A DNA stretch of 64,000 bases from an uncultured Victivallales bacterium (GTDB lineage Bacteria; Verrucomicrobiota; Kiritimatiellia; UBA8416). Positions 1 through 64,000 of the stretch are shown one piece after another. Both the position numbers and the translations under genes were made by a program. How positions within the stretch are numbered: the stretch's first letter is position 1; every line of letters begins with the position of its first letter. Under the pieces are notes generated by a model that saw only the letters and a list, made by a program, of their open reading frames with translations, did not search any database and was not told the DNA's origin. Location: the NCBI GenBank assembly GCA_964472315.1, contig CAYYJS010000007.1:14299-78298 (forward strand), in the 5' to 3' direction.

Positions 1-520
1 ATCCCTGCTGTTGGACGCGATCATGGCTGTGCTGGAGGGGAGCGCAAAGGGCGGTGCGTCCGGACTGGTGGAAATGACGCCCCCCGCCCTTCAAGGAAGG
101 GTCCGGCCTTCCGCGCGGATTCTCCTGGTGGAGGACAACGCCGTGAACCGCATGGTGGCTCTCAAGCAACTGCTCAAGCTGGGCTACACCCGTACAGACG
201 CCGCCTGCAACGGACGCGAAGCCGTCGAAGCATTGGCGACGAAAGAGTATGACATCATCCTGATGGACTGTCAGATGCCCGAAATGGACGGCTTTGAAGC
301 CACGGGGCGCATTCGGGACCAGGAACGGCAGCGGGGGGTGGCGGGCCGCAGGACGCCCATCGTGGCCATGACGGCCAATGCCCTGGAAGGCGATCGGGAA
401 AAATGCGTCGAAGCAGGCATGGACGATTACATTTCGAAACCAGTCCGGGTCGAGCTCCTGAAGAAAGTGTTGGAGCAGTGGGGCCCGGGGGGAACTGTCC
501 GGGAAGGAAGCGTGGCGTGA
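1..520 (+). CDS. C-terminal CheY-like receiver (REC) domain of a hybrid sensor kinase / response regulator; 5' end truncated by window
   Basis: ORF 11..520 translation has the receiver signature: [13 protein letters not shown]...[14 protein letters not shown]...MTANA. Frame is open to the window start. Confidence 0.7.
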
Positions 521-573
521 CCGCGTTGAAGCCTGAAGAACTGGAGGATCGCGCCCGGCAAGGGTTTGGCGGG

Positions 574-903
574 ATGGTTCCCGACCTGGCCGAACGGTGC
601 CGCGAATTCGCCGTGGATGCCTCCGAAGTGGAGGATGAGATGATGTCGATTTTCAAGCCCCATATTGGCGGAGTGATCGCCGCGATCGCGGTGGCGGCGG
701 CGAACCGGAGCGAACCGGAGATCCGACGGAGCGCCCACTCCCTGCGCGGGATGGGCGGGACGATCGGGGTCCCCACGTTGTCGGTGGTCGCGGCGGAACT
801 GAGCGAGGCCGCCAAGCGGGGCGATTACAGCGGGTGTCTGGCGCTGGCGCGGGGGCTCCAGGAATGGGACCGCGCCTGGTCACTCGGGAGGGCCACGTCA
901 TGA
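574..903 (+). CDS. Histidine phosphotransfer (Hpt) domain protein
   Basis: HSLRGMGGTIG motif (phospho-His of Hpt) in ORF 403..903. Start moved to the internal Met at 574 downstream of the REC stop; exact start uncertain. Confidence 0.55.
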   Translation: MVPDLAERCREFAVDASEVEDEMMSIFKPHIGGVIAAIAVAAANRSEPEIRRSAHSLRGMGGTIGVPTLSVVAAELSEAAKRGDYSGCLALARGLQEWDRAWSLGRATS

Positions 904-2516
904 CCGCGACTTCCCTTGTCGCGAGCGATCGCCTGGTCGGGCGCGTTCTGGTGGTCGACGATGAGCTCCCGAACCGGGAGTACCTGCGCAAACTTCTGAC
1001 GGGGCGGGGGTGCCAGGTGACGGTGGCGGACAGCGGCGAGCAGGCGTTGCGGCTGACCTGCCAGGAAGTTCCGGACCTGATCCTTGTGGACATCATGATG
1101 CCGGGCATGACGGGGTATGACGTTTCCCGGTCCCTGCGGGCGGACCCCCGGACCCGTGACATCCCCGTGATTATGGTGACCGCCCGGGCGGACATCGAAG
1201 ATATCGAAACGGGGTTCGATGCCGGCGCCTTCGACTACATCCGCAAGCCGTTCAATCCGCGCGAGTTGATCGCCCGGGTCCACAATGCCCTGGACCTGAA
1301 GCGCAGCCATGACGCATTGATGCAGTGGAAAGAGCGAATGTCCCGCGAACTCAAAATGGCGGGATCCCTGCAACGCAAACTGCTTTCAACCACGCCCCTG
1401 TTCTCCGCGGACCTCGAAGTCCGGATGACGTACCGCCCCAGCATGGCCATCGGAGGCGACGTATTCGATGCCATCAAGCTGCCGGACGGGTCGGTGTGCG
1501 TCTATGTCGGCGACGTATCCGGACATGGGGTGGGTGCGGCGATGGTCGCCTCCCTGTTGAAAGTGATCGTCACCGAGGTTGTCTTGGGATACTGGGCGCA
1601 AGGGGTTGCCGTGGTGCATCGGACGATCGAAGAACGGTTCCGGCGCAATGTGACCAACCCCGAAATCTATGCCACGCTGTTTCTTGGCCTCTACGATGCG
1701 GGCGCACGGGTGTGGAAATGCGTCAACTGCGGGCATCCCGAACCCTTGGTCTGGGATGGAAACGCCGCTCCGAAAGTGCGTCCCCTGTCGGGGGACGGGA
1801 GTCTCCCCATCGGATTCGATGACGGGCATCTGGTCGGGGAGGAAGAACCGGCCGAGTTGACCATGCGCGCGACGCCGGGGGCGTCTCTGCTGATCTATAC
1901 GGACGGCCTCTCGGAAGCCTGTCGCGCGAGCCGAGACGATGTCTGCGGGATAGACGGGGTCATGGCGGGATTCGCCGCAGCCATGGCGACCAATGGCGAC
2001 AAGGTTTCCGAGGGACTCATGGATCGCCTCATCCAGGATGGCTACCACCTGGACAAGGATGACTGTACCGTCATGATCGTCCACTGTCTGGATCCCGCCG
2101 AGATCGTCCTCGAAACATCGATTCCCCCCACGATGGGGGCTGTGGCGAAACTGGCCGAGAACAGCGAGCATGCGCTTCTCGCATCCGGTTGGGGGGCTAC
2201 GGCCGCCGGCGCCGTACGGTTGCTTGTCATGGAGTATGGCGCCAACCTTGTCGAGCATGGCCGGAGCCCGGCATCGTCGAAGATCGCGTTTCAGCTTCGG
2301 CAGCGCGCCTCGTCCTGCAGAATCCTGTTTTCGGATAGCGGGAGGGATTGGGATATGGACGGCTGGCTGGCGCGGGAATACACGGCGAGCCCATCGGATG
2401 AGCGCGGCCGCGGTTGGGCGATCATCCGGGCCATCGCCTCCCGGATCGAGATGATCCGGCGTTACCATGAGAATATCGGGGTTTTTGAGGTTGCAAAGGA
2501 CTACCACCCCAAGTAA
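900..2516 (+). CDS. Fusion protein: receiver (REC) + PP2C/SpoIIE-type Ser phosphatase (RsbU-like) + HATPase_c anti-sigma-factor-kinase-like (RsbW-like) domain
   Basis: REC: VLVVDDE...LILVDIMMPGMTG...VIMVTARAD. PP2C: SMAIGGDVFD...VYVGDVSGHGVGAAM...YTDGLSEA. C-terminal HATPase-like: MEYGANLVEHG...GRGWAIIRAIA. ATG at 900 overlaps the Hpt stop (ATGA). Confidence 0.8.
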   Translation: MTATSLVASDRLVGRVLVVDDELPNREYLRKLLTGRGCQVTVADSGEQALRLTCQEVPDLILVDIMMPGMTGYDVSRSLRADPRTRDIPVIMVTARADIEDIETGFDAGAFDYIRKPFNPRELIARVHNALDLKRSHDALMQWKERMSRELKMAGSLQRKLLSTTPLFSADLEVRMTYRPSMAIGGDVFDAIKLPDGSVCVYVGDVSGHGVGAAMVASLLKVIVTEVVLGYWAQGVAVVHRTIEERFRRNVTNPEIYATLFLGLYDAGARVWKCVNCGHPEPLVWDGNAAPKVRPLSGDGSLPIGFDDGHLVGEEEPAELTMRATPGASLLIYTDGLSEACRASRDDVCGIDGVMAGFAAAMATNGDKVSEGLMDRLIQDGYHLDKDDCTVMIVHCLDPAEIVLETSIPPTMGAVAKLAENSEHALLASGWGATAAGAVRLLVMEYGANLVEHGRSPASSKIAFQLRQRASSCRILFSDSGRDWDMDGWLAREYTASPSDERGRGWAIIRAIASRIEMIRRYHENIGVFEVAKDYHPK

Positions 2517-2540
2517 CAATGCCGCCGGTTTTTCGCTCCC

Positions 2541-3275
2541 ATGAATGACAGCATTTACGCGGCTCGTGCGGCAATGTTCAAGGAACTGAATCTGCCGACA
2601 TCCCATTCCGGCATCCGGATGTTACGGATGCGCCACATCGTCAAGCTCGGTTTCTGGGAAGTCGGATTGAGAAGCGTCTATGCCGTGAAGCGGGTCATGG
2701 ACCTGGCCATCGGGGCGATGGCGCTGATCATGCTGGTGCCGCTGTTCCTGGCGGTGGGGCTGGCGATCGTTCTGGAAGACGGGTTCCCCATCTTTTTCGC
2801 CCAGGACCGTGTCGGGCTGAATGGCCGGGTGTTCCGCTTCTACAAGTTCCGCTCCATGTTCCGCAATGCCGAACAGCTCAAGGACGCGCTCATGAAGCAG
2901 AACGAGTCCGGGGACGGGGTCATTTTCAAAATGAAGAACGACCCCAGGATCACCAGGGTCGGGCGGTTCATCCGACGGTACAGCATCGACGAGATGCCGC
3001 AGTTTCTCAACGTGTTGCTGGGCGACCTCTCGATTGTCGGGCCGCGTCCTCCGGTCCCCAGGGAAGTGGCCCAATACACACTCGACGATCGCAAACGGTT
3101 GCACATCAAACCGGGTCTGACCTGCCTATGGCAGATTCAGGGCCGATCCGAGATTCCGTTCAAGGAACAAGTGCGGCTCGATTTGCAGTACATCCACAGC
3201 CAGAGTGTGATAAAGGATCTGGCGATCATGGTGAAGACCGTGCCCGCCGTGTTGCTGGGCCGGGGGGCGTTTTGA
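2541..3275 (+). CDS. Polyprenyl-phosphate sugar phosphotransferase (bacterial sugar transferase, WbaP/WcaJ C-terminal-type)
   Basis: Single TM followed by the Bac_transf signature: VFRFYKFRSM...DPRITRVGRFIRRYSIDEMPQFLNVLLGDLSIVGPRP. Confidence 0.85.
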   Translation: MNDSIYAARAAMFKELNLPTSHSGIRMLRMRHIVKLGFWEVGLRSVYAVKRVMDLAIGAMALIMLVPLFLAVGLAIVLEDGFPIFFAQDRVGLNGRVFRFYKFRSMFRNAEQLKDALMKQNESGDGVIFKMKNDPRITRVGRFIRRYSIDEMPQFLNVLLGDLSIVGPRPPVPREVAQYTLDDRKRLHIKPGLTCLWQIQGRSEIPFKEQVRLDLQYIHSQSVIKDLAIMVKTVPAVLLGRGAF

Positions 3276-3291
3276 AAGCGGAGGCAATGCA

Positions 3292-3630
3292 ATGAATGTC
3301 AAGTTTGAAGAACGCGGGGCCATCGGGGTGGTGATGCCGCAGGGGGCCATAACGGCCGAAACCACCGATTCGTTCCGGGATCTGTTTGTGGACTGGTTCC
3401 GGCGTGCGGACGGCGTGAAGAATGTGGTCCTTGATCTTTCGCAGGTGGATTTCATGGACAGTTCCGGTCTGGGCACCATCATTGCGTTGCTCAGGCGGGT
3501 TACGGAGCGGGGAGGGGATATGAAGATTGTCGGCCCGAAGAGGGTCCGGATGATTTTCGAGATTACCCGTGCGTACAAGGTTTTCGACATCGTCGATTCC
3601 GTGGACGAAGCCATTGCAATATGCGAGTGA
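3292..3630 (+). CDS. STAS-domain anti-sigma-factor antagonist (SpoIIAA/RsbV-like)
   Basis: 112 aa; DLSQVDFMDSSGLGTIIAL motif with the phosphorylatable Ser in the canonical position. Confidence 0.85.
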   Translation: MNVKFEERGAIGVVMPQGAITAETTDSFRDLFVDWFRRADGVKNVVLDLSQVDFMDSSGLGTIIALLRRVTERGGDMKIVGPKRVRMIFEITRAYKVFDIVDSVDEAIAICE

Positions 3631-4078
3631 AAGCGGTTCTTCACACGGGTTTGGTCGAGTCCTGGGCGACCGTGCTGGGTGATATTCCCTGGCCGCTCCT
3701 GCCCGTCGGGAATCGCCCTTTTATCGAGTATTGGTTCGAAGAGTGCATCCGTCACGGTATCAAGGACATCCGACTCGTCCTGGGAGAAGGCGCCCATGCC
3801 TGGGGCGCATCCTGCCGGACGAAGAGTTGAAACAGCTCGGCGTCTATTTCGAGGATCGCATGTACGGCGATCTGGTCTTCCTGATGAATACGGCCATTCA
3901 GATTGTGCCGAGTTTCATGGGAAACAAGCGGGTGGCGGGGTTGCATGGCTTCCATCCGAAGGATGCGGATTCGTATGCGATGCTGCTAAGCAACCGTCCG
4001 ATCCCGGAGTCGGTCACCCGTATCCATCGCATCCACGACCTGATGGTGCGCGACTTGCCCGAACTCACTTGGCCGTAG
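3627..4078 (+). pseudogene. Gene remnants: N-terminal ~65 aa of a nucleotidyltransferase (frame 0) followed, after a frame change, by a C-terminal ~80 aa fragment resembling the nucleotide pyrophosphatase/phosphodiesterase (AP-superfamily) family
   Basis: VKAVLHTGL...PLLPVGNRPFIEY...DIRLVLG matches the NTP_transferase N-terminus but stops at 3830. The overlapping frame carries GLHGFHPKDADSYAMLLSNRP (G-HG(Y/F)...M...GP motif), the same C-terminal signature seen in the AP-superfamily protein at 27695. Neither piece is full length. Confidence 0.3.
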
Positions 4079-5168
4079 GGGGCGCGGCGGTCCGGGCGAG
4101 GGTGTTGGATTTCGTGTCCTTCCAGACCCCCTTGAGCTGCCCGGACTTGAGCCGGGCATTGGCGGCCAGCAGGACAACCGCGTCCATCAGAAAGCCCAGA
4201 CACGCCGTCGGCAGTTTCAAGGGTATCTGAGCGAAGGGAAGGTGGGTCAGGCGCTTGAAGCGGACCGCCAGCGCGCCGGGATACATGACCCACCAGCCGC
4301 CCGCTTTCACCCGCTCGCGGATCAGGGCGCGATACCATTCCGGGTCGCGGGCGTTGTTGTCCCGGATGATTTCCCCGGCGTTCCGGTCGCCCACGCGATC
4401 TTTCAGGTACTCGCGGAGATACACGTGGATGGCGTGCGCGATCTGCTGGCGGCGCTGGTTGAGGAACACATCCCGGAGACGGGTGTAGGATTCGAAGACA
4501 TGCGAAGCGTTGGGTGCGCGGATCACGCGGCGGTTATCCGCGGGCCGCCGGAAAAGATCCGTGCAGACCATGAACTTGATGAAGCCGTCGTCCGTCATCA
4601 GGCCGGGCGGCATGTAGATGTCGCGGAGGATGGGACCGCGCGCGCAATAGAGTTGACCGGTGATCTGGGCAGGGGCCGCCTGCGTCATCTGGCCGACGGC
4701 CAGCGAGATGCGATCGAAGAGCGTTTTGCGCTTCTTGAAGAGAATGTGCTTCTGAGGCAGATCGGTGGAGACGAGCGCCTCGGGATTCCTCTCCAGCGCG
4801 GCGACCATGCTGGCCAGCGTTTCGGGGTTTGAGAACGTGATATCGGCGTCCATGAGCACGAGGTAATCGGCATGGGGATCCGCGAAGTCGTGGACATAAT
4901 GGTTCCACGCATTCGCTTTTCCCGGTTCCGGCAAGACATGCACCTGCCAGCTCAGGGTTTCGGGAGGGAAGGGCGCGGCCAGGGATTCCAGGGCGGTCCG
5001 GGCGATGTCCGCCGTGTTGTCGGTGCAAGCGTTTGGAACGACGACGATTTCGAAATGGGCTTTCAGGTCGGTCAGTTGCTTCAGCAGGCTTTGCTCAAAC
5101 AGGGACTTGAGGCTGGTCGCGATGATTTCGGCTTCGTTCCACGCCATGATGCCCAGACTGATTCTCAT
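4065..5168 (-). CDS. Family 2 glycosyltransferase
   Basis: ISLGIMAWNEAEII...VVVPNACTDNTADIA...LVLMDADI (DxD) GT-A fold signature. Start chosen at Met 44 of ORF 4065..5297; upstream part is low-complexity. Confidence 0.7.
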   Translation of the reverse strand: MRISLGIMAWNEAEIIATSLKSLFEQSLLKQLTDLKAHFEIVVVPNACTDNTADIARTALESLAAPFPPETLSWQVHVLPEPGKANAWNHYVHDFADPHADYLVLMDADITFSNPETLASMVAALERNPEALVSTDLPQKHILFKKRKTLFDRISLAVGQMTQAAPAQITGQLYCARGPILRDIYMPPGLMTDDGFIKFMVCTDLFRRPADNRRVIRAPNASHVFESYTRLRDVFLNQRRQQIAHAIHVYLREYLKDRVGDRNAGEIIRDNNARDPEWYRALIRERVKAGGWWVMYPGALAVRFKRLTHLPFAQIPLKLPTACLGFLMDAVVLLAANARLKSGQLKGVWKDTKSNTLARTAAPPTAK

Positions 5169-5351
5169 CCCGAACCACCCTTCTGCCGTGCGGTCTTGAC
5201 TCTTCAAGGGCCGCATCATAGCCGGAATCGATTCCCCCGGAAGGAAAACCCGCCATGCCTCGTCCACGGCTCCTGGAGGGCGAGGCGACATGAACACCCA
5301 ACAGCCAACAAGGACAGTCCTTTATCGACTGTGTCCCTTATCGACTGCGGG

Positions 5352-6113
5352 TCAATGGCGGGGCTCAAGTTCGGTGTAGCCGACGTCGTCCGAATCGAGC
5401 ATCGTCTTCAGGTCGGCGAGGCCGCGGGCGACGTCCTCCGGCGATCCCTTGATGCCGAGGTGCACCCGCGGGCCGTCCTTGGCAAACGCAGGCAGACTCG
5501 AAAAGCCGAGGGTGGGATGCGCCAGGATGAACTGCTCCATGAGGTAGACGAGATCGGCCTCCTTGGCGCGCGGCAGGACGAGCGTGGCGGAGGCGCGTTC
5601 GGCGCCCAGTGCGAAGTGGGTCTCGAGCACCCATCGCATCATCGGGTGCGCCATGGAAGGGAACCCCGGCAGGAAGTACCCGTTGGCGATGAAAAACCCG
5701 GGGACCCGGTTCACGGGGTTGGGAACGAGCCTGGCACCCTTGGGAAAGCAGACCATCAGCAGCCGCTGCGGGGTGGCCCCGCCCTCGAATCGTTCGCGGA
5801 TGATGGCGACGCCTTCCGGGTGGTGTTCGAGTTCGATACCCAGCGCGCGGGCCGCGCAATCCCGTGTCAGGTCGTCCGGGGTCGCGCCGATGCCGCCGCA
5901 ACAGAAGAAGGGCTCCGGCCGGGCAAAGGCCCAGCGCAACTGCGCCTCGATCGTCGGCGCGTCGTCGGGCAACGTCATGGTCCAACCCAACGGGATGCGG
6001 TATTCCGTCAGGAGTCCGAGCGCAAAGGGGAAATGGGCGTCGGTTTGTTGTCCGTCGAGGACTTCGTTTCCGATCACGATCAGACCGAACTGCGCGGCGT
6101 GTCTCTTTGTCAT
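5352..6113 (-). CDS. Molybdopterin-binding (MoCF_biosynth/CinA-like) domain protein
   Basis: GLIVIGNEVLDGQQTD...CCGGIGATPDDLT motif of the MoaB/MogA/CinA fold. ATG overlaps the upstream TatD stop (ATGA coupling). Confidence 0.7.
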   Translation of the reverse strand: MTKRHAAQFGLIVIGNEVLDGQQTDAHFPFALGLLTEYRIPLGWTMTLPDDAPTIEAQLRWAFARPEPFFCCGGIGATPDDLTRDCAARALGIELEHHPEGVAIIRERFEGGATPQRLLMVCFPKGARLVPNPVNRVPGFFIANGYFLPGFPSMAHPMMRWVLETHFALGAERASATLVLPRAKEADLVYLMEQFILAHPTLGFSSLPAFAKDGPRVHLGIKGSPEDVARGLADLKTMLDSDDVGYTELEPRH

Positions 6114-6922
6114 ATCGCGGGGCTCCCGGGGTTCAGTTGCCAGAGTTTCGAGGCGTTGGTGGTGGTCAGCGTCATGATGGCGTTGGGGGTGACGCCGCGC
6201 AGTTCGGCAAGGCGTTGCGCGACGATGGGGAGATTGGCCAACTGGTTGAGCGGCCGGGCGTCGGCGACGGACGTCCCCGCGGGGGCGCCGCCGACGGGCA
6301 GCATATCCGGGCTATCGGTCTCGACGAGCAGGCGATCCTCCGGTACGGCGGGAACGGTCAGGGCGGCGCGGCGGTTGCCGGGATAGGTGATCGATCCCGC
6401 GAACGAAAAAAGGGCACCCATGTCGGCAAGTTCCCGAATGAGTTCGGGCGCGCCGGAATAGGCATGCATGACAAAGCCCGCCGGGTAGGGCGCCCACGGG
6501 CGCAGCACGTCGAGCAGGGCGGCCCAGGCCTCGCGGCAATGCACCGTGAAGGGCCGGCGCAGGTCGCGCGCGAGGGCGACCTGCGCGGCGAACGCGTCGC
6601 GCTGCACGGTATCGGCGCGCGGTTTGACGGCATGGTCCAGGCCGATCTCGCCGACGGAGGCGCCGGGGTTGTCCGCGAGCCTGCGTGCGAGCCGGTCGAG
6701 CCAGTCGCCCGAGGCGGAGGCGGCATACCAGGGGTGGACGCCGAAGGCCGGGAGCACGCCGGGATGTTCATCCGCCAGCATTCCGACGCGAGCCCAGTCG
6801 TCCGGCGCCGACCCGCAGCATACGCAGGCGATGACGCGGGCCGCGCGGGCGCGGGTCAGAATGTCGGGCACCAGTCCTGACAGGCGTTCGTCCTGGAGGT
6901 GACAGTGTGCATCGATGAACAT
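6110..6922 (-). CDS. TatD-family metal-dependent hydrolase/DNase
   Basis: MFIDAHCHL...GEIGLD...HCR...ETDSP signature; start set at MFIDAHCHL (alternative Met at 6943). Confidence 0.8.
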   Translation of the reverse strand: MFIDAHCHLQDERLSGLVPDILTRARAARVIACVCCGSAPDDWARVGMLADEHPGVLPAFGVHPWYAASASGDWLDRLARRLADNPGASVGEIGLDHAVKPRADTVQRDAFAAQVALARDLRRPFTVHCREAWAALLDVLRPWAPYPAGFVMHAYSGAPELIRELADMGALFSFAGSITYPGNRRAALTVPAVPEDRLLVETDSPDMLPVGGAPAGTSVADARPLNQLANLPIVAQRLAELRGVTPNAIMTLTTTNASKLWQLNPGSPAI

Positions 6923-6932
6923 GGCGATCAGG

Positions 6933-9503
6933 TCATCCGGCATCGGGCGTGGGTGAAGGCGGCGGCGGTGGTTCGGCCAGGGGCAGGTAGATGCGGAACG
7001 TCGAACCGACGCCGGGCGTGCTGTCGACGGTGATATGGCCCTTGTGCTGGGTGACGATCCGGTACACCGTCGAAAGCCCGAGGCCCGCATTCCGGTCATC
7101 CTTTTTGGTGCTGAAAAAGGGCTCGAAGATATGGGTCATCGTTTCTTCCGACATGCCGACGCCGGTATCGGCGATCGTGATGACTCCGTAACCCACGGCG
7201 TTTACGGAGGCGTCGGCGACGCCTGCCATCAGCGGGTCGCGTCCCTCGCTGAAGTCCACGCGAGTGGTGGCGATGGTCAAGGTTCCGCCATTCGGCATCG
7301 CCTCGGCCGCGTTGATGGCGATGTGGAGGATGGCCTGACTGATCTGACTCTCGTCGACCTCCACCTTGCCGACGTCATCCGACGCCTCGACCGTCAGTTT
7401 CACGGACTGCGGCATGGCCTTGCGGAGCAGTTCCGAGATGCCGTCGATGGCGCGCCGCAGGCGGACCTTGACGGTGCGCAGGTCGGCCGGGTGGGCGAAG
7501 GTCATCAACTCGGTCGTCAACGGCGTAATCCGGTTCACGGACGCGATGATCTGTTCCAGCAGGTGCTGGAGATCGATGGAGTCGCCGGCCTTGCGGCGCG
7601 CCAGTTCGGCGCTGCCGAGGATCATCACCAGAATGTTCGTGAAATCGTGTGCGATCTTATGGGCCAATTGACCGACGGCGGCCATTTTCTGCGACTGGCG
7701 CACCTGACGTTCCAGCACCCGTTCCGCCGTTACGTCGCGCTTGACGGCCACGAAACTGGCGATCTCGCCGTCCTCCGCGTCCCTGAAAATCGGCGAAATC
7801 GCGGCGTCTTCCTCGTAGAGCGAGCCGTCCTTGCGGCGGTTGATGAAATGGCCGCGCCAGGTCTTGCCGGCGCGCAGCGTTCGCCAGATCTCGGCGTAGA
7901 ACGCGGGGCTGTGCCTGCCGCTCATGAAGATGCGCACATTTTGCCCCATGACCTCGTCCGCGGTATAGCCGGTGCTCGCCAGAAGGTAGGGGTTCGCGTA
8001 CTCGATCTTGCCGTCGGCATCGGTGATCAGAATGGACTCCGCGGCCTGGTTCACGGCCGCCGCGAGTTGTCTGATCTGTTCGCCGCTCTGCTGAACCTGT
8101 ACGCGCAGGGCATCGCGCGCTTCGATCAGCGATTCGCGTTGCCGCTTCTGCTCGGTGATGTCCCGGAACACCGCCAGGATGCGCCAGTGTCCGAGGATGG
8201 AGCAGCGCTGCAAATCGACCGATATCCAGAACGTGGAGCCGTCCCGGCGGTAGGCAAGCCACTCGAAGGTCTGTCGCCCCTCGGTGACGGCTTTATCGAG
8301 CCAGCGCCTGGCATCGGCGGCGGCGTAAGGCGCCGTCTCGCCGACGGGCAGGGACGCCAGGTCTTCGGGCGCGCATCGGAACATGCGCAGGGCTTCGGCA
8401 TTGGCATCGAGAATCCGCAGACTCCCGATTTCGTGGACGAAAATGCCGTCCGATGTGACGTCGAAAATGGTCCGGTAGGTTTCGGCGGCGACTTGCGTGG
8501 CGCGCCGGTTGTCGGCCATGAGCTGCAGGCGGCGACGGGAAAGGGTGGATGCCGCGAGACACAGGGATGCGAGCAAGGTCGCCAACGCGAAGACCAGCGC
8601 GAGCATGCCGGGCGGCGTCCAACCCGCGGTGTTGCGCAGAACCAGCAGGGTCCAGTTCCCGGCGGGATCATCCATGTCGATGGGGTGTCGTGCGACCGCG
8701 TACCGTGACGCTTCGAAATCGGTGTAAGGTTGGGTGGCGTCCAGGAGGATGGGGGAGGGTTGCTTCGCCGCGTCCGCGGCGGCATTCGATGGCATGGTCG
8801 TCATCGTCGACACGTACCGCAGGATCCAGTCCTGACGGTTGGCCGAAAAAACCTCACCGGACGGGTCTACGACGGCGACCGTGTCCGTCGAATGGGCGAA
8901 GAGCGAGTCGATATCGTCCGCGGGCATCTTGACCACGACGACGCCGATGACGGAGGAGTGGCCGTCTCTGTCGGGCAATGACCGAACCGGGGCCGAATAG
9001 TAGATGCCGCGCTTGCCGGTGGTGAGTCCGAGCGTCATGTAGCGCGCGGGACGGCCCTCAAGGGCGCGTCGGAAGTACGGCCGGAAGTCGTACGCGATGC
9101 CGGTGGCGGTCGCGCCGTCGTCGAACGGGCTGCAGACGACGATGACGCCGGCGGTGTTCATGCCGTAGATGACCGAAGCGTCGAGAAGGTCGCGCGTCTG
9201 GATCAGCGACTGCACGAGGCTTGGCGGGTCGGGCGGCAGTACGCCGGTCACCGTACTCTTCAGACGCAGGTTGGACACCCCCATGGCATCCGCCGCGCCG
9301 CGGGCGGGTGACCGTCGAAGCGTCTCGTCGAACCGGGCGGCATACTCGTGCGTGTCCCGTTGGAAACGGCGCGCGTGATGGTCGCGCATGCGCAAGGCGA
9401 CAAGCAGGCAGACCGTCCCGGCGATGACGAGCGTCAGGGCCGCGGCCGCGACGAACGGCATCAGTCGGAAGCGTCTGGCGGTTTCGAAGGAGCGTTCCTG
9501 CAT
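6933..9503 (-). CDS. Sensor histidine kinase with periplasmic Cache-like domain, two TM helices, two or more PAS domains, HisKA and HATPase domains
   Basis: TM1 FVAAAALTLVIAGTVCLLVAL; ~270-aa periplasmic region; TM2 LALVFALATLLASLCLAA; PAS segments (YRTIFDVTSDGIFVHE..., ILITDADGKIEYANP...); H-box QLAHKIAHDFTN; HATPase GTLTI...DTGVGMS...GLGLS. Start chosen at MQERSF. Confidence 0.8.
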   Translation of the reverse strand: MQERSFETARRFRLMPFVAAAALTLVIAGTVCLLVALRMRDHHARRFQRDTHEYAARFDETLRRSPARGAADAMGVSNLRLKSTVTGVLPPDPPSLVQSLIQTRDLLDASVIYGMNTAGVIVVCSPFDDGATATGIAYDFRPYFRRALEGRPARYMTLGLTTGKRGIYYSAPVRSLPDRDGHSSVIGVVVVKMPADDIDSLFAHSTDTVAVVDPSGEVFSANRQDWILRYVSTMTTMPSNAAADAAKQPSPILLDATQPYTDFEASRYAVARHPIDMDDPAGNWTLLVLRNTAGWTPPGMLALVFALATLLASLCLAASTLSRRRLQLMADNRRATQVAAETYRTIFDVTSDGIFVHEIGSLRILDANAEALRMFRCAPEDLASLPVGETAPYAAADARRWLDKAVTEGRQTFEWLAYRRDGSTFWISVDLQRCSILGHWRILAVFRDITEQKRQRESLIEARDALRVQVQQSGEQIRQLAAAVNQAAESILITDADGKIEYANPYLLASTGYTADEVMGQNVRIFMSGRHSPAFYAEIWRTLRAGKTWRGHFINRRKDGSLYEEDAAISPIFRDAEDGEIASFVAVKRDVTAERVLERQVRQSQKMAAVGQLAHKIAHDFTNILVMILGSAELARRKAGDSIDLQHLLEQIIASVNRITPLTTELMTFAHPADLRTVKVRLRRAIDGISELLRKAMPQSVKLTVEASDDVGKVEVDESQISQAILHIAINAAEAMPNGGTLTIATTRVDFSEGRDPLMAGVADASVNAVGYGVITIADTGVGMSEETMTHIFEPFFSTKKDDRNAGLGLSTVYRIVTQHKGHITVDSTPGVGSTFRIYLPLAEPPPPPSPTPDAG

Positions 9504-9643
9504 GACGGGAACATCATACGGTGGGGGCGCGCCGGTCGGAAGCAGAAAACGCGGGAAGTGGATTGGCGGCGTTGCAGAGGGCACTGAGGGCTTGCGGCCC
9601 GTCGTTGTCTATGGTTCACTGGCACCATAGAGGGGAGAAAGCC

Positions 9644-10264
9644 ATGATGACGAGAGTGGATGGTTGGGTCGGGTCGGCGCTGGGTGTTCTCGTGGTCGCC
9701 GCGATGCTGTCGGGGTGTCAGACGACGCGACAGGTCAGTCGGGTTGGCGTCGACGAGGTGATTGACTTGAGCGGGCGGTGGAATGACACCGATTCGCGTC
9801 TGGTCGCCGAGGAGATGATCAGCCAGTTGTCGCAGGCGGGGTTTGTCGGCGAGTTTCGCGATACGAAGGGGCGGAAGCCGGTGATGATGGTGGGCATGGT
9901 GCGCAACGAGTCGGACGAGCACATTGCCCTGGACACGTTCATCAAGGATATCGAACGGGCGCTGGTCAACTCCGGACGCATCCGAGTGGTTGCCGACAGC
10001 GGGGAACGCGCCGAACTGCGCAACGAGCGCCACGACCAGCAATCGTTCGCCTCCGAAGAGTCCGCCAAGCGTCTGGCCGCGGAAACCGGCGCCGATTTCA
10101 TGCTCAAGGGAGCGCTGAAGACGCAGGTGGATGCGATTCAGGGACAGCAGGTCAAGTTCTACCAGATCGATCTGGAGCTGATGGACGTCGAGAACAACGA
10201 AAAGGCGTGGATCGGTTCGAAGAAGATCAAGAAGCAGGTCAAGCAGCGGCGCGTGACCTGGTAG
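9644..10264 (+). CDS. Lipoprotein of the COG3417 family (LpoB/FlgO-like)
   Basis: RBS AGGGGAG, signal peptide with lipobox LSGC; overall similarity in layout to LpoB (VDSVNNRT.../...YVL.G.L.....Q..L.Q..E..W). Confidence 0.6.
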   Translation: MMTRVDGWVGSALGVLVVAAMLSGCQTTRQVSRVGVDEVIDLSGRWNDTDSRLVAEEMISQLSQAGFVGEFRDTKGRKPVMMVGMVRNESDEHIALDTFIKDIERALVNSGRIRVVADSGERAELRNERHDQQSFASEESAKRLAAETGADFMLKGALKTQVDAIQGQQVKFYQIDLELMDVENNEKAWIGSKKIKKQVKQRRVTW

Positions 10265-10298
10265 TGCGCGGCGTCGCCACACACGAGGCGGGGGTCTG

Positions 10299-11696
10299 GT
10301 GCGAAGTCTTCTCATAGCGGCATTTGCGGCATGCCTGGGCTCGCTGACCGGTGGTTGCGCCTGTCTGCTCACGTATGACACGCATTACCCGCTGGCGGAG
10401 CAGAATCTGGCGCAGGGCGGCTACGAGGCGGCCGCGGCGCAGATCCGTCAGAACAAGGAACTCTACACCGCCAAGAACGCGGTCCTGTACTACCTCGATG
10501 CGGGGATGCTCGAGCACTATGCCGGAAACTTCGACGCCAGCAACGTGATGCTGACCGAAGCCGAGCGCGGCATCGAGGACGGCTATACCAAGAGCGCGAG
10601 TCGCGGGGCGGCGGGATTGCTGCTGAACGACAACACGTTCGCCTACGCGGGCGAAGACTACGAGAACGCGTACGTCAATGTCTTCAAGGCCCTGAACTAC
10701 CTTGGCAAGGGCGAGCCCGAGAGCGCTTTCGTGGAAGTCCGCCGGGTCAACAACAAGTTGTCCATGCTGGGGGACCGGTACGCGGCGCAGACGCAGGCTT
10801 TCAATGCGGAGATGAAGGAGTACGGGCAGGCGCGGCGGACGCCCCGGAACTACTTCCAGGAATGCGCGCTGGGGCGGTTTCTCAGTCTGGTGCTGTACCG
10901 GCACGATGGCAAGCTGGACGATGCCCGCATCGATCTCGACCATTTGCGTCGGGCATGGAAGGTGCAGCCCGGAATGTACGATTTCGCCGAACCGCGGTTG
11001 CCCGGCTGTCTGTCGCCGTTAACCGCGGATCAGGCCCGGCTCACCGTCGTCAGTTTTACGGGGCGCGCGCCGATCAAGGAAGCCGAGACGCTGCATGCGT
11101 TCTCGCTCACGAACCAGGTCGTCATCAGCATCCAACCGCCGGAGAGCATGACGGCGGACCGGGCGGCGGTCGTGTTGCCGTGGAAGGATATGAAGCCCGG
11201 GTACCATTTCAAGTGCACGATCCCGAGGCTCATCGCGCGCGGCTCGGCCGTGACGCATGTCCGTGTGATTGTCGACGACAAGCTGGCGTTCTCGCTCGAG
11301 TGCATCGAGTCGCTGGAGAACGCCGCCCGGGAAACGTTCCGTATCCGGCAACCGATGATCCTGTTGCGGACCGGCATCCGTGTGCTCATGAAGGGGGTGG
11401 CGGTGCATCAGGCGCGACAGGAGATCAAGAAGGAGGCGAAGGACGACGCAATGGGTGACTTCCTCGCTTTTCTGGCGATGGAGGCGGTCATGGCGACCGA
11501 AATCGCCGATTGCCGGATTTCGCGCTTTTTCCCGGCACGGGCCTACGTGGGCGAGGTCGACGTGACGCCGGGGACGCACGCCGTCCGCGTGGAGTATCTG
11601 GGCGCGGACAAGCAGGTGTTGTACACGCATGATCTGGGTGCCGTGGAAGCGCGCGGTGGAAGCCTGAATGTCAAGGAGTCGGTATGTATACAATGA
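10299..11696 (+). CDS. Large lipoprotein, unknown function (middle gene of the three-lipoprotein cluster)
   Basis: Signal peptide with lipobox LTGGC; 465 aa; no recognised catalytic motifs. Confidence 0.55.
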   Translation: MRSLLIAAFAACLGSLTGGCACLLTYDTHYPLAEQNLAQGGYEAAAAQIRQNKELYTAKNAVLYYLDAGMLEHYAGNFDASNVMLTEAERGIEDGYTKSASRGAAGLLLNDNTFAYAGEDYENAYVNVFKALNYLGKGEPESAFVEVRRVNNKLSMLGDRYAAQTQAFNAEMKEYGQARRTPRNYFQECALGRFLSLVLYRHDGKLDDARIDLDHLRRAWKVQPGMYDFAEPRLPGCLSPLTADQARLTVVSFTGRAPIKEAETLHAFSLTNQVVISIQPPESMTADRAAVVLPWKDMKPGYHFKCTIPRLIARGSAVTHVRVIVDDKLAFSLECIESLENAARETFRIRQPMILLRTGIRVLMKGVAVHQARQEIKKEAKDDAMGDFLAFLAMEAVMATEIADCRISRFFPARAYVGEVDVTPGTHAVRVEYLGADKQVLYTHDLGAVEARGGSLNVKESVCIQ

Positions 11697-12757
11697 TGAA
11701 GGTGGCGGGGAAGTTCGCGGGTTCGGCGGCCTGTCTGCTGGTTGCCGTCTCGTGCGCGACGAATGCGGGCGTCGGCACGCCTCAGGCGGCGTCGGCGCAA
11801 ACGAAAGGCGTGCCCGAATGGGTGACGAATCCCGGCCGCCGCTATCCGGCGGCGCACTATCTCGTGGCCGTGGGTTCCGGGGATTCCCGGCGCGCGGCCG
11901 AGGACAACGCGGTGGCGGGATTGGCGCGGATCTTCGAATCGAAGATCGACTCCGAGGAAACGCTGGTGGAGCACTATCGGGAGCTGATGGGCGCGCGCGG
12001 GAACACGTTCGAGGCGACGTCCGACATGGACCGGCGCGTGCGCATCCGGGCCAATCAGGAATTGCTTAATGTGCAGTTCGGCGAGAGTGGCGTCGATGGA
12101 GCGGGGCGGACGTATGCGATCGCCTACATGGAGCGGGGCGTGACCGCGGGCATCTACGCGAAGCGCATCGAGGAGAATGCGGCGGTTGTCGCGCGCTTCG
12201 TGACGCGGGCCGGCGAGGTGACGGATGCGGCGCGGCGCTATGCCTTCCGGAACGCCGCGTGGATCGTGGCCAAGGCGAACCAGGATTACATCCGGCAGAT
12301 GGACATCATTGTGCCCGGCTCGTCGTCCCGGCAGAGCCCGGGGTATACGGTGGACGGGTTGCGGATGGCCGCGTTGGAGGCGGCGCGCGACCTGCGGGTG
12401 ACGATCGGCGTCGAGGGCGACGAAGGCGGTGTGGTGACCGAGACGATCGCCAAGGCGGTCACCGGGCTTGGTTTTGCCGTGGTCGAGGCGGATGCGACGA
12501 TGGACGTGAAGGCGACGTTGCGCATCGAGCCCACGGATCTCAAGCGCGCGGATGCCGAGTTCGTGCGCTACGAATACGGCATCCGGATCATGCAGGGCGG
12601 GGTCACGCTTCTGGGGACGAGCGGCAACGGACGCGAAGGGCATGTGTCGCTGTCCGCGGCGCGCAAGCGGGCCCTGGTCCGCGCCTGCGGGGAGATCGAG
12701 AATCACCTCAGCGCCGGACTTCGGCGTTACTTCGACCGGTTGGTCAAGGACGCCTGA
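11684..12757 (+). CDS. LPP20-family lipoprotein (FlgP-like)
   Basis: Lipobox VAVSC; LPP20-type segment YLVAVGSGDSRRAAEDNAVAGLARI; overlaps the preceding gene by 13 nt. Confidence 0.65.
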   Translation: MYTMMKVAGKFAGSAACLLVAVSCATNAGVGTPQAASAQTKGVPEWVTNPGRRYPAAHYLVAVGSGDSRRAAEDNAVAGLARIFESKIDSEETLVEHYRELMGARGNTFEATSDMDRRVRIRANQELLNVQFGESGVDGAGRTYAIAYMERGVTAGIYAKRIEENAAVVARFVTRAGEVTDAARRYAFRNAAWIVAKANQDYIRQMDIIVPGSSSRQSPGYTVDGLRMAALEAARDLRVTIGVEGDEGGVVTETIAKAVTGLGFAVVEADATMDVKATLRIEPTDLKRADAEFVRYEYGIRIMQGGVTLLGTSGNGREGHVSLSAARKRALVRACGEIENHLSAGLRRYFDRLVKDA

Positions 12758-12790
12758 CGCGGCGCGTGCTCCGTGGCGGGCACGCGGCGG

Positions 12791-13459
12791 CTATCGCGTG
12801 GCGAGTTCCTCTTCGGTGTCGGCGTGGTCGGTCCGTACCGAGGCGTGGATGTGGGCACCGCCGCGGGCGGGCGACTCGTGGTAGACCCAGTCGAATCCCG
12901 CGGCCCAGCACAGCTTGGCGAGTTCCTCCAGGCCCAACTCGTCGCAGGTGACATCGATGGCTCGTCCCTCCTTGTGCAGGGACCGCGAGTTGTGGATCTT
13001 GGTTGGACGATACGCATCGTGAACTTCGAGCGTGCCGTTCCGTGTGGCGACGAGCGCGATCAGGCGCCGCAGGGGGAGATCCAGGGCGCGGTGCACCGAA
13101 TGGTCGCATTCGTCGTCGCCGGTATCGTGGTCGCTTTCCCACCAGACGCGCGAATCGTCGACATACACGAGGTCGCGACCGGGCGAGAACCGTTCGGGGT
13201 CGACGCTGCCCGAGACATCCATCTCGCGGCGTGTGGGGAGGTGCGTGTTGCGCGGAAACGCGGCGGGTATGTCGCGTACGGCCGTCAGCGGTTGTGTCGC
13301 CGTCGGGGGCGATACCGACTCCACGGGCGCGATGTCCTGTGCCCGCGAGTGCCGGCGTTCCACCCGATGCAGCAGCATGCCGACGACCGTCGCGCACAGC
13401 AGAATCCCGCCGGCGATCGCCATGACCGCGAGCCTGCCCATGGTCGTGAGTCCACGCAT
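12791..13459 (-). CDS. Membrane-anchored zinc hydrolase with Hedgehog N-terminal ('Hedge')/LAS-peptidase-like domain
   Basis: N-terminal TM (LAVMAIAGGILLCATVVGMLL). C-terminal SLHKEGRAIDVTCDE...AAGFDWVYHESPARGGAHIHASV aligns with Shh-N SLHYEGRAVDITTSD...EAGFDWVYYESKAHIHCSV, including the His/Asp/His zinc ligands. Confidence 0.6.
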   Translation of the reverse strand: MRGLTTMGRLAVMAIAGGILLCATVVGMLLHRVERRHSRAQDIAPVESVSPPTATQPLTAVRDIPAAFPRNTHLPTRREMDVSGSVDPERFSPGRDLVYVDDSRVWWESDHDTGDDECDHSVHRALDLPLRRLIALVATRNGTLEVHDAYRPTKIHNSRSLHKEGRAIDVTCDELGLEELAKLCWAAGFDWVYHESPARGGAHIHASVRTDHADTEEELATR

Positions 13460-13722
13460 TATCGGTGCCGCCTCCGTGGGAACGGGTTCTCGGAATCCCC
13501 GACGCGGGGAACGATGCGCCCGTACTGAAACGCGGACATGATAGGGGACCCGCGCGCCGCTGTCAAACGGCCGGCACGGGCGCGGCCAATCTCCCGTCCC
13601 CGCGACGCGAGGTCGCGGGGGACGGCTCCAGAATGCGAATTGCCGCCACGGGCGGCAAAAGCCTTGTCAAGGCTTCGAATGTGTGTTACCCACCACAGCC
13701 TGTCAGGAGCCTGGATCGAACC

Positions 13723-14835
13723 ATGGACGAACGAACGGCATATATCGCGCTTAATATGATGGAGGACATCGGTCCCGTCGGCGTGCGCGCCCTGGTCGCG
13801 AAACTCGGCTCCGCCGCCGCGATTTTCGAGGCCGCGCCGGCCGACCTGCGGGCCGCGGACGGCATCGGACCGAAGACGGTGGAGGCGATCGTGCGGCAGC
13901 GCGGCGCTATCCGTGTCGACGAGGAGCTGGCGCTGGCGGAAAAGCTGGGTTGCCGGCTCGTGGCGCAGATCGATCCGGAATACCCGGCGGCGCTGGGTGC
14001 GATCCACGATCCGCCGCTCGCGCTCTACGTGCGGGGTGAACTGCGGAACCGGGACCGGCACGCCATCGCCGTGGTCGGAACGCGCCGTGCGACGCAATAC
14101 GGCATCGATTGCGCGCGCAAGCTTTCGTATCAGTTGGCGCAGGCCGGGTTCACAATCCTGAGCGGGCTGGCGCGGGGCATCGATACCGCGGCGCATGAAG
14201 GTGCGATCCAGGGCGGCGGGCGTACGGTGGCGGTCATCGGCGCGGGACTTGCGGAGGTCTACCCGCCCGAGAACCGGCCGTTGGCCGACCGGATCTCCGA
14301 ACACGGGGCCGTCGTGAGCGAATTTCCGATGCGACGGCAACCGGACAAGACCACGTTTCCGATGCGCAACCGGATCGTCAGCGGCTTGTCGCGGGGGGTC
14401 CTGGTGGTCGAGGCGGGGCGCCGGAGCGGCGCCTCGATCACCGTCGAACAGGCTCTCCAGCAGGGACGCGACGTATTTGCCGTGCCGGGACGTATCGATT
14501 CGTATGCCTCGCAGGGCGCCAACGACCTGATCAAGGCGGGCGCTCCGCTGGTGAGTTCCGTGGATGACATTCTGGGCCACTACGAGCTTCTGTTGCCGTC
14601 GCGGCAACCGGCCGGCGGCGATGCGGCGGGGGCGGGTGCCGCGCGGCCCCGGCCCGAATTGTCGGAAGGCGAGTCCGCTCTCGTCGCGCTGATCGGGCGC
14701 GGCGTGAGCGATGTCGACGGGTTGATCCGCGAGTCCGGCCTGGGTCCGGCCGCGGTGGGCGCCCTGCTTGTGGCGCTGGAGTTGAAGCGTGTGACCCGTG
14801 CCCTGCCGGGGCGGCAGGTCGCGCTGGTTGGATGA
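13723..14835 (+). CDS. dprA: DNA processing protein DprA (Smf)
   Basis: LSGLARGIDTAAHEGAL...GTVAVIGAGL...NRIVSGLS Rossmann core plus C-terminal winged-helix region. Start at MDERTAYIAL (13723). Confidence 0.85.
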   Translation: MDERTAYIALNMMEDIGPVGVRALVAKLGSAAAIFEAAPADLRAADGIGPKTVEAIVRQRGAIRVDEELALAEKLGCRLVAQIDPEYPAALGAIHDPPLALYVRGELRNRDRHAIAVVGTRRATQYGIDCARKLSYQLAQAGFTILSGLARGIDTAAHEGAIQGGGRTVAVIGAGLAEVYPPENRPLADRISEHGAVVSEFPMRRQPDKTTFPMRNRIVSGLSRGVLVVEAGRRSGASITVEQALQQGRDVFAVPGRIDSYASQGANDLIKAGAPLVSSVDDILGHYELLLPSRQPAGGDAAGAGAARPRPELSEGESALVALIGRGVSDVDGLIRESGLGPAAVGALLVALELKRVTRALPGRQVALVG

Positions 14836-14866
14836 CGTGTTTCCATCGGTAGGGAGTGCTAGAGAT

Positions 14867-17416
14867 ATGGGCAAGAAACTGGTTATCGTGGAATCGCCGG
14901 CCAAGGCGAAGACCATCAACAAGATCCTGGGGCATGACTACATCGTCAAGTCGTCGATGGGGCATGTGCGCGACCTGCCGGAGAAACGTCTCGGCGTCGA
15001 TATCGAACACGGGTTCGCACCGTCCTACGTGCTGGTCGAAGGCCGCAAGAAGGTGATCGGCGAATTGCGCGCCGCGGCCAGGGAATGCGACGAGATCTTT
15101 CTCGCGCCTGACCCGGACCGGGAAGGGGAGGCGATCGCCTGGCACCTGAAGGCCGTGTTGGAACCGGAGGCCGGCGACAAGCCGTTCTATCGGATTCAGT
15201 ACAACGAGATCACGCCGCGCGCCGTGCGCGCGGCCTTCGACGCGCCGGGGGTCATCGATACGCGGCGTGTGGATGCCCAGCAGGCGCGCCGCGTGCTGGA
15301 CCGCATCGTCGGGTACAAGGTCAGTCCGCTGTTGTGGCGGCATGTGCGCCGGGGGCTCAGCGCCGGACGCGTGCAATCGGTGGCGCTGCGGCTCGTGTGC
15401 GAACGCGAAGCCGCCATCCGCGAGTTCAAGCCCGAAGCCTACTGGCTCCTTGGCGCGCTCGTCCGCAAGCTGGTGGTGCCGTTGAGCCCGTTCCGGATCC
15501 GTCTGGTGCGCATGGACGGCGCGAAGATCGAGGTCAAGGCCGCCGACGAAGCCCGGCGCATCGAGACCGAACTGCAGGGCCGCCCGCTGGTCGTCGGGCA
15601 GGTGACCACGCGCGACGTGAAGCGCAACCCGTATCCGCCGTTCATCACCAGCACGCTGCAGCAGGCGGCGTCGACGGTGTGCGGTTTCTCGCCGCGCCGG
15701 ACGATGCAGATCGCGCAGAGCCTGTACGAAGGCGTCAACCTCGGCGGCGGCCCCGAGGGTCTGATCACCTACATGCGAACCGATTCGTTTACCGTGGCGC
15801 GCGACGCGCAGGAAGCCTGCCGCGGGTTCGTCGAGCGCACCTACGGCAAGGAGTACTGCCCCGAGAAGCCCAACGTGTACCGCAGCCGATCCGGGGCGCA
15901 GGAGGCGCATGAAGCGATCCGGCCGACCGATGTGTGCAGGACGCCGGACCAGGTGAAGGCGCACCTCGATCCGGCCGAACATAAGCTCTACAAGCTGATC
16001 TGGGAGCGCTTTGTGGCGTCGCAGATGGTCCCGGCGATCGTCGAGCGCCGCACGGCCGTGATCGAAGCGCGGCCGACGGCCGGCGCGGCGGAGGGTACGC
16101 ACCATTACGAGTTCCAGGCAACGGCGTCGGAGGTCAAGTTCCCGGGATACCGGCTGGTTACACGCGAGGAAGAAAAGGCGCCCGAAGAGGGCGATGAGAT
16201 CGAGGTGCTGCCGGTGCTGACCGAGGGCGAGCCGCTCGTGTGTCTCGAGGTGCTCTCCGAACGCAAGGAGACGCAGCCGCCGGCGCGCTTCTCCGAAGCG
16301 TCGCTGGTGAAGGCGCTGGAAGCCAACGGCGTGGGCCGCCCGAGCACGTATGCGCAGACCCTTTCGACGCTCCAGGCGCGCAGCTATGTCGAGCTCAAGA
16401 ACCGCTCCCTGTGGCCTACGGACCTCGGTATGGAGGCGAACGCGCTGCTGGTCAAGAGCCTGAACGAACTCTTCGACGTGGGGTTCACGGCGTCGATGGA
16501 GGATACGTTGGATAAGGTGGAGAGCGGCGAGGTGGAATGGACGACCATGCTGGCGACGTTCTACGCGCAGTTCTCCACGTGGATGGAGCGGACGAAGGAA
16601 GCGCCGGCGGATACGGCGCACGTACAACGGGTGCTGGCGTTGTTCGCCGGAGTTTCGGCGTGGGCGCCGGAGACCAAGCGCGGGCGGCGCACGTACAGCG
16701 ACGAGCGCTTTGTCGCCTCGATCGTCAAGCAGATCGCGGACGAAAAGCCGGTGACGCCGCGGCAGTTCGAGGCGCTCGCGAAGATCGCGTGCCGCTATCG
16801 CACGCAGGTTGCGGGGATCGAGGATGCGTTGACGGCCTGCGGGATGGAAGCGCTGCTGACGGCGCCGGAACTGGAACCGCCCCTGGCCAGTTCCCTGCGC
16901 AAGCTCGATGTGCTCGACGGCATCGAGCTGGACGAATCGACCCGCAAGTTCATCGACTCGCTGGGTGAGCAGGTGCGGGGGGGGCGCCGGCTCTCGCCGG
17001 CGCAACTCGCGGCGCTCGACAAGACCGTCCTGTCGCGCGGCAAGGAGATCGAGGGTTTCGACGGGCTGCGCGAGGAACTGGGCCTTGGCGGTCAGTCGTT
17101 GCCCGAGGACAACGAAAGCGCCCCGCTGCTGGCGCTGATGGCGCACGTCCGGGAATGGCAGCCGCCCGTCAAACGCGGCAAGCGCGAATTCGACGACAGT
17201 GCGTTCCTGGAGTCCTTGAGCCGGCAGTACGAGTCCAAGCGCTACCTGTCCGACCGACAGCGGGCGGCGCTGAAACGCATGCTGGTGCGCTACCGGGCGC
17301 AGATTCCCGACTTCGATACGGCGGCTTCGACCTACGACCTGAAGGCGGCGCCGAAGCGGGTCGGCGGTCGGCGTGGCGGTCGCGGGGGCAAATCCGCGGC
17401 GTCGTCCGAGGAATAG
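14867..17416 (+). CDS. topA: DNA topoisomerase I with non-canonical C-terminal tandem-repeat domain
   Basis: RBS AGGGAG; MGKKLVIVESPAKAKTI...EGE...DPDREGEAIAWH Toprim; catalytic-Tyr region YMRTDS. The C-terminal 270 aa lack Cys4 zinc ribbons and instead hold two ~48-aa repeats and an RGG tail. Confidence 0.9.
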   Translation: MGKKLVIVESPAKAKTINKILGHDYIVKSSMGHVRDLPEKRLGVDIEHGFAPSYVLVEGRKKVIGELRAAARECDEIFLAPDPDREGEAIAWHLKAVLEPEAGDKPFYRIQYNEITPRAVRAAFDAPGVIDTRRVDAQQARRVLDRIVGYKVSPLLWRHVRRGLSAGRVQSVALRLVCEREAAIREFKPEAYWLLGALVRKLVVPLSPFRIRLVRMDGAKIEVKAADEARRIETELQGRPLVVGQVTTRDVKRNPYPPFITSTLQQAASTVCGFSPRRTMQIAQSLYEGVNLGGGPEGLITYMRTDSFTVARDAQEACRGFVERTYGKEYCPEKPNVYRSRSGAQEAHEAIRPTDVCRTPDQVKAHLDPAEHKLYKLIWERFVASQMVPAIVERRTAVIEARPTAGAAEGTHHYEFQATASEVKFPGYRLVTREEEKAPEEGDEIEVLPVLTEGEPLVCLEVLSERKETQPPARFSEASLVKALEANGVGRPSTYAQTLSTLQARSYVELKNRSLWPTDLGMEANALLVKSLNELFDVGFTASMEDTLDKVESGEVEWTTMLATFYAQFSTWMERTKEAPADTAHVQRVLALFAGVSAWAPETKRGRRTYSDERFVASIVKQIADEKPVTPRQFEALAKIACRYRTQVAGIEDALTACGMEALLTAPELEPPLASSLRKLDVLDGIELDESTRKFIDSLGEQVRGGRRLSPAQLAALDKTVLSRGKEIEGFDGLREELGLGGQSLPEDNESAPLLALMAHVREWQPPVKRGKREFDDSAFLESLSRQYESKRYLSDRQRAALKRMLVRYRAQIPDFDTAASTYDLKAAPKRVGGRRGGRGGKSAASSEE

Positions 17417-17426
17417 GGAGCCACGT

Positions 17427-18401
17427 GTGAGCGGAACCGACCGGGTATCGGCGGCGGACCCCGCCGTTCGGGCGTTCGCGATGTACCAGCAGGGGGAACG
17501 GAATGCGTCCCCCCATACGATCGCGAACTACCTGATGGATATCCATCAGTTCGTGAGCCATGCCTGGGGCATCGAGGCGAAGCCCCCGTATCCCTGGCGC
17601 GAGCCGGACCGGTTCATGGCGCGTGCGTTTCTCGTGGAGTTCCAGAAGCAGGGGGCGGAGCCGGCCACGACGGCGCGGAAGCTGGCAAGCCTGCGTTCGT
17701 TCTACCGGTTTCTCGTGCGGGACGATCTGGCGGCGACCAATCCGTTTGCCGGACTGCGCGCGCCGAAGCGGGCGCGTAAGCTCCCGGACGTGCTGTCGGT
17801 GGCCGACGTCTCCCGGCTTCTTGACGCGCCGGTAGCGGCGTTGGCGGGCGTCGAGCGCAACGCCGACCGGCCGCCCGATCCGATATCGCGCTACCTCGTC
17901 CTGCGCGATGCCGCATTGCTGGAGTTCCTGTACAGCACCGGCGCGCGCGTCGCCGAAGCGGCCGGGCTGACCGAACGTGACGTGGACATGCTCTCCGGCG
18001 TCGCCGTCGTGAGGGGCAAGGGCAAGAAGGAGCGCCTGTGCCCGCTGGGCGGGCCGGCCTGCCGGGCGATGCGACGCATGCTGGGCCACGCCGACGCCGT
18101 GTGGGGGGGCGCCCGGAAGGACGCCAAACCCGTGTTCCGCAATGTGCGGGGCGAGCCCATCACGCCGCGGTCGATCGAGCGCCTGATGAAGAAGTACCTC
18201 GCCGACGCGGGGCTTGGCCATACGTTCTCGCCGCATGCGCTACGCCACTCGTTTGCGACGCATCTGCTGGATGCCGGCGCCGATCTGCGCAGTGTGCAGG
18301 AACTGCTCGGACATGCCAGTCTGTCGACGACGCAGATCTACACGCATGTCTCGGTGGAGCACCTGCGGCGCGTCTACCAGGAGACACATCCGCGGGCGTG
18401 A
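17427..18401 (+). CDS. xerC: Tyrosine recombinase XerC/XerD family
   Basis: GTG start 7 nt after GGGAG. Motifs ARVAEA (R), HALRHSFATHLL (HxxR), LGHASLSTTQIYTHV (catalytic Tyr). XerC versus XerD cannot be resolved from sequence alone. Confidence 0.8.
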   Translation: MSGTDRVSAADPAVRAFAMYQQGERNASPHTIANYLMDIHQFVSHAWGIEAKPPYPWREPDRFMARAFLVEFQKQGAEPATTARKLASLRSFYRFLVRDDLAATNPFAGLRAPKRARKLPDVLSVADVSRLLDAPVAALAGVERNADRPPDPISRYLVLRDAALLEFLYSTGARVAEAAGLTERDVDMLSGVAVVRGKGKKERLCPLGGPACRAMRRMLGHADAVWGGARKDAKPVFRNVRGEPITPRSIERLMKKYLADAGLGHTFSPHALRHSFATHLLDAGADLRSVQELLGHASLSTTQIYTHVSVEHLRRVYQETHPRA

Positions 18402-18410
18402 CCGCGCCCA

Positions 18411-19589
18411 TCAGCGGGGTTCGGCGATGCAGTAGAGGTGCTGCATGCCGCGGATATACAGCCGGTCGCCGTCGAACACCGGGCTGGCGCGCGTCCGTTC
18501 GAGCGTGTTCTCGGCCACGACGGTGGGGGTGTCCGTGGCGGTCACGACGAGTGTAATGCCGTTGTCGGAGCAGAGGTAGAGCAACCCGCCCGCGGCCGCG
18601 GGCGAGGCGTAACACTGGCCGTTGCGGGCGTTCATGACCGCGAACGTCGTCTCCGTCACGCATGTGCCGTCGGCTGGCTGGAGGACGGTCAACGTGCCGC
18701 TCTGACGCAGCGCGAACAGGCGTCCGTTGCAGAGGATGGGCGAGGCATAGTAGCGGCCCTGCTTGACCGGCGTCTGCCACCGTTTCTCCGGCGCGGCGTC
18801 GGCGTTCAGCGTCCACGCCGACGCATGCTGGTCGTCCACGCCGGCGACATAGGCGACGCCGTCGAGCACCACGGGCGCGTTGTAGTTGAGCGTGCCCAGG
18901 CCGCTGCCGACCGTGCGTCCGTCGGCGACGGCGAGAAGCAACCCCGACGCCGTGAGGACGGCGGCCGTATCGCCGAGGCGCACGGCGACCGTGGAGCCGT
19001 GTCGCGACGGCGACGTGACGGTCCACACCGGTTCGCCGGTTTCGGCGTTCAGGCCGGAGACGTCGCCATGGGCGACGACCAGAATGTCTCCGCTCAGAAG
19101 CGGTGAACTGCAATGGCCCCATGCGGAACCGCCGAGGGGCAGCGTCCGGCTCCAGAGTCGGCCGCCGTCACGGTCGTGCGCGGCGACGATGCCGGTGCCG
19201 CAAAACGTGTAGACCCTGCCATCCGCGCCGACGGCGGGTGTCGCGGTGGTGCCGCCCGTCTCGCTGTGTCCGCCGGACTTGCCGCCTGGCGTGGCCACGG
19301 TCCAGAGGATCGTGCCGGTCGCCCGGTCCAGGCAGAGCAGGCGGTCCGGTTCGGCCGTTACGAAGATCCGGTCGCCCCTCAGCGCGGGCGACCCGTTGCT
19401 CCAGGATGGCATGGGCGTCTTCCAAACCACATTGCTTGTGGGGGACCAGTGTCGCGGCGGGTGGGATGCATCGAAGGTGCCCGATCCGTCGCGCCGCCAG
19501 CCGAATGCGGACTCGTCGCGCCCGTTCGCCGTCGTGGCCGCCAGCCATCCCAGAATGGTCACCATGCCCAATTGCCTTGCGGTCATCAT
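18411..19589 (-). CDS. Secreted PQQ-like beta-propeller repeat protein (BamB-like fold)
   Basis: Signal peptide; repeated G-x-L/V-x-A-x-D-x-x-T-G-x-x-x-W blocks (e.g. LDRATGTILWTV, LNAETGEPVWTV). Confidence 0.7.
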   Translation of the reverse strand: MMTARQLGMVTILGWLAATTANGRDESAFGWRRDGSGTFDASHPPRHWSPTSNVVWKTPMPSWSNGSPALRGDRIFVTAEPDRLLCLDRATGTILWTVATPGGKSGGHSETGGTTATPAVGADGRVYTFCGTGIVAAHDRDGGRLWSRTLPLGGSAWGHCSSPLLSGDILVVAHGDVSGLNAETGEPVWTVTSPSRHGSTVAVRLGDTAAVLTASGLLLAVADGRTVGSGLGTLNYNAPVVLDGVAYVAGVDDQHASAWTLNADAAPEKRWQTPVKQGRYYASPILCNGRLFALRQSGTLTVLQPADGTCVTETTFAVMNARNGQCYASPAAAGGLLYLCSDNGITLVVTATDTPTVVAENTLERTRASPVFDGDRLYIRGMQHLYCIAEPR

Positions 19590-19763
19590 CGTCCATGCCT
19601 CCCGAGGTTGTGTTCGGCGCCCGGCACGACCGATCGCCGGTCGAACTCTAGCGCCGCCATGGTCTTTCGGGCGAGCTCATTCAATGTCTTTTCAGAAGTG
19701 GCGACTTTGGCTATTATGCCCGTCCGAGAATACCAGAAGAATCAGTGTCGGAAAGGATCAGGC

Positions 19764-20714
19764 ATGACAAATGGCGCAGGCGGCCGGGAGTTGCATATCC
19801 CGTCGGGGTCGACGCTGGATGGCGAGGCATACAGGCAGTTTCTCAGGGACGCTGTGCGGTTGCTGGGAAGGTGCCCGCAATACTTGGCGTCGGGCGAGGA
19901 CATCCACGTGCTGGAACTGGCGCATCTGGTTCCGCCGGTACCCGAAACCATACTGGCCATCTACGTCGGGATCAACGATGCCGTCTGCAACAAGGGCCTG
20001 GTGACGCCGTTTCTCCCGCGGCACGGGCACAACAACGTCTTCGTGTTCGACCCCGGGGTGTATGCGGGCGGGGATGACGTGCCCGACGGTACGGTGGACG
20101 CGAAGCGACTGCTGGCGGGATTCGAGCCGCCGAACGCATCGTGGTCGGATGCCTGGACCTACGTGATGATCGCGGATCCGGCGCGCTCCTTCGCGAGTCT
20201 GTGGGCCGAACGCGGCTACATCGACATGGTGCCCGCCAAATTCGAGGACTTCACGATGCTGTCCGATCCCGCCGTAAGCAAGGTGTGCACGTTCGTCGAT
20301 GAAGCCGCGTTCGAGCACCCCGTCAACCGCGCGCGTCCCTATTTGAAGGCCGCGCGCGAGCGCGGCCGGCGGTGCGCCGGCGAATTCGCGATCCCCGAAG
20401 GGCTGACCGGCGAGGTGGATGGGCTTGTGCCGGTGGTGTTGCACCGCGGCGAGAAGCTGTACGTCGCGCGGCCCGACTTCGGGCCCTGTCAGCATGCGTG
20501 GTCGAATCTGCACCCGGACAACCGCGAGGCGGCGGTTGTGAACGAGAACTCGGCCGTGCCGCTCGACCTGGTGGTGGCGAAGCCGCCCGTGTCGGCGGCG
20601 CATGCGAAGAGTCTGGTGCCGCCCAAGGGCAGCGCCGACATGACCACGGACTGGTTCCTGCGCGGGCTGCAGGTGCACCGCTTGCCGCTGTTGCGCGGGG
20701 CGGTCAAAGGGTAG
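19764..20714 (+). CDS. Hypothetical protein, first gene of a four-gene sugar-metabolism operon
   Basis: ATG with AAGGA upstream; 316 aa; no recognised motif. Confidence 0.5.
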   Translation: MTNGAGGRELHIPSGSTLDGEAYRQFLRDAVRLLGRCPQYLASGEDIHVLELAHLVPPVPETILAIYVGINDAVCNKGLVTPFLPRHGHNNVFVFDPGVYAGGDDVPDGTVDAKRLLAGFEPPNASWSDAWTYVMIADPARSFASLWAERGYIDMVPAKFEDFTMLSDPAVSKVCTFVDEAAFEHPVNRARPYLKAARERGRRCAGEFAIPEGLTGEVDGLVPVVLHRGEKLYVARPDFGPCQHAWSNLHPDNREAAVVNENSAVPLDLVVAKPPVSAAHAKSLVPPKGSADMTTDWFLRGLQVHRLPLLRGAVKG

Positions 20715-20735
20715 CGGACGAACGGGAGGAGACCC

Positions 20736-21956
20736 ATGGCAGTGGATGTTCTGATTCTGAATACGGCGGTGATGGATTTTCGCAGCGCGGACTTCACGTT
20801 CGTCAATGCGCTGGTTGGACCGGGCGGCCTGGCCAAATGCGCGACGCGCGACATGCCGGCCTACACGCAGGCGCAACTGAAGGCGTACCTGGACCGGGGG
20901 TGCGCCACCGCCGGCGGTCCCGGCAATACGGCGCCGCTCGTCGCGCGCGCCGGCGTCGGCATCGCGGCGGGTGTGGTGCTGGGGCGCGGGACCCGCGACG
21001 GACTCGATGTCGTGGGACGGGCCTTTTACGATACCATGACCGCCAACGGCGTCGACATGTCCGCGACGGTGGTGCATCCGGAACTGCCGACCGGCACGAC
21101 GTTCATCTGCGACTCGGACGACGGCGAGCGCGGGGGCATCGGGTACTTTCCCAACGCCAACCATGCGTTTGACTTCGCGATGTTCAAGCCGGCCGTCGAA
21201 CGTCTGCGGCCGCGCATCGTCTATTACATGTATTCCGGTCTTTCCGACCGGGGGGACGCCAACGGCGGCCGCGACCTGGCCGCGTTCATGGCCTGGTGCC
21301 GCGACCAGGGGGCCATCACGATCGCCGACAGTCACACGCTGACGAGCAACCCGGAGGCGCTGATCGATCAGGGGACGCCCGTGGACGAATACCGGCTTCT
21401 GGAGCCGTTGCTCCCCACGCTGGATCTGTTCTTCACGTCCGCGGACGAGGCGAAGATGATCCAGAACACGTTGGGTCCGGCGCGCGCGTGGCGGCGGTAC
21501 GGCGGCGACGAGAACATCCGGGAGGCGCTCGCGTTCCTGACCGGGCGTTTCTGGCGGGACGTTCGCCGGCCGTGCATGTTCGGCGTCACGGTCAAGGACG
21601 GCGCCTATGCGACGTGGATGAATGCCGACGGCGTGAAGACGCCCACGGAGCGTGTGAAGTCGCGCTTCATGATCCGCACCGTGACCGACCTTGTCGGGGC
21701 GGGCGATTCTTTCCGTGCCGGCTTCATCACCTATGTCGCGCGGCATGCCGACGCGTTCCGCGCCGGCATGCTGGACTATCGCGAGGCCATCCAGATGGGC
21801 AACCTGATGGCGACGCTGTACGTGACCGCGCCGCTGTGCGACCGCTACCGCCACATCGCACCGTATGCCGACCTGCTGCGTGTCATCCGCGGCGGGCGGT
21901 CTTTCGATACATTGGATGCACTACGGGAGGAGATCGACCATGACGCACATGCGTAA
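20736..21956 (+). CDS. PfkB-family carbohydrate kinase (ribokinase-like)
   Basis: DLVGAGDSFRAGFI (PfkB signature 2) near the C-terminus; N-terminal ~90-aa extension. Confidence 0.75.
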   Translation: MAVDVLILNTAVMDFRSADFTFVNALVGPGGLAKCATRDMPAYTQAQLKAYLDRGCATAGGPGNTAPLVARAGVGIAAGVVLGRGTRDGLDVVGRAFYDTMTANGVDMSATVVHPELPTGTTFICDSDDGERGGIGYFPNANHAFDFAMFKPAVERLRPRIVYYMYSGLSDRGDANGGRDLAAFMAWCRDQGAITIADSHTLTSNPEALIDQGTPVDEYRLLEPLLPTLDLFFTSADEAKMIQNTLGPARAWRRYGGDENIREALAFLTGRFWRDVRRPCMFGVTVKDGAYATWMNADGVKTPTERVKSRFMIRTVTDLVGAGDSFRAGFITYVARHADAFRAGMLDYREAIQMGNLMATLYVTAPLCDRYRHIAPYADLLRVIRGGRSFDTLDALREEIDHDAHA

Positions 21957-23016
21957 AGCGATGCCCTGGGATGGGCGCGTGGGCAATGGCGCCCAGGTGG
22001 CGGGCATCGAGGTGTCCGAATTGACCGACGGACCGGGGCGGGGCGTGCGTATCGCGTGGGTGAACACGGGTACGCCGTTGCGCTTCAAGGTCGTCATCGA
22101 CCGCGGGCTGGATATCGCCGACGCCTTCTACGGGCAGCATAGTCTGGCCTGGCTGAGCGCGTGCGGCACAGTGGCGCCGCAATCGGATCCCGCGGGCGGA
22201 ACCGAATGGCTGCGGGGGTTCGGGGGCGGGTTGGTCACCACGTGCGGTCTGTCGCATGTCGGCCCGCCGGAACCGGACGCCGGTGACGCGCGGGGCGTCC
22301 ATGGCCGTGCGAGCAACCTGCGCGGCGCGTTGGAGACGGTCCGCGGACCGTCGCTCGCCGCCGGCGACCTCGACATGACGATCGAGGGTGTGGTGCGCGA
22401 GATGCGCCTGTTCGGTCCGCAGCTTGAACTGCGGCGCCGGTACGGTATGCGCGTGGGCGAACCGACGATCCGGATCCGCGATGTCGTCACGAACGTGGGC
22501 AACACGCCGGCGCCACACATGCTGCTCTATCACTGCAACTTCGGATGGCCCCTGATCGATCGGGGCACGCGGCTGCTTTGGAAGGGTGGATGCGAGTCGC
22601 GCGGGTTGCCGATGGACGATGCGATCTTCGCCGCGGGGGGGCGGCCGGACATCTGTCCCGCGCCGGACGATGCGCACCGGGGCTCTACCGAAGCTTGCGG
22701 GTTCATCCGGTCCCGCGCGGGCGGCGGCGGCATGTGTACCGCCGGGGTCCACAACGCCCGACTGGGGTTGGCCTTGCGGATGGATTTCCGCGCCCGTCAG
22801 CTTCCCTGGATCACCAACTGGCAACACTGGGGACCGGGAGAGTACGTCACGGCGCTGGAGCCCGGCACCCATCCGCCGATCGGCCAGCAGGCGGCGCGCG
22901 CGGCGGGCACGCTGATCCTGCTTGCGCCGGGGGAGAGCCGGACGTACGAACTGACGCTGACGGTGCTGGCGGCGAAGGCGGCCATTGCCGACTGGAGGCG
23001 CATGTTCGATGAGTGA
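21940..23016 (+). CDS. Aldose-1-epimerase-like (DUF4432 / galactose mutarotase-like fold) protein
   Basis: RBS GGGAGG; beta-sandwich epimerase-like motifs (HGRASNLRG..., YHCNFGWP). Family assignment is by motif resemblance only. Confidence 0.55.
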   Translation: MTHMRKAMPWDGRVGNGAQVAGIEVSELTDGPGRGVRIAWVNTGTPLRFKVVIDRGLDIADAFYGQHSLAWLSACGTVAPQSDPAGGTEWLRGFGGGLVTTCGLSHVGPPEPDAGDARGVHGRASNLRGALETVRGPSLAAGDLDMTIEGVVREMRLFGPQLELRRRYGMRVGEPTIRIRDVVTNVGNTPAPHMLLYHCNFGWPLIDRGTRLLWKGGCESRGLPMDDAIFAAGGRPDICPAPDDAHRGSTEACGFIRSRAGGGGMCTAGVHNARLGLALRMDFRARQLPWITNWQHWGPGEYVTALEPGTHPPIGQQAARAAGTLILLAPGESRTYELTLTVLAAKAAIADWRRMFDE

Positions 23017-24307
23017 ATCGATGGCGGCACGCAAACACGTTTTCGTGGGGTTCGGGTTCGGACCGATCCAGGCGGGGTTGTTCCTCAAGGAAGCGCACGC
23101 GAGCGGCGCCTTCGAGCGGCTTGTCGTGGCGGAGATCGACCAGCGGCTGGTTGACGCGGTCCGCGCCAACGGCAACCGCTACGTGGTGAACGTGGCGCGG
23201 GCCGACGGCGTCTATCGGGAATCGGTCGACGGCGTGGAAATGCTCAACCCGCGCGTGGACCGCGATCTGGCATGCCTGCGCGAAGCGTTGGCGCGGGCGA
23301 CGGAGATCGTCACATCGCTGCCGTCCGTCGATTTCTATGCGGCCGGGACGCCGTCGGTCGCGTCGTTGATCGCCCAGGGCGTGCGTTCGGACGAAGCGCC
23401 CGGCACGCTGGTCTATACGGCGGAGAACAACAACCATGCGGCCGAGGCGCTCGATGCCGCGGTGGCCGCCGCCGACGGCGCGCCGCGCGGCCGGCCGGTG
23501 CAGTTTCTCAATACCGTGATCGGCAAGATGAGTCAGGTTGTGGCCGATGCCGAGGCCATTCGCGCGCTCGGTATCGCCGGCATGGCGCCGGGCATCGACC
23601 GGGCGTTCCTCGTCGAATCGTTCAACCACATCCTGGTGACGCAGTCGACGCTGGCGGCGCTAAAGCCCGGTATCGGCGTCTTTGAGGAGAAGGCCGACCT
23701 GCTGCCGTTCGAGGAGGCGAAACTCTACGGGCATAACGCGATCCATGCCGTCATGGCGTACCTGTCCGAATGGCGGGGGTATCGGCGCATGAGCGAGGCG
23801 GGCGACGATGCGCTTGTCATGGGCGTGGCGCGTGCCGCCTTCCTCGACGAATCCGGCGTGGCGCTCGTGCGCAAGTACGCGGGGTTGGGCGATACGCTGT
23901 TCACGGAGGCCGGCTATCGGCGCTACGCCGCGGACCTGCTGGCGCGGATGACGAACCGCCATCTGGCGGACGCCGTGGAGCGTGCGGGTAGGGACCCCGT
24001 GCGCAAGCTTGGGCTGTCCGACCGGATCTACGGGGCCATGTCCCTCGCGCTCGGGCAGGGGATATCGCCAGTCAATATGGGACGGGGTGCGGCGGCCGGC
24101 CTGATGAAACTCGTGAGCGAACGCGAACGGCATGGCGTCCCCGCGTCGCTGTCGGAGTCGATCGCGCACCGGCCGCCGCGGGCGTGGGCGCCACCGCTGC
24201 TGGACTGGGTGTGGGCGCGGAACGTATGTCCGCACCGGGATGCCCTGGTCGCGCTTACGATCGACGGTCTGGATTGGCTGGGCGCGCTCAAGGAACATGG
24301 TCGGTGA
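23009..24307 (+). CDS. Mannitol dehydrogenase-family (MtlD-like) NAD-dependent polyol dehydrogenase
   Basis: RBS GGAGG; N-terminal Rossmann HVFVGFGFGPIQAGLF as in mannitol-1-phosphate 5-dehydrogenase; ATG overlaps upstream stop. Confidence 0.6.
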   Translation: MSESMAARKHVFVGFGFGPIQAGLFLKEAHASGAFERLVVAEIDQRLVDAVRANGNRYVVNVARADGVYRESVDGVEMLNPRVDRDLACLREALARATEIVTSLPSVDFYAAGTPSVASLIAQGVRSDEAPGTLVYTAENNNHAAEALDAAVAAADGAPRGRPVQFLNTVIGKMSQVVADAEAIRALGIAGMAPGIDRAFLVESFNHILVTQSTLAALKPGIGVFEEKADLLPFEEAKLYGHNAIHAVMAYLSEWRGYRRMSEAGDDALVMGVARAAFLDESGVALVRKYAGLGDTLFTEAGYRRYAADLLARMTNRHLADAVERAGRDPVRKLGLSDRIYGAMSLALGQGISPVNMGRGAAAGLMKLVSERERHGVPASLSESIAHRPPRAWAPPLLDWVWARNVCPHRDALVALTIDGLDWLGALKEHGR

Positions 24308-24569
24308 CCCGCGGTTCCTATTGCCGGTAGTAGCCCGCCGTCACGGTACACCGCCTGAACCGCCCGATCGGGATCGGGAGAGGTGTGCCACGGACGACGA
24401 TAAATGCGCCAAATGTGCTTAAGTAAGCGCCATTCGATTCTGGGATGACGGCAAGATAGCGCGCGGACATTTCGGAAGACAAGCCGACAAAACCGCAGGG
24501 CGGGACTGACGGAGGATCTGGGTAGCCGACCCGCTGGTCGGCCCGAAATGCCGAACTGGGGAATCGACG

Positions 24570-25724
24570 ATGAAAGCGGTGGAACAGAGGAAGGCACCAT
24601 CGGTGGCGCTGGCGCGGTGCGGGGACTATGGGGCGGGATTGGCGGAGGCGGTGGCGCGCGCGGTGGATCTGTCGGGCGGGCTGGAGGATCTGATCCGGCC
24701 GGGGCAGACGGTGCTGCTCAAGCCCAACCTGCTGACCGATGCCGAGCCCGAGCGCGCCAAGACCACGCATCCGGAGTTGGCGCGGGCGGTGATCCGGCTG
24801 GTGCGCGCCCGCGGCGCCAACTGTGTGGTGAGCGACAGCCCGGCCAGCGTGATGAAGATCGCGCGCGTGTGGGAACGTACGGGCTTCCGGCGGCTGTGCG
24901 AAGAAGAAGGTGTGCCGCTGTTGTCGCTGGAGCAGGAAGGCGCGGAAGCGTTCGAGGAGAACGGCGTGAAATTTGCCGTGGCGCGCCGGGTGCTGGATGC
25001 CGACGTGGTGATCAGTCTGCCGAAGGTCAAGACGCACGTGCTGACCACGTTCACCTGCGGCGTTAAGAACCTGTACGGCTGCGTGCCGGGAATGCGCAAG
25101 TCCGCGATGCATAAGGTGTACTTCCGGCAGGCGCGTTTCTCGCGCGTGCTGGCCGGCATCTATGCGCATGTGCGGCCGGCGTTGACGATTGCCGATGGGG
25201 TGGTGGCGATGGAAGGCAACGGGCCATCTTCGGGCCGGTTGACGACGCTGGGGCTGGTGGCGGCGGCGCGGGATGCGGTGGCCCTGGATGCGGTGCTCTG
25301 CGAAGTGGCGGGTTTGCGGTCGGCGAGCGTGCCCTATCTGCGCGAAATGAAGCGGCGCGGGCTGGGGGAAACGGATTGGCGCGCCGTGGACGTTGTGGGC
25401 GAGTCGATCGATAGCGTGCGGCACCCGTTCCTGGCGCCCAACACGACCGGGGTGCGGCTGATGCCCCAGTGGCTGGTCGATCTGGCGGCGCCGCTGGTGT
25501 GGTGCCGGCCAGGTTTCTCGGAGCAATGCGTCTTCTGCGGGCGGTGCGTGGAGATGTGTCCGGCCGGCGCCTTGAGCATGGAGAAGGGGCAGCGGCCGAA
25601 GTTGAACCCGAAGGCCTGCATCGAGTGCTGCTGCTGCCACGAGGTGTGTCCGCACCATGCGGTGGAGATGCGGCTGAGTCCGCTGCTGCAGCGCATCAAG
25701 AAGCGCGACTCCTGTTTGCGCTGA
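24570..25724 (+). CDS. DUF362 domain protein with C-terminal 2x[4Fe-4S] ferredoxin domain
   Basis: DUF362 core (VLLKPNL...) followed by CVFCGRCVEMCP and CIECCCCHEVCP cluster motifs. Confidence 0.7.
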   Translation: MKAVEQRKAPSVALARCGDYGAGLAEAVARAVDLSGGLEDLIRPGQTVLLKPNLLTDAEPERAKTTHPELARAVIRLVRARGANCVVSDSPASVMKIARVWERTGFRRLCEEEGVPLLSLEQEGAEAFEENGVKFAVARRVLDADVVISLPKVKTHVLTTFTCGVKNLYGCVPGMRKSAMHKVYFRQARFSRVLAGIYAHVRPALTIADGVVAMEGNGPSSGRLTTLGLVAAARDAVALDAVLCEVAGLRSASVPYLREMKRRGLGETDWRAVDVVGESIDSVRHPFLAPNTTGVRLMPQWLVDLAAPLVWCRPGFSEQCVFCGRCVEMCPAGALSMEKGQRPKLNPKACIECCCCHEVCPHHAVEMRLSPLLQRIKKRDSCLR

Positions 25725-25943
25725 GACGGATTGCTGGTCGGGGGAGACCGAGGGAGCCGTCGGTAGGTGTGCGGGGGTCTGTCCGTTCCCGGTCCCCGTT
25801 TCCGTGTGGCCCGGTCGTTGTCGATGCCCGCGTGGGCCTTGCGCGTGCAAAGACGTGCATCCGGCTGTGAATCGCGCTAAGGTCCCACAGGTTAGGAACG
25901 TCTGTTCAGTGGTTTTTCGTCGATACCGGAAGAGAGGGGCGCC

Positions 25944-26780
25944 ATGACGATTATCGAGCCGCATATCCACATGTACTCACGTACGACCGACGACTACCAG
26001 GCGATGTACGCGGCGGGAATACGGGCGTGCGTGGAGCCGTCCTTCTGGATGGGGACGAACCGACGGTATGCCGGGACGTTTTTCGATTACTTCCAGTTGA
26101 TCCTGGAATTCGAGACCGTGCGTGCGCGGCGGTTCGGGATCGACCACTATGCGGCGGTGTCGCTGAATCCGAAAGAGGCGGAGGATGCGGTGCTCGCCGA
26201 CGAGGTGATCGCCGGTTTGGACCCGTACCTGTCGCATGCGCGCTGCGTGGCCATCGGCGAGATCGGGTTCAACGCCATCACGTCCGGCGAGGAACGGGCC
26301 TTCGTCCGTCAACTCGTCCTCGCGCGGGACCGCGGCATGCTTGTCATCGTGCATCTGCCGCACACGAACAAACTGGCCGGCGCGCGCCGGACACTCGCGC
26401 TCATCCGGGAGGTCGGTGTCGATGTGGATCGCGTCGTGATCGACCACAACACGGAGGAGACCATCGCGTTGAGTCATGCGTCGGGCTGCTGGAGCGGCAT
26501 GACCGTGTACCCGATTTCGAAACTGACGCCGGCACGGGTCTCGGAGATCATCCGCGAGCACGGCAGCGAGCGCATGATCGTCAACGGCTCGGCGGACTGG
26601 GGCGTTTCGGACCCGCTCAGCCTGGTCAAAGTGGTCGATTACATGAAGCGGGATGGCCACGATGACGCGACGATCGGCAATCTGGTGTTCAACAATGCGT
26701 CGGCGTTTTACGGGCAATGTTCGAAATGGCGGCCGGAGCTGAACCTGGCGCCGATTCCGCCTCGGGAATTCCAGCGGTGA
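25944..26780 (+). CDS. eboB: TatD-like metal-dependent hydrolase (EboB-like)
   Basis: MTIIEPHIHMY...GEIGFN...VIVHLPH...IDH TIM-barrel hydrolase motifs; first gene of the ebo-type cluster. Confidence 0.7.
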   Translation: MTIIEPHIHMYSRTTDDYQAMYAAGIRACVEPSFWMGTNRRYAGTFFDYFQLILEFETVRARRFGIDHYAAVSLNPKEAEDAVLADEVIAGLDPYLSHARCVAIGEIGFNAITSGEERAFVRQLVLARDRGMLVIVHLPHTNKLAGARRTLALIREVGVDVDRVVIDHNTEETIALSHASGCWSGMTVYPISKLTPARVSEIIREHGSERMIVNGSADWGVSDPLSLVKVVDYMKRDGHDDATIGNLVFNNASAFYGQCSKWRPELNLAPIPPREFQR

Positions 26781-26782
26781 GC

Positions 26783-27682
26783 ATGACGGCGCGGGACAGA
26801 ATGCGGGGTTGGTTGGAGCTGCTGCGGTTGCCCAACCTGCCGACCGTGCCGGGCGATCCGCTGGCCGGCTGGCTGTTGTCGGTGGCCGCGGGCGGGGTGG
26901 CGCCGCGTGCCGGTGCCGCCGGTGTCGCTGGGGCCATGGCGGCGGCCTTGTGTCTCTACCTGTGCGGCATCCTGCTCAACGACGTGGCCGATATCGGCGA
27001 AGACGGTCGCGCAAGGCCGTGGCGGCCGTTGCCGTCCGGACGCGTGCCGTCGCGGGAGGCGGCGCTGGCGGCGACGGCGCTGGCGGGCGGCGCGCTGGTC
27101 GCGGCCTTTCGTGTGTCCGTGGCGACGGGCCTCGTCGCCGCGGTGTTGTCGCTCGCGATTCTGGTGTATACGTTTGTCGCGCGGCGCTGGGCGTACGCGG
27201 GGATGGTCACGATGGGGTGCTGTCGGGGACTGAGCGTACTGCTCGGCGCGTCGGCCGCCGTCGGGCCGTTCGCGCCGGCGGCCCTTGGTGCGGCAGTGGC
27301 GGTGGCCTGTTACGTGATGGCGCTGTCCGCGATCGCCCGCCGCGAGACCGATCGCCGCCGTATCGGCGCGCCGCGCTTTGCGCCGCTGGCGGTGGGTGTC
27401 GTCGGCATCGGTGCGGTCGCCGCGCTGGCCGGCACGGCGCCCGTGGCGGCGGGATTGTGGCTGGCGGCGTTTGTCGCGAGCGGCTGGAGCAATGCCTGGG
27501 CGCTTCGCGGCGTGCCGGAACCCGAACGCGTGGGGCGGACGGTCGGCGCGTTCGTGCGGGGGCTGGTGCCGATGCAGGCGTCGCTCTGCGCGCTGGCGCC
27601 GTGCGGCGCGTGGGTTGGCGGCGCCATGGCGCTGCTGTGGTGCACGAGCGCCGCGCTAGCGCGGCGGTTTCAGGCGAGCTGA
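26783..27682 (+). CDS. eboC: UbiA-family prenyltransferase (EboC-like)
   Basis: NDVADIGED (NDxxDxxxD) prenyl-diphosphate-binding motif; about 8 TM helices. ATG 3 nt after the eboB stop. Confidence 0.8.
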   Translation: MTARDRMRGWLELLRLPNLPTVPGDPLAGWLLSVAAGGVAPRAGAAGVAGAMAAALCLYLCGILLNDVADIGEDGRARPWRPLPSGRVPSREAALAATALAGGALVAAFRVSVATGLVAAVLSLAILVYTFVARRWAYAGMVTMGCCRGLSVLLGASAAVGPFAPAALGAAVAVACYVMALSAIARRETDRRRIGAPRFAPLAVGVVGIGAVAALAGTAPVAAGLWLAAFVASGWSNAWALRGVPEPERVGRTVGAFVRGLVPMQASLCALAPCGAWVGGAMALLWCTSAALARRFQAS

Positions 27683-27694
27683 GGCGGGTCCCGG

Positions 27695-29023
27695 TTGTCG
27701 GATGGCGTGGCGAGAGAAGGGCATGGGGATGGCGTGAAGCGAGTTGTGGCGATTCAAGTGGCGGCGTTGGGGCGCGAGTTCCTGCGCAAGCACGGCTGCG
27801 AACGGCTTTGCGGGCTGCCGATACGGGCCGCCGACGCGGTCTTTCCGGCGGTCACCTGCACGGCGCAGGCGGGTTTCCGAACGGCGAGCCGTCCCGCCCG
27901 GCATGGCATGGTCGCGAACGGGTTTCTCCAGCGCGAGCTGGCCCGGACGTTGTTCTGGGAACAGTCGGCCCGGTTGGTATCGGGCGAACGCATCTGGGAT
28001 CGCGCCCGCGCGCATGGCGCCCGTGTCGCTCTGCTGTTCTGGCAGCAGAGTCTGGGGGAGAGCGTGGACATAGTGCTCTCGCCGGCGCCGGTGCACAAGC
28101 ATCACGGGGGCATGATCCCGGACTGCTATGGACAACCGCCGGAGCTGTACGCCGATGTCACGCGCGCGGTGGGTCGCCCCTTCAACCTCGCGCGCTACTG
28201 GGGACCGATGGCGTCCGCCGAATCGTCGCGCTGGATTGCGGAGGCCACGTCCCGCGTGCTGGAACGTGCCGAGGCGCCGGATGTCTGCTTCACGTATCTG
28301 CCGGCCCTGGACTACGATCTTCAGCGTTACGGTCCCGACCATCCCCGCGCGAGTCGCGCGCTGGGCGATGTGCTGAAACAGATTGACGGCGTTGTCGCCG
28401 CGGCCCGGAAAGGCGGGTACGAGATTCTGATCTTCGGGGACTACGCCATCGAAGCGTGTTCCGCGCCGGTCTTCCCGAACCGGGCGTTGCTGGAGGCCGG
28501 GCTGATGCGGGTACGGCGGGTGCGCGGCATGCTGTATCCGGACCTGCATGCGAGCCGCGCCTTCGCGGCGGTCGACCATCAGGTGGCCCACGTCTACGTC
28601 CGCGAGGCCGCGGATATCGAGGCCGCGGCGCGTGTGCTACGCGGCTTGGACGGGGTGGGGGAAGTGATGGACGCCGCACGGCAGACCGGGGCGGGTATCG
28701 CGCATCCGCGTGGCGGCGAACTGGTTGCGGTTGCGGCGCCGGGCCGTTGGTTTGCCTACGCGTGGTGGGCGGCTCGGCGGGAGGCCCCCGAGTATGCGAC
28801 GCATGTCGACATTCACAACAAGCCAGGGTATGACCCCGCGGAACTTTTCGCCGGGATGCCCCCATGGCAGGTCAGCCTCGACGCGGCCAGAATCCGAGGC
28901 ACCCACGGGCGTGTCGGCGCCGGGATGGAGATCGCCTGGGCATCGACGATGATTGACGGGACTCCGTCCGACATGGCAGAACTGGCGGGTCATTTGTCGA
29001 CTTGGCTGAATGAAGGGTTGTGA
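27695..29023 (+). CDS. eboF: Alkaline-phosphatase-superfamily nucleotide pyrophosphatase/phosphodiesterase-like protein (EboF-like)
   Basis: AP-superfamily motifs including the C-terminal GTHGRVGAGMEIAW (G-HG...M) block. An alternative GTG start at 27734 is possible. Confidence 0.7.
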   Translation: MSDGVAREGHGDGVKRVVAIQVAALGREFLRKHGCERLCGLPIRAADAVFPAVTCTAQAGFRTASRPARHGMVANGFLQRELARTLFWEQSARLVSGERIWDRARAHGARVALLFWQQSLGESVDIVLSPAPVHKHHGGMIPDCYGQPPELYADVTRAVGRPFNLARYWGPMASAESSRWIAEATSRVLERAEAPDVCFTYLPALDYDLQRYGPDHPRASRALGDVLKQIDGVVAAARKGGYEILIFGDYAIEACSAPVFPNRALLEAGLMRVRRVRGMLYPDLHASRAFAAVDHQVAHVYVREAADIEAAARVLRGLDGVGEVMDAARQTGAGIAHPRGGELVAVAAPGRWFAYAWWAARREAPEYATHVDIHNKPGYDPAELFAGMPPWQVSLDAARIRGTHGRVGAGMEIAWASTMIDGTPSDMAELAGHLSTWLNEGL

Positions 29024-29026
29024 CGC

Positions 29027-30208
29027 ATGGCAGGTTCATCGGAAACGGTGCAACAACGGTTCGCCGTCGAATTCGCGTATCCGGTTGTCTTTACGCATGG
29101 GGTGTTCGACCCGGCCAACCCGGCGCTGGCGGATGTCCTGCGGGCGCGCCGCGAGGATGTGCCGCACCGTGCGCTTGTCTATATCGACGATGGTGTCTGG
29201 CAGGCGTGGCCCGATCTGCCGGAGCGGGTGGCGGCTTATCTTGGCGGTCTCGGCGATGTGGCCGTGCTGGCGTCCGAGCCCCGGGCTGTGCCCGGCGGCG
29301 AGCGTGCCAAGCAAGGCTGGGATATCGTGCGCGGCATCATGACCGGCATCGGCGATAACCGTCTCTGCCGCCACAGCTTCGTGATCGCCATTGGCGGCGG
29401 AAGCATGCTCGACATGGTCGGTTTCGCCGCCTCCATCGTACACCGCGGCGTGCGTCTGATCCGCCTGCCGACGTCGGTGCTGGCGCAGGCCGACGGCGGC
29501 GTTGGCGTCAAGAATGGGATGGATGAGCACGGCGTGAAGAACTATGTCGGCAGCTTCGCTCCGCCGGCGGCCGTCATCAACGACTACGATTTTCTCCGGA
29601 CGCTGCCGGATCGGTATTGGCGCGGGGGCGTTTCAGAAGCCTTCAAGGTTGCGATGATCAAGGACGCGGACTTTTTCGACGAGCTGTGCGGCATGGCCGT
29701 CCGGTTGCGCGCGCGCGATGCGCGCGCGATCGAACGGGTGGTCCGAAGGACGGCGGAACTGCATCTGGAACATATCCGGAGCAGTGGCGACCCGTTCGAG
29801 TTCGGCACGGCGCGGCCACTCGACTTCGGTCACTGGGTGGCGCACAAGCTCGAAGTGCTTTCGCACTACACGGTAAGCCATGGCGAAGCGGTGGCCATCG
29901 GCATCGCGATCGACGCCTGCTACGCGGCGAGTCAGGGCCTGTTGCCGGCCGCCGACCGCGACCGGGCGCTCGTGGCGATGGAAAGCATTGGTCTGCCGCT
30001 GTTCCACCCGTTGCTGACGCGACGGACGTCCTCGGGGACGTTGTCGGTTCTGGCCGGTTTGGAGGAGTTCCGCGAACACCTCGGCGGTCGGTTGACCGTG
30101 ACGCTGCCCGACGGCATTGGACGCGGACGGGAGGTGCACGACATGGACCATGGCTTGATCGAGGCCGCGGTCCGATGCCTGGAGGATAGGAGCGTCCATG
30201 CGCCTTGA
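29027..30208 (+). CDS. eboD: 3-dehydroquinate-synthase-like sugar-phosphate cyclase (EboD-like)
   Basis: DHQS fold motifs: IAIGGGSMLDMVGFAAS, GVKNGMDEHGVKNYVGSF and metal-binding His pairs. Confidence 0.8.
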   Translation: MAGSSETVQQRFAVEFAYPVVFTHGVFDPANPALADVLRARREDVPHRALVYIDDGVWQAWPDLPERVAAYLGGLGDVAVLASEPRAVPGGERAKQGWDIVRGIMTGIGDNRLCRHSFVIAIGGGSMLDMVGFAASIVHRGVRLIRLPTSVLAQADGGVGVKNGMDEHGVKNYVGSFAPPAAVINDYDFLRTLPDRYWRGGVSEAFKVAMIKDADFFDELCGMAVRLRARDARAIERVVRRTAELHLEHIRSSGDPFEFGTARPLDFGHWVAHKLEVLSHYTVSHGEAVAIGIAIDACYAASQGLLPAADRDRALVAMESIGLPLFHPLLTRRTSSGTLSVLAGLEEFREHLGGRLTVTLPDGIGRGREVHDMDHGLIEAAVRCLEDRSVHAP

Positions 30209-31355
30209 GACGCAGCCGCCCGTGCATCTGACCTATTGCCTGAACGTCCATCCCGGCGAGACGTGGGGCGAGAACCTGGCGGCGATCGAGACGTACGCCG
30301 TCGCCGTCCGGGACGCCGTCGGCGCGGGCAAACCGTTCGGGTTGGGCCTGCGGTTGAGCGCGCGGGCGGCCGAGACGCTGGCGGCGCCCGCGGTTCTGGC
30401 GCGGTTCCGGGAGACGCTGGCCCGTCACGATTTCTATGTGTTCACCGTCAACGGCTTCCCGTATGGCGACTTCCATGGAAAACCGGTCAAGACCAACGTC
30501 TACCGGCCGGATTGGCGCGATCCGCATCGGCTTGTCTACACGAAGCGCCTGACGGATATCCTCGGCGCGCTCCTGCCGGAGGGCGTTGCCGGCAGCATCA
30601 GCACCGTGCCTGTATCGTATGGCGACTGGATGCGGACCGGCGACGACTTTGCCGCCGCCCTGGCCAACCTGCGGGCCTGTGCCGCCTACCTGGCGGCGAC
30701 GGAGCGGCGGACCGGGCGGCGGATCCGATTGGCGCTCGAACCGGAGCCGGACTGCTGCATCGAAGATACGGCCGGCGCCATCGACTTTTTCGACCGCGCC
30801 ATGGCGGGGTGTGGCGACCGCTGCTTCCGCGAGTATGTCGGCATCTGTTTCGATACGTGTCACCTGGCCGTCCGGTTCGAGGACCCGACGGCGAGTCTGC
30901 TGGCGCTCGTCGCGGCGGGGATCGCGGTGCCGAAGGTCCAGGTGAGCGCGGCGTTGCGGTTGCCGTGCGCGGCCCGGGGCCGCGAGCGTCTGGCGCGCTT
31001 CGGCAATCCCGTCTACCTGAACCAGGTGAAGGTGCGCGAGGGCGGTTTGGTCGTCGCGTACGACGACCTGCCGGCTTTTCTGGCGTCGCCGGCCACCGAG
31101 GACGCGGAGGCGCGCATTCACTGCCATGTGCCACTGCACTTCGACGGCGACGCCGAGGTCGGATCGACACACGCCGGGTTGACGCCGTCGTTCTTCCGTG
31201 CCGCCATGCGTGCCGGCGTCGATCACTTCGAAATCGAAACGTACACCTTCGGTGTGCTGCCGCCGGAATTACAGGCGGGCGGCATCGTCGACAGTGTCGC
31301 CGCGGAGTATCGCTGGGTACTGGCGCGGCTGCCGCAAGCGTGCGCGGCATCGTAG
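30198..31355 (+). CDS. eboE: Xylose-isomerase-like TIM-barrel protein (EboE-like)
   Basis: Sugar phosphate isomerase/epimerase TIM-barrel; overlaps the eboD stop by 11 nt. Confidence 0.7.
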   Translation: MRLETQPPVHLTYCLNVHPGETWGENLAAIETYAVAVRDAVGAGKPFGLGLRLSARAAETLAAPAVLARFRETLARHDFYVFTVNGFPYGDFHGKPVKTNVYRPDWRDPHRLVYTKRLTDILGALLPEGVAGSISTVPVSYGDWMRTGDDFAAALANLRACAAYLAATERRTGRRIRLALEPEPDCCIEDTAGAIDFFDRAMAGCGDRCFREYVGICFDTCHLAVRFEDPTASLLALVAAGIAVPKVQVSAALRLPCAARGRERLARFGNPVYLNQVKVREGGLVVAYDDLPAFLASPATEDAEARIHCHVPLHFDGDAEVGSTHAGLTPSFFRAAMRAGVDHFEIETYTFGVLPPELQAGGIVDSVAAEYRWVLARLPQACAAS

Positions 31356-31376
31356 ACGGGCGATCCGCCGGTCGGG

Positions 31377-32249
31377 CTACAGCCAGAGCGGCATCGGCCC
31401 CGGGGTCTCGCGGTCCAGCCGGCGGGACGCCAGAAGCGCGTCCAGGGCGGCGAGCATGCCGGGCTTGTCTTTCGGCAGGCGGCCTTCCAGAGGCACGACG
31501 TTGGAGGCGTGATTGGCGCGGAAGACCGTGCTCGCGAGGGCGGTGCCGGCGATGAGCGCCCGCAGTTCGTGGACGACCTGCCATTCGGTCAGTGGCGTGA
31601 ACCGGCCGGCGGCCGTGTCGTCGTACAGCGGTGTGCCGGGGGTCGGCACCACACGCAACGCCGACAGGAGTCGCGGTTGCATGCGGGTGACGGCGGCGGC
31701 CGTCCGTTCGGCATGCGCGTCGCTGCGGGCGGCGCCGCCGAGGCCGAGGAGGATCATGACCGACAGGCGCAGACCGGCGGTCTGCGCCAGGATGCCGGCC
31801 TGAACCATGCCGGTGGCGGTCTCGCCCTTGTGGCAGTCGGCGAGAATGGACTCGTCGCCGCTTTCCAGCCCCATGTACAGAGTGTGCAGTCCGCGCGCGC
31901 GCAGGGCGCGCAGTTCGGCCTCGGACTTGCGTGCGATCGAGCTTCCGTTGGCGTAGAGACTGACGCGTGTCAGACCGGGCAGCGCCTCCCGGAGCAGATC
32001 GAGCATGGCGGCCAGTTCGTCGAAGGGGCGCGCCATGACGTCGCCGTCCGCCAGGAAGACGCGAGACGCGCGGGGCGAAAGGCGGGCTTCCGCGCGGATG
32101 AGCCGACGCACGGCATCCAGCGACAGCCGGCGGCAGGGGATGCCGCGATACATGCCGCAGAACGTGCAGCGATTGTGCGGGCATCCCCGGTCGACCTGCA
32201 GGATCAGACTGTCGGCTTCGGCCGGGGGGCGGTAGAGCGGCATATTCAT
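31377..32249 (-). CDS. Radical SAM protein
   Basis: CPHNRCTFCGM (CxxxCxxC) 20 aa from the N-terminus. Start at MNMPLYRPP (32249); the long ORF upstream of it is low-complexity. Confidence 0.75.
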   Translation of the reverse strand: MNMPLYRPPAEADSLILQVDRGCPHNRCTFCGMYRGIPCRRLSLDAVRRLIRAEARLSPRASRVFLADGDVMARPFDELAAMLDLLREALPGLTRVSLYANGSSIARKSEAELRALRARGLHTLYMGLESGDESILADCHKGETATGMVQAGILAQTAGLRLSVMILLGLGGAARSDAHAERTAAAVTRMQPRLLSALRVVPTPGTPLYDDTAAGRFTPLTEWQVVHELRALIAGTALASTVFRANHASNVVPLEGRLPKDKPGMLAALDALLASRRLDRETPGPMPLWL

Positions 32250-32253
32250 GGGG

Positions 32254-33201
32254 TCAGAGGTCGAGGGTGAGTTGTCCGCGGACGGTGACTTTGCGTCCCG
32301 ACGACAGGGCGGGATCGGACGTGTAGTACACGACGAATCGGACGCCGGGGAACTCCGCGGCGAGGGCGTCGCGGATGTAGTTCTCGACGGCGACGACATT
32401 CGAGTCATCGTCGTCCGAGAACCCCACGCTGATCGGCTTATCGAGGCCGCGCATGTGCGCGATGCGGATGACGTGTTCGACGAAATCGCGTATGGCGAAC
32501 TGCTTGCGCTCCTCGGTATCGGGCGAGGCGGTGACATCCGAGCCGAACAGGCGGCGGAACTCCGGGGACATGACGCCGTGGTACTTGCAGTGGTTGAGGT
32601 AGTAGTCGAGAAACTCCCTGTCCAGTTCGAAGAGGTGACCGGGGTCGAAGCAGGCGGCGTAGCCGCGCAGATTGGTGAGCATAACCCGCTTCTCCGACTC
32701 GTCGAGCACGACATCGATGAAGTACTCGACCGCGGCGCGGATGACGGAGGGACTGTGGCCGCGGGCGGTGACGATCGCGAAGAGGCGACCCTCGACGAGG
32801 GTTTGGCGGAACTTGCGGAAGCTGGGGGCGGCCGATGTCTCGCCGCGCACGACCTTGTCGATGGCGGCGCGCGTATCGCGCAGGAAGACGTTTTCGTTGT
32901 CGACGTCGATGTCGCGGAACTCCCGGAATGCCTCCTCCCAGTTGTCGTGAGGGGGGCGGTAATGCTCGCGATCCTTGCGGATGACGCTGAACACGGATGT
33001 GGACACGGCGTGCGGGACCCAGTCGCCGGCGTCGGTGCGCCGTTCCAGGTGGATGCGTGTGGGCATGTGGAAGATGTTATCGTCCCAGTCGAAGATGTAG
33101 TACTTCAGATCGCGGTCGGCGACCGAATAGTTGACCGGATGCCGGGGGCCGGGTTGGCCATCTTTGCGCTGGGGTGTCACAGAGCGGAGAGCATACCGCA
33201 A
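32254..33201 (-). CDS. Hypothetical protein, possibly HAD-like (YYIFDWDDNIF motif); partner of the radical SAM gene
   Basis: 315 aa; 4-bp gap to the radical SAM gene. FDWDDN resembles a HAD motif I (DxDx[T/V]) variant, but assignment is uncertain. Confidence 0.5.
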   Translation of the reverse strand: MRYALRSVTPQRKDGQPGPRHPVNYSVADRDLKYYIFDWDDNIFHMPTRIHLERRTDAGDWVPHAVSTSVFSVIRKDREHYRPPHDNWEEAFREFRDIDVDNENVFLRDTRAAIDKVVRGETSAAPSFRKFRQTLVEGRLFAIVTARGHSPSVIRAAVEYFIDVVLDESEKRVMLTNLRGYAACFDPGHLFELDREFLDYYLNHCKYHGVMSPEFRRLFGSDVTASPDTEERKQFAIRDFVEHVIRIAHMRGLDKPISVGFSDDDDSNVVAVENYIRDALAAEFPGVRFVVYYTSDPALSSGRKVTVRGQLTLDL

Positions 33202-33324
33202 CCGCGCGGGGTGTGGAACTGGAAAGTGTGGCGGCTGTCGCTATCGCCCGCTGGCTATCTGTCGTTTGCCGATCGGAGTTCCGGATTTCTCGTTGCGGTA
33301 AGCGGATGGGGTGCACCCCAGGGC

Positions 33325-33786
33325 ATGTCGGAAGCAGGACGCGAAGTGCTGGGAACTCGAAAGCCGAGTTCGATGCCGATGGCGCGCGAGTTCTACATGC
33401 CGAGTTGGAAGGCGTGGAGTCGACAGGTGCGGCAGGCGGGTTGCCCGGTCGTCGATGTGGACAGCGACGGGTTTATCGGCGATCTGATACCGCTGTGGAT
33501 CGAGTCGGGTGTCAACGCCTGCGACCCGATCGAGGTGGCCGCGCACTGCGACATCGTCGATTTCCGTCGGCGGTTCGGCAAGGCGATGACGTTCCGGCAG
33601 GGCATCGATAAGCGATGCATGGCCGCGGGCGGGAAGTCGCTGCGTGACGAGATGCGCCGGATCGAGCCGGTCGTTCGCGACGGCGGGTACATTCCGGGAT
33701 GCGACCACGGGATCCCCGCTGACGTCTCCTGGACGAACTTTCTCGAGTATTGCCGCCTGCTTGGCGGAGTGACCGGTTGGCTGTAA
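33325..33786 (+). pseudogene. C-terminal fragment of a uroporphyrinogen-decarboxylase-family (URO-D/MtaA-like) protein; N-terminus missing
   Basis: ~150-aa ORF ending DGGYIPGCDHGIPADVSWTNFLEY, typical of the URO-D family C-terminus. No room for the N-terminal ~200 aa because the minus-strand gene ends at 33201. Confidence 0.3.
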
Positions 33787-33898
33787 GGCCAGCCGGTTTT
33801 TGGCGTGCATGGCCCGGGCCGGCGGTCCGGGAAGGGGGCCGGACTCGCCGTCGCGATGGACCGCGGCGACACGGTATGCACGCGGCCGAAAATCAATC

Positions 33899-33912
33899 GT
33901 TAAAAAATTAAC
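33899..33912. promoter_or_regulatory. Candidate operator GTTAAAAAATTAAC (inverted half-sites GTTAA/TTAAC) 141 nt upstream of the [FeFe]-hydrogenase operon
   Basis: Exact 15-nt AT-rich match (GTTAAAAAATTAACA) also present at 48026..48040 ahead of the [NiFe]-hydrogenase operon; GC-rich background makes a chance match unlikely. Confidence 0.4.
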
Positions 33913-34053
33913 ATAATAGAGTTGACGTCCCGTGATGGGCCTGCCACACTTTTCGGATGCTTAGACCGGGCAGCCGTGTCAGGCACATGACGCGGCGCCG
34001 ACGGGCGGGCGCCCGGAGCTGTACGGATATTGACCCGGAACCGGAGGAAGGAC

Positions 34054-36216
34054 ATGGCCAAGCCGATCGACCTCATTGCGGCAAAACGGAGAGAGGCCGT
34101 CATACGCCTCTTCGAGCAGAAGTTCCAAGCGCACACGCGCATCACGGTGGGGTCCGCCACGTGCGAGAACGCGGCGGGCGCTTCGGAAGTCCATGCGCGG
34201 TTGCAGGCGCTGATGGATGAGCACTGCCCTCAGGGCGTCGTGGTCAGCCGTGTCGGGTGCGCGGGCAAGTGCGATATGGAGCCGGTCGTGACGGTGATTT
34301 CGCGCGGTACGATTCCGACCAAGTACGTGAACATGACGCCCCGGCGGGTGGAGCAGGTTTTCCGGGACCATATTCTGGGCGGCAAACCGGTGGAAGCCAT
34401 GTCGATGCGTTACAAGGCCGGGATCACGCATGCCGAACGCGTGGTCAGCGTCTGCGAGTGTGAGGTCTGCCTGAAGAATGGCGGCAAGCAGGTCGAGGAA
34501 GCGTTCCAGGCCGCCATCGAAGAGGCGGGACTGTCCGACCGCGTGGTGGTCATGCACTCGGCCTCGCAAGGGTTGGACGATATCGGGCCTGTGGCGCTCG
34601 TCTATCCGGACGACGTCATGTACCAGGAGATGACGCCGGATAGGGCTCGTGAGGTCGTGAAGAACCATTTCGTCGGCGGACAGCCCGTGGCGGAGTACGC
34701 CTGGTCGGGGGATCGTCTGACCAACCGATTTCTTCCGGTCTTCGGCGATGTTCCCTTTTTCGGCAAGCAGCTTCGCCTGACGCTTCGCAACTGCGGCGTG
34801 ATCGATCCGGAGAACCTGGACGAGTACTTGGCGGTGCGCGGTTATGAGGCCGCGGCGCGTGTGCTGACCGACGGTCAGGCGCAGGCCGTGATCGAGGCCG
34901 TCAAAGCGTCCGGCCTCCGCGGTCGCGGCGGCGGCGGGTTCTCCACGGGCACGAAGTGGGCCTTCGCGGCTCAGCAGCAGTCCGACGAGAAGTTCATCAT
35001 CTGCAACGCCGACGAGGGCGACCCCGGCGCGTTCATGGATCGCAGCACGATCGAAGGCGATCCCCACACCATTTTGGAGGGGATGATCATCGGGGGGTAC
35101 GCGATAGGCGCGACCCGCGGTTTCATCTACATCCGTGCGGAGTATCCGCTGGCGATCGTCCGTCTGGAGAAGGCCATCGCCGCCGCGCGTGCGGCGGGCA
35201 TCCTCGGCAAGCGCGTGATGGGTTCGGACTACGACTTCGATATCGAAGTGCGGCTGGGCGCCGGCGCATTTGTCTGCGGCGAGGAGACGGCGCTGATTCA
35301 CTCCATCGAAGGCAAGCGGGGCATGCCGCGTCCGCGTCCGCCGTATCCATCCGTCGAGGGGCTGTGGGGCAAGCCGACCGTCATCAACAACGTTGAAACG
35401 TTCGCGAACATCCCCGTGGTCATCCTGGATGGCGCCGAGTGGTTCAAGTCGCTCGGGACGAAGACCAGCGCGGGCACGAAGGTGTTTGCGCTTGCCGGCG
35501 ATGTGAACAACACGGGGTTGATCGAAGTGCCGATGGGCACGACCCTGCGCGATGTCGTCTACGGGGTCGGCGGCGGGATCAAAGGCGGGCGGGCGTTCAA
35601 GGCGGTTCAGACGGGCGGTCCGGCCGGCGGATGCCTGCCGGCCTCCGCGCTCGATACGCCGATCGATTACGACACGCTGGCGCGCGCGGGCAGCATCATG
35701 GGCAGCGGCGGCATGATCGTCATGGACGACGGCGCGTGCATGGTCAACGTCGCCAAGTTCTTCCTGGATTTCACGCAGAGCGAATCATGCGGCAAGTGCA
35801 CGCCCTGCCGCGAGGGCACGAAGCGCATGCTCGAGATCCTGACGCGCATCACGGCCGGCGAAGGGCGGGAGGACGATATCGACAAACTGCTGCGGCTTGC
35901 CGATACCGTCAAGAAGACGTCGTTGTGCGGGCTTGGCCAGGCGGCGCCGAATCCGGTGATCAGCACGATCACGCATTTCCGCGGCGAGTACGAAGCGCAT
36001 ATACGGGACAAGCACTGTCCGAGCGGCGTGTGCAAGGCACTGGCGAGTTTCGAGATCGATGCCGGGAAGTGCATCGGTTGCGGCGCTTGTCGCAAGGCCT
36101 GCCCGGTGCATTGCATCGCGGGTGAGACACGGAAGGTGCACGTCATCGACCAGTCCCGCTGCGTGAAGTGCGGGAGTTGTTATGAGGTCTGCAAGTTCGA
36201 TGCGGTAAAGAGGTGA
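34054..36216 (+). CDS. hydB: [FeFe]-hydrogenase NuoF-like flavoprotein subunit (HydB/HndC-like) with two N-terminal thioredoxin-like [2Fe-2S] domains and C-terminal 2x[4Fe-4S]
   Basis: RBS GGAGGAAGG; NADH/FMN-binding GLRGRGGGGFSTGTKW, SLCGLGQ (N3 cluster); CIGCGACRKACP and CVKCGSCYEVC ferredoxin motifs. Confidence 0.85.
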   Translation: MAKPIDLIAAKRREAVIRLFEQKFQAHTRITVGSATCENAAGASEVHARLQALMDEHCPQGVVVSRVGCAGKCDMEPVVTVISRGTIPTKYVNMTPRRVEQVFRDHILGGKPVEAMSMRYKAGITHAERVVSVCECEVCLKNGGKQVEEAFQAAIEEAGLSDRVVVMHSASQGLDDIGPVALVYPDDVMYQEMTPDRAREVVKNHFVGGQPVAEYAWSGDRLTNRFLPVFGDVPFFGKQLRLTLRNCGVIDPENLDEYLAVRGYEAAARVLTDGQAQAVIEAVKASGLRGRGGGGFSTGTKWAFAAQQQSDEKFIICNADEGDPGAFMDRSTIEGDPHTILEGMIIGGYAIGATRGFIYIRAEYPLAIVRLEKAIAAARAAGILGKRVMGSDYDFDIEVRLGAGAFVCGEETALIHSIEGKRGMPRPRPPYPSVEGLWGKPTVINNVETFANIPVVILDGAEWFKSLGTKTSAGTKVFALAGDVNNTGLIEVPMGTTLRDVVYGVGGGIKGGRAFKAVQTGGPAGGCLPASALDTPIDYDTLARAGSIMGSGGMIVMDDGACMVNVAKFFLDFTQSESCGKCTPCREGTKRMLEILTRITAGEGREDDIDKLLRLADTVKKTSLCGLGQAAPNPVISTITHFRGEYEAHIRDKHCPSGVCKALASFEIDAGKCIGCGACRKACPVHCIAGETRKVHVIDQSRCVKCGSCYEVCKFDAVKR

Positions 36217-36227
36217 GAGAACAACCG

Positions 36228-37985
36228 ATGAGCACAGAGGTTAAACTGACGATTGACGGAATTCCGACCGCGGCCGAGCCCGGCACGACGGTCATGCAGG
36301 CCGCGGACGACATTGGCATCCGGATTCCGCGGCTCTGTTACCACCCGAGTCTAAGCGTGCTCGGCGCCTGCCGAATCTGCATAGTCGAGGTCGAGGGGCA
36401 GCGGAACCCGGTGGCCTCGTGCGCCTTCCCGGTTGCCGAGGGCATGAAGGTGCGCACGTCGTCGCCGCTGCTGAGGCGATTGCGGCGCGACATTGTGGAA
36501 CTGCTGTTGGACAACCATCCGAAGGAATGCACGACGTGCGAGCGCTGCGGAAGCTGCGAACTGCAGGACCTGGCCCACAGCCTGGGCGTGCGCGAGCGGT
36601 TGTACGAGGGCGAGCGCAAACGCTTCGAGCGCGACTGCAGTTCGCAGGCCGTCATTCGCGATCCCGAGAAGTGCATCCTCTGCGGCCGGTGCGTGCGCGT
36701 GTGCGAGGAAGTACAGGGCGTGACCAATCTCAGCCAGCAGTACCGGGGATTCCTCAACTTCGTGGCGCCGGCGCACAACGACAAGATGGTCGATTCGGTT
36801 TGTATCCAGTGCGGGCAGTGCATCAACGTATGTCCGACCGCCGCCTTCGTGGAGCACAACAGCACGGATGTGGTGTTGGAAGCGCTGGCCAACCCGAACC
36901 TGCACGTCGTCGTGCAGACGGCGCCGTCCATTCGTGCCGCGCTGGGCGAAGGCTTCGGTTATCCGCCGGGAACGGCCGTCACCGGTAAGATGGTGACCGC
37001 CTCGCGCCTGATGGGGTTCGACAAGGTTTTCGATACGAACTTCAGCGCCGACCTGACGATCGTCGAAGAAGCGACGGAATTCCTCTCCCGCATGAAGGCT
37101 GGCGAGCGGCTTCCCCTGATCACCTCCTGCTCGCCGGGGTGGGTCAACTTCCTCGAGCATTTCTACCCCGAGTTGATCCCGTACGCGTCAAGCTGCAAGT
37201 CGCCGATGAGCATGCTTTCGACTTTGCTCAAGACATACTACGCCGACATCGCCGGGATCGATCCGAAGAATATCTTCGTTGTGGCGGTGATGCCCTGTAC
37301 GGCCAAGAAGTATGAGTGCGGGCGTCCGGAACATGTGGCGCCGTGGGGCAAGCCGTATACCGACGCGGTGTTGACGACGCGTGAGTACATCTGGCTGGCC
37401 AAGTGCCTCGGGGTCGACTTCGTGAATCTGCCGGACGGCGAGTTCGACAGTCCCCTGGGCGAGTCTTCAGGCGCCGGCGACATCTTTGGCGCGACCGGTG
37501 GCGTCATGGAAGCCGCCCTGCGGACCGCCTACGAGAAGGTTACGGGGAAGATATGCCCCGACCTGGACTTCGTGGCCGTCCGCGGCGTCGAAGGTCTCAA
37601 GGAGGCGGAGATCGACATCGACGGGACGATCGTTCGTGTCGCCGTGTCCAACGGACTGAACAACGCGAAGACGTTGCTGGATGCGGTGATTCAAGGTGAG
37701 CGGCAGTACCATCTGATCGAGATCATGGCGTGCCCTGGCGGATGTGTCGCCGGCGGCGGACAGCCGTATCCGCCGGACGGGATGTATGTTCTGGATCCCG
37801 AACTGACCCGGAAACGCGCGCAGGCGCTCTACGCCATCGACGCCGGCAAGAAACTGCGCAAGTCCCACGAGAATCCATCGATCATACGGCTCTACGAGAA
37901 GTTTCTGGGCGAACCGAACGGTCACAAGTCCCACGAGCTTCTGCATACATCCTATAACGCCAAGGAACCACGAGGGATACGATGA
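36228..37985 (+). CDS. hydA: [FeFe]-hydrogenase catalytic subunit (HydA/HndD-like) with N-terminal [2Fe-2S] and [4Fe-4S] domains; atypical L1 motif TSCSPGW
   Basis: RBS AAGAGGTG. H-cluster motifs L2 MPCTAKKYE and L3 EIMACPGGCVAGGGQP are present; L1 reads ITSCSPGW (canonical TSCCPxW). Confidence 0.85.
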   Translation: MSTEVKLTIDGIPTAAEPGTTVMQAADDIGIRIPRLCYHPSLSVLGACRICIVEVEGQRNPVASCAFPVAEGMKVRTSSPLLRRLRRDIVELLLDNHPKECTTCERCGSCELQDLAHSLGVRERLYEGERKRFERDCSSQAVIRDPEKCILCGRCVRVCEEVQGVTNLSQQYRGFLNFVAPAHNDKMVDSVCIQCGQCINVCPTAAFVEHNSTDVVLEALANPNLHVVVQTAPSIRAALGEGFGYPPGTAVTGKMVTASRLMGFDKVFDTNFSADLTIVEEATEFLSRMKAGERLPLITSCSPGWVNFLEHFYPELIPYASSCKSPMSMLSTLLKTYYADIAGIDPKNIFVVAVMPCTAKKYECGRPEHVAPWGKPYTDAVLTTREYIWLAKCLGVDFVNLPDGEFDSPLGESSGAGDIFGATGGVMEAALRTAYEKVTGKICPDLDFVAVRGVEGLKEAEIDIDGTIVRVAVSNGLNNAKTLLDAVIQGERQYHLIEIMACPGGCVAGGGQPYPPDGMYVLDPELTRKRAQALYAIDAGKKLRKSHENPSIIRLYEKFLGEPNGHKSHELLHTSYNAKEPRGIR

Positions 37986-38473
37986 GCACCAGCACTGACG
38001 GACTGAGCGCCGGGATTGTCGACTATATCAAGGCATGCCGGGAGAAGGAGCACCCCGAGAGCTATCTTATCCCCGTGCTCCAGAAAGTGCAGAGCGAGCA
38101 GGGCTTTCTGTCGAAGACCGGCATGAACCAGGTGGCGCAGCTCATGCAGGTGCCGACCGCGATGGTTACCGGGGTGGCCACGTTCTATCACTTCTTCACG
38201 TTCAAGCCGCGCGGAGAGAAACGCGTGACGGTGTGCATGGGGACGGCGTGCTTTGTCCGCGGTGCGGACAAGGTGCTCGACCGGGTCAAGGAACTGCTGG
38301 GGATCGGCGAGGGCGAGACCACGAGCGACGGCCGGTTTTCCATCGACTGCGCGCGTTGCATTGGCGCGTGCGCGCTGGCGCCGGTCGTGCTGGTAAACGA
38401 TAAGGTGTATGGCAACGTGACCACCGCGCAGGTCGAGAATATCCTCGCGGATCACGGTTTCGTTGTCGCGTGA
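37982..38473 (+). CDS. hydC: NuoE-like thioredoxin-fold [2Fe-2S] subunit of the hydrogenase (HydC/HndA-like)
   Basis: CMGTAC...CARCIGACALAPV motif (Cx4C...Cx3C); ATG overlaps the hydA stop (ATGA). Confidence 0.8.
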   Translation: MSTSTDGLSAGIVDYIKACREKEHPESYLIPVLQKVQSEQGFLSKTGMNQVAQLMQVPTAMVTGVATFYHFFTFKPRGEKRVTVCMGTACFVRGADKVLDRVKELLGIGEGETTSDGRFSIDCARCIGACALAPVVLVNDKVYGNVTTAQVENILADHGFVVA

Positions 38474-38565
38474 GGAGCGGCGTTGGCATGCCCGATTGCC
38501 GGTTGCGCAACGCGCCCGGCATGCAGGCCCGCGAACGGGCGACCAAACAAGAGAGGCTGATGGCA

Positions 38566-38949
38566 ATGAGCAAGAAGGTTCTGTTGATCGACGATGACGT
38601 GGACCTGGTGGCTGCCAACACCGCGGTGCTGGAAGCCGAAGGCTATACGGTTGTAAGCGCGAACGACGGCGCGGCCGGCATCGACATGGCCAAGGCCGAG
38701 AAGCCCGACCTGGTCATTCTGGATGTGATGATGGCGCACGATACCGAAGGGTTCGAGGTGAGCCGCAAGATGCGTGATTTGCCCGAGCTCCGGAAGACGC
38801 CCATCATCCTGCTGACCGGCATCAAACAGGCGATGAGCCTGCCGTTTCGCTTCGAACCCGATCAGGATTGGCTGCCGGTCAAGGTCATTCTGGAGAAGCC
38901 CGTTCAGCCCGCCCGGTTGATCGCGGAGGTAAGCAAGTACCTGGCGTAG
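38566..38949 (+). CDS. Stand-alone CheY-like response regulator receiver protein
   Basis: RBS GAGAGG; KVLLIDDDVD...DLVILDVMM...ILLTG receiver motifs; last gene of the [FeFe]-hydrogenase operon. Confidence 0.7.
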   Translation: MSKKVLLIDDDVDLVAANTAVLEAEGYTVVSANDGAAGIDMAKAEKPDLVILDVMMAHDTEGFEVSRKMRDLPELRKTPIILLTGIKQAMSLPFRFEPDQDWLPVKVILEKPVQPARLIAEVSKYLA

Positions 38950-38965
38950 GCATGCCTACACCAGG
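38940..38965. terminator. 26-nt near-perfect palindrome (CCTGGCGTAGGCA|TGCCTACACCAGG) between convergent REC gene and hypB: candidate bidirectional terminator
   Basis: Inverted repeat with one mismatch, centred between two converging stop codons 6 nt apart; no U-tract. Confidence 0.4.
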
Positions 38966-39744
38966 CTTTGCAGGTAGGCGAGCCAGGCGGCCATGCCATC
39001 GCCGGTACGGGCGCTCAGTTCCAGGACAAAAACGCCCGGCCGGACGGTGCGCAGGTTTTCGCGACAGCGGGACAGGCTCCAATCCAGGTGCGGGATCAGG
39101 TCGGTCTTGGTCAGAAGCACCACCGGCGCCTGCGCGAACAGCGACGGGTACTTGGCCGGCTTGTCCTCGCCTTCGGTCACCGACAGCAGGGCGATCTTGA
39201 AATCCTCGCCCAGGTCGAAGGCCGCGGGACAGACGAGGTTGCCGACGTTCTCGATGAACAGGATGCGCGTGTCGTCCGCAACCGCCCCCGGGAGCGCCTC
39301 GGCGACGCGGTCGGCGTCGAGATGGCAGGCGTTGTTCGTTTCGATCTGCGTTACGGGCGCGCCCTTGCCGCGCAAGCGCCGCGCATCGTTATCGGTCTTC
39401 TGGTCGCCCGTGATCACCGCGCACGGAAGCTTGCCCCGCAGTGCCGTCAAGGTCTTCTCCAGCAGGTAGGTCTTGCCGGATCCGGGCGATGAGATCATGT
39501 TGATCGCCACGATGCCGCGCGCCTTGAGCCACGCGCGGTTCCGCCGCGCGACCTCGTCATTGTGGCTGAGGATCCGTTGCTCGAGCCGGATGACTCGACC
39601 GGATTCGTCGTGTTCGTGCGCATCGCCGCCGACGGCATCGTGCGTATGGCTGTGGGCCGGGCGGCCGTCGCCGTGGTGGTGCCCGTGTCCCCCGGTATGC
39701 GCGTGCGTGTGGTGAGGATCGTCGCATCCGCAATTTTTACACAT
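38956..39744 (-). CDS. hypB: Hydrogenase nickel-incorporation GTPase HypB with His-rich N-terminus
   Basis: RBS AAGGAGAC; MCKNCGCDD...HHTHAHTGGHGHHHG His-rich metal-binding stretch; P-loop GSPGSGKT. Confidence 0.85.
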   Translation of the reverse strand: MCKNCGCDDPHHTHAHTGGHGHHHGDGRPAHSHTHDAVGGDAHEHDESGRVIRLEQRILSHNDEVARRNRAWLKARGIVAINMISSPGSGKTYLLEKTLTALRGKLPCAVITGDQKTDNDARRLRGKGAPVTQIETNNACHLDADRVAEALPGAVADDTRILFIENVGNLVCPAAFDLGEDFKIALLSVTEGEDKPAKYPSLFAQAPVVLLTKTDLIPHLDWSLSRCRENLRTVRPGVFVLELSARTGDGMAAWLAYLQSLV

Positions 39745-40117
39745 TCGAGTCGTCTCCTTGCTTGTCGCCACCCGGCGCATCGACCTCGACGGCCGTCAGC
39801 AGCAGATCCTGTCCGCCCGTCAGCCGCACGTCGCACGAACCGCAGGCTTCGCACACGTAGATCGGGAAATCCGGCGTGGCGTCGATGCCGCATGCATGGC
39901 AGTGCAGGTGTGCCGGCACGGCCGTGATATCGAGGGCCGCCCCGCCGACGCTCGTGCCCTCCGCCGCGAAAGGAAAGGCCATCCGCAGGGCTTCCGGATC
40001 GACGCCGCTGAGGGCGCCGACCGAGACGTGTACGGCGCTGACGCGCGACGATCCCGCGTCTTTCGCGACCGCCGTCACCTGGTCGACCAGCGCCTGCGCT
40101 ATCGATAGTTCATGCAT
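39737..40117 (-). CDS. hypA: Hydrogenase nickel-incorporation protein HypA
   Basis: Starts MHELSIA; zinc ribbon CHACG...CEACGS; overlaps the hypB start by 8 nt. Confidence 0.8.
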   Translation of the reverse strand: MHELSIAQALVDQVTAVAKDAGSSRVSAVHVSVGALSGVDPEALRMAFPFAAEGTSVGGAALDITAVPAHLHCHACGIDATPDFPIYVCEACGSCDVRLTGGQDLLLTAVEVDAPGGDKQGDDSNV

Positions 40118-40119
40118 GG

Positions 40120-41139
40120 TCAGCAAATCCTCGGCAACAGTTCCCCGCGCGGCACATCGATCAGGCGGCGGCCGCCGGTCAGCGTGGTCATCGACACCCG
40201 GCCCGCCACATCGGTCACCCGGCCGATCGCGGCGGCGCGTCCGCCGTTCTCCATACCGCGCCAGCGGCGCACAATCTCATCCGAGACGTCGGGACCGCAA
40301 ACGAGCGCCAGGCGCCCTTCGCTGGCGACCTGCAGCGGATCGAGTCCGAGCATCTCGCTGACGCCGCGTACGCCCGCCGAGAGCGGTATCGCCGTTTCGT
40401 CGAGCTCGATGCCGACCGGTCGTCCGTCGACGAGCTCGTTCAACACCGCGGCGAGCCCGCCGCGCGTGGGGTCCCGCATGAAGCGGATCTCGCCCGCGAG
40501 ATCGGCCACCGCCAGGACAAGCTCGTGCACGGGCGCGCTATCGCTCAGGGGTCCGTTGGCGATATGGATGTCTTCGCGGGCCGCGAGCACGGCAAGCCCG
40601 TGTTCGGCGATCGTGCCGTTGATGAGCACGTGGTCGTCGGGCTTCAGCAGGTTGGCGCCGAGCCTGAATGCGGGTAGCAGTTCGCCGATACCGGCCGTGT
40701 TGACAAAGATGCCGTCGGCCTGTCCGCGCGCGACGACCTTCGTATCGCCCGTGACGATCTCGACGCCGCAGCGCTCGGCGGCGGCCTTTACGGCGTCTAG
40801 CACCCGCCGCAAGGCGGCCATCGGGAACCCCTCCTCCAGAATCAGGGATAGCGAGAGCCACCGCGGACGGCCGCCGGCGACGGCGATATCGTTGACCGTC
40901 CCGTGTACGGCGAGATCCCCGATGTTGCCGCCGGGGAACTCGTAAGGCGTTACGACGAAACTGTCCGTCGTGAAAACCAGGCCCCGACTGGGCAATGCCA
41001 GCGTCGCCGCGTCCGGCAAGCCCTGCAGCGCCTTGGCGCTGAAGCGCGACACGATTTCCGCATCGATGAAAGCGCGGGTCAGCCGTCCGCCGCCGCCATG
41101 CGCCAGTTGAATCGTCTCGTCCACGTCATCGCCTCGCAA
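40120..41139 (-). CDS. hypE: Hydrogenase maturation carbamoyl dehydratase HypE
   Basis: AIR-synthase-like fold; C-terminal PRIC motif typical of HypE. Confidence 0.85.
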   Translation of the reverse strand: MRGDDVDETIQLAHGGGGRLTRAFIDAEIVSRFSAKALQGLPDAATLALPSRGLVFTTDSFVVTPYEFPGGNIGDLAVHGTVNDIAVAGGRPRWLSLSLILEEGFPMAALRRVLDAVKAAAERCGVEIVTGDTKVVARGQADGIFVNTAGIGELLPAFRLGANLLKPDDHVLINGTIAEHGLAVLAAREDIHIANGPLSDSAPVHELVLAVADLAGEIRFMRDPTRGGLAAVLNELVDGRPVGIELDETAIPLSAGVRGVSEMLGLDPLQVASEGRLALVCGPDVSDEIVRRWRGMENGGRAAAIGRVTDVAGRVSMTTLTGGRRLIDVPRGELLPRIC

Positions 41140-41165
41140 ATCGCTTCATCCAACGCAACTTCTTA

Positions 41166-43412
41166 TCATGATGCATGCAGTCCGGCAACCACGGCCTGCC
41201 CGAAGGCGATGCCGCCATCGTTGGGCGGGATGCGCTGATGGGTGAGCACCCGAAAACCCATCGCCTCCAGTCGGGGTGCGAGAATTCCGCACAGCAGCCG
41301 GTTCATGAACACCCCGCCGGTGAGCGCCACCGTCCGCAAGGCGCTGGAGCCGGCCGCGGCGTCGACCATGCGGCAGGCGGCATCGGCGACGGCCAGGTGG
41401 CAGGCCAGCGCCTGAGTCGCGCGAGCATCCGCGTCGAGTTCGCCGAGGTCCGAAAGATACGCGATGGCCGGCGTCCAGTCGACTTCGATGCAGCCATCGT
41501 TGCGCTCGTACATCGCGAACGGCAGCGATGCGGGGTGTCCCGCCGGAGCGCGCCGTGCGGCCGCTTCCAGACAGATGGGGGCCTGTCCCTCGTAGGACAG
41601 CGCGACGGGCGCGAGGCCCAGCAGCACGGCAAAGGTGTCGAACAGGCGCCCGGCGGCGTGCGTGAGCGGGGCATTGAGTCCGCGCTCGCACTGGCGTCGC
41701 CAGACCGCGCAGGCTTCCTCGCCGGCGCCGTAACGGCTGAGGATATGGGGTAGGGGAACGATGCCGCCCTGTTGCCAGCGGGCGACAAGCTGGCGCACCG
41801 GTTGGTGGACGGCGGCATCGCCGCCGGGCAGCGCCGCGGGACGGAACGTCGCGCGGCGCGTGATGCCGGATGCGGTTACGGCGAGCAGTTCGGCGCCCCA
41901 GATGGCGCCATCGGGCCCAAGCCCCGTGCCGTCGAAACAGAGCGCCAGACCCTCGGTTTCGCCGTGTTCGGCGAGGCAGCCGACCGCGTGGGCGGCATGG
42001 TGCTGCACCTCGACAACCGGCACGCCGGCGCGTGCGGCCAGCAGATGGCCCAGGCGCGTCGCGTGCATGTCGGGGTGTGCATCGACGGCCACGCAGGCGG
42101 GTTGGCGGTCGAAGAAGATCGGCAGTTCGCGCGCGGCGCGTTCATGGGCGGCTATGGCTTCGGGCGTCTCCAGGTCGCCGATATGCGGCGACAGCACGAC
42201 CCGGGAGTCATAGCCGAGCGCGATCGTGTTCTTGAGTTCGGCGCCCATGGCCAGGACGTTGCGCGCCAGCGGATGGGTCAGTGTAATGGCCGACGGCGCG
42301 TAGCCTCTGGCGCGGCGCCAGACCTGCGGGCCACGCGCCTGCAGCACGACCAGCGAGTCGTCGTTGCGCAAGTTCACTTCACGGTCGTGCACGAGAAAGC
42401 AGTCGGCGATATCCGCGAGCCGACGGTACGCTTCATCGTTCGCGATGCAGATGGGTTCGGCGCGTTTGTTGCCGCTCGTCATGACCAGATAGTCGAACGG
42501 CGGCGTGGGATCGTCCGGCAGTCCCTGCGCGAGCAACAGGTGCAGCGGGGTCGTGGGGAGCATAACCCCGAGCGTTTGGGTGTCGGGTGCGATGAGATCG
42601 AGGGCAAGCGGAGTCTCCGATCGCTCGTCCACGTCCAGAACGACGATGGGTGCCTGGGGCGACGTGAGCAACTCCTCCGCTTCTGGCGTTACGCGGCATA
42701 CGCGGCGGGCGCAGGCGAGGTCACGCGCCATGACGGCGAAGGGTTTGGCCGGGCGTCGCTTCCGATCGCGGAGGAGGGCGATGGCCGGCCGGTTCTCCGC
42801 ATCGACGGCGAGCAGGAATCCGCCGAGACCGCGCACGGCGACGGTCTGGCCGGCGCGTAGGCGGCGTCGCGCTTCGCGCAGGGGTTCGCCGGCGATCGAC
42901 CGGCCCCGGCAATCGGTCAACGAGACCCGCGGTCCGCAGGCGGGGCATGCCGTCGATTCGGCATGAAAACGCCGGTTGGCGGGGTCGGTATACTCGGCGC
43001 GGCACCGCGGGCACAGCGGGAAGGCGGCGAGCGTGGTGCGCTCGCGATCGTAGGGCATGGCGTTGACGACCGTGTAGCGCGGTCCGCAATTCGTGCATGT
43101 CGTAAACGGGTACCCATGACGGCGGTCGTCGGGGTCCATGATCTCGGCACGGCATTCGGCGCACATGGCGAGATCGGCGGGAATGCTGACGTCCATGGGT
43201 TCGTCATCCACGCTGGACGCGACGGTGAACGGTGCGGGTACGGCGCCCGAGGGTAGCGGGACGTCGGAGATGAGTGCGATCGAGTCGATGGCGGCGATGG
43301 CGGGCAGGGAGGCCGGCAGGCGCGCGGCGAAGTCGTCGATGGCGGCGGGAGCGCCTTCCAGCACGATCAGGACCGACCCGGAGCGGTTCAGGACATGGCC
43401 GCCCAGCCCCAT
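41166..43412 (-). CDS. hypF: Carbamoyltransferase HypF (acylphosphatase + two Zn-fingers + YrdC + Kae1-like domains); true start probably upstream of the first ATG
   Basis: CTNCGPRYT...CPRCRAEY...CPACGP zinc fingers; YrdC and Kae1-like segments. The acylphosphatase motif TVQGVGFRPSVYRLA is encoded in-frame upstream of ATG 43412 (to about 43505) with no ATG. Confidence 0.8.
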   Translation of the reverse strand: MGLGGHVLNRSGSVLIVLEGAPAAIDDFAARLPASLPAIAAIDSIALISDVPLPSGAVPAPFTVASSVDDEPMDVSIPADLAMCAECRAEIMDPDDRRHGYPFTTCTNCGPRYTVVNAMPYDRERTTLAAFPLCPRCRAEYTDPANRRFHAESTACPACGPRVSLTDCRGRSIAGEPLREARRRLRAGQTVAVRGLGGFLLAVDAENRPAIALLRDRKRRPAKPFAVMARDLACARRVCRVTPEAEELLTSPQAPIVVLDVDERSETPLALDLIAPDTQTLGVMLPTTPLHLLLAQGLPDDPTPPFDYLVMTSGNKRAEPICIANDEAYRRLADIADCFLVHDREVNLRNDDSLVVLQARGPQVWRRARGYAPSAITLTHPLARNVLAMGAELKNTIALGYDSRVVLSPHIGDLETPEAIAAHERAARELPIFFDRQPACVAVDAHPDMHATRLGHLLAARAGVPVVEVQHHAAHAVGCLAEHGETEGLALCFDGTGLGPDGAIWGAELLAVTASGITRRATFRPAALPGGDAAVHQPVRQLVARWQQGGIVPLPHILSRYGAGEEACAVWRRQCERGLNAPLTHAAGRLFDTFAVLLGLAPVALSYEGQAPICLEAAARRAPAGHPASLPFAMYERNDGCIEVDWTPAIAYLSDLGELDADARATQALACHLAVADAACRMVDAAAGSSALRTVALTGGVFMNRLLCGILAPRLEAMGFRVLTHQRIPPNDGGIAFGQAVVAGLHAS

Positions 43413-43516
43413 CGCCCGGGCCAGGCGATAGACCGACGGACGGAAGCCGACGCCCTGGACGGTGCCGGTCAGACTGTACGTGCGGCGGACAAGCAGCGTC
43501 GGTTGGGGTGCGGGCG

Positions 43517-43969
43517 TCAGCTTTGCACCTCCTTCAGCGCGACGGCGACATAGTCGGCGAACCGTGCTGCCACGGCCGCGGAAAGGCCGTCGCCCATGGT
43601 CATCGAAGCGGGCTGGATGGCCACGATGCGGATTGGCGGCACCGGCTGCCCGATCTGGCGCGCAAGCTGAACCAGCTTGAGCACGTCGCCCTCGTGCGTC
43701 GATATGGTCCCGACGACCTTGCGGGAGTCGACGTCCTCGGGGCCGAAGGCGATCCAGTCCCCCGGCTGCCCGCCGAAGTCGGCGGCATCGACGATGACGA
43801 CGCCGTCGGTCTCCGGCTCGAAATACGTCAGCACCTGCATGCCGTTGTTGCCGATCTCGACGGCCTCGAAACCGTCGTCAAGGTGGTTGTCGGCGATATG
43901 CTCGACGATGCGGAGCCCGATACCGTCATCGCCCATGGCGTAGTTACCGAGACCGAGCAGGTAGCGCAT
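43517..43969 (-). CDS. Hydrogenase maturation endopeptidase (HycI/HoxW/HybD family)
   Basis: MRYLLGLGNYAMGDDGIGLRIVE N-terminus and internal His-containing motif typical of [NiFe]-hydrogenase C-terminal proteases. Confidence 0.75.
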   Translation of the reverse strand: MRYLLGLGNYAMGDDGIGLRIVEHIADNHLDDGFEAVEIGNNGMQVLTYFEPETDGVVIVDAADFGGQPGDWIAFGPEDVDSRKVVGTISTHEGDVLKLVQLARQIGQPVPPIRIVAIQPASMTMGDGLSAAVAARFADYVAVALKEVQS

Positions 43970-44051
43970 GTCCTGGTCCTTGATCGGGCGCGAAAAGAGG
44001 CGGGGCGCCGGCGTTTGCCGGCGCCCCGCAAGGGCTGGCTCTTCGCGCCGG

Positions 44052-45392
44052 TTACTTCTTGAACGTCACATCGAGGTAATGCGTGGAGCAGGAGATGCAG
44101 GGGTCGTAGGCACGGACCAGCATCTCGAGTCCCAGTTCCATCTCCTTTTCGGACTTGTTGGCCGCCACCAGTTCGGGGACGAGCGCGTTGAAGTCCTGTT
44201 GGATGTTGGCGTGATTCTGCCCGGTGGGAATGATGCAGTTGCCCATCGTGCAGAAACCGGCCGGATCGTAGGCGTACTCGTGGAACAGGATGCCACGCGG
44301 CACTTCCGTCGCGGCGGCGCCGCGTGCAAATCGCGTGGGCGTGGCCGGCTTCTCGTCCTTCAGTCCCTTTGTGAGCAGCACGTCGATGTACTCGACGGTC
44401 TTGAAGACGCTGTGGACGCATTCCACGAACTGCGCGATGCTGTTCATGTAGGGGTTGAAGCACAGGGGCTTCAGACCGAGCCCGACGGCCAACTTCCTGG
44501 CCTCGGGATGGAGTTGGTCGTGGCTGTTGTTGAAACGGGCCAGGGCGCCGGCCATGTAGCTGGCCATATTGTGCTTGGCGTACTTGGCCGTCGACTGGTC
44601 CACCACGTATTCGTTCGTCACGGAACGGTAGTCGGCGACGTCGATCAGTTCCTGAGCGCCGTCGGGCATCCGGCAGCCGATCTTGCCGTCATACAGGCCA
44701 TATTCCTTGTCGTCGACCAACGCGACGTACTCGGTCTGGCGCGTGAACGGTGGAATGCCGCCGGCGAGACTGAGCAGCGTCTTATAGGTTTCGACCGCAT
44801 CGGGTACGCAAGCCAGCAGCTTGTCCTTCAATTCGCGCAGGTTGGCTTCGGCCTCGCGCACGGTGCGGGCGCCGCCGGGCAGCGACGCGAAGCCGCCGAC
44901 GATCGCGCGGGTGGGGTGCGTGGTGCGTCCGCCGATGCAGCTTCCCCATTCGTGGCCGAGGCGCTTCATGCGCAGGGCGCGCTTGACGACCTCGCCGTGT
45001 GTCGGCACCAGCGGGAAGACCGAGGGCACACCCAGCAGATCGGGCGCTACGAGGAAGTAGACATGCAGGACATGCGAGTCGAAATTCTCGGCATGCTTGA
45101 GAATGCGCCGCAACAGGTCCGTCTGCTCCGAGATTTCGATGCCCAAGGCGGCCTCGGTCGCCTTCAGGGAGGCGAGGGTGTGGCCGACCGAACAGATGCC
45201 GCAGATGCGGCTCGTGATGCGCGCCACTTCGCTGTAGTGGCGTCCGCGCACCATCGCTTCGAAGAACCGCGGCGCCTCGGGCACCTGCCACTGGCAGGTC
45301 TCGACGGTGCCGTTGGTCACGTTGACCACGATGTTGCCGTGGCCTTCGACGCGCGTGAGATGATGGACATTGATCTTCGCGTTCTTTGTCAT
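44052..45392 (-). CDS. [NiFe]-hydrogenase large (alpha) subunit, group 3 (sulfhydrogenase/HydA-like)
   Basis: N-terminal RVEGHG, RICGICSVGH (L1 CxxC) and C-terminal DPCISCSTH (DPCxxCxxH) Ni-Fe-ligating motifs. Confidence 0.85.
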   Translation of the reverse strand: MTKNAKINVHHLTRVEGHGNIVVNVTNGTVETCQWQVPEAPRFFEAMVRGRHYSEVARITSRICGICSVGHTLASLKATEAALGIEISEQTDLLRRILKHAENFDSHVLHVYFLVAPDLLGVPSVFPLVPTHGEVVKRALRMKRLGHEWGSCIGGRTTHPTRAIVGGFASLPGGARTVREAEANLRELKDKLLACVPDAVETYKTLLSLAGGIPPFTRQTEYVALVDDKEYGLYDGKIGCRMPDGAQELIDVADYRSVTNEYVVDQSTAKYAKHNMASYMAGALARFNNSHDQLHPEARKLAVGLGLKPLCFNPYMNSIAQFVECVHSVFKTVEYIDVLLTKGLKDEKPATPTRFARGAAATEVPRGILFHEYAYDPAGFCTMGNCIIPTGQNHANIQQDFNALVPELVAANKSEKEMELGLEMLVRAYDPCISCSTHYLDVTFKK

Positions 45393-46141
45393 TATGCGTC
45401 ACCTCTGAAGTTGGCCGTGAACATGCGGGACTTGTTCCGGGCCCACGTTTCGGGCAGTTTGCCGTTCTCGATCAGCACCTTCTCCATCGATTCCTGGTTG
45501 GCGTTATCGACCATGCCTCGGCAGGCCTCGCAGGGAATCCCGTCGGCGGGGCAGGGCGCCCCGCAACCGGCGCGGGCGATGGGACCGAGACAATGGTCGC
45601 CGTCGTCATAGCGGCATACGGTGCCGCGCCGTTTGCATTCCATGCAGACGGGATAGGAGGGGATATAGACCTTCGCCGTCCCGTTGACGAGCTGGGTTAC
45701 GACGCGGATGAATTCGCCGCGATCCATCGGGCAGCCATGGACCTCGTAGTCGACTTTGATGGCCGCGGAGATCGGCAAGGCCTTCTTGGATGCCAGGTGC
45801 GGACGGTCCTTGTCGTCGCCGTAGACCTCATTGGCGTAGTCCGACGTATGGTTCTTCAGGGCGTTGATGCCTCCGCAGGTGGCGCAGGCGCCATAGGCGA
45901 CAACCACCTTTGCCCGGTTGCGAATCTCCTCCAGGCGCCGGCGGTCGGATTCGCGCGTAAACGACCCTTCGACGAAGGCCACATCGATGGGACCGGTCGT
46001 CTTCTCGGACATCGCTTCGCGGAACTCGACCGGTTCCACATTCTCCAGGAGTTGGACGAACGGCTCGCCGAAATTCGTCAGTTCAATCTGGCAACCTTCG
46101 CAACAGGCGAAGTCGAACCATGCACATTTTACCTTGGCCAT
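45392..46141 (-). CDS. [NiFe]-hydrogenase small (delta) subunit, group 3b-like
   Basis: Cys clusters FACCEGCQ, GACATCGG and CPM...C typical of the cytoplasmic small subunit. Confidence 0.8.
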   Translation of the reverse strand: MAKVKCAWFDFACCEGCQIELTNFGEPFVQLLENVEPVEFREAMSEKTTGPIDVAFVEGSFTRESDRRRLEEIRNRAKVVVAYGACATCGGINALKNHTSDYANEVYGDDKDRPHLASKKALPISAAIKVDYEVHGCPMDRGEFIRVVTQLVNGTAKVYIPSYPVCMECKRRGTVCRYDDGDHCLGPIARAGCGAPCPADGIPCEACRGMVDNANQESMEKVLIENGKLPETWARNKSRMFTANFRGDA

Positions 46142-46980
46142 TATATCGCCTCCTCAAGCGCTGCAATGTCGGAGAACCGGAAGACGGGGCCGTCCATACA
46201 GACGTACTTGTCGTTGATCTGGCAGTGACCGCATTTGCCGACACCGCACTTCATGCGACGTTCCAGGTCGACGTAGACGTTCGACCGCGGGATGCCGAGC
46301 TTGTCGATCTCGGCGATCACGAACTTGTACATGATCGGCGGACCGCAGATGATGACCCGCGTGTCGGGACCGATATCCCCGACCTTCGGGAACAGCGTGG
46401 TAATCACGCCGACGTTCCCTTCCCAGCCATGGGCGGGACGGTCGACGGTTTCAAGATAGCGCATGCAGGAGCTGCATCGCCACATCTCCAGGTCCTCCGC
46501 GAACAGCAGGTCGCTCGGGCTCTTGGCGCCGAAGAACAGCGTGAACTTGCCGAACTCGTCGCGCCGATCCAGGATATACTGGATCATGCTGCGCACGGGG
46601 CACAACCCGATGCCGCCGGCGACGATGAGGACGTCGTGGCCTCTGAACTCCTGCACCGGGAAGCCGTTGCCGAGCGGGCCGCGCACGGTCAGCGTATCGC
46701 CGACATTCTGCGATGCGATGGCGCTGGAGACCTTGCCGATGACGCGGACGACCAGATCGAAACGGTCTCCGCTGGTGGGCGAACTGGCCATGCCCAGCGG
46801 AATCTCGCCGTAGCCGAAGCGGCCGACTTCGACGATCTGGCCGGGTTGGTACTCGAACTTGCCGCCGTTCCGCAGCTTGAGTCGGAAGTGTTTCTCGGTG
46901 GCGGTGATCATGTCGGCTTTGACGATCTCCGCGACCTGCGGGAGAAAGATGTTCTCGTTGGTTGTATGACAGGCGGACAT
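46141..46980 (-). CDS. Sulfhydrogenase gamma-like subunit (FAD/NAD(P)-binding oxidoreductase with C-terminal [2Fe-2S]; AsrB/PyrK-like)
   Basis: Ferredoxin-reductase-type FAD/NAD folds plus C-terminal CGVGKCGHCQ cluster motif. Confidence 0.8.
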   Translation of the reverse strand: MSACHTTNENIFLPQVAEIVKADMITATEKHFRLKLRNGGKFEYQPGQIVEVGRFGYGEIPLGMASSPTSGDRFDLVVRVIGKVSSAIASQNVGDTLTVRGPLGNGFPVQEFRGHDVLIVAGGIGLCPVRSMIQYILDRRDEFGKFTLFFGAKSPSDLLFAEDLEMWRCSSCMRYLETVDRPAHGWEGNVGVITTLFPKVGDIGPDTRVIICGPPIMYKFVIAEIDKLGIPRSNVYVDLERRMKCGVGKCGHCQINDKYVCMDGPVFRFSDIAALEEAI

Positions 46981-46982
46981 GC

Positions 46983-48005
46983 TTACTGCTCCATGATCTT
47001 GTTGATGACAGTGGCGGGGTTCGCGATGTTGGCCGTGCAGGCACCCGAACAGCGGCCGCAGCCGGTGCAGGCCGGGCCGCCCAGCACGTCGTTAAGGTAG
47101 GCCGCTTTGCGCATGAACCGGTGGCGATAGCGCTCGCTGCGGTCCTCGCGGAAGTTCTCGGTGCCACCCATGGACGTGACCTCGGAGAACTCGCTCGTCA
47201 GGCAGGCATCCCACAGGCGGAAACGCGTGCCGGACTTGCCATCCACGTTCCATTCGTCCTGCACGTCGAAGCAGTAGCACGTCGGGCAGACGATGTTGCA
47301 GCTCCCGCAGGAGAAGCAATCCTTGGACAGTTCCTCCCAGACCGGCGAGGAAAAGGACCCGCGAACCTTCTCGCGGATTTCGTCGGCGGTTCCGTTCAGC
47401 TTCTCGGGGCAGTTGCGCTCGGCGTCGGCGTTGGCTTTGGCCGCGGCGGCGACTTGGCGGGTGGTGGCCGGCGTAAAGGTCCCGAGCGCGAGCAGGGACT
47501 CGCCGCGCGGCGTCAGCGTTTCGATCGCGTAACCGCCCGCGATGCGGGTCATGAACAGGTCATGGCCCGTGGCGGGTCGGCCGGCGTTCATCGTGCCGAA
47601 GAACGCGTGCTTGTAGTGGTTCTGGACGCTGGCGCCGATGACGATGGTGGCCTTGCGGTACGCCATGTAGTTGTTGTCGACCTTGCGGTCCTGGTAGAAG
47701 GTGTCCGACATGGCGATCCCCTTGATGTCATAGGGATGCACGCCGAGGAGCACCTGTTCCTTCGGGTCGAGACAGGCTCGGAAGCCGCTCGCATCGAAGG
47801 CGATCAGATCCTGTTTCGTCGGGAAGAACGCCTTCTTCGGCGGCAGGATGGTGGTGTCGTAGTCCAGTCGCAGATCATCCACGGTTTCGAGCCGCTCGAA
47901 TACGAAACGTGTTCGTTTGGCCACGGGCGCGATGACCGGATACTTGCCCATCAGGCCTTCCACGAACGCGGCAAGGTGCTGATCGCTCAGGAAATGTTGC
48001 TGCAT
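46983..48005 (-). CDS. Sulfhydrogenase beta-like subunit ([4Fe-4S] protein, AsrA-like)
   Basis: CFSCGSCNIVCPTCYC and CTGCGRCSGAC motifs. Start moved to MQQHF (48005) preceded by AAGGAT; the ATG at 48020 lacks an RBS. Confidence 0.75.
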   Translation of the reverse strand: MQQHFLSDQHLAAFVEGLMGKYPVIAPVAKRTRFVFERLETVDDLRLDYDTTILPPKKAFFPTKQDLIAFDASGFRACLDPKEQVLLGVHPYDIKGIAMSDTFYQDRKVDNNYMAYRKATIVIGASVQNHYKHAFFGTMNAGRPATGHDLFMTRIAGGYAIETLTPRGESLLALGTFTPATTRQVAAAAKANADAERNCPEKLNGTADEIREKVRGSFSSPVWEELSKDCFSCGSCNIVCPTCYCFDVQDEWNVDGKSGTRFRLWDACLTSEFSEVTSMGGTENFREDRSERYRHRFMRKAAYLNDVLGGPACTGCGRCSGACTANIANPATVINKIMEQ

Positions 48006-48025
48006 GCCATATCCTTTCATGTGCT

Positions 48026-48039
48026 GTTAAAAAATTAAC
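48026..48039. promoter_or_regulatory. Second copy of the GTTAAAAAATTAAC motif, in the 5' leader 21 nt upstream of the [NiFe]-hydrogenase operon start
   Basis: Identical 15-mer to the one at 33899..33913. Confidence 0.4.
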
Positions 48040-48147
48040 AGATCGGTGTTTAGCGCGAAACTACCATGCGTCGCTGGCCACATCAAGCAGTTATCTGAAG
48101 AAATCCCACCCGTGCCCGCCGCAGGGGGCAAAAGGCCTGTCAGCAAC

Positions 48148-48681
48148 TCAATCCTTGGCGCCCTGTGCCGTCTTCAGAGCCTGGAGCTGCGCCTCGTACA
48201 GCGCGCGCGCCTTCGTCAGCAGCGCTTCCTTCTCCGAGTCGCGTGCCGCATCGCGCGCGTTTTGCTCCTTGGATTGGCCCTTCTTTCGATTCGTTTCGAG
48301 CGTCCGTTCCTCGGCGGCCTTGGCCATATCCTTGGCGGACAGATCGGAGGCCTTGGCGTCGGCGTCGCTCTTGTCCTCGTATTCCTTCATGGTGCGGACC
48401 TTGCCCGGCCCGCATGCGGCGCGCGGGAAAGCCTTGTTGCCCAGCGCTTCGTCATTTCGCCATTCCTTCTGGGCTTGCGCCATGGCCTTCGCGGAGAGCC
48501 GCGATTCCAGTGCGATCTCGGCCTCGGCAGCCTTGAACGCTTCAGGGCTCATGACCACATAGCTCACACTGCCGTCCCACGCATCGACTTTGACGAGCAG
48601 GAACCGATCACGGGCCACGGCCGGCGTCGCGGCCATGAGCACAAGGGCCAGCAAGCTCGCAAATAATTGAGTGCTTTTCAT
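48148..48681 (-). CDS. Secreted Ala/Lys/Glu-rich protein of unknown function
   Basis: Signal peptide MKSTQLFASLLALVLMAATPAVA; charged, coiled-coil-like remainder. Confidence 0.5.
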   Translation of the reverse strand: MKSTQLFASLLALVLMAATPAVARDRFLLVKVDAWDGSVSYVVMSPEAFKAAEAEIALESRLSAKAMAQAQKEWRNDEALGNKAFPRAACGPGKVRTMKEYEDKSDADAKASDLSAKDMAKAAEERTLETNRKKGQSKEQNARDAARDSEKEALLTKARALYEAQLQALKTAQGAKD

Positions 48682-48703
48682 CGAACGACCTTCCGTTATC
48701 GGG

Positions 48704-48925
48704 CTACGCGGCACGTTCTACCACGATCGCCGGGTTGACCTGCTCGCGCAAAATGCGTTCTATGCCCTGTTTCAGCGTCATCATGGCGTGCGGACAGCCC
48801 CCGCACGCGCCTTTGAGACGCAGTTTGACGTTGGTGCCGTCAATTGCCACGACTTCGAGATCGCCGCCGTCAGCCTGCAGCATCCCGCGAAGCTGTTCGA
48901 GTTTGTCACGAATCTGCTGTTCCAT
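48704..48925 (-). CDS. NifU-like (Nfu) Fe-S cluster scaffold domain protein
   Basis: GACGGCPHAMMTLKQGIE motif (CxxC of the Nfu domain). Confidence 0.7.
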   Translation of the reverse strand: MEQQIRDKLEQLRGMLQADGGDLEVVAIDGTNVKLRLKGACGGCPHAMMTLKQGIERILREQVNPAIVVERAA

Positions 48926-49020
48926 AGAGGTATCTTCCTTTCGCGCTTGTTCCATGGCTGAATGCCACTAAAATCGTGGCACCATTGCATGGGAACGGCA
49001 AGGAGAAACTGGCGTTGAGC

Positions 49021-50097
49021 ATGGGGCATAGTCTGGAATCGATACCACGAGGCACGGTTGCGGTGGGCATGAGCGGCGGTGTCGATAGCAGTGTCGCGGC
49101 GTCGCTGGCGATCGAGACCGGGCGGCCGGTGATCGGCGTGACGGCGCGGATGACGACCGAGCATTCCCGGTGTTGTTCAGAGGAAGACACCTCCCGTGCC
49201 GCGCGCGTCTGCGAACAGCTTGGGATCGCGCATCATGTCATAGACGTGCGGGAGGCCTTCGCCCGCCGGGTGGTCGATTACTTCGCCGATTCCTACATTG
49301 CCGGTCGTACGCCGAGCCCGTGCGTGGTCTGCAACCGTGCGATCAAGTTCGGCGCGTTGCTCGACGGGGTTCGTGCCCTCGGTGCGTCCGTTCTGGCGAC
49401 TGGCCATTACGCGCGCAGGTCGATTGCTCCGGACGGTCGCCCGGAGCTGCGGCGTGGGGCCGATCCCGTGAAGGACCAGTCCTATTTTTTGGCACGCCTG
49501 ACGCCCGACCAGCTCGCCGCCGCGGCGTTTCCGCTCGGCGATCTGCATAAGTCGCATGTGCTGGCGATGGCCGCGACGCGCGGTCTGGTGGGGCGCGCCG
49601 GTCGGGAGAGTCAGGAGCTGTGTTTTGTCACCTCCGGAACATCTGGCGACTGGATCGACCTGCGGCGCCTCGACGCGCCGCCGGGCGGCGACTTTGTCGA
49701 CGCCGCGGGACGCGTTCTCGGAAGGCATTCGGGTATTCATCACTACACGGTGGGGCAGCGCAAGGGGTTGGGGATTGCATTGGGCTATCCCGCTTTCGTG
49801 ACGGCGATCGATCCGTCCACGAACCGGGTCGTCGTCGGACCGCGCGCGGCGGCCATGCGGGGGGACATGCGGGTGACGGAGGTGGCATGGCTGGCGGAGC
49901 CGCCGCCCGCGGCGGACTTCCGTTGTGCCGTGCAGATCCGATATCGCCACGACGCAGTGGCGTGCCGCGTCACGGAACTTGTGTCGGGGACGTACGATGT
50001 CGTTTTCGACGCGCCGCAGTTTGCCGTTGCGCCGGGTCAACTCGCGGCGTTCTACGATGGCGCGCGCGTGCTCGGCGCGGGATGGATCGTGGGGTAG
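49021..50097 (+). CDS. mnmA: tRNA-specific 2-thiouridylase MnmA
   Basis: VAVGMSGGVDSSVAA PP-loop, catalytic Cys residues, HYAR motif. Start at MGHSLE (49021); alternative ATG at 48976. Confidence 0.85.
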   Translation: MGHSLESIPRGTVAVGMSGGVDSSVAASLAIETGRPVIGVTARMTTEHSRCCSEEDTSRAARVCEQLGIAHHVIDVREAFARRVVDYFADSYIAGRTPSPCVVCNRAIKFGALLDGVRALGASVLATGHYARRSIAPDGRPELRRGADPVKDQSYFLARLTPDQLAAAAFPLGDLHKSHVLAMAATRGLVGRAGRESQELCFVTSGTSGDWIDLRRLDAPPGGDFVDAAGRVLGRHSGIHHYTVGQRKGLGIALGYPAFVTAIDPSTNRVVVGPRAAAMRGDMRVTEVAWLAEPPPAADFRCAVQIRYRHDAVACRVTELVSGTYDVVFDAPQFAVAPGQLAAFYDGARVLGAGWIVG

Positions 50098-50178
50098 CGG
50101 CGCGGGTGTGGGGCGGGGGGATGACGGTCGGGAGCGCGAGGGATTTGACGGTTTCCGGATCGTATTCTAGCATGCCTC

Positions 50179-51069
50179 ATGCTTTTTCTCATTCTCGCCT
50201 CGGTCCTTTGGTCGCTTTCGTTCGGTCTGATCAAGCGGACGCTGAGCGGCGTCGATGCCGACCTGACGGCTTTTCTGCGGCTGGCCATCGCCTTCCTGGT
50301 CTTTGCGCCGTTCCTGCGGCCGGGATGCGTCCGTGGCGCGATGCGGGTCCGTCTGGCGATGATCGGCGCGGTGCAGTACGGCGTCATGTATACGCTGTAC
50401 ATACGCGCCTATGCGTGTCTGGACGCGCACGAAGTGGCGCTGCTGACCGTGCTGACGCCGATTCTGGTTGTCGTCTGCGACGACCTTGTCGAACGCCAAT
50501 TCAGCCGCACGAGCTTCCTGGCCGCCGGGTTGGCGGCGGCGGGCGCGGGCTACCTCGTGGCCGGCCCCGATCTGACCTGGCCGCGATTGCGCGGGGTCGG
50601 GGTGCTGCAACTTTCCAACCTCTGTTTCGCGGTCGGGCAGGTTGCCTATCGGCGTATCCGGTTGCCAGGCCGGGGGGTGGAACCAACCTCGGCGTCCGAC
50701 CTTGCCGCGTTCGCCTGGCTGTATGCCGGTGCGGCGCTGACGGCCGGCACGGCGTGGGCCGTCACCGGTGGGATGGGAGGCATGGACGAACTGACGTCGC
50801 GGCAATGGCTGGCCATTCTCTACCTGGGCGTCCTGCCGTCCGGCGTCGGGTTCTTTCTCTGGAACGTGGGCGCGCGGCGTGTCCCCGCGGGGGTGCTGGC
50901 GGTCATGAACAACCTGAAGGTGCCGCTGGCCGTCGCGCTGGCGTTCGCGTGTTTCGGGGAGCGGGGCCATCTCGCGCGACTGCTGCCGGCCTGCACGGCC
51001 CTGGCCGTGGCGCTGTGGGCGGCGCACGGACCGCGGGTCAACCGGCAATCGCCTTCACGATCAGACTGA
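50179..51069 (+). CDS. EamA/DMT-family transporter (10 TM)
   Basis: Two EamA repeats; hydrophobic throughout. Confidence 0.75.
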   Translation: MLFLILASVLWSLSFGLIKRTLSGVDADLTAFLRLAIAFLVFAPFLRPGCVRGAMRVRLAMIGAVQYGVMYTLYIRAYACLDAHEVALLTVLTPILVVVCDDLVERQFSRTSFLAAGLAAAGAGYLVAGPDLTWPRLRGVGVLQLSNLCFAVGQVAYRRIRLPGRGVEPTSASDLAAFAWLYAGAALTAGTAWAVTGGMGGMDELTSRQWLAILYLGVLPSGVGFFLWNVGARRVPAGVLAVMNNLKVPLAVALAFACFGERGHLARLLPACTALAVALWAAHGPRVNRQSPSRSD

Positions 51070-51174
51070 CCGACGCCGCCGACAGGGCAAGATAGAGAAT
51101 GGCTGTGTAGTGATGCTGACGGGTGAAGGCGATCCAGGCGAGATCCGTGGTCGTATAGCCGTTCGGCCACATGA

Positions 51175-51741
51175 CTACGCACGCGACAGGAACTCGCTGG
51201 TGCGCGTGTCGACGCGGATGACCTCGCCGGAGGAGAGGTACTCGGGAACCTGAACGACCAACCCCGTACTCAGTGTCGCCGGTTTCGTGCGGGCCGTGGC
51301 CGAGGCGCCGCGCACCGAGGGGTCGCAGGCGACGACTTCGAGCGTGGCCACGGCCGGCAGTTCGATGCCGATGACGCGGCCATCGCTTACCAGGGCTACG
51401 ATACCTTCCATGTCCTCGGTGATGAACTGCCGCTCGTACGAAATGTCGTCATCGTTGAACGCGATCTCGCTGAAGTTCTCGGCATCCATGAAGGTGCTGG
51501 TGTTGGCATTGGCGTACGAAAACTGGATCGGGCGCTTCTCGAACTGGCAGGGGTCAAGCATGTCGTCGCCCTTCAACGCCTTGTCCACCTTGTTTTTCGT
51601 CCGCAGATTCCTGAAACGGAAACGGTACAGGCTGGCCGACCCGCGCGCGGAAGGGGTCGAAACGGACAGTTGCTCGACGACGTGCGGCATGCCGTCGATC
51701 GCGACGACATCGCCCCGTTTGACATCACATGCCTTGGGCAT
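51175..51741 (-). CDS. efp: Elongation factor P
   Basis: 188 aa; RBS GAGGTG; KOW-like N-terminus with the modified-Lys-loop region and two OB domains. Confidence 0.9.
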   Translation of the reverse strand: MPKACDVKRGDVVAIDGMPHVVEQLSVSTPSARGSASLYRFRFRNLRTKNKVDKALKGDDMLDPCQFEKRPIQFSYANANTSTFMDAENFSEIAFNDDDISYERQFITEDMEGIVALVSDGRVIGIELPAVATLEVVACDPSVRGASATARTKPATLSTGLVVQVPEYLSSGEVIRVDTRTSEFLSRA

Positions 51742-51834
51742 CGTTACACCTCGTGGATGGCGGGTTTCGGAAAGCGCCAAACGTATGCGCGGGAGGCACC
51801 GCAAGGCAAGCTTGTTCGTCGGGCGCCGTTCCCG

Positions 51835-52848
51835 CTAGGCCGACCGCTTGACGAGGCGGATGCGTCGCCGTGTGGTAGGCGGCTTCTCCGGCTCCGGCGG
51901 CGCATGCTTGCGGATGACGATCTGCCGCTTGCCGCCGTTGCCGCCGATTGCCGCGAAGCGGGCACGCGGCGGCGGCATGATGACGCAGTCTACCGGCGAC
52001 GCGCGTTTTCGGATGACGATGCGGCCCTTGGACAGCTTGCCTACTTCGGATACGACCTCATCCCACGATGCGTACCGATCGGCCGGAGCACGCATCATGA
52101 GCTTCTCCATTACGGAGATCACCCCGGGCGGCAGCGTGGGGTTGACCTGTCGCGGCGGCGGCAGGTAGCCGTGTCTTTGGCCCTCCATGGCTTCCGTCGG
52201 CGAAAGCTCGCCGAAGGGCATCCGGCCGGTCAGCATGTGGTAGAGACTGGCGCCGAGCGCGTACATGTCGCAGCGGAAGTCCAGCGTGTCGTTCCCGGCG
52301 GCCTGCTCCGGCGACATGTAGTACGGGGTGCCGACGATCATGCCGGGTGTCGCGGCGACCATCGGATGGAGCGGATCGAGGCGCAGACTGATGCCCACGT
52401 AAGCCAGCTTGATGGCGCCGTCCGCGTCGATGCGCATACTGCGCGGCGTCACATTGCGGTGGATCATGGACAACTCGCGCCATGCGTGCTGAAGCGCGTC
52501 CGCGATCGCTTCGGCGATGCGGAGGGCGCGGGACAGCGAAAGCGGCTGCCCGGAGGTCAGCAGGTCGGCCACGCGCGGGCCGTCCACATGCTCCATGACC
52601 AGGTAGCTCACCGGGTTGGCCTCGACGGCATCGTAGATGGACACGATATTCGGATGGTTAAGCCTCGCCGTGTGCTTGGCTTCATCGATGAACCGCCTGA
52701 CCTCGCCGTCGGCGATCGCGCAATCGGGCTTGAGGACCTTGATGGAAACGACGCGCTGCAAAGACTGCTGATACGCCTTGAAGACGTCGGTCACGCAGCT
52801 TTCCCCGATCCGTTCGAGGATATCGAAGCCTGGTATGTCGTATGCCAT
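51835..52848 (-). CDS. Ser/Thr protein kinase-like protein lacking both catalytic Asp residues (predicted pseudokinase) with basic C-terminal tail
   Basis: Kinase fold (ERIGESCVTDVFKA..., VVSIKVL, GTPYYMSPE). HRD loop reads IHRNVTPRS and DFG reads AYVGIS. Start at MAYDIPGF (52848). Confidence 0.7.
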   Translation of the reverse strand: MAYDIPGFDILERIGESCVTDVFKAYQQSLQRVVSIKVLKPDCAIADGEVRRFIDEAKHTARLNHPNIVSIYDAVEANPVSYLVMEHVDGPRVADLLTSGQPLSLSRALRIAEAIADALQHAWRELSMIHRNVTPRSMRIDADGAIKLAYVGISLRLDPLHPMVAATPGMIVGTPYYMSPEQAAGNDTLDFRCDMYALGASLYHMLTGRMPFGELSPTEAMEGQRHGYLPPPRQVNPTLPPGVISVMEKLMMRAPADRYASWDEVVSEVGKLSKGRIVIRKRASPVDCVIMPPPRARFAAIGGNGGKRQIVIRKHAPPEPEKPPTTRRRIRLVKRSA

Positions 52849-53212
52849 GGCGTAGTCTTGTACCCTAAGAACGTGCGCCGGAATAGCATTATTGGAAAAA
52901 AGGGGGGAGAAGCGGCGAAGACGGCCGTGCGAAAATCCGGACGGGTGAGCGCCGGGTGGTGCACGCGTCGATGAAGGGTCGATACATGCGCGCAACATCG
53001 CAGTGGCGGTGAAGCAGGCGGTGGTGTAGGATACGAGGCTACGGATGGGATCTTCTGGTGAATAGGGATCGGCGAGGCAGGCATGCCGATGGGATGATTG
53101 GTGCGGAGCGAGTGGCGATGCCGGCGATGGTGCCGGGCCTGTCGTCGGGGCTTGCCGCGCAGGTGCGGTGCCTGACGTGTCCGCAACGAGCCGGGATTCA
53201 GGAGGTTTGGCC

Positions 53213-53785
53213 ATGAGGTTGCTGACGACGGTTGCGATAGCGGTTGGATGGCTGGTAGCGGGAGCGTGCATGGATGGGGAGGCGGCAGTGACCAATATCT
53301 ACGACATGACGATGCGTGATATCGACGGGAAGAGCGTGAGCCTTGGATCTTTCAAGGGGCAGGTGATGTTGATCGTCAACGTGGCCAGCAAGTGCGGTTT
53401 CACCGGACAGTACGAAGGGCTGGAGAAACTCTACACGACCTACACGAACCGGGGCTTCGTCGTGCTCGGTTTCCCCGCCAACGATTTCATGGGTCAGGAA
53501 CCGGGCACGGAATCGGAAATCAAACAATTCTGCACGCTGACCTATGGCGTGACCTTCCCCATGTTCGCCAAGGTATCGGTCAAGGGCAAGGACATGCACC
53601 CCCTCTATGCGTTCCTGACATCGAAGGAGACCAACGCGGAGTTTGGTGGTGCGATCGCGTGGAACTTCAACAAGTTTCTGATCGGCCGCGACGGGGCGGT
53701 TCTGGGACGTTTCGGAAGCCGCGTCAAACCGGACGACAGGGATCTGGTCGCTGCCGTGGAAATGGCGCTTGCGGCAACGCCATAG
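53213..53785 (+). CDS. Glutathione peroxidase with signal peptide
   Basis: RBS GGAGG; VNVASKCGFTGQYEGLE (catalytic Cys), LGFPANDF and WNFNKFL Gpx motifs. Confidence 0.85.
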   Translation: MRLLTTVAIAVGWLVAGACMDGEAAVTNIYDMTMRDIDGKSVSLGSFKGQVMLIVNVASKCGFTGQYEGLEKLYTTYTNRGFVVLGFPANDFMGQEPGTESEIKQFCTLTYGVTFPMFAKVSVKGKDMHPLYAFLTSKETNAEFGGAIAWNFNKFLIGRDGAVLGRFGSRVKPDDRDLVAAVEMALAATP

Positions 53786-54076
53786 AGACCCTCGCGAACT
53801 TGCGCTTTCCCCCCCCCTCTCTCGCCCTGCCGTCTGCCCGTGCCGAAACGCAGACACGTGCAAGGCGGCAGGCGACGGAGACTATCGTGCGAATTCCTGT
53901 CGCACCATTGCTTTGCCTTGACCGTGGCAGTCGGTTTCGGTACCTTGCCGCCCGTTGATCTTTTCATCGATGACCGCCTTTCGTGTGTCGATGGTGTTGC
54001 CGTACGGCATCACCGCGGCATGGACATCCCTGAGGAGGGGCGGCGATTGCGAAGAAAAGACCAATGGTTACGGGCT

Positions 54077-54168
54077 GGAGGGTTGGCAGAGCCCGGTTGA
54101 ATGCGCATGACTCGAAATCATGTGTGGCCGTAAGGCCACCGGGGGTTCAAATCCCTCACCCTCCGCCA
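54077..54168 (+). tRNA. tRNA-Ser (anticodon CGA), 92 nt with long variable arm
   Basis: Folds by eye: acceptor GGAGGGT/ACCCTCC, D-stem GCA/TGC, anticodon stem CATGA/TCATG with loop CTCGAAA, variable arm GTGGCC-GTAA-GGCCAC, T-arm GGGGG-TTCAAAT-CCCTC, discriminator G, encoded CCA. Confidence 0.85.
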
Positions 54169-54212
54169 TCCTTCGCCCCGCGGGCTTTGGCTGGCACGCC
54201 ATTTTGAAATTC

Positions 54213-54270
54213 GGCGATTCTTGCCCGCCGAAGCGCCTGGCGCGAAGGGGTCTTGCCACGATCAGACCAG
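54213..54270. repeat. Left copy of ~58-bp imperfect direct repeat flanking the tRNA-Ser island (putative att-like site)
   Basis: GGCGATTCTTGCCCGCCGAAGCGCCTGGCGCGAAGGGG...CCACGATCAGACCA matches 62018..62077 apart from one substitution and a short central indel. Confidence 0.5.
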
Positions 54271-54312
54271 AATCCCCGTCGCCAGAAGCAGGTTTGAAAA
54301 AGAAGCTTCCTG

Positions 54313-55533
54313 CTATGGCAGTTGCGCCAGAAACTCCGCGGCACCGGCCATAACAAGGGTGCGGCTGCCGGTCTGCACAACGCGCCACCCCGCACTTCCT
54401 GCACTCACTTGAATGGCTATGCCGCACGACAAGGATGGCAGGAATCGCCGCCAGTTTTGGGAGGGGGCCGCCTCTCCCAGCTTCGCCTCGACGGGAAGCC
54501 ACGGTTTGCCGTCGCGGGTAACGAGAAAATCGATCTCCATCCCCTCCTTGTTGCGCAGGTAATGCAATTCAAAGACGCCCTCACCCGAGTCCGTCCAGAG
54601 ATGGCAGGCCTTCAGTAGATGCAGCGCGACCAGATTCTCGAACCGAGCACCCGCCTCCGGCACTTCCGATGAATCCCACATATAGAACTTGCCTTCCTTG
54701 CGGATGGAGCGAGCAATGCTCGTGGTGTAGGGCTTGACCTCGAAGAGATAGTACAGTTCCTTGAGATAGGCCAACCAGCGTTTCACCGTCGGGTGTGATA
54801 CCTCCAGAAGATCGCGTAACGACGCCACGCTCAGAGGGCTTCCGACGCGTTCCGGCATCAGGGACGCGAGCATCTCCACCTGACTCAGTTCGGGAATGCG
54901 ACTCAGGTCGCGCAGGTCCTCGCGAATCACTCGTTCCAGCCTGTTGCGCCGCCAAAGACGAGCCTTGCGCTCGTCCTGAGCCAAGAAGGGCTCCGGGAAC
55001 GGACCATACCGCAACAGGGCTTCGAGGCTCGACTTCGTGGACTTTGTGGCCTCCGGCAAACCGCGAACCCATGCGGCCATGACCGCATCCGGCCGGGGTG
55101 CCGGGACCTCGCGCAACTCGCCCAGCGAGAAAGGATGGAGTCGGTAGTGATGGTATCGCCCGAGTAGACTGTCGCTGCCCTTGCGGTAAACATTGAGCCG
55201 GGCACTGCCCGTGACGAGGATATCGATGGGGTCGGTCAGTGTGTCATAGATCCCTTTCAGCGAGCTTTTCCACCCCTTGGCTTTGTGCAGCTCGTCAAAA
55301 ACGGCCATCGGCGGCGCGCCGACGGAGGGCACGGGGAGCGTTTGCTTGGGATCCTTGACCCACTGGCGACGGAAGGGAACGTCATCCCAGTTCCGGTACA
55401 CGCCATTCCGCTTCTTCAACATCATACGGGCCAGCGTCGTCTTCCCACATTGCCGTGGCCCGGACACAAAGGCCATCTTGTGGTCGGCAAACGTCAACGC
55501 CTCGATCACCGGCTCCAAGTATCTCGGTTTCAT
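54313..55533 (-). CDS. AAA-family ATPase with DUF4143-like C-terminal domain
   Basis: Walker A GPRQCGKTTLA; typical architecture of the ATPase/DUF4143 family. Confidence 0.65.
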   Translation of the reverse strand: MKPRYLEPVIEALTFADHKMAFVSGPRQCGKTTLARMMLKKRNGVYRNWDDVPFRRQWVKDPKQTLPVPSVGAPPMAVFDELHKAKGWKSSLKGIYDTLTDPIDILVTGSARLNVYRKGSDSLLGRYHHYRLHPFSLGELREVPAPRPDAVMAAWVRGLPEATKSTKSSLEALLRYGPFPEPFLAQDERKARLWRRNRLERVIREDLRDLSRIPELSQVEMLASLMPERVGSPLSVASLRDLLEVSHPTVKRWLAYLKELYYLFEVKPYTTSIARSIRKEGKFYMWDSSEVPEAGARFENLVALHLLKACHLWTDSGEGVFELHYLRNKEGMEIDFLVTRDGKPWLPVEAKLGEAAPSQNWRRFLPSLSCGIAIQVSAGSAGWRVVQTGSRTLVMAGAAEFLAQLP

Positions 55534-55975
55534 TTGCGACTATAGTGACGCCTGGCGTTAATCCAGTCAAGACTTGAAAGGCATCCCTTCGGACGGCTCT
55601 GCCCGACTTGCCGATCCGGGGCGACGGCGTTTCGTCGTCGGTCTTGCGCTGGTCGCTCGCTTCCCTTGCTCCGAATGGCCTCCCGCCGTCTTTCCGCCAG
55701 CTTCACCGACACCCGCCGCAGGCGGGGCAGTCGGTCGTCGTCAGCCACGAGCGACGTCGAATGGCCTCCCGGCGGCTCTCGATCCCGGAGGTCCCGAATC
55801 CGGGCGCGCGTCTTCACTTCCTCTGGTTCCGTATGTCTGCATGCCGTGAAGCCCTTCGATAAGACTCAGGACACGGCCGGTTGCGGCCCGGACACGCCGG
55901 AGCCTCCGGCTCTGGCGTGGAAGGGGCGCAACCGGCGGAGCGGCGAGAAGTCACCAAGTGGCGTTCAGCCACTTG

Positions 55976-56980
55976 TCATGCCTTCGAGTCTTTTGGGCGA
56001 AGGTCTCTCACCACGCGCGGTGCGTGCTCAGTCTGGATCCCGTATTGCTCAGAGAGAACCGCCGCTATGTCGGCCGGTGTGACTTCTTTCCGTGCAGTGC
56101 CCGATGTCAGCGCGGAAACCTTCACGAAGGTTGCCGCACTTTCGATGAGGTCAACGATCCGATCCGGCATCGCGCGTTCCTCCGGCATCTCACTGGTCGC
56201 CCTGACGATGGCGGCAACGGCTGCCGGTTCAAAGGTGATTCCCTGCGCAGCCGCGATCTCTTTCGCCCAAGCGTCCGCGAGATCGCAGCACTCCTCCTGT
56301 GACGGGTCAGCAAGTTGAACCACATGGAAACGCCGCACCAGCGATGGGGCCTTGTCCGCCAACTCTTTCCACATGGCGGGCGCAGTTGTGACGATACACG
56401 GCGTCACTTGCTCGGCCAGGACAGTTGTCAGAAGCGCGAAAATGGCATCGGACTTCAGGTGGGCCGGAAAGAGCCCGTTGAAATCGTCCAGCACAAGAAT
56501 GGCCGACCGTCGTCGACTGAGTAAGCGGAACAGGTGCGAGAGACGCCGACAGACTTCCGCCGCGCCTTCGCAGTCCGACGCAATATCGCTTCCGTGAAGC
56601 TCCAGGAGTTCGCAGTCGGTCAAAGAATGAGGAGTCTTCCTTCGCAGAAGTGTCGTTGCGAGACCCTCCACCAGTGCCGTTTTACCCACTCCTGGTTTTC
56701 CGACAACCGCAATGTGTCGCGTCCCTGTCCGGGCGAGAAAACGAAGCATCTTCCGCAATTCGCCTTCTCGCCCCTCAAACGGCGCGAGTTTTCCCTCGTG
56801 CGCCAGGCGCGAGAGATTTCGACCAAACCATTCCGCGAAACGGCCGCCCGGTTTGGCGTGTCCGTCTTCGAGAATCTCCCACTTGGCCCCTTTGGAACTG
56901 GGCCGCGCGTGTGGTCGCTTGAGACTCTCCAGACTCACGCATCCCGCGCAAGACGGCAATCTCGGCATGCGCGATGCCAA
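55976..56980 (-). CDS. Single-domain Clp-like AAA+ ATPase (ClpA/ClpB D1-like)
   Basis: GREGELRKMLRFLARTGTRHIAVVGKPGVGKTALVEGLATTLL resembles the ClpA/B AAA-1 module (GRDEEI...LIGEPGVGKTAIVEGLA); Walker B ILVLDDF. Confidence 0.55.
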   Translation of the reverse strand: MASRMPRLPSCAGCVSLESLKRPHARPSSKGAKWEILEDGHAKPGGRFAEWFGRNLSRLAHEGKLAPFEGREGELRKMLRFLARTGTRHIAVVGKPGVGKTALVEGLATTLLRRKTPHSLTDCELLELHGSDIASDCEGAAEVCRRLSHLFRLLSRRRSAILVLDDFNGLFPAHLKSDAIFALLTTVLAEQVTPCIVTTAPAMWKELADKAPSLVRRFHVVQLADPSQEECCDLADAWAKEIAAAQGITFEPAAVAAIVRATSEMPEERAMPDRIVDLIESAATFVKVSALTSGTARKEVTPADIAAVLSEQYGIQTEHAPRVVRDLRPKDSKA

Positions 56981-57272
56981 GATGAATGCCGAAGTCTATG
57001 GTGGTGCGGGCTGACATGGGCGTTCATTGGTTGCCGGAAACTACGTCCGTTTGCGCCGCGGGCCAGACTCCCTCACGGCCATTGGGGTCGGCGTCGCTTC
57101 CAAATAGGAGCGACCGACTTCGCTCCAGAATCGCTGCGACGCCTCGTGAAAGTAGACGAGCAGACGATCTGCGGATAGACCGCGAGTCTCCCGCGCGATG
57201 CGCGCCTGCGCCCGATCCTTCATCTCGATGCACCGAAACCCTGCCGTCTTCGGAAACCGCTCCCAGAATGCT

Positions 57273-57770
57273 TCATTCATCGAAACTCACCTCCTTCGGG
57301 CTGACAATCGTCAAAACGCCGTAGCCGTTGAGCAGGTTCACCTGATTGTACCCTTTGATCTTATCCAGTTTAACAATGTGCCGGAAGTTCCATGATACGA
57401 TGGCATCCGCCCGGGCCACGGTCGCCGCCGCCACATGCCGGCAATCGTCCAGCCACGCTTCCGGCACGACGCCGCGCGCCACATACTCGCGCGCCAGCGA
57501 CTCGACTTCGGAAGTAAAGGCGACTCGCTCGCGGTGTACGTCCGGCAGATCGCTGAAAAGCTGCCGGACCAGCTCCGGCGCGTCGAGCAACTCCGCTTCC
57601 AGCACTTCCGTGAAGAGCAAACGCGCCTTGCCGTCCAGCACGGCGGCAATGACACGCCGCGAGTCGGCCGCGAACTCGTCGTCAAAACAGCCGCCGATCA
57701 CGGACGTGTCCAGATACAGCCGCCAGGGATTGCCTGGAAGCCTCGTTGACTGGGCAACCTTACGCTTCAT
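57273..57770 (-). CDS. PIN-domain protein (VapC-like putative toxin)
   Basis: Acidic residues in PIN positions: YLDTSVI, TEVLEAEL, LDDCRHVAAATVARADAIVSWNFRHI. Confidence 0.5.
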   Translation of the reverse strand: MKRKVAQSTRLPGNPWRLYLDTSVIGGCFDDEFAADSRRVIAAVLDGKARLLFTEVLEAELLDAPELVRQLFSDLPDVHRERVAFTSEVESLAREYVARGVVPEAWLDDCRHVAAATVARADAIVSWNFRHIVKLDKIKGYNQVNLLNGYGVLTIVSPKEVSFDE

Positions 57771-58062
57771 AGATCAGTCTCCCTTCGCGTGCGACGGTAG
57801 CGGGCAGGGATGTCACGACCGCCAATCCCTTCTCAAACTCCCGCCGCGTGAAAACGAGCACATCCTTTGCGATTCCCATGCCGCACAACGCGCGGAATGC
57901 CTGCTGCTCCCGCTTGTGGCGCGGCAGCGGCGAATCTCGAACGACGACAAGGAAGTCGAAGTCGCTCTGCTCCGTGGCCTCGCCGCGGGCGCGGGAACCG
58001 AAAAGGTAGATACGTTCTGCGGGCATACTGCCGCGCAAGCGGCGCGGAACAATGCTGTGCAT
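57760..58062 (-). CDS. Nucleotidyltransferase (Pol-beta/MNT superfamily) domain protein, overlapping the PIN gene
   Basis: LFGSRARGEATEQSDFDFLVVV (GS-x9-DxD) nucleotidyltransferase motif; 11-nt overlap with the downstream PIN gene. Confidence 0.6.
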   Translation of the reverse strand: MHSIVPRRLRGSMPAERIYLFGSRARGEATEQSDFDFLVVVRDSPLPRHKREQQAFRALCGMGIAKDVLVFTRREFEKGLAVVTSLPATVAREGRLIYEA

Positions 58063-58120
58063 GAAAAGCGAGTCTCACCGGCGATTCTAGGCATATTGTC
58101 GTCATATTGCTTCCTTGTTT

Positions 58121-59905
58121 CTATTCCGCGTTCTCTGTGGAGAGTTCAGCTTGTCGTAACACGAGTTGTGTTGCGTCTTCGGCGAGATCGGGCGGATAGC
58201 CGTACTTGGCCAGCAGGCGGCGGACGTTGCGACGCAGACTTGCCCGAACCGATTCGCGCTGGGTCCAGTCGAGTTTAGGCATGCGGCGTACCATCTCCGT
58301 GAGTTCACGCGCCATGAGGCGCAGGGCGTCTATCTGCATGATCTCGCGGGCAGAACCGTTTTCTGCCAAAGCATCGTAGAATGCGGTTTCCTCGCTGGTC
58401 AGTCCGAGTTCTTCGCCGTGCTTCTGCGCGTCCCGCAGGGTCTTTGCCAGATCAATCAGCCGCGTGATCATCTCGGCGGTGGCCCCCTTCTCGCGGGCAG
58501 ACCGCTTCCGGGGCGACGAATCCGCTTGAAGGAACAGGATGTATTCATTCTGCACGTCCACGGCGATGGTTTTGCCCTTCGTAATGACGGAAAGGTCATC
58601 AGGCGACAACTTGACGACATCGCCGCCCCAGCGGCGGCCGAAGGGTGTGTCGGCACCGTCGGTGGCATCGAAAGGCGCGGGCACGATGTGGATCTGTTCC
58701 GCACGGTAGCGGGCACGGGATTCGCGGCATTCGGATGCGCCGCCGCCTTGCGTAGCAGCGGCTTCAGTTTTGCCGGAAAGATCGCCCAGTTCGGCCTCGA
58801 GCTCCTCGACGGTCGGGAGGTTGCCTTTGAGTTCGGTCGGTAGATCTTCGGTGAGCTGCTTCTTCCAATCGGCCACACCGATCGGGCGGTTGAACCCGCT
58901 GAGCGCATATTCCGCGATGATACGATCCTTGCCCTTGCACAGTAGCAGGCCAATGGTGGGTTTGTCGTCAACGTGCCGCAGCAGGTCATCCACGGCGGAC
59001 ATGTACATATTGAGCTTGCCGACGAACTCCGGTGCGAACGGGACCGCCTTGAGTTCTACCACCACATAACAGCGCAGCTTGAGATGGTAGAACAGGAGGT
59101 CGAGGTAGTAATCGGCGCTGGAGAATTCGAGATGCACCTGGCGTCCGACGAAGGCAAACCCCGCGCCGAGTTCAAGCAGGAATTTCTGCACGTGATCCAC
59201 CAGCGCCTGTTCGACCTCCCGCTCGCGGCGGGGATCGGCGGTGCCGATGAAGTCGAACAGGTAAGGGTCCTTGAATATCTGCGCGGCCATGTCGGAGTCG
59301 GCGGGCGGCAGCGCAGCGGCGAAGTTGTGGACGGCTTTGCCCTGACGCTTATGCAGGTTGTTCTCGATCTGCAAAGCGAGGATGTTCCGCGACCAGCCGT
59401 TTTCAACGGTTTTGGCTGCGTACCAGAGCCGTTTATCTCGTGCCTTGAGCTTCTCGATCAAGGCCAGATTGTGGTACCAGGTGATTTGTGCAAGCGACGC
59501 TTGCACAATTGCGCGATCTGGCCAGGCCTCCGAGAATTTCCGCATGTATTTGAGGTTGCGCGCCGATAACCCCCGCATGTCAGGAAAGGCCTCGCGCAGG
59601 TCGGCGGAGAGCCTGTCAATGACCTTGGCGCCCCAGCCTTCGCGCTCCTGCCTCTGGAGAATGACCTGCCCGATATCCCAATAGAGCAACGTCATGGCCG
59701 CATTGGCGGAAAGCACCACACGCAGACGTTCGGTGCGAATCCGTTCTTTGAGGTCGTTCAATGTGGACGCATATCCGCCCGGAAGCGCCACATGAGAAGG
59801 CGGCACCGGGAAGGCCGCGCCCTCCCGGGCTCGACCGCGCGCCAAGCGGGATAGTGCTGCTCCGTCGGTGGCAGGCGTCTCCGCCGCTTTGCGTTTAGCT
59901 GCCAT
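58121..59905 (-). CDS. Fusion of a DUF1016 (YhcG-like PD-(D/E)xK nuclease) N-terminal region with a type I restriction HsdR C-terminal (DUF3387-like) domain
   Basis: N-terminal LKERIRTERLRVVLSANAAMTLLYWDIG and ELKAVPFAPEFVGKLNMY PD-(D/E)xK region. C-terminal ETAFYDAL...LTEMVRRMPKLDWTQRESVRASLRRNVRRLLAKYGYPPD matches the conserved HsdR C-terminal helical domain. ATG overlaps the hsdM end. Confidence 0.6.
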   Translation of the reverse strand: MAAKRKAAETPATDGAALSRLARGRAREGAAFPVPPSHVALPGGYASTLNDLKERIRTERLRVVLSANAAMTLLYWDIGQVILQRQEREGWGAKVIDRLSADLREAFPDMRGLSARNLKYMRKFSEAWPDRAIVQASLAQITWYHNLALIEKLKARDKRLWYAAKTVENGWSRNILALQIENNLHKRQGKAVHNFAAALPPADSDMAAQIFKDPYLFDFIGTADPRREREVEQALVDHVQKFLLELGAGFAFVGRQVHLEFSSADYYLDLLFYHLKLRCYVVVELKAVPFAPEFVGKLNMYMSAVDDLLRHVDDKPTIGLLLCKGKDRIIAEYALSGFNRPIGVADWKKQLTEDLPTELKGNLPTVEELEAELGDLSGKTEAAATQGGGASECRESRARYRAEQIHIVPAPFDATDGADTPFGRRWGGDVVKLSPDDLSVITKGKTIAVDVQNEYILFLQADSSPRKRSAREKGATAEMITRLIDLAKTLRDAQKHGEELGLTSEETAFYDALAENGSAREIMQIDALRLMARELTEMVRRMPKLDWTQRESVRASLRRNVRRLLAKYGYPPDLAEDATQLVLRQAELSTENAE

Positions 59906-61571
59906 TGCGCAACCCTTCAAGCCGCGCGCGCACGACTCCCATCAACCGTTCGCCCTCGCCGAAGCACGCCTCCAACTTCGCCAGCAGACGCGGATACTGC
60001 TCCGCGAAGGGCTCGGCGTCCTCTTCCTGCGCCTCCGCGCCGACGTACCGGCCGGGAGTGAGCACAAAGCCGTGCTTCTTGATCCCTTCGATCTTCTCCG
60101 CCTTGCAGAAACCGGGGATGTCGCGGTACTCCCATATGCCATGCTGCGCCTCGTCCCACCAATCCGGCGCGGGTTCCCCGCGCCATTGGCGGAAGGCGTA
60201 GACCATACGGCCGATGTCGGAGTCCGGTTTCGGGTCGCCCAACCCATCGGCCAGCATGGACTCGCCGTCATCGCCGCCGGTAAGCACGCGCAGAATGCGG
60301 GTTTGCATCGTTCCGAGTTTGCGGGCGTCCAGAAAAAGCATCTCGCCACTGCGATCCCGTCCGCCGTGCTTGAGATTCTTTCCCGTCTTGTTGCGGGTGA
60401 GGAACCAGAGGCAGGCGGGAATGCCTGTGGTGAGGAATAGTTGGGACGGCAATGCTATGACTGCATCCACGAGATCCGCCTCGACGATGCGCTGGCGGAT
60501 GTTGCCCTCAGCACCCCCCGCGGAGAGCGAGCCATTGGCCATGACAAACCCGGCCACACCGCCGCCTCGCCCGTTGGGCGTCGCGAGATGGTGGATGAAG
60601 TGTTGTATCCAGGCGAAGTTGGCGTTGCCAGTGGGCGGCGTGCCGTACTGCCATCGCACGTCGTCGGCCAGCAGTTTTCCGGACCAGTCGGAGATGTTGA
60701 ACGGCGGATTGGCAAGGATGTAGTCAGCGCGCAAGTCGGGATGAAGGTTGCGCAGAAACGTGTCCGCCGGTTGCGAACCGAGATTGGCCTCGATGCCGCG
60801 GATGGCGAGGTTCATGTGCGCCAGCCGCCAGGTGGTGGGATTGGATTCCTGCCCGAAGATGGAAATATCGGTCTTCTGTCCGCCGTGGGCTTCGACGAAG
60901 CGTTCAGACTGGATGAACATGCCCGCCGAACCGCAGCATGGGTCATAGACCCGGCCCTCGTAGGGTTCAAGCATCTCGACCAGCAGTCGCACGATACAGC
61001 GCGGCGTAAAAAACTCGCCGCCGAGTTTGCCTTCAGCCTGGGCGAATTTGCCGAGGAAATATTCGTAGACCCGTCCCAGCGTGTCACGGGCCTTCGCGCG
61101 GTCGCCCTTGAAACCGATGTTGGCGATCAGGTCAATCAGCCCCTTCATCTTTTCGGGCGCAATGCCCCGGCGAGCGTAGTCGCGTGGGAGTTTGCTCTTG
61201 AGGTTCGGATTGTCGCGCTCGACGGCAAGGATGGCGTCGTCGATGAGGGTTGCGATCTCGGGCCGCGCGGCCTGATTCTGGAGATTGGCCCAGCGTGCCT
61301 CAGGCGGCACCCAGAAGACCCGTTCGGCGGTGTACTCGTCACGGTTCTCGAGGAGGCTTTCGATCTGCGGGCCGGCAATGCCGTCGGCTTCCAGTTCCGC
61401 CCGGAGTTCCACGCGTCGCGCCTCGAACGAATCGGAGATGTATTTGAGGAAGAGCAGGCCGAGGACGACATGCTTGTACTCGGCGGCGTCGATCTGGCCG
61501 CGCAGGGCGTCGGCCGATTTCCAGAGGATCTCGGCGCTCGCCAAGTCCGAGTTGTTTCCATTGTCTGCCAT
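59895..61571 (-). CDS. hsdM: Type I restriction-modification N6-adenine DNA methyltransferase subunit HsdM
   Basis: RBS AAGGAGA; HsdM N-terminal domain (LWKSADALRG...); motif I (VYDPCCGSAGMFIQ) and motif IV NPPF. No hsdS or hsdR nearby. Confidence 0.85.
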   Translation of the reverse strand: MADNGNNSDLASAEILWKSADALRGQIDAAEYKHVVLGLLFLKYISDSFEARRVELRAELEADGIAGPQIESLLENRDEYTAERVFWVPPEARWANLQNQAARPEIATLIDDAILAVERDNPNLKSKLPRDYARRGIAPEKMKGLIDLIANIGFKGDRAKARDTLGRVYEYFLGKFAQAEGKLGGEFFTPRCIVRLLVEMLEPYEGRVYDPCCGSAGMFIQSERFVEAHGGQKTDISIFGQESNPTTWRLAHMNLAIRGIEANLGSQPADTFLRNLHPDLRADYILANPPFNISDWSGKLLADDVRWQYGTPPTGNANFAWIQHFIHHLATPNGRGGGVAGFVMANGSLSAGGAEGNIRQRIVEADLVDAVIALPSQLFLTTGIPACLWFLTRNKTGKNLKHGGRDRSGEMLFLDARKLGTMQTRILRVLTGGDDGESMLADGLGDPKPDSDIGRMVYAFRQWRGEPAPDWWDEAQHGIWEYRDIPGFCKAEKIEGIKKHGFVLTPGRYVGAEAQEEDAEPFAEQYPRLLAKLEACFGEGERLMGVVRARLEGLRNGS

Positions 61572-61572
61572 A

Positions 61573-61779
61573 TCAGAAGTCTCCTTGCGTATGGCTACTC
61601 TTCTGGGCGGCCTTTCCTGAGTCCACCCACTTGTCGACCTCACTCAGTTTGATCTTCCACAGTCTACCGACCTTCCGGGCGGGCATGCCCTTGCGCTCGA
61701 TCCAAACATAGACCGTTTCCCGTTTGATGCCCAAGTGCTCAGCCACTTCTTCAACCGAGGACCACGGCTCTCTCTTCAT
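61573..61779 (-). CDS. Small HTH DNA-binding protein of the excisionase/AlpA-like family
   Basis: EVAEHLGIKRETVYVWIERKGMPARKVGRLWKIKLSEVDKWV, a typical Xis/MerR-like wHTH. Confidence 0.5.
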   Translation of the reverse strand: MKREPWSSVEEVAEHLGIKRETVYVWIERKGMPARKVGRLWKIKLSEVDKWVDSGKAAQKSSHTQGDF

Positions 61780-62017
61780 AGTCAATTCCCCTGGCGTTGC
61801 CGCATTGGCACGGAATGCACTCATATGTATCCCGTTACACAGGGAAAGACAAGGATGACCTCAATTCGTGACAGTGCTGCCCCGGAACCGCCGTCGCGCG
61901 CACCGCGTGAGGGGGCGCAAGAGCGGATACCGCTTTGACGGCCTGGAATACGGGAACCCTTCGGCAAGCTCAGGGCAGGCAAGCGCGCTCAGCCTTGGAG
62001 GGCGCGACGGCGGACGC

Positions 62018-62077
62018 GGCGATTCTTGCCCACCGAAGCGCCTGGCGCGAAGGGGGATTCAGCCACGATCAGACCAC
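62018..62077. repeat. Right copy of the ~58-bp imperfect direct repeat bounding the island
   Basis: See 54213..54270. Confidence 0.5.
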
Positions 62078-63334
62078 GGGGCCGGGAACCGGACATGCAA
62101 GACGGGATCGGTCTTCCGGTCGTTCGTCTTGTCCGTAGCATGCGAACCAGATGGTTCCGGCCAATCCGAAGCCGGAGGCGATGAGGAAGTTTGTCGCCGG
62201 TCCGATCTGCCATAGAAACGCGCCACCAAAGGCGGCCACCGAGACGACGACGTCTCGCATCAGGTAGTACAGCCCGAACATGGCGGCCTTCCGTCCTTCG
62301 GGCGCCAGGTCCATGATCAGGGCCTTGCGCGTCGGTTCGCCAAACTCCTTCAGGCCTCTCAGCACGAAAGCCGCGACCAGCGGCCAGAACGACTGGCAGT
62401 GGATCAGGGCCAGCGGGAACAACGTGAAGAACACGAACGTCAGCAAGACGAACGGCTTTTTCGTGGTCCGGTCCGCCAGCCACGCCACGGGGATGTAGAC
62501 GAGGACCGCCGTAACCATCTCGACGCTGGTGAGCACGCCAAATTCGAAGGCCGAAACCGGCGATGCCACGCGCTTCATGGCCCAGACCACCACGAAGGCA
62601 TACGGTATCTGCTCGCAGAATCGCACCAGAATGTCCGAGACCAGAAGGCGGCGCAGCGCCGGCGACATCTCGCGGAACAGCCGCATCGGATTCCGTTCCG
62701 CCGACGGTTCGTCACCTTCATCCGGCGCATGCGCGGGGATCAGGCGCTGTTGCAGGACCAGGGCGACAACCGCCAGCGCCAGGGCGCCGACAAACGCCAC
62801 GCGCACGCCGGCGGTCTCGCCCCACCGGTTGATGAATAGGCCGCCGACCAGCGGCCCCAACGCCATCGGGATACGGCGCACCAGCGAATGCATGGAGACG
62901 CCCATCGTCCGTTTGTTCTTCGGCAGGACGCGCGATACCAGGTCCATGGTCGCCGGCAGCGAAATCGCGGTCCAGGAGAGGAAGAAGAACGAGCCGCCGA
63001 TCACCGCCGGCCATGCGGGGATCAGGATCACGATCAGGAATCCGACCATGGCCAGGAGATTGAAGACCAGAAGCGCCCGCTTGGTGCCGAGGCGATCCGA
63101 AAGGTAGCCGCCCGGGAACGAGTACAGCGCCGAGAGGAGGTTGTCGAGACCGTTCAACAGACCGACCGATAGCACGCCCCCGCCGAGGGCCATCAGGTAG
63201 ATCGGCAGGAAGCGTTCGGCCATCCGCTCGCCCATGCCGACGAGGATGACCATGCCGAGCAGCCCCGCGATGCCACGGTTGAGCCCGAGGAAGGCCAGCG
63301 CCGTGTAAGCGGAACGACAGGATGCGGGTTTCAT
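62069..63334 (-). CDS. MFS-family transporter (12 TM)
   Basis: Hydrophobic 12-TM profile; start at MKPASCRS (63334); the upstream ORF part is P/S/T-rich low complexity. Confidence 0.7.
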   Translation of the reverse strand: MKPASCRSAYTALAFLGLNRGIAGLLGMVILVGMGERMAERFLPIYLMALGGGVLSVGLLNGLDNLLSALYSFPGGYLSDRLGTKRALLVFNLLAMVGFLIVILIPAWPAVIGGSFFFLSWTAISLPATMDLVSRVLPKNKRTMGVSMHSLVRRIPMALGPLVGGLFINRWGETAGVRVAFVGALALAVVALVLQQRLIPAHAPDEGDEPSAERNPMRLFREMSPALRRLLVSDILVRFCEQIPYAFVVVWAMKRVASPVSAFEFGVLTSVEMVTAVLVYIPVAWLADRTTKKPFVLLTFVFFTLFPLALIHCQSFWPLVAAFVLRGLKEFGEPTRKALIMDLAPEGRKAAMFGLYYLMRDVVVSVAAFGGAFLWQIGPATNFLIASGFGLAGTIWFACYGQDERPEDRSRLACPVPGPVV

Positions 63335-63404
63335 GGGTTTCGCATCGAGCGCCCCGTGCGTGTTGGCGGCTTGGGACCCGCTCCCGGATGGAGCGGGCGT
63401 GACG

Positions 63405-64000
63405 TCAAGCACGCGTATTCGGGGTGGGGTGGTGGTTGGCCTTCTCGAGGTGCAAATGGCGGACATCCTTGCCGTTGACCGCGTAGATGGTGGCTTCGGC
63501 GATGTTGACGGCGTGATCGCCGACACGTTCCACCGAACGCGTAATCATCATCAGGTCCAACGCACGGCCGATGTTGTTCGGCTCCCGTTCCATGCAGCCG
63601 ATCAACTCGGCGGTCAACCGGTCGTGGATGGCGTCCACTTCGGTATCCATCCGCAGAATCTCGATCGCCTGGTCGGTCGAGCGATCCGCGAATGCCTTGA
63701 TGCTGAGGCGCAGCATCTGCCGCGCGATCTCGGCCATCCTGGGCAGATCCGTGAGCGCCTTGAGCGGCTCCACGGTCAGCATGTGCTGCACGTGGTGGCA
63801 GATATGTTCCGTCTGATCGCCAATCCGTTCCAGCGCGCCGCTGATGCGCGGTATCATCAGGAGCAGCCGCAAGTCCGCGGCAACCGGCGTGTAGATGCCG
63901 ATCATCTCCACGGTCTTGTCATCCACTTCCAGTTGCAGTCCGTCCATTCTCTTCTCGTCGTCGTAGACGCATTGCAGCAGGTTCTGCTCGCGCTCGGTCA
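63405..64000 (-). CDS. phoU: Phosphate-uptake regulator PhoU (N-terminus beyond window end)
   Basis: Two PhoU repeats with ERIGDxxxxI and VERVGDHAVNIAE motifs. Confidence 0.7.
   Translation of the reverse strand, partial: TEREQNLLQCVYDDEKRMDGLQLEVDDKTVEMIGIYTPVAADLRLLLMIPRISGALERIGDQTEHICHHVQHMLTVEPLKALTDLPRMAEIARQMLRLSIKAFADRSTDQAIEILRMDTEVDAIHDRLTAELIGCMEREPNNIGRALDLMMITRSVERVGDHAVNIAEATIYAVNGKDVRHLHLEKANHHPTPNTRA

Follow-up and report, generated by a model that had tools for sequence, protein, structure and literature searches.

What does a phosphorelay-fed partner switch control when the gene of a sugar transferase lies between its regulator and its STAS protein? This question is raised by the first 3630 nt of the 64-kb stretch of DNA that we analysed (the window), where a Pfam search recovered five co-directional genes with the domains that had been read earlier from the sequence. 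The genes are tightly packed. The most likely start of the Hpt gene, a GTG, overlaps the kinase stop (GTGA, 517-520, by the gene call on the identical contig L001), the ATG of the regulator overlaps the Hpt stop (ATGA, 900-903, the coupling that the earlier note had pointed out), and a sixth ORF starts within the STAS stop (GTGA). The regulator and the phosphoglycosyl transferase (PGT) genes are separated by 24 nt and the PGT and STAS genes by 16 nt, which corrects the values of 25 and 17 nt given before; STAS and Bac_transf domains are thus encoded here by separate genes and not on one polypeptide. All catalytic and phospho-acceptor residues are intact across the five gene products, and the regulator, PGT and STAS ORFs are full length, with no frameshift or stop seen.

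Table 1 Features of the locus, with positions counted from the first letter of the window.
Feature	Position	Strand	Evidence
Hybrid histidine kinase, C-terminal receiver (REC), cut by the window edge	2..520	+	Pfam Response_reg, E 4.6e-27
Hpt phosphotransfer protein, 128 aa	517..903	+	Pfam Hpt PF01627, E 9e-8
REC–PP2C–RsbW-like regulator of HsbR/CrsR type, 538 aa	900..2516	+	Pfam, alignment, AF2, Foldseek
Bac_transf phosphoglycosyl transferase (PGT), 244 aa	2541..3275	+	Pfam, E 2e-64
Single-domain STAS protein, 112 aa	3292..3630	+	Pfam STAS, E 4.7e-20
Stump of a ~470-aa gene, co-directional sixth ORF	3627..3830	+	tblastn with four orthologs; DNA alignment

The complete kinase could be read on three identical contigs (L001-L003), where it has 711 aa in the order HisKA-HATPase_c-REC and is preceded by the gene of an 817-aa GAF/PAS protein. 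The phospho-acceptor of the Hpt protein is His74, which lies in an HS[IL]KG-type motif and is invariant among 79 orthologs, and an Hpt gene was found upstream in 75 of 80 related loci. Hpt is naturally fused to the kinase in one relative (locus L006) and to the regulator in homologs of about 680 aa with the order Hpt–REC–PP2C–HATPase. Both kinds of fusion support the order of the relay, and the sequences predict a His-Asp-His-Asp relay from the kinase receiver through Hpt His74 to Asp64 of the regulator receiver. Domain calls, catalytic motifs and Hpt fusions all agree with the earlier proposal of a phosphorelay (hybrid kinase, Hpt, receiver) that leads into a combined phosphatase and kinase with a STAS substrate.

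Along the regulator, Pfam placed Response_reg at aa 16-127 (E 2e-32), SpoIIE at aa 195-395 (E 1.3e-28) and HATPase_c_2 at aa 410-520 (E 1.5e-11, profile positions 3-116 of 127). The PP2C/SpoIIE motifs are GGD185-187, D205, GHG208-210, TDG334-336 and DD387-388. In a 20-sequence alignment, the receiver residues D20, D21, D64, T94 and K116, the PP2C residues D187, D205, D335 and D387/D388, and the RsbW-like GHKL Ser kinase residues E445, N449, D479xG481 and R504-G505 were all invariant. The AF2 model (pLDDT 84.5) matched RssB (3eq2, E 1e-22) and the RsbU+RsbW tandem of Rv1364c (3ke6, E 2e-20, 382 alignment columns) in Foldseek, and its PP2C fold matched the PP2C domains of RssB, SiaA and SpoIIE. 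The last ~130 aa, on whose HATPase_c fold the first reading had hung, contain HATPase_c_2 with its N, G1 and G2 boxes and align with 3ke6. Significant homologs of the regulator made up 2,360 of 8,000 scored candidates, and nearly all of the best 120 had the same three domains. The claim that a phosphatase and a kinase share one receiver-controlled chain is supported, but the arrangement is not the unusual one it had been taken for, being the published HsbR/CrsR architecture (PMC6482189); in architecture and gene context, the fused regulator is not new.

The STAS protein matches the NCBIfam anti-sigma factor antagonist and carries the motif D56-S57-S58-G59-L60-G61, in which Ser57 (codon 3460-3462) is the predicted phosphorylatable residue. 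Among 73 orthologs, D56, S57, G59, L60 and G61 each reach a conservation of at least 98%, and S57 is aligned to the Ser replaced by Ala in SpoIIAA chain 1tid_B, so that the phosphorylatable residue asked for earlier is kept.

The PGT is the predicted initiating enzyme of a polyprenyl-phosphate-linked glycan. Its Bac_transf domain (PF02397) covers profile positions 1-178 of 179 and identifies it as a small monotopic phosphoglycosyl transferase, with catalytic D150-E151 and the motif GPRP167-170; D150, E151 and G167-P168-R169 are invariant and P170 is present in at least 90% of sequences. Structural matches in the PDB were WbaP (8t53, E 1.5e-43) and PglC (8g1n). The best NCBIfam matches, EPS_sugtrans, EpsZ and WbaP, scored below their cut-offs because these models describe long forms. 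The enzyme begins with a conserved N-terminal extension of 44 aa, followed at about aa 51-79 by a hydrophobic, putatively re-entrant stretch with an invariant P67, which AF2 drew as a straight helix at moderate confidence; the overall pLDDT of 68.6 is likewise moderate and says little on the extension. Exactly 244 aa were counted in 64 of 66 orthologs, and no other protein of the cassette is as well conserved as the PGT, which has 84-86% identity to its closest orthologs.

Gene-neighbourhood comparison, which had been suggested as a check, showed that the PGT is a conserved cassette member. Among 80 genomes of related species (from Kiritimatiellia and allied groups), 62 share the order regulator, PGT, STAS and a further gene (NT-LbH-pseudoPGT), a recurrence that places the arrangement far from chance. 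At the 57 loci where intergenic distances were measured, none within the cassette exceeded 68 nt, and the STAS gene and the next gene overlapped by 4 nt in 17 of these loci. Desulfonatronum, from a different phylum, has the same order and is, with Pontiella, one of the cultivable genera that carry the cassette. Six relatives have the regulator followed by STAS without the PGT, which indicates that the switch can work without it. Conversely, an EPS (exopolysaccharide) cluster with flippase, Poly_export and a WecG–STAS fusion contains the PGT–STAS–pseudoPGT triad but lacks the regulator. The relatives' cassettes are located in Wzy, Wza, Wzz clusters, and adjoining them are WecG–STAS–STAS fusions whose second STAS domain has a DSS/DSG motif. 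Neither the 64-kb window nor the genes called at the annotated loci of relatives included a sigma-factor gene, and GGDEF, FlgM and flagellar genes likewise did not turn up in the window or around the cassettes.

The gene that follows STAS in relatives encodes a protein of ~470 aa with nucleotidyltransferase-like, LbH and pseudo-PGT parts. All 60 orthologs have kept the Asp of the catalytic dyad in the pseudo-PGT but lost the Glu, a change that points to a regulatory or scaffolding role. What the window retains of this gene is a stump: after the initial ~58 codons, the frame runs through 11 unrelated codons to a stop. Homology to the orthologs is limited to residues 1 to about 58, and alignment with the DNA of three relatives' loci (L004, L008, L009) ends at about 3797-3800, the deletion junction, which is identical in three independently assembled runs. 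A deletion in this genome has removed the third partner together with whatever separated that partner from an unrelated gene, and the module here is therefore a reduced version. With the third gene lost and the 64-kb window free of genes for EPS polymerase or export, the switch of this organism may have a weaker output.

In architecture and gene context, the module resembles HptB–HsbR–HsbA of Pseudomonas aeruginosa/putida (PA3345-3347), which controls biofilm versus motile lifestyle (PMC6482189, PMC5085249) and in which hybrid kinases act through Hpt on a regulator with REC, PP2C and kinase/anti-sigma (GHKL) domains, adjacent to a single-domain STAS protein. What sets the cassette apart is that a PGT gene separates the regulator gene from that of STAS, which lies one gene later than in the hsb operon. 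Further differences are that a pseudo-PGT gene follows in relatives, that the cassette lies in EPS clusters of Kiritimatiellota, and that there is no sign of the HsbA partners FlgM, HsbD and RpoS (via HsbR). CrsR–CrsA of Shewanella oneidensis has the same three-domain regulator and a STAS antagonist, but CrsR sequesters RpoS without a glycosyltransferase link; in both of these characterised homologous architectures the kinase domain binds the sigma factor RpoS (PMC6482189).

Another likeness leads to cyanobacteria. All4160 of Anabaena PCC 7120, published in 2026, consists of STAS and Bac_transf, and its non-phosphorylatable S74A variant rescues the loss of the REC–SpoIIE phosphatase HenR (PMC13555669). 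In the HenR/Alr3423/All4160 and XssP type, the phosphorylation of STAS depends on a REC–SpoIIE phosphatase together with an RsbW-type kinase and in turn controls a Bac_transf EPS priming enzyme, with a sigma-independent output (PMC13555669). We found that Synechocystis XssP is a true STAS and Bac_transf fusion, the Bac_transf part being 44% identical to the window PGT (E 2e-54), and the window shares with this type the homologous PGT domain, the phosphorylatable STAS S57 and REC–SpoIIE. The cyanobacterial systems join STAS and PGT in one polypeptide and encode kinase and phosphatase by separate unlinked genes. In the window it is the kinase and the phosphatase that are joined, while STAS and PGT come from neighbouring but distinct genes; a single operon encodes the whole relay, and relatives have the extra pseudo-PGT. 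The XssP and All4160 fusions argue for a functional link between the two proteins.

Two further systems share parts of this design. Rv1364c of Mycobacterium tuberculosis carries an RsbU-type phosphatase and an RsbW-type kinase on one chain, as the 3ke6 match reflects; we take it to have a PAS sensor instead of REC and its own STAS domain, without a phosphorelay or PGT. In the syp locus of Vibrio fischeri, an EPS locus, the response regulator SypE, with an RsbW-like kinase and a PP2C domain, controls the single-domain STAS protein SypA. The domain order here is REC–PP2C–kinase, while that of SypE is presumably kinase–REC–PP2C, and the syp STAS gene is presumably not adjacent to the PGT gene of its locus (sypR). 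SypA is thought not to be an anti-sigma antagonist and, according to a 2024 review, acts 'at an unknown level' (PMC11112999).

On this comparison, we think it somewhat probable that an HptB–HsbR–HsbA-type phosphorelay and partner-switch module has been recruited to an exopolysaccharide pathway, and conserved synteny and domain fusions point to direct, sigma-independent control of EPS priming as the most likely output. The earlier note had suggested that a phospho-signal gates a glycosylation step, or that STAS acts on a non-sigma target. This suggestion emerged as the best-supported one, given the conserved PGT, the cyanobacterial STAS–PGT fusion and the lack of a sigma gene in the window and the relatives' loci; its direct gating is a step that we infer. 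By analogy with HsbR, receiver phosphorylation would shift the regulator from kinase towards phosphatase, and this balance would set the phosphorylation state of STAS Ser57. Unphosphorylated STAS would then bind and activate the 244-aa membrane PGT, with the cytoplasmic N-terminal extension of the enzyme and, in relatives, the dead PGT-like downstream partner as candidate contacts, while phospho-STAS would be inactive or held by the kinase domain. The output of the switch would be the EPS priming step and not, or not only, a sigma factor. The direction of regulation in this scheme is borrowed from other systems. More tentatively, STAS may belong to a membrane priming complex (the 244-aa PGT plus the dead NT-like/LbH/PGT-like partner) as a subunit that acts in trans and is controlled by phosphorylation; the partner switch would then run between the kinase domain and the enzyme complex without a sigma factor.

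The same gene set could serve a classical sigma partner switch, in which the RsbW-like domain holds a sigma factor encoded elsewhere, dephosphorylated STAS frees it and the PGT is only a co-transcribed regulon member. HsbR and CrsR, with the same architecture, bind RpoS through their third domain, the N, G1 and G2 boxes are intact here in a fold that matches the RsbW of Rv1364c, and six relatives have STAS alone after the regulator. We nevertheless judge this explanation rather unlikely, because the triad is also kept where the regulator is missing, because both cyanobacteria and the relatives have direct STAS–glycosyltransferase fusions, and because co-transcription alone leaves unexplained the fixed order that puts the PGT between kinase and substrate in two phyla; the window and the annotated related loci also hold no sigma gene, although the partner could be encoded elsewhere.

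It is also conceivable that the true receptor of STAS is encoded downstream, namely the NT-LbH-pseudoPGT protein, or that the real substrate of the kinase and phosphatase is WecG–STAS, and that deletion of the partner has left the window with a decaying, largely non-functional relic. Translational coupling of STAS with the ~470-aa gene (17 of 57 loci), the uniform Glu loss in the pseudo-PGT, the DSS/DSG motif of WecG–STAS–STAS, the mere 58 codons left and the lack of EPS export genes nearby fit this account. Against a relic, the ORFs of regulator, PGT and STAS are full length, have lost no catalytic residue and show no frameshift or stop, and the PGT is close to its orthologs; we hold this account to be improbable. 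If a second messenger or some other non-enzymatic partner carried the output, as for HsbA with the diguanylate cyclase HsbD or with FlgM, the PGT neighbourhood would reflect a shared biofilm function only; HsbA does have several partners that depend on its phosphorylation state, but with the genes for such partners missing from the cassette neighbourhoods and the window, we give this possibility very little weight.

Direct control of EPS priming through STAS, the reading we prefer, bears on the open question of how single-domain STAS proteins govern polysaccharide production. Control of the priming enzyme itself was proposed only in 2026, for the cyanobacterial STAS–PGT fusion, and the cassette is the unfused counterpart. 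It combines sensor, relay, kinase/phosphatase, STAS and PGT in one operon kept in about 60 species, and with its cultivable carriers it offers a compact system for testing post-translational gating of the first committed step of EPS assembly. The cassette also brings up an unstudied pseudo-enzyme partner. For annotation, 'RsbU/anti-sigma antagonist' labels in these phyla probably denote EPS regulation and not sigma-factor control. If STAS does act as a subunit of the priming complex, orphan STAS proteins of EPS loci, such as SypA, would gain a concrete class of target, and the organism of the window would serve as a natural mutant that lacks the third partner.

ORF listing, sequence inspection and Pfam searches confirmed the five co-directional genes, all on the + strand, that the earlier note had placed at positions 1-3630, and the Pfam domains, motifs and structural model agreed with its single 538-aa chain carrying a receiver, a SpoIIE-type phosphatase and an RsbW-like module. 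The part beyond the window edge was supplied by three separately assembled sequencing runs (L001-L003), which carry an identical protein. Upstream of Hpt they encode an 817-aa GAF/PAS protein and then the full 711-aa HisKA-HATPase_c-REC kinase, and from them the GTG start of Hpt was placed so that it overlaps the kinase stop. The ATGA coupling of Hpt to the regulator was as described, and the remaining gaps were corrected from 25 and 17 nt to 24 and 16 nt. No + strand terminator was found in 1-5400, and the promoter/terminator scan did not rise above the shuffled expectation.

Coordinates of the cassette, of related genes in other loci and of other features (window positions unless a locus is named)
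Feature	Location	Strand	Remarks
Hybrid-kinase receiver	..520	+	Response_reg, E 4.6e-27 (Pfam)
Hpt protein	GTG 517 to ATGA 900-903	+	Pfam E 9e-8
Regulator, 538 aa	900..2516	+	Response_reg aa 16-127, E 2e-32; SpoIIE 195-395, E 1.3e-28; HATPase_c_2 410-520, E 1.5e-11
Bac_transf phosphoglycosyl transferase (PGT), 244 aa	2541..3275	+	E 2e-64
PGT N-terminal extension, residues 1-44	2541..2672	+	predicted cytoplasmic, conserved
STAS protein, 112 aa	3292..3630	+	E 4.7e-20
Deletion junction	3627..4078		58-codon pseudo-PGT stump joined to phosphodiesterase-family gene end
Phosphodiesterase-family ORF	3731/3860..4078		C-terminal ~85 residues of a ~385-aa type I phosphodiesterase-family protein
Long ORF, 465 aa	10299..11696	+	coding-like GC3, no Pfam match
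Hedgehog N-terminal domain match, 222 aa	12791..13459	-	PF01085, E 9e-11
Long ORF, 533 aa	19113..20714	+	coding-like GC3, no Pfam match
Two hydrogenase systems	34030..48020		back to back
Orphan receiver	38470..38949		follows the first hydrogenase system
Possible defence island	54313..61643	-
Representative ~470-aa gene	L004:10758-12176	+	orthologs in about 60 loci, always directly 3' of STAS
WecG/TagA–STAS enzymes	L004:12182-13615, L005:12232-13701, L089:1601-3046	-

In the five genes the catalytic and phospho-acceptor residues are all intact. In a 20-sequence alignment of the regulator with homologs at 43-71% identity, the REC residues D20, D21, D64, T94 and K116, the PP2C metal-site motifs (GGD185-187, D205, GHG208-210, TDG334-336, DD387-388) and the GHKL boxes (N-box E445/N449, G1 D479xG481, G2 R504-G505) were invariant. 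The AlphaFold2 model (pLDDT 84.5) matched the REC–PP2C protein RssB of P. aeruginosa (3eq2, E 1e-22) and, over 382 aligned columns, the RsbU+RsbW tandem structure solved for Rv1364c of M. tuberculosis (3ke6, E 2e-20). His74 of Hpt was invariant in 79 orthologs, while at least 98% of the 73 STAS orthologs keep D56, S57, G59, L60 and G61, S57 aligning with the Ser that is Ala in SpoIIAA chain 1tid_B. The PGT retains its catalytic dyad, D150-E151, together with a GPRP motif and matches the WbaP and PglC structures. Since the GHKL domain and S57 are intact, the two features on which the earlier note had made its reading depend, an HATPase_c fold at the regulator C-terminus and a phosphorylatable residue in the STAS protein, are both in place.

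The fused regulator itself is not new. Among 8,000 candidates scored, 2,360 were significant homologs, and the best 120 of these, which come mainly from MAGs of Kiritimatiellia, 'Lentisphaerae' and 'Verrucomicrobiota', nearly all share its three Pfam domains. The identical domain architecture, fed by an Hpt protein and partnered by a STAS antagonist, is known from HsbR/HsbA/HptB of Pseudomonas and CrsR/CrsA of Shewanella, in which REC and PP2C are joined to a kinase/anti-sigma module (PMC6482189). The relay order gains independent support from natural fusions: Hpt is joined to the hybrid kinase in a 1038-aa protein (L006:4888-8004) and, in other lineages, to the regulator N-terminus in ~680-aa homologs (P0016, P0029, P0033 and others).

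The distinctive trait is that the PGT belongs to the cassette. Four homolog neighbourhoods (66, 69, 50 and 47% identity) showed the order Hpt, regulator, Bac_transf protein (244 aa), STAS (113 aa) and a ~470-aa protein. In a survey of one genome per species, with relatives at 467 of 480 matched stretches, 80 loci were mapped by tblastn. The order regulator, PGT, STAS and ~470-aa gene was found in 62 of them; six have regulator and STAS without the PGT, followed by unrelated genes, three lack both PGT and STAS in that order downstream, one has the PGT without STAS, and eight could not be evaluated owing to contig ends or partial matches. Hpt lies upstream in 75 of the 80. Where all three intergenic distances were measurable (57 loci), none exceeded 68 nt, and STAS overlaps the next gene by 4 nt in 17. 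Conservation is highest in the PGT, with a mean identity to the window of 64% (STAS 52%, regulator 45%, ~470-aa protein 40%, Hpt 31%) and a length of exactly 244 aa in 64 of 66 orthologs.

The ~470-aa protein begins with a weak nucleotidyltransferase-like part without the Gly-rich loop, continues with a left-handed beta-helix (LbH) and a hydrophobic helix, and ends in a degenerate Bac_transf-like part. The dyad Asp is retained in 59 of 60 orthologs, and none of the 60 keeps the Glu, with Arg (44) or Leu (13) in its place; judging from these substitutions, the protein is probably a pseudo-enzyme (pseudo-PGT). A word-indexed search for the family gave only 90 significant matches, which come from Kiritimatiellota and Desulfonatronum. 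WecG/TagA-family glycosyltransferases with one or two C-terminal STAS domains also adjoin the cassette in several relatives; in the two-STAS proteins examined (L004, L005) the second STAS domain carries a FIDSSALG/FVDSGALG motif. The kinase/phosphatase may have a second substrate in these enzymes.

In the window itself, tblastn with four orthologs recovered only residues 1 to ~58 of the pseudo-PGT, at 3627 to ~3800, and DNA homology to this gene stops at about 3797-3800. The ORF beyond is a remnant of a ~385-aa Phosphodiest-family gene different from the window's own, of which we rejected it as a copy. The abutting stumps indicate that a deletion joined both genes and removed the intervening DNA. 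That all three separately assembled runs share the identical junction makes an assembly artefact unlikely. In relatives, EPS genes follow the cassette. None of 84 related loci has the genes that follow here (GT2, CinA-like, TatD, PAS kinase) beside it, which places everything right of about 3800 outside the conserved unit. A scan of the whole window found no Wzx, Wzy, Wza or Wzz gene. Regulator, PGT and STAS remain intact despite the deletion.

Several other features of the window were recorded. The 222-aa Hedgehog-domain match is presumably a bacterial zinc DD-peptidase-like relative. The first hydrogenase system is a NuoF-like/[FeFe]-hydrogenase/2Fe-2S thioredoxin-like set; the second, on the opposite strand, comprises an [NiFe] hydrogenase, FAD/NAD and Fe-S subunits and the maturation genes HypB, HypE, HypF and HycI. 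The possible defence island contains an AAA_14/DUF4143 ATPase, a STAND/NACHT-like NTPase, an HsdM methylase and a 599-aa protein fusing a DUF1016/YhcG PDDEXK nuclease to a type I restriction HindI-like C-terminal domain.

The cassette also occurs in another phylum. Desulfonatronum parangueonense, of a Desulfobacterota genus, encodes a kinase, then regulator, PGT (244 aa), STAS and pseudo-PGT (L088, 5894-10440 for these four), and then glycosyltransferases, which suggests that the cassette was transferred between phyla as one unit. Wzy_C, Poly_export, Wzz and a WecG–STAS–STAS fusion enzyme border the cassette in several relatives.

In cyanobacteria STAS and a PGT are joined on one chain. The sulfated-EPS cluster of Synechocystis plasmid pSYSM encodes a 317-aa 'sugar transferase', which we take to be XssP, that fuses STAS (aa 9-99) to Bac_transf (124-310); the Bac_transf part shares 44% identity with the PGT of the window (E 2e-54). 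All4160 of Anabaena has the same architecture; its S74 is phosphorylated in vitro by RsbW-type kinases, and an S74A variant makes up for the loss of HenR, a REC–SpoIIE phosphatase. The authors concluded that an EPS enzyme is under the direct control of a partner-switching-like module (PMC13555669). SypA, the STAS protein of a Vibrio EPS locus, acts 'at an unknown level' (PMC11112999) and is not considered an anti-sigma antagonist. Among the top 120 PGT homologs no STAS fusion was present, and the fusion evidence comes from XssP and the literature. PglC-type enzymes lack an N-terminal extension, whereas the small PGT of the window has one, with R9, L16, P19, R31, W39 and E40 invariant. Since the STAS domain of XssP-type fusions occupies the position of this extension, it is a plausible docking site for STAS. 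With a pLDDT of 68.6, the AF2 model for this protein is too weak for a reading of the extension.

These parts could form a relay in which a signal would pass from the GAF/PAS protein and hybrid kinase through Hpt His74 to Asp64 of the regulator. By analogy with HsbR, REC phosphorylation would tip the regulator toward phosphatase over kinase activity; dephospho-STAS, as for All4160, may then engage the PGT and/or the pseudo-PGT and permit EPS priming, which phospho-STAS would not. The strongest alternative is that the module acts on a sigma factor in the conventional way, as HsbR and CrsR do, with which the six relatives keeping the regulator–STAS pair alone would agree. However, the scan of the whole window found no sigma-factor gene, and the annotated related loci likewise contain none. 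Moreover, Kiritimatiellaeota strain B1221 has the PGT–STAS–pseudo-PGT triad but not the regulator, within an EPS cluster (flippase, Poly_export, WecG–STAS protein), and STAS is fused directly to glycosyltransferases in the WecG–STAS proteins and XssP, so the sigma-factor reading is weakened. The suggestion that a phospho-signal gates a glycosylation step, or that STAS has a non-sigma target, is supported by the conservation of the PGT in the cassette and by these fusions.

Searchable literature on PGT–STAS fusions and on STAS in Kiritimatiellota yielded no earlier description of the cassette. The new element is this cassette, in which a known regulator is combined with STAS and PGT as two separate proteins and with a pseudo-PGT, and Desulfonatronum is a cultivable host that carries it in full.

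Follow-up and report, generated by a model that had tools for sequence, protein, structure and literature searches.

The reading frame at 12791–13459 on the reverse strand of the window (the whole 64,000-nucleotide stretch of DNA analyzed here) raises the question of whether it encodes a genuine Hedgehog N-terminal (Hedgehog-N) domain and what such a domain would do in a bacterium. It has long been asked whether the zinc site of Hedgehog proteins works as a genuine peptidase site, and the chief argument in favor comes from bacterial relatives (PMC6027127, PMC8052667). From the ORF list and a match to the Pfam family HH_signal (PF01085), the frame is a complete coding sequence of 222 amino acids for a predicted membrane-tethered, Hedgehog-N-like zinc peptidase. 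Its translation includes SLHKEGRAIDVTCDE and AAGFDWVYHESPARGGAHIHASV, the two strings quoted in the original prediction.

The gene is present as a single copy within the window, and public assemblies hold a 100% identical protein (P0001/P0121). We prefer the ATG at 13459 as the start site over the internal Met7, the choice of one gene caller, because homologs conserve an N-terminal motif, M[RK]xLTxxG[KR], and a GGAGG lies 11 nt upstream. This Shine-Dalgarno-like element, identified by direct reading of the sequence, occupies 13471–13475 of the reverse strand, 5′ of the ATG. A σ70-like promoter candidate (TTGACA-17-TATCAT, 11 of 12 matches) is located on the same strand at 13538–13566, ∼80 nt 5′ of the start codon, within the divergent spacer of 255 bp common to the gene and dprA. 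The consensus scan found this one site against 0.1 expected in shuffles; as a consensus match it stands as a candidate only. The sole Rfam match in the whole window is one tRNA.

Sequence similarity and fold of the Hedgehog-N-type domain

HH_signal matches residues 96–207, corresponding to profile positions 52–161 of 161, with an E value of 9.4e-11 and 42.1 bits against a gathering cutoff of 22.1. It is the only family returned by a Pfam scan of the query at E ≤ 10, and a scan of NCBIfam gives nothing meaningful. A phmmer search of the PDB with the query retrieves the N domains of Ihh, Shh, and Dhh exclusively (E 4e-10 and weaker), and the family profile finds Shh at E 1.6e-19. Alignment to mouse ShhN with hhalign in global mode covers 154 columns with 31% identity and a probability of 99.4%. 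The same relationship is seen in the predicted structure. In a Foldseek search of the PDB with the AlphaFold (AF2) model of the query (pLDDT 90.3), Hedgehog N domains make up all of the top 38 matches (E 1e-10 to 3e-7), over ∼155 columns, with target TM scores of 0.74–0.83 and an rmsd of 2.2–3.9 Å in 32 of 38. Combined with the homolog alignment, these comparisons delimit a Hedgehog-N-type (LAS/M15-like) domain of residues ∼61–210 (12830–13279, reverse strand). Forty columns are invariant among 48 homologs, and PF01085 is carried by all 120 of the 120 homologs among the matches listed. Profile searches and the predicted model together confirm the frame as encoding a bacterial protein with a putative Hedgehog-N-type LAS zinc-hydrolase domain, with a similarity far beyond chance.

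The HH_signal search and the superposition on ShhN were among the checks that the original prediction had proposed, and both bear it out, the latter on a modeled fold. The similarity that it had assigned to the C-terminal ∼110 amino acids is real but is not limited to them, extending over the whole N domain of ∼150 amino acids. Its further pointer to the Peptidase_M15 families found no counterpart, as none of the M15/M74 Pfam models (Peptidase_M15, M15_2/3/4, VanY, M74) matches the query, even at E ≤ 10.

Compared with the animal Hedgehog N domains (ShhN, IhhN, and DhhN; PF01085; PDB 1VHH, 3M1N, and 3K7G), to which the family is ∼31% identical, the shared fold includes N-terminal landmarks, with F68, P75, E79, and G84 of the family equivalent to F48, P50, E54, and G61 of Shh. 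The animal proteins have a C-terminal Hint/Hog autoprocessing domain, which the query lacks (HH_signal being its only Pfam domain), and a Cys-Gly-Pro-Gly N terminus for palmitoylation and Patched binding, where the query has a transmembrane (TM) anchor. Attachment to the membrane differs, by an N-terminal TM helix in the family and by lipid adducts in animal Hedgehog. The next-best Foldseek matches after Hedgehog are the LAS enzymes of MEROPS families M15 and M74, namely MepA (1U10), LdcB (4JID, 4OX3, and 4MPH), VanY (5HNM), VanXYc (4OAK), and the endolysin Ply500 (2VO9). These have in common with the query the superfamily core, comprising a central antiparallel sheet and a His/Asp/His zinc site, but the matches are marginal (best E ∼0.02, range 0.02–0.3; TM 0.3–0.46; 12%–20% identity), and the enzymes have neither the Hedgehog-specific N-terminal wrap nor the acidic loop described below.

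The putative zinc site and the remodeled calcium site

Residue-level alignments to Ihh and Shh locate two catalytic motifs on the reverse strand, H156-x5-H162-x6-D169 (IHNSRSLHKEGRAID) at 12953–12994 and E195-x7-H203-x-H205 (ESPARGGAHIH) at 12845–12877. The putative zinc ligands are H162 (in SLHKEG), D169 (in RAIDV), and H205, the second His of HIH, which align with Shh H141, D148, and H183, respectively. H156 and H203 align with the stacking, transition-state His pair (Shh H135 and H181), and E195 with the catalytic Glu, or general base (Shh E177). Each of these residues is invariant in 195 of 195 family members, so that ligands, catalytic Glu, and stacking His pair are all common to the family and animal Hedgehog. 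The original prediction had named the absence of a His/Asp/His zinc site as counting against it; the H-x6-D and H-x-H motifs and the catalytic Glu read as intact in the alignments. Of the three strings that it took to mark ligand positions, RAIDV and HIHASV do hold ligands, but IHNS does not, its H156 being the stacking His.

The second catalytic motif differs from that of animal Hedgehog in a family-specific four-residue insertion (the PARG region) ahead of H-x-H, and the protein ends 17 residues past H205. In a divergent sister group (P0157 and P0160), the zinc-ligand Asp and the acidic cluster are lost, and P0160 is also without the catalytic Glu. This loss illustrates what relaxed constraint looks like and implies that selection maintains the main family as an enzyme.

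At the position of the Ca2+-binding loop of Shh (E90–D96), the family has a specific acidic loop, DDSRVWWESDHDTGDDECDH (residues 101–120; 13100–13159, reverse strand), with a pattern, WWESDxDxxDxECDH, that is extra relative to Shh. Among 195 members, conservation is 193 for D102, 192 for E108, 185 for D110 (with Glu in a further 9), 189 for D112, 192 for D115, 194 for E117, 193 for D119, and 194 for H120. D119 corresponds to Shh D96 in three alignment methods, each of which places a 3–11 residue insertion differently, and the equivalents of Shh E90 and E91 vary with the alignment used. At the remaining positions, acidity is kept at D148 (Shh E127), the equivalent of Shh D130 is R151, which is Arg in 195 of 195, and that of D132 is the variable T153. 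The full two-Ca2+ site (Shh E90, E91, D96, E127, D130, and D132) is not conserved in the family alignments, and judged from these the calcium site is remodeled relative to Hedgehog. We infer that D102, E108, D110, D112, D115, E117, and D119 of the acidic loop, together with D148 and the invariant R151, represent a remodeled form of the two-calcium regulatory site, which would probably bind one cation at most, the Arg replacing the other.

Conserved disulfides were considered as evidence for export and discarded, as the cysteines are not invariant. Among 195 members, Cys is found at position 118 in 111 (with Asp in 82), at position 172 in 170, and at position 184 in 139.

Distribution and phylogenetic position of the family

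The family comprises at least 442 proteins and was found in at least 117 species genomes, nearly all of them metagenome-assembled genomes (MAGs) of Kiritimatiellia/Lentisphaeria. A search of 1.84 billion representative proteins yields 609 matches at E ≤ 1e-3, with a gap in score from 145 to 118 bits. The original description of such proteins as uncommon therefore holds globally but not within Kiritimatiellia/Lentisphaeria, where they are common. Members are stand-alone proteins of ∼200–250 amino acids with a median identity of 65% to each other; no additional Pfam domains were found in the longer ones, and some relatives give sub-threshold matches to VanY or Peptidase_M15_4. In the protein tree, inspected for signs of vertical inheritance, Kiritimatiellia and Lentisphaeria labels are only weakly separated, with 39 of 55 nearest neighbors sharing a label, a value reached by 6 of 1000 shuffles, the MAG labels being noisy.

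The bacterial Hedgehog domains described so far are the BacHh proteins, or Hh-DD-peptidases (Roelink, 2018, PMC6027127; Jagers and Roelink, 2021, PMC8052667), such as Bradyrhizobium paxllaeri WP_065756078.1, represented in our analysis by P0166, P0168, P0186, P0202, P0244, and P0250. Like members of the family, these bacterial proteins have an HH_signal-positive domain that retains its zinc catalytic apparatus and is predicted to lie outside the cytoplasm and to act as an M15A-like peptidoglycan peptidase. In contrast to the family, BacHh keep all of the calcium ligands (IVFKDEEGTGAD...TEAWDEDxEH). They are also accessory, usually forming the C-terminal module of a larger protein or lying in a hydrolase operon (PMC8052667), whereas the family combines a stand-alone domain with a TM or lipid anchor, housekeeping neighbors, and near confinement to Kiritimatiellia/Lentisphaeria. 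Median identity is 51% between BacHh and animal Hedgehog but 31% between the family and either group, and the family forms a branch separate from both in a neighbor-joining tree. By these measures the query is not a BacHh protein of the published type, nor does it rank among the most Hedgehog-like bacterial proteins. Placed by alignment and tree, the family is an undescribed, deep-branching Hedgehog-N subfamily of Kiritimatiellia/Lentisphaeria; the open-access literature on PF01085 in bacteria, and on Hedgehog with Kiritimatiellae/Lentisphaerae, holds nothing on it. A phage origin was also considered and set aside, with a weak endolysin match in PHROGs (E 0.005) and nothing below E 4.7e-3 in BFVD.

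The family adds to the known bacterial relatives a distinct and abundant lineage in which the catalytic apparatus is frozen by selection and the calcium site rebuilt, and it can act as an outgroup for reconstructing the pre-animal evolution of the Ca/Zn Hedgehog module. A bolder reading makes it a third deep-branching lineage of Hedgehog N domains, a chromosomally embedded, core-like, tethered cell-wall enzyme of Kiritimatiellia/Lentisphaeria that is older than the split between BacHh and animal Hedgehog. We offer this tentatively and think it doubtful. If true, the family would be the natural outgroup, and the Hedgehog two-calcium site would be a later elaboration or, conversely, an ancestral cation site would have been replaced in the family by the arrangement of Arg plus acidic loop; the family would also be a genetically simple system for demonstrating Hedgehog-fold peptidase chemistry. 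The current picture of Hedgehog origins is unchanged, because the BacHh already known resemble animal Hedgehog far more closely.

Membrane anchor, gene neighborhood, and proposed function

The N-terminal anchor of the original prediction is present. A short basic tail, MRGLTTMGR, precedes a hydrophobic segment of residues ∼10–30 (13370–13432, reverse strand), predicted from hydropathy and the AF2 helix to be an uncleaved signal-anchor or TM helix. Its best 19-residue window has a mean Kyte-Doolittle value of 2.45, and the AF2 helix extends over residues 6–42. A comparable segment is found in almost every member analyzed (148 sequences; median best-window hydropathy 2.47), and in ∼13 of 150 relatives (∼9%) it ends in a canonical lipobox, which points to export. 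The linker that follows (residues 31–60; 13280–13369, reverse strand) is basic, then rich in Pro, Ala, and Thr; it is poorly conserved and variable in length, and the model has its lowest confidence here (pLDDT 60–75). The net charge of the flanks is ∼+1.6 N-terminal to the anchor but ∼+0.5 C-terminal to it, which favors an N-in orientation. The mean raw count of Lys and Arg is slightly higher on the C side (2.85 versus 2.4), so that taken by itself the positive-inside rule gives no clear answer. We favor a topology in which the domain would face the periplasm.

The gene is convergent with an LPP20-like lipoprotein gene (tail to tail, 33-bp gap) and divergent from dprA; the original prediction had misread it as divergent from the neighboring lipoprotein genes (LpoB/LPP20). 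When ORFs located up to 4 kb from the gene were clustered across 83 loci, no ORF family occurred in more than 16, LpoB/LPP20 did not recur, and the dprA/topA arrangement was kept in 11–13. Relatives have housekeeping genes next to it (ATP synthase, ScpA/ScpB, ProC, and DprA/TopA), and these differ by lineage. There is no conserved operon around the gene, and its context is chromosomal and non-mobile. Since the lipoprotein neighborhood is not conserved in relatives, it provides no functional support, and we have abandoned the argument from lipoprotein neighbors.

We consider it probable, though well short of certain, that the gene encodes a monocistronic, membrane-tethered Hedgehog-N/LAS (M15-like) zinc metallopeptidase that faces the periplasm and cleaves peptidoglycan peptides. 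Residues ∼10–30 would act as an N-in signal anchor, with a lipoprotein signal instead in some relatives, and the flexible linker of ∼30 residues would put the 150-residue domain in the periplasm, near the inner membrane. Zn2+ held by H162, D169, and H205 would act with E195 to activate a water molecule, H156 and H203 would stabilize the tetrahedral intermediate, and a peptide bond in the stem peptides or cross-links of peptidoglycan would be cut by carboxy- or endopeptidase action. Peptidoglycan as the substrate is suggested by the nearest relatives, the classic BacHh domains. Their fusion partners are Amidase_2, Glucosaminidase, PG_binding_1, CHAP/DUF2272, Phage_lysozyme, Pesticin, and YkuD_2 domains, and this association with amidase, glucosaminidase, lysozyme, YkuD, and PG-binding domains strengthens a role in peptidoglycan cleavage. 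BacHh have been assigned to the M15A peptidoglycan peptidases (PMC6027127, PMC8052667), and MepA, LdcB, VanY, and Ply500, which also belong to the LAS superfamily, all cleave peptidoglycan peptides. We also count for this substrate the sub-threshold VanY and M15_4 matches of relatives and the weak PHROG endolysin match of the query. By analogy with these enzymes, LAS/M15-type chemistry on peptidoglycan peptides as the substrate class is likely, and the periplasmic peptidoglycan- or peptide-cleaving role originally proposed appears to be the best reading, backed by the BacHh domain fusions. We have counted against the favored explanation that the site is equally intact in vertebrate Shh, whose peptidase activity is still debated (PMC6027127), that the query has no M15 Pfam match, that the raw Lys and Arg counts leave the orientation ambiguous, and that the gene has no conserved neighbor with a role in the cell wall.

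The protein could also be an active zinc peptidase of the periplasm whose substrate is something other than peptidoglycan, such as an envelope protein, a lipoprotein, or a peptide-linked glycan specific to Kiritimatiellia/Lentisphaeria. The median identity and the 40 invariant columns are unusually high for a cell-wall hydrolase, the conserved N-terminal segment (R62, F68, P75, E79, and F91) would fit a specific conserved macromolecular partner, and the absences of cell-wall gene linkage and of an M15 match point the same way. However, the characterized bacterial LAS/M15 enzymes from the fold search all act on peptidoglycan or D-Ala-D-Ala, and peptidoglycan modules are the fusion partners of the closest relatives in bacteria; we regard such a substrate as unlikely but worth keeping in mind. 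The location of the domain bears on a different proposal, in which a reversed topology (N-out, C-in) would leave it in the cytoplasm, where, like the D-Ala-D-Ala dipeptidase VanX, it would act on soluble precursors or recycling products of the cell wall. In favor of this, LAS enzymes of the VanX type are cytoplasmic, and the C flank of the anchor is rich in Arg, Lys, and His (HRVERRHSR in the query), in keeping with the family mean Lys/Arg counts given above. Against these stand the net charge difference, the ∼9% of members in which a canonical lipoprotein signal peptide replaces the anchor and is consistent with export only, and an acidic loop that coincides in position with the extracellular site where Hedgehog binds calcium. 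To our knowledge, all Hedgehog-type domains known so far are extracytoplasmic, and we judge the reversed arrangement improbable.

It is very improbable that the protein is an antibacterial effector or toxin directed against the cell walls of competitors, as proposed by comparison with BacHh domains at the C termini of large polymorphic or lysozyme-fused proteins. Related BacHh domains do occur on multidomain proteins of 400–1150 amino acids with lysozyme, pesticin, and amidase modules, and the BacHh genes of rhizobia, which are accessory, are located in clusters rich in hydrolases (PMC8052667), but the proteins of this family are short, carry their own membrane anchor, and were not found with fused delivery or lytic domains. 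Furthermore, no adjacent immunity-like gene is conserved in the 83 loci, the surroundings are of the housekeeping type, and close phage relatives were not found. We attach very little probability to a non-catalytic binding or signaling module, in which the zinc site would serve recognition, a view put forward for the "pseudo-active site" of the vertebrate proteins. Vertebrate ShhN signals without needing hydrolysis, and partners such as Hhip bind in its zinc cleft (PMC6027127), whereas bacteria that carry BacHh are without known Patched- or Smoothened-type partners according to the published survey (PMC6027127). In the family, the general base and both transition-state His residues are invariant (195 of 195), and the relatives that lose ligands form a separate, divergent branch.

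With one anchor and one domain, the simplest architecture possible, the presumed tethered peptidase is a tractable target for finding the bond cut by a Hedgehog-fold enzyme. For the biology of the PVC group, it flags a conserved candidate cell-wall hydrolase that is unannotated ("hypothetical protein").

Hedgehog N-domain and predicted catalytic site

The Hedgehog-like gene lies on the minus strand at 12791–13459, as the original prediction placed it, and its 222-amino acid translation contains the strings quoted there. The protein matches Pfam HH_signal at 42.1 bits (cut-off 22.1) and no other Pfam family, even at E ≤ 10. A phmmer search of all PDB sequences likewise returned Hedgehog N-domains alone, a profile built from 48 family members reached Shh at E 1.6e-19, and hhalign in global mode aligned the protein to mouse ShhN with 31% identity over 154 aligned columns (probability 99.4%). 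From the family alignment, AlphaFold2 modelled the protein with high confidence (mean pLDDT 90.3). When this predicted structure was compared with the PDB using Foldseek, the top 38 matches were all Shh, Ihh, Dhh, or fly Hh N-domains (E from 1e-10 to 3e-7; TM, normalised by the target, 0.74–0.83; ∼155 columns; rmsd 2.2–3.9 Å for 32 of them); the runners-up, the LAS peptidoglycan peptidases MepA, LdcB, Ply500, VanXYc, and VanY, reached no better than E 0.02–0.3. Considered together, these matches make the homology one to the whole Hedgehog N-domain (residues ∼61–210) and not to the C-terminal ∼110 residues alone. The resemblance first noticed is real and stronger than it was put. The protein qualifies as a member of both HH_signal and the LAS superfamily.

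Shh residues follow the mouse numbering, which agrees with the alignments made here and with the residues in PMC6027127 and PMC8052667. The predicted zinc ligands are H162, D169, and H205 (Shh H141, D148, and H183), the putative general base is E195 (Shh E177), and H156 and H203 (Shh H135 and H181) would be the stacking or transition-state histidines. Each of these residues is invariant in 195/195 non-identical family sequences, and a zinc-dependent peptidase chemistry would follow from this catalytic set. The zinc site originally proposed is retained except for the IHNS "ligand," whose histidine is H156 and not a zinc ligand; by alignment, the first predicted ligand is the histidine of SLHKEG (H162).

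The Shh calcium site as a whole is unconserved in the family. Each of three alignment methods matches Shh D96 with the near-invariant D119; E127 corresponds to D148, which is Asp or Glu in 194/195 sequences; and D130 corresponds to R151, which is Arg in 195/195. The position of D132 is variable, and the equivalents of E90/E91 shift with the aligner's placing of a 3–11 residue insertion. In place of the Shh calcium ligands, the family carries a nearly invariant acidic loop, WWESDxDxxDxECDH, and there is a 4-residue insertion ahead of H-x-H. We infer that the acidic loop and R151 may form a rebuilt cation or regulatory site in which the arginine would replace one metal. In P0157 and P0160, database proteins of a divergent sister group, the zinc-ligand Asp is replaced by Ala and the WWESD cluster is lost, and P0160 also lacks the catalytic Glu; both are likely to be pseudo-enzymes that keep the anchor and fold.

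Relation to published bacterial Hedgehogs and distribution

The published bacterial Hedgehogs (BacHh) have >50% identity to ShhN and keep all zinc and calcium ligands (Roelink, PMC6027127). When 1.84 billion representative proteins were searched exhaustively with an HMM of the family, 609 matched at E ≤ 1e-3, 369 at E ≤ 1e-10, and 41 at E ≤ 1e-30. Scores drop from 145 to 118 bits after the 41 best matches; these constitute the family, and classic BacHh and animal Hedgehogs fall below the gap. Median domain identity is 65% within the family and 31% between the family and either BacHh or animal Hedgehogs, compared with 51% between the latter two. In a neighbor-joining tree, BacHh and animal Hedgehogs cluster, and the family forms a separate deep branch with three divergent relatives. 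The protein lacks the defining features of the animal ligands and of the BacHh subgroup, and is less Hedgehog-like than these already published bacterial proteins. It is best described as belonging to an undescribed PVC-clade subfamily of anchor-plus-domain, Hedgehog-fold predicted zinc peptidases whose cation site is remodelled, and would be of use to workers on Hedgehog-domain evolution and PVC cell walls.

A word-indexed search found 442 homologs, the best 120 of which are ∼180–280 residues long, PF01085-positive, and called "hypothetical protein" wherever the source gives a name. At least 117 carriers were found by scanning one genome per GTDB species. By record title, the best 80 of the 117 comprise 33 Kiritimatiellia, 29 Lentisphaerae/Victivallales, 12 "Verrucomicrobiota," 1 Phycisphaerae, and 5 unclassified or labelled "PVC group"; all are MAGs or single-cell genomes. 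Because the protein tree separates the taxon labels only weakly, we do not claim strict vertical inheritance.

Several BacHh are fusions. P0163 (1127 aa) carries two HH_signal domains with Amidase_2, Glucosaminidase, PG_binding_1, and DUF2272/CHAP; P0244, P0204, P0195, P0190, P0188, and P0202 combine HH_signal with Phage_lysozyme, Pesticin, YkuD_2, or PG_binding_1. In P0202 (1151 aa), HH_signal sits at the extreme C terminus, resembling a polymorphic-toxin tip.

Translation start, membrane anchor, and probable orientation

Ahead of the ATG at 13459 lies GGAGG, separated from it by 11 nt, and a consensus scan found a near-consensus sigma-70-like site (TTGACA-17-TATCAT) at 13566–13538 on the gene's own minus strand (1 site versus 0.1 expected in shuffles). 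One public gene call, P0001, begins at Met7 (216 aa). We take Met1 as the start because the full 222-residue form (P0121) is likewise in public data and homologs keep the extreme N terminus as M[RK]xLTxxG[KR]. The gene is present in one copy within the window, and its GC content (67%) is close to that of the window (65%).

The anchor originally predicted is present as an N-terminal hydrophobic segment at residues ∼10–30. Nearly all of 148 family members analysed have such a segment after basic residues, with a median best-window hydropathy of 2.47 (2.45 in this protein). A reversed topology of anchor and domain, kept as a rival reading, would accord with raw Lys/Arg counts, in which the C-terminal flank slightly exceeds the N-terminal one (2.85 versus 2.4); however, the C-terminal flank also has more acidic residues, and the net charge of ∼+1.6 on the N side against ∼+0.5 on the C side favors an N-in, C-out orientation. 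Further against reversal, ∼13/150 family members replace the anchor with a canonical lipoprotein signal (e.g., ...LLLCAALAGCSRG and ...ISIIVGSCQ), which makes no sense unless the domain is exported. Flank charge and lipoprotein signals together favor a periplasm-facing, membrane-tethered domain.

The N-terminal tail (13433–13459, minus strand) is conserved as M[RK]xLT[LT]xG[KR] in many members of the family alignment A1. For the n-region of a signal anchor alone, such conservation of a short, putatively cytoplasmic tail is unusual, and the motif might serve in recognition or sorting.

Candidate substrate and gene neighborhood

By analogy, peptidoglycan would be the substrate, with a DD-, LD-, or L-Ala-D-Glu bond as the candidate for cleavage. 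The remaining structural relatives found by Foldseek are peptidoglycan or D-Ala-D-Ala peptidases alone, and classic BacHh are fused to Amidase_2, Glucosaminidase, PG_binding_1, CHAP/DUF2272, Phage_lysozyme, Pesticin, and YkuD_2; VanY/M15_4 matches in some relatives (below threshold) and a weak PHROG endolysin match of the protein itself point the same way. No close phage relatives of the protein were found, nor extra domains in longer family members.

The likely role first proposed survives along with the fold and zinc site, but the gene arrangement and the argument from context do not. Rather than being divergent from lipoprotein genes, the Hedgehog-like gene is convergent with three consecutive envelope lipoprotein-like genes (9521–12757, plus strand) and divergent from dprA (DNA_processg_A and DprA_WH) and topA (Toprim and Topoisom_bac; 13465–17416, plus strand). 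The first gene of the trio encodes a protein with an LpoB domain (PF13036, E 6e-36), the second a 465-residue protein with no Pfam match, and the third a protein with an LPP20 domain (PF02169). A 13-nt overlap between the second and third genes suggests a single operon. No linkage of the trio to the Hedgehog-like gene was found in other genomes. The divergent dprA/topA arrangement recurs in 11–13 of 83 related loci; elsewhere the gene comes after those for ATP synthase epsilon subunit or aldo-keto reductase, scpB, proC, and others. The neighborhood is unconserved, with no neighbor family in >16/83 loci, and these varying housekeeping neighbors remove the contextual argument. They fit a chromosomal, non-mobile gene, whereas rhizobial BacHh genes are accessory and lie in hydrolase islands.

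In one subclade, the gene lies immediately 3′ of F1 ATP synthase genes (L001 8001–8004; L008/L009). At loci L001–L003, its start and the epsilon-subunit stop share 4 nt, an overlap that implies that the gene is co-transcribed with the atp genes there. The LPP20-like and Hedgehog-like genes converge on a 33-bp gap (12758–12790) that contains a perfect inverted repeat of 7 bp (CGCGTGC at 12763–12769, GCACGCG at 12780–12786, 10-nt loop) without a T-run. The repeat may form a bidirectional terminator hairpin used by both genes. Across the 64-kb window, Rfam at its gathering threshold gave a single match, a tRNA gene (54077–54165, plus strand).

Follow-up and report, generated by a model that had tools for sequence, protein, structure and literature searches.

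Introduction

The ebo genes form a very widespread cluster that remained an orphan for a decade. They have only recently been connected with thallusin, a cross-kingdom signal for seaweed growth (bioRxiv 10.64898/2026.05.21.724671). According to that preprint, the ebo core genes are needed for saccharoquinoline/thallusin synthesis, across 35 strains ebo genes and thallusin production are correlated, and single deletions of eboB, eboC, eboE, or eboF abolish thallusin in the eboA-less planctomycete Stieleria maiorica. EboC from three phyla was found to farnesylate 6,7,8-trihydroxyquinaldate, and labelled aspartate was incorporated; no enzyme was identified for the oxidative opening of the ring, and dioxygen- or iron-assisted chemistry is proposed. 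EboD makes DEI, according to 2024 work cited in PMC12904256, and the prenyltransferase UbiA-297 farnesylates 8-HQA (PMC9235831). In Nostoc, ebo mutants accumulate a precursor, and export of scytonemin monomers was proposed (Klicki et al. 2018, PMC6282210); the preprint reports that N. punctiforme makes thallusin, and ascribes the scytonemin phenotype to indirect effects.

Several arrangements of these genes have been described. The canonical eboABCDEF operon occurs in Bacteroidota, Cyanobacteria, and eustigmatophyte plastids (Yurchenko et al. 2016, PMC5133447), and an eboG-type variant from Acidobacteria, Deinococcales, and Herpetosiphon lacks eboA, departs from the ABCDEF order, and carries a small conserved extra gene (PMC5133447). 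The Actinomycetota ebo/ino cluster (SCO3242 family; Saccharomonospora sp. CNQ-490, Streptomyces) has EboA and lacks EboD, with an inositol-phosphate synthase instead. The six ebo genes have homologues in the EDB cluster of Pseudomonas fluorescens NZI7 (PMC12904256), which includes eboA, carries three further genes, and has been connected with nematode repellence and indole metabolites. [quoted passage not shown] Here we describe an ebo operon from an uncultured Victivallales bacterium, found within a 64-kb stretch of DNA (the window).

Results and Discussion

Organization of the operon

Five co-directional genes in the ORF listing, eboB-eboC-eboF-eboD-eboE, are tightly packed at 25944-31355 (+) (Table 1), with a GC3 of 0.79-0.85 across all five by the codon-position filter. 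The spacers are 2 nt between eboB and eboC (stop to ATG), 12 nt between eboC and eboF, and 3 nt between eboF and eboD, and eboD and eboE overlap by 11 nt; the 2026 survey asks for at least four clustered ebo genes, and here five are contiguous, with no spacer longer than 12 nt. Independent gene calls in three other assemblies of the same organism gave the same products (299, 442, 393, and 385 aa), and the TTG start of eboF was also placed by an independent gene call. The five Ebo proteins together keep 277 of the 279 columns that are highly conserved.

The first-pass annotation had proposed an ebo-type cluster in the order B-C-F-D-E, and this is borne out by the family models for EboD and EboE, by the best match of EboC to NF035940, and by conserved synteny. 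The domain content that it listed (TatD-like, UbiA, type I phosphodiesterase, DHQ-synthase-like, and xylose-isomerase-like TIM barrel) also held, as did the shared direction of the genes and the EboD-EboE overlap. It placed EboB and EboC 3 nt apart; the adjacency stands, and the figure is a counting difference.

Table 1. Features of the ebo operon and its upstream region (window coordinates)
Feature	Position	Strand	Remarks
Upstream gap, presumed promoter/5' UTR	25725..25943	+	219 nt; sole sizeable non-coding gap before the packed genes
eboB, TatD-like amidohydrolase-fold metallohydrolase, 278 aa	25944..26780	+	PF01026, 39.9 bits
eboC, membrane UbiA-type prenyltransferase, 299 aa	26783..27682	+	Best NCBIfam match NF035940
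eboF, alkaline-phosphatase-superfamily type I phosphodiesterase, 442 aa, TTG start	27695..29023	+	PF01663, 132.3 bits
eboD, DHQ-synthase-like sugar-phosphate cyclase, 393 aa	29027..30208	+	NF004852, 515.8 bits
eboE, xylose-isomerase-like TIM-barrel protein, 385 aa	30198..31355	+	NF035939 (TIM_EboE), 409.8 bits
Codon AAC, Asn275 of EboE	31020..31022	+	Read from the sequence; His in the other homologues examined

The five genes are probably transcribed as one unit from the upstream gap. A search upstream of eboB found no sigma-70 consensus promoter, and no Rfam riboswitch was found there, so the promoter role of the gap is presumed. Across the window, the sole Rfam match is to a tRNA-Ser at 54077, with no riboswitch or other RNA near the operon, and terminator-like sites around the operon were not above shuffled expectation.

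Gene order, missing genes, and known systems

The B-C-F-D-E order was found in about 30 independent genome loci (L086 among them) from Lentisphaerae, Kiritimatiellae, Verrucomicrobiota, and Phycisphaerae-type metagenome-assembled genomes, and the linkage is therefore far beyond chance. EboA (NF035937/PF28008), which belongs to the canonical six-gene operon, is absent: a profile for EboA gave no match in the six-frame translation of the window at E values up to 10, in agreement with the first-pass annotation; a cyanobacterial EboA above the NCBIfam NF035937 cutoff served to validate this profile. Nearly all loci of the B-C-F-D-E type likewise lack both EboA and a small EboG-like protein. A small protein of ~90 aa is encoded directly upstream of eboB in nine Verrucomicrobiae and Desulfobacteraceae-type loci, and among B-C-F-D-E loci in L016 alone; a profile search of the window found no homologue of this candidate EboG-like protein. 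Nine related ebo loci contain an extra O-methyltransferase gene, and a profile search for it in the window was also negative.

The window shares five enzyme families with canonical eboABCDEF, its EboD and EboE match the NCBIfam models of the canonical proteins, and it keeps the conserved residues; it differs in gene order, in the absence of EboA, and in sequence, with identities of 33-46%. Like the S. maiorica genes, it is eboA-less and from the PVC superphylum, but it forms one tight operon that includes eboD. Unlike the Actinomycetota cluster, it has EboD and lacks EboA. It resembles the eboG-type variant in being eboA-less and in departing from the ABCDEF order, but it has no counterpart of the small eboB-adjacent protein of the nine loci, a putative EboG. 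The extra genes of EDB are absent. We conclude that this is a genuine ebo operon, ordinary apart from its anaerobic-looking host and one EboE residue. By itself the locus leaves existing knowledge unchanged; as a compact, EboA-free, five-gene version from a host that seems strictly fermentative, it is a handy minimal construct for heterologous reconstitution.

Identification of EboB, EboF, EboD, and EboC

EboB is a TatD-like hydrolase of the Ebo type; the housekeeping TatD is a different protein, encoded separately at 6110-7099 (198 bits). EboB is 58-80% identical to EboB of B-C-F-D-E loci and ~40-46% identical to the EboA-adjacent EboB of canonical clusters, and it keeps 45/45 columns conserved at ≥93%, including H7/H9, H137, H168, and D218. 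EboF is an Ebo-type PF01663 phosphodiesterase, with 50-67% identity to EboF of B-C-F-D-E loci, 32-36% to canonical EboF, and all 64 conserved columns retained. EboD scores above the NF004852 cutoff of 333 bits and, at 202.9 bits, below the aroB cutoff of 305 (TIGR01357); canonical EboDs from ABCDEF operons score 553-557 bits on NF004852. It keeps 87 of 88 conserved columns, the sole change being T150S. Judged by these models, the protein is an EboD-type sugar-phosphate cyclase, and an AroB assignment is not supported.

EboC does not reach the NF035940 equivalog cutoff (135.8 bits against 250), and its score is nearly tied with that on the SCO3242 model (130.9 bits). Three syntenic EboCs from B-C-F-D-E loci score 111-141 bits, so the low value is a trait of the lineage and not peculiar to this protein; a cyanobacterial EboC scores 380 bits on the EboC model, compared with 136 bits here. 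The EboCs of PVC bacteria form their own subfamily, and many named database homologues of the window EboC belong to the SCO3242 family. Since the SCO3242-family prenyltransferase sits within the Actinomycetota ebo cluster, together with PF28008 EboA, TatD, TIM-barrel, and phosphodiesterase genes, both best-matching families are ebo prenyltransferases. The UbiA-297 group is marked by a DxxDxxxD motif, a Tyr replacing the substrate-binding Arg, and a second conserved Arg. EboC keeps N66-D67xxD70xxxD74, Y59, and R148; D67/D70/D74 match the Asp-rich motif of UbiA-297, Y59 its Tyr-56, and R148 its R145 (PMC9235831). In ~20 loci eboC is likewise flanked by eboB and eboF.

EboE and Asn275

EboE passes the NF035939 equivalog cutoff of 250 bits, with the caveat that the invariant His275 is Asn, and it keeps 60 of 61 conserved columns. 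Residue 275 is His in all 199 other homologues (80/80 genome loci and 119/119 best database homologues), where it lies in the motif V-Y-L-H-Q; Y273 and Q276 are invariant. The EboE protein with Asn275 is identical in three independent assemblies. We found no signal of relaxed selection: the ratio of EboE identity to that of EboB, EboD, and EboF was 0.826, against 0.801 ± 0.054 for other pairs. H275N is a natural point mutant at an invariant residue.

A sequence search for a solved structure of EboE gave just noise at E values of ~0.4. The AF2 model (pLDDT 92.4) had its best Foldseek matches to UlaE, xylose isomerases, and sugar epimerases. In an attempt to place residue 275 on known metal ligands, hhalign aligned only the CxDTCH motif of Escherichia coli endonuclease IV (13 columns) and only the LEPEP/IEPKP region of Streptomyces rubiginosus xylose isomerase (24% probability).

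Flanking genes and host

The nearest upstream gene encodes a DUF362 + 4Fe-4S protein (24570-25724) and lies exactly 219 nt from eboB, the distance given in the first-pass annotation, which also suggested looking for co-occurrence of this gene, or of the convergent radical-SAM/unknown pair, with ebo elsewhere. Neither co-occurs: tblastn gave 0 matches near ebo in 80 related loci for DUF362, radical SAM, the 308-aa unknown, PfkB, DUF4432, and MtlD-like proteins, and all-against-all clustering found no flanking-ORF family common to the window and other ebo loci. The flanking genes, including the upstream sugar genes, were accordingly rejected as ebo partners.

The host DNA carries [FeFe] and [NiFe] hydrogenase gene sets, which suggest an anaerobe, apparently one that lives by fermentation. 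The final step towards thallusin is oxidative, and it is doubtful that such a host carries it out; the locus offers a natural test of whether oxygen is needed to form thallusin.

Proposed function and alternatives

It is likely that the locus is a functional EboA-less B-C-F-D-E operon of the kind typical of PVC-group bacteria, making a saccharoquinoline-type meroterpenoid. The EboD reaction, farnesylation of hydroxyquinaldic acids by EboC, and the requirement for eboB, C, E, and F are known from homologues in the literature, and by analogy with these we infer what this organism makes. EboB (metallohydrolase), EboE (TIM barrel of isomerase/dehydratase type), and EboF (phosphodiesterase) would convert a cyclitol and L-aspartate to a hydroxylated quinoline-2-carboxylate; the membrane prenyltransferase EboC would then attach, and possibly cyclise, a farnesyl group. 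In aerobic producers such a meroterpenoid gives thallusin by oxidative rearrangement. The earlier proposal of a prenylated cyclitol or scytonemin-precursor export is superseded by the thallusin/saccharoquinoline work.

Several observations weigh against this assignment. The function of the B-C-F-D-E type is taken by analogy, and the validated planctomycete genes are scattered; Pirellulales-type EboE (Mariniblastus, L074/L075) is unclustered and ~35% identical to the window EboE. EboC is far under the NCBIfam cutoff, and EboE is without an otherwise invariant His. The host looks anaerobic, and the thallusin link is based on one 2026 preprint.

We give almost no credence to an accidental neighborhood of primary-metabolism paralogues (MenA/UbiA, AroB, and a housekeeping TatD), even though NF004852 still goes by the name "3-dehydroquinate synthase" at NCBI and EboC homologues carry the JGI label "4-hydroxybenzoate polyprenyltransferase." The aroB model stays under its cutoff, ubiA/menA-type models give at most 25 bits, the housekeeping TatD is a separate gene, and synteny is conserved across phyla; together with the comparison to canonical EboDs, these results refute it. 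The first-pass annotation had said that its reading would fall if the best matches were MenA/AroB paralogues and the linkage were not conserved, and neither proved to be so. A "metabolite traffic" system exporting an unrelated precursor, as proposed for Nostoc scytonemin monomers, is very improbable: the NCBIfam name of EboE (metabolite traffic protein) and the precursor build-up in ebo mutants speak for it, but the window holds no scytonemin or other pigment genes, and the preprint offers indirect effects and a thallusin-producing N. punctiforme. Improbable as well, though less so, is a crippled cluster, in which His275Asn inactivates the core enzyme EboE, no end product forms, and the operon is in early decay. 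The invariance of that His between invariant neighbors, and the individual essentiality of eboE in S. maiorica, would fit such a loss; all five ORFs are intact, however, the other conserved EboE columns are kept, EboE divergence is not in excess, the Asn275 allele is fixed in three assemblies, and Asn can take over from His in donating an H-bond or binding a metal.

A further alternative, somewhat unlikely in our judgment, is that the operon works but that in this anaerobe the pathway stops before the oxidation or branches off. Its product would then be non-oxidised and not thallusin, either a farnesyl-hydroxyquinoline resembling saccharoquinoline or some other prenylated derivative of a cyclitol, and it might chelate metals, take part in membrane redox reactions, or serve as a signal with no relation to algae. 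The hydrogenase- and ferredoxin-rich context, the ring opening to which the preprint could assign no enzyme, the lack of EboA and an EboG-like protein in B-C-F-D-E clusters, and the separate PVC EboC subfamily point this way, and the O-methyltransferase of the nine related loci hints at product variation. On the other hand, the core enzymes have orthologues in validated thallusin producers, eboA-less planctomycetes included, and the host, judged here from 64 kb, may meet oxygen in its habitat. We put forward, tentatively and as rather unlikely, that anaerobic PVC bacteria have, in their bare B-C-F-D-E operon, a distinct variant of the ebo pathway, marked by the lack of EboA and EboG, by a separate EboC subfamily and, in the present organism, by Asn in place of the universal His of EboE, and that under anoxia it yields a non-thallusin product, for example a non-oxidised or differently tailored farnesyl-hydroxyquinoline. 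If so, anaerobes would use the product for chelation, for membrane redox reactions, or for signalling among themselves, and ebo would be uncoupled from algal morphogenesis.

The ebo genes form a single compact block

An ORF listing combined with a codon-position GC filter gave an unambiguous gene map of 24.5 to 33.2 kb in this high-GC window (∼65%). From eboB to eboD, the genes are separated by gaps of 2, 12, and 3 nt, and eboD and eboE overlap by 11 nt; the five are thus almost certainly transcribed as a single unit. When genes were called on three independent Logan assemblies of this organism, identical ebo products were obtained; these and the ORF map agree in every material respect with the first-pass annotation, which had described five co-directional ebo genes with no obvious EboA homologue ahead of them.

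Features of the ebo locus and other genes of the window
Feature	Position	Strand	Remarks
TatD, housekeeping	6110-7099		198 bits
PF01085-matching protein	12791-13459	-	222 aa
PfkB-like kinase	20736-21956	+	406 aa
DUF4432	21865-23016	+	aldose-epimerase-like
Mannitol-dehydrogenase-like	23009-24307	+	
DUF362 + 4Fe-4S protein	24570-25724	+	then 219-nt gap
eboB	25944-26780	+	
eboC	26783-27682	+	
eboF	27695-29023	+	TTG start
eboD	29027-30208	+	
eboE	30198-31355	+	
Radical-SAM gene	31377-32249	-	convergent, 21 nt past eboE; 290 aa
308-aa unknown	32254-33180	-	
HydABC-type [FeFe] hydrogenase	34030-38473	+	Nuo51-like, HydA, 2Fe-2S thioredoxin-like subunits
hypB/hypA/hypE/hypF, HycI maturation protease	38956-43969	-	
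[NiFe] hydrogenase, sulfhydrogenase-like	44052-48020	-	small, FAD/NAD (diaphorase-like), Fe-S subunits
tRNA-Ser(CGA)	54077-54168		
DUF4143 AAA ATPase	54313-55533		
HsdM, YhcG/DUF1016 nuclease	58121-61643	-	

Identity of the five products

EboE scored 409.8 bits against NCBIfam NF035939 (TIM_EboE; cut-off, 250), and EboD 515.8 bits against NF004852 (cut-off, 333), while falling below the aroB cut-off (202.9 versus 305 bits). EboDs from canonical A-B-C-D-E-F operons (a cyanobacterium and Membranihabitans marinus) gave 553 to 557 bits with NF004852 and likewise failed aroB, so NF004852 is the model of the EboD type. EboB matches TatD_DNase weakly (39.9 bits), as expected for EboB, and the housekeeping TatD is encoded separately; EboF matched PF01663 (132 bits).

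EboC is the only soft spot among the five identities. Its top match, NF035940 (EboC), gave 135.8 bits, under the cut-off of 250 and in a near-tie with the "SCO3242 family prenyltransferase" (130.9 bits). Three positional EboCs from other B-C-F-D-E loci behaved in the same way (111 to 141 bits); for comparison, a cyanobacterial EboC scored 380 bits and one from Desulfobacteraceae 241 bits. SCO3242 is the prenyltransferase family of the Actinomycetota-type ebo cluster, and the Streptomyces gene has an inositol-phosphate synthase gene on one side and TIM-barrel, EboA (PF28008), TatD, EboE-like, and phosphodiesterase genes on the other. The characterized EboC homologue UbiA-297 has an Asp-rich motif, a Tyr replacing the usual substrate-binding Arg, and a second Arg (PMC9235831); the corresponding N66-D67xxD70xxxD74, Y59, and R148 are all retained here. 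Because its peers score alike, SCO3242 has an ebo context, and these residues are kept, this EboC belongs to the ebo prenyltransferase clade, as a branch of the PVC lineage, and is no paralogue of MenA or UbiA. That a lineage-specific EboC subfamily lies under the NCBI cut-offs is of modest interest.

A single deviation in EboE

Each product was aligned with all detected homologues (42 to 81 sequences), and columns conserved at ≥93% were listed. The window proteins keep 45/45 (EboB), 21/21 (EboC), 64/64 (EboF), 87/88 (EboD; the exception is the conservative T150S), and 60/61 (EboE) of these, leaving EboE residue 275 as the one real deviation. The His of the V-Y-L-H-Q motif, present in 80/80 loci and in 119/119 best database homologues, is Asn here (codon AAC, 31020-31022). 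Assembly error was ruled out as the source, since three separate assemblies carry the identical protein. EboE as a whole diverges no faster than its neighbors (identity ratio to B/D/F of 0.826, versus 0.801 ± 0.054 for other pairs).

An AF2 model of EboE (pLDDT 92.4) is a confident xylose-isomerase-like TIM barrel. Foldseek matched it best to UlaE, xylose isomerases, and sugar 3-epimerases (TM ∼0.5); no solved relative was detectable by sequence. With hhalign, only the CFDTCH and LEPEP motifs aligned to endonuclease IV and xylose isomerase sequences, which supports E181, D219, and H222 as canonical metal-site residues and leaves residue 275 unplaced. By the secondary structure of the model, residue 275 lies in the loop before a β-hairpin (277-288), within a segment between the barrel strands bearing D219 and H308/H310, where it may act as a cap specific to the family. 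The His275Asn change is unique and of modest interest.

Gene order is typical of the lineage

EboE was used to scan GTDB representative genomes; of the 80 loci recovered, the nearest (60% identical) is labeled "uncultured Victivallales." Others belong to Lentisphaerae, Kiritimatiellae, Verrucomicrobiota, Phycisphaerae/Planctomycetaceae, and Desulfobacteraceae MAGs, and more distant ones to Cyanobacteria, Bacteroidota, Alphaproteobacteria, and Myxococcota. Lentisphaeria and Kiritimatiellia fall within Verrucomicrobiota in GTDB. Locus architectures were derived from tblastn and profile searches. The commonest order is B-C-F-D-E, alone or beside an O-methyltransferase, in ∼20 complete loci and ∼10 truncated contigs with C-F-D-E or F-D-E, confirming that the linkage is conserved; it also occurs on a Phycisphaerae contig found via EboC. 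Cyanobacterial and Bacteroidota loci have the canonical ABCDEF order, and in a third architecture (nine loci) a small protein of ∼90 aa lies directly upstream of eboB. An EboA profile was assembled from four loci and validated by its cyanobacterial member, which passes NF035937; it was positive in ten loci and matched nothing in the B-C-F-D-E loci or anywhere in the window. Gene set, order, and EboA absence are typical of the lineage, and the locus is a real, correctly named, EboA-less operonic ebo cluster of PVC type, of a kind already surveyed.

Several accessory genes were seen at other loci. The O-methyltransferase (class-I SAM, ∼335 aa, weak BchU/CrtF-like matches) adjoins nine (L005, L008, L009, L016, L019, L024, L027, L031, and L033) and could act there as a tailoring enzyme for the ebo product; it is present in the nearest relative of the window but absent from the window. 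The ∼90-aa protein, conserved but without a family match, occurs in Verrucomicrobiae, Chthoniobacterales, and Desulfobacteraceae-type clusters (strong in L047, L050, L053, L066, L069, and L071; weak in L006, L009, and L016), whose EboB is only ∼40% identical to ours; it could correspond to the "EboG" that Yurchenko et al. 2016 described. Profile searches found neither protein in the window. Directly upstream of eboC in seven PVC loci (L012, L014, L015, L017, L021, L026, and L081) are genes for an ECF sigma factor and for a large anti-sigma-like protein whose repeats are of the squalene-cyclase/prenyltransferase type, possibly a dedicated regulator; this pair is absent from the window.

Flanking genes

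The first-pass annotation had listed the DUF362 protein and the radical-SAM/unknown pair as candidates for co-occurrence with ebo. By tblastn, neither these nor the PfkB-like, DUF4432, and mannitol-dehydrogenase-like proteins have a homologue in the 80 ebo loci, and no flanking family common to the window and other loci was found; the candidate partners are therefore accidental neighbors, unrelated to ebo. The DUF362 protein combines that domain with a 2x[4Fe-4S] ferredoxin domain in one chain and scores 193.7 bits against NCBIfam "Npun_F2552 family," far under the cut-off of 500. The radical-SAM protein carries a Cx4Cx2C-spaced cluster motif (GCPHNRCTFC), with weak best matches to HpnJ and B12-rSAM methyltransferases; the 308-aa protein has an FDWDDN motif and no Pfam or NCBIfam match. 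The pair was seen only in contigs of this organism, never adjoining ebo elsewhere. The tightly packed trio upstream (20736-24307) probably forms an operon of its own for sugar/polyol catabolism.

Predicted product and alternative readings

As defined in 2016, the ebo operon was an orphan cluster with a predicted isoprenoid-cyclitol product, and an eboA-less variant was already noted (PMC5133447). EboC homologues farnesylate hydroxyquinoline-2-carboxylates (PMC9235831). In a May 2026 preprint, ebo genes were found in 27/27 thallusin producers and 0/8 nonproducers (35 strains); deleting eboB, C, E, or F singly abolished thallusin in the planctomycete Stieleria maiorica, eboA-less like the window cluster; the quinoline core took up labeled L-aspartate; and EboC of three phyla farnesylated 6,7,8-trihydroxyquinaldate (10.64898/2026.05.21.724671). 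A survey in the same preprint counted 3,403 ebo clusters in 124,295 genomes, in phyla including Verrucomicrobiota, Planctomycetota, and Desulfobacterota; gene order differed by phylum, and eboA or eboD had been lost in some. Since all four core genes (eboB, C, E, F) and eboD are present, the best-supported predicted function is to make a farnesylated quinoline meroterpenoid of the saccharoquinoline/thallusin type.

That the five genes are primary-metabolism paralogues is effectively excluded: EboD fails aroB, EboC groups with the ebo prenyltransferases, TatD is separate, and the B-C-F-D-E order is conserved. The scytonemin-precursor export link mentioned in the first-pass annotation also loses force; N. 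punctiforme is itself a thallusin producer, and the export phenotype is therefore probably indirect (10.64898/2026.05.21.724671), which effectively excludes a metabolite "traffic" system. A crippled EboE, to which Asn in place of the otherwise invariant His at residue 275 could point, is improbable given 60 of 61 conserved columns kept and a divergence no faster than that of its neighbors.

Less improbable, though still doubtful, is that the farnesylated quinoline pathway ends here in an unoxidized compound or variant instead of thallusin. The preprint authors found no enzyme that would open the saccharoquinoline ring oxidatively to give thallusin, and they suspected oxygen- or iron-assisted chemistry (10.64898/2026.05.21.724671), and the [FeFe] and [NiFe] hydrogenases with their maturation genes suggest that the host is a fermentative anaerobe. 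An anaerobic host for an ebo cluster is of modest interest.

Other genes of the window

A response regulator adjoins the HydABC-type hydrogenase, followed by the hyp genes. The 222-aa protein matching the Hedgehog N-terminal signaling domain (42 bits) is probably a bacterial zinc peptidase-like relative. The type I restriction-modification methylase HsdM adjoins a fusion of a YhcG/DUF1016 PDDEXK nuclease with a type I R-subunit C-terminal-like domain; together with the DUF4143 ATPase beside tRNA-Ser(CGA), these genes may form a small defense or mobile island.

Follow-up and report, generated by a model that had tools for sequence, protein, structure and literature searches.

Organization of the Two Hydrogenase Operons

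The 64-kb stretch of DNA analysed here, which we refer to as the window, carries an [FeFe] hydrogenase operon on the plus strand and a [NiFe] hydrogenase operon on the minus strand. An earlier note on this DNA had named hydB, the sulfhydrogenase beta subunit and the two hydrogenase operons, and Pfam confirmed these identities. The genes, as assigned by Pfam, are as follows.

34054..38949, plus strand: hyd operon as a whole
34054-36216, plus strand: hydB, NuoF-like
36213-37985, plus strand: hydA, [FeFe] hydrogenase
37982-38473, plus strand: hydC
38470-38949, plus strand: receiver-only response regulator
38956..48005, minus strand: NiFe operon (sulfhydrogenase-type, group-3b-like) with maturation genes
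46983-48005, minus strand: sulfhydrogenase beta
46141-46980, minus strand: sulfhydrogenase gamma
45392-46141, minus strand: sulfhydrogenase delta
44052-45392, minus strand: sulfhydrogenase alpha
43517-43969, minus strand: hycI
41166-43412, minus strand: hypF
40120-41139, minus strand: hypE
39737-40126, minus strand: hypA
38956-39780, minus strand: hypB

Within the NiFe cluster, hypF is directly followed by hypE (40120-43412), and hypC and hypD are absent; they must therefore lie elsewhere if the NiFe enzyme is matured. At the related loci L083 (14553-19425) and L084, hypC and hypD sit between hypF and hypE. In the window (48148-48955, minus strand) and in the relative L081 (1031-1817), the NiFe operon is preceded by a NifU-like gene and by a gene for a conserved hypothetical protein (181-188 aa, no Pfam match). 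The receiver-only response regulator ends the hydB-hydA-hydC operon in the window (38470-38949) and in every close relative, and a PAS or Cache histidine kinase is often found just before hydB or after the receiver (receiver and kinase loci in relatives: L166 13423-13812; L169 5273-7136; L172 8077-10008 and 14458-15266). This arrangement suggests a HydABC type with a conserved two-component partner whose output is other than DNA binding.

A Palindrome Repeated Upstream of Both Operons

The window contains two exact copies of GTTAAAAAATTAACA, the first at 33899-33913 and the second at 48026-48040. Both have the plus-strand orientation as written and lie at the positions given in the earlier note. 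The hydB ATG at 34054 lies 141 nt past the first copy, and the sulfhydrogenase beta ATG at 48005 (minus strand) lies 21 nt from the second. The latter start codon is supported by the length of the closest homologues, most of which likewise have 340 aa, and the distances of 141 and 21 nt reported previously are therefore right. The window has a GC content of 64.9%, and the 15-mer itself is 13% GC (2/15) rather than the ~7% first proposed.

Allowing up to three mismatches to GTTAAAAAATTAACA still returned only these two matches in the window, where the expected number is 0.06, and two matches were obtained in 0 of 100 dinucleotide-preserving shuffles. The pattern GTTAA-N4-TTAAC, as well as the looser GTNAA-N4-TTNAC, was confined to the same two sites, and a scan of all 15-nt windows found stretches with at most two G or C nowhere else. 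The flanks of the two copies show no mutual similarity, and the asymmetric spacer of the box lies in opposite orientation relative to the hyd and NiFe genes.

Resemblance to Rex Operators

Rex is a well-known repressor whose signal is the NADH/NAD+ ratio. When lengthened to 18 nt, the two sites read TCGTTAAAAAATTAACAT (box 1) and CTGTTAAAAAATTAACAG (box 2), and each matches 16 of the 18 positions of TTGTKAANNNNTTMACAA (TTGTTAA-N4-TTAACAA), as well as 16 of 18 in the 18-bp inverted repeat TTGTKAA-N4-TTMACAA that serves as the ROP criterion. Relative to the TTGTGAA variant, one position per half-site and the outermost bases differ. The canonical Rex/ROP operator TTGTGAANNNNTTCACAA of Streptomyces, Bacillus and Thermus (structures 3ikt, 2vt3 and 1xcb) has the same dyad geometry and the same G3, T4, A6 and A7, while the window boxes carry T (or C) instead of G at position 5 of each half-site. 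The earlier note had dismissed Rex after a comparison with TTGTGAA-N4-TTCACAA alone, which was too narrow given the 16/18 match to the GTTAA variant and the rex genes that adjoin the operons of relatives.

The published Rex consensus TTGTTAANNNNTTAACAA is attributed to Ravcheev et al. (2012) in PMC5367854. In Thermoanaerobacterium saccharolyticum, a predicted Rex site, TTGTTAATAAATTAACTA, precedes the hfs [FeFe] hydrogenase operon and another, TTGTTAAATAATAAACAA, precedes the ech-hyp [NiFe] operon (PMC5886521); overall, predicted sites are placed upstream of hfsABCD, ech-hyp, hydG and adhE (PMC5886521; PMC5367854, citing Ravcheev et al., 2012). In Caldicellulosiruptor bescii, gel shifts support Rex at the NiFe, FeFe, hydG and rex promoters, with a consensus quoted as TTGTGAA-N4-TTCACAA (PMC6391272). 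A single regulator that precedes both hydrogenases is therefore an established theme in Thermoanaerobacterium and Caldicellulosiruptor, and that regulator is Rex.

The window shares with the Clostridia/Thermoanaerobacterales operator an 18-bp dyad that has T at position 5 and a 4-nt spacer rich in A/T, and in both cases sites stand before [FeFe] as well as [NiFe] hydrogenase operons. It differs in that the boxes here often have C at position 2 (yCGTTAA) and other outermost bases, that the host is a 65% GC Lentisphaerae/Victivallales-like bacterium instead of a low-GC Firmicute, and that the hydrogenases are of the HydABC type and a group-3b-like sulfhydrogenase instead of the Hfs and Ech of T. 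saccharolyticum. The likeness to the C. bescii regulon lies in one NADH-sensing repressor acting on both hydrogenase classes and on itself, although binding there was shown experimentally and in the window is predicted from sequence.

The hyd Promoter

Promoters were compared among relatives. A HydB scan of GTDB representative genomes and JGI metagenomes gave relatives of at most 69% identity, mostly too distant for promoter comparison, while a protein search with contig look-ups supplied the useful relatives at 73-83% identity (73-77% for HydB). The elements of the hyd promoter are listed below.

33897..33914, no strand assigned: Rex-type box 1, TCGTTAAAAAATTAACAT, upstream of hydB; half-sites CGT.AA/TTAAC invariant in 6 orthologous hyd promoters
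33921..33926, plus strand: putative -35-like hexamer TTGACG, 7 nt past the 18-mer box
33944..33949, plus strand: putative weak -10-like hexamer CACACT, placed by its spacing 17 nt after the -35

Across the six hyd promoters (window, L166, L175, L172, L086 and L002), the sole invariant block is CGT.AA....TTAAC, and the upstream regions are otherwise unalignable. TTGAC lies 6-8 nt downstream of the box in all six, and the orthologues have a -10-like TATGGT, TAATAT, TAGAGT, TAAGGT or TATTCT at 17-18 nt past the -35. The short hydB upstream region of L169 (75% identity) contains no box. A strict sigma-70 promoter scan and a terminator scan returned nothing in either intergenic region of the window, the TTGACG -35 included, and the promoter calls therefore rest on the cross-species footprints. 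Transcription of hyd is predicted to start near 33956, which would place the centre of box 1 near -51. A repressor that overlaps the core promoter would classically sit elsewhere.

A Rex-type box followed after 5-8 nt by a TTGAC -35 also recurs where hydB operons begin in Anaerolineae and other distant phyla (L023 508-560; L137 5056-5110; L003 7981-8020; L086 7898-7950), and this recurrence implies a fixed box position near -51.

The NiFe Promoter

The corresponding elements upstream of the sulfhydrogenase beta gene are the following.

48024..48041, no strand assigned: Rex-type box 2, CTGTTAAAAAATTAACAG (on the gene strand, CTGTTAATTTTTTAACAG), conserved in L081, L083 and L084
48058..48066, minus strand: extended -10 TGgTAGTTT; TGnTAnnnT columns invariant in 4 orthologous NiFe promoters
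48081..48086, minus strand: -35-like hexamer TTGATG; CTTG invariant in the NiFe promoter alignment
48095..48109, minus strand: probable second box, decayed (GTGGGATTTCTTCAG); its L081 counterpart, TCGTGAAAATATTCACAG, is intact

The closest homologues of the beta subunit are those of L081/L082 (83% identity), L083 (78%) and L084/L085 (77%), and in all of them the dyad lies about 20-30 nt before the start codon, as CTGTTAATTCTTTAACAG, TCGTTAATTTCCTAACGA and TCGTCAATTTCTTAACGA, respectively. Alignment of the four NiFe promoters leaves as invariant elements the -35 (cTTG), the TGnTAnnnT extended -10 and the box GT.AATT...TAAC. Relative to the transcription start predicted near 48050 (minus strand), box 2 of the window would span about +10 to +27, with its centre near +18, just past the extended -10.

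L081, the closest NiFe relative, has two boxes (1980-1997 and 2052-2069), one of the GTGAA type at about -51 and one of the GTTAA type at about +18, so that a canonical-like box stands beside a GTTAA-type box in the same promoter. Between the GTGAA-type box, TCGTGAAAATATTCACAG, and the -35 that follows it are 8 nt. Of these two boxes the window keeps only the downstream one, with what is probably a decayed remnant of the upstream one (48095-48109), as judged from the alignment with L081.

The position of the boxes bears on whether a protein need be involved at all. The AT-rich run might act on its own, as an UP element or bent DNA at hyd and as a 5'-UTR hairpin at the NiFe operon: box 1 occupies about -60 to -43, the UP-element zone, and box 2 would be transcribed and can fold into a 7-bp stem of -5.1 kcal/mol. 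UP elements are A/T-rich tracts at -40 to -60 that are directional and carry no dyad requirement. While box 1 is placed suitably for one, box 2 lies at about +18 and the boxes of rex promoters lie over the -35, and what is conserved is the dyad GT.AA/TT.AC and not AT-richness, the spacers being variable. An RNA hairpin is possible for box 2 only, leaving box 1 and the rex-promoter boxes unexplained; a hairpin of box 1 reaches no more than -1.5 kcal/mol and would sit ahead of the predicted start. The sole match to Rfam was the tRNA at 54077-54165, and the leaders matched neither a riboswitch nor any other RNA. No single protein-independent role accounts for a dyad that is found at three different promoter positions (-51, +18 and across the rex -35), and we regard a protein-independent element as quite improbable.

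Conservation and Specificity of the Box

Conservation in orthologous hydrogenase promoters, a check that the earlier note had called for, was borne out, as the box is kept in 6 hyd and 4 NiFe lineages, with L169 the one lacking it. At 67-83% protein identity the half-sites are kept at the same promoter position, and the spacer and flanks have diverged. The spacers vary yet stay A/T-rich (AAAA, ATAT, GAAA, AAAT, TTCT and TTTC). These observations bear on a further explanation, that the pair is a chance repeat or a functionless remnant of duplicated or mobile sequence. Only two copies exist and they have an identical spacer, which a shared origin could explain, but the result of the shuffles, the dissimilar flanks and the retention of the site amid otherwise diverged intergenic DNA make this extremely unlikely.

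We derived a palindromic weight matrix from 11 boxes, in which G3, T4 and A6 are invariant (22/22 each), A7 is nearly so (20/22) and the spacer is almost all A or T. The window boxes score 28.6 and 29.2 bits, and all training sites score at least 18.8 bits. No further site of at least 12 bits was found in the window or in 7 close loci, a partly circular test that nonetheless shows a very low background of matrix matches. In 2.37 Mb of other loci, outside the training set, only 12 sites reach at least 15 bits, mostly at the heads of hydB operons or beside rex. Several of these sites, including those of L023 and L137 from other phyla, have a TTGAC -35 5-8 nt downstream of the box. For this clade the alignments point to a box of the form yCGTyAA-W4-TTrACGr, an 18-bp palindrome.

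rex Genes Near the Operons of Relatives

In the closest HydB orthologues, L166 (77% identity) and the P0124 contig (75%), a rex gene lies immediately upstream of hydB-hydA-hydC-receiver. Both encode 211-aa proteins with PF06971 (winged helix) and PF02629 (Rossmann fold). Solved Rex structures (5zz5, E = 3e-36; 3wg9; 3ikt) match the L166 protein along its entire length, and the Rex proteins of these relatives align end to end with the canonical Rex structures. The gene order in L172 is rex, histidine kinase, hydB; in L083 rex adjoins hypB; and, by tblastn, several more distant loci also have rex a few kb or less upstream of hydB. In L166 (TCGTCAAAAGTTTGACAG) and L172 (TCGTTAGAAAATTGACAG), the rex promoter itself carries a Rex-type box that overlaps its -35, and in L046 one lies just upstream of rex. 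Boxes over rex's own promoter are the classic Rex autoregulatory arrangement.

The predicted -10 of rex (L166 7915-7965; L172 7259-7300) and of the kinase gene (L086 7925-7961) lies about 6-10 nt before the start codon, which suggests leaderless or near-leaderless mRNAs in this clade.

The window itself has no rex gene by tblastn and by Pfam of nearly all larger ORFs, and the latter search found no helix-turn-helix regulator gene either. The place that rex takes in relatives is held by a 512-aa ORF with no Pfam match (32248-33786, plus strand). A radical SAM ORF (31377-32714, minus strand) overlaps this ORF by about 470 nt, and one of the two starts must therefore be mis-called. A weak hairpin and T-run cover the stop codon of the 512-aa ORF (about 33775-33805). 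The receiver-only gene of the hyd operon, which the earlier note had put forward as a candidate regulator, was rejected as the box-binding factor, since Pfam finds a receiver domain alone and no DNA-binding domain.

These gene lists also bear on another dimeric regulator, either a CRP/FNR-family protein acting on TGTTA-N6-TAACA or an undescribed one, with the linkage to rex coincidental. CRP/FNR-type dyads have the form TGTGA-N6-TCACA or TTGAT-N4-ATCAA. Read as a 5-N6-5 palindrome, the motif comes close to the former in outline, TGTTA-N6-TAACA agreeing at 4/5 positions per half-site, and both the lack of rex in the window and the presence of a locus, L169, with neither rex nor box would fit such a regulator. 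The spacing and conserved flanks of the boxes nevertheless fit Rex better, the conserved G3, T4, A6 and A7 being Rex-box positions. No CRP/FNR gene (PF00325, PF13545) or other helix-turn-helix gene appears in the Pfam gene lists of the window or beside the orthologous operons, whereas rex is a recurrent neighbour and boxes overlap its own promoters. We consider another regulator unlikely.

Proposed Mechanism of Hydrogenase Regulation

Taken from the sequence comparisons, both copies are most likely operators (ROP boxes) to which a repressor of the Rex family binds in response to the NADH/NAD+ ratio, and we infer that Rex is also the binding protein in this organism. The opposite orientations of the boxes and the variable A/T spacers of orthologues fit a symmetric dimeric protein and not a directional promoter element. 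The earlier suggestion of a common redox operator for both operons is supported by phylogenetic footprinting; the part of it that set Rex aside is not.

At a low NADH/NAD+ ratio, a Rex dimer would bind the 18-bp palindrome at both promoters. At the NiFe promoter, Rex on the box near +18, past the extended -10, would keep RNA polymerase from clearing the promoter. At the hyd promoter, the box near -51 abuts the -35 in the UP-element position, and bound Rex may occlude the alpha C-terminal domain of RNA polymerase and sigma region 4. As NADH accumulates, Rex would leave the DNA and both hydrogenase operons would be derepressed together, so that surplus reducing equivalents could leave the cell as H2. 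The direction of regulation is that predicted for a repressor.

The strictly conserved placement of the hydB box, in Lentisphaerae-like lineages and in Anaerolineae and other phyla (L023, L137), suggests that a box 5-8 nt before the -35 could instead of simply overlapping the core promoter serve a dedicated mode of action, by occlusion of an UP element or with Rex in a positive or architectural role; alternatively, a non-Rex regulator may read the box in this genome, in which rex is missing from its ancestral position. We see a small chance of this.

Returning to the paired Rex operators, this is most likely a known type of element in an ordinary regulatory arrangement, here in a little-studied Lentisphaerae/Victivallales-like group, and the box pair reveals no new kind of regulator. 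Our literature search found no description of Rex in this high-GC lineage, to which the Rex regulon and a GTTAA-type box would be extended. The Rex model offers a simple, testable account of H2 metabolism in uncultured PVC-group fermenters, in which NADH/ferredoxin-linked [FeFe] and sulfhydrogenase-type [NiFe] enzymes would be switched on together as the NADH/NAD+ ratio rises. The clade-specific box model could be used for regulon prediction in these metagenome-assembled genomes.

Other Features of the Window

Two further regions stand apart from the hydrogenase genes. At one end of the window (11-3630) is a partner-switching-like module that comprises a receiver, a receiver-SpoIIE phosphatase-HATPase_c_2 fusion (834-2516) and a STAS-domain protein (3292-3630). 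Towards the other end (54077-61643), the tRNA gene at 54077-54165 is followed by a stretch of lower GC content (about 0.60). Its genes include one for an AAA_14/DUF4143 ATPase, a PIN-like and a nucleotidyltransferase gene that look like a toxin-antitoxin pair, one for a protein in which YhcG/DUF1016 is fused to the C-terminal domain of a type I restriction system, and one for an HsdM methylase. The stretch may be a defence island that inserted at the tRNA.
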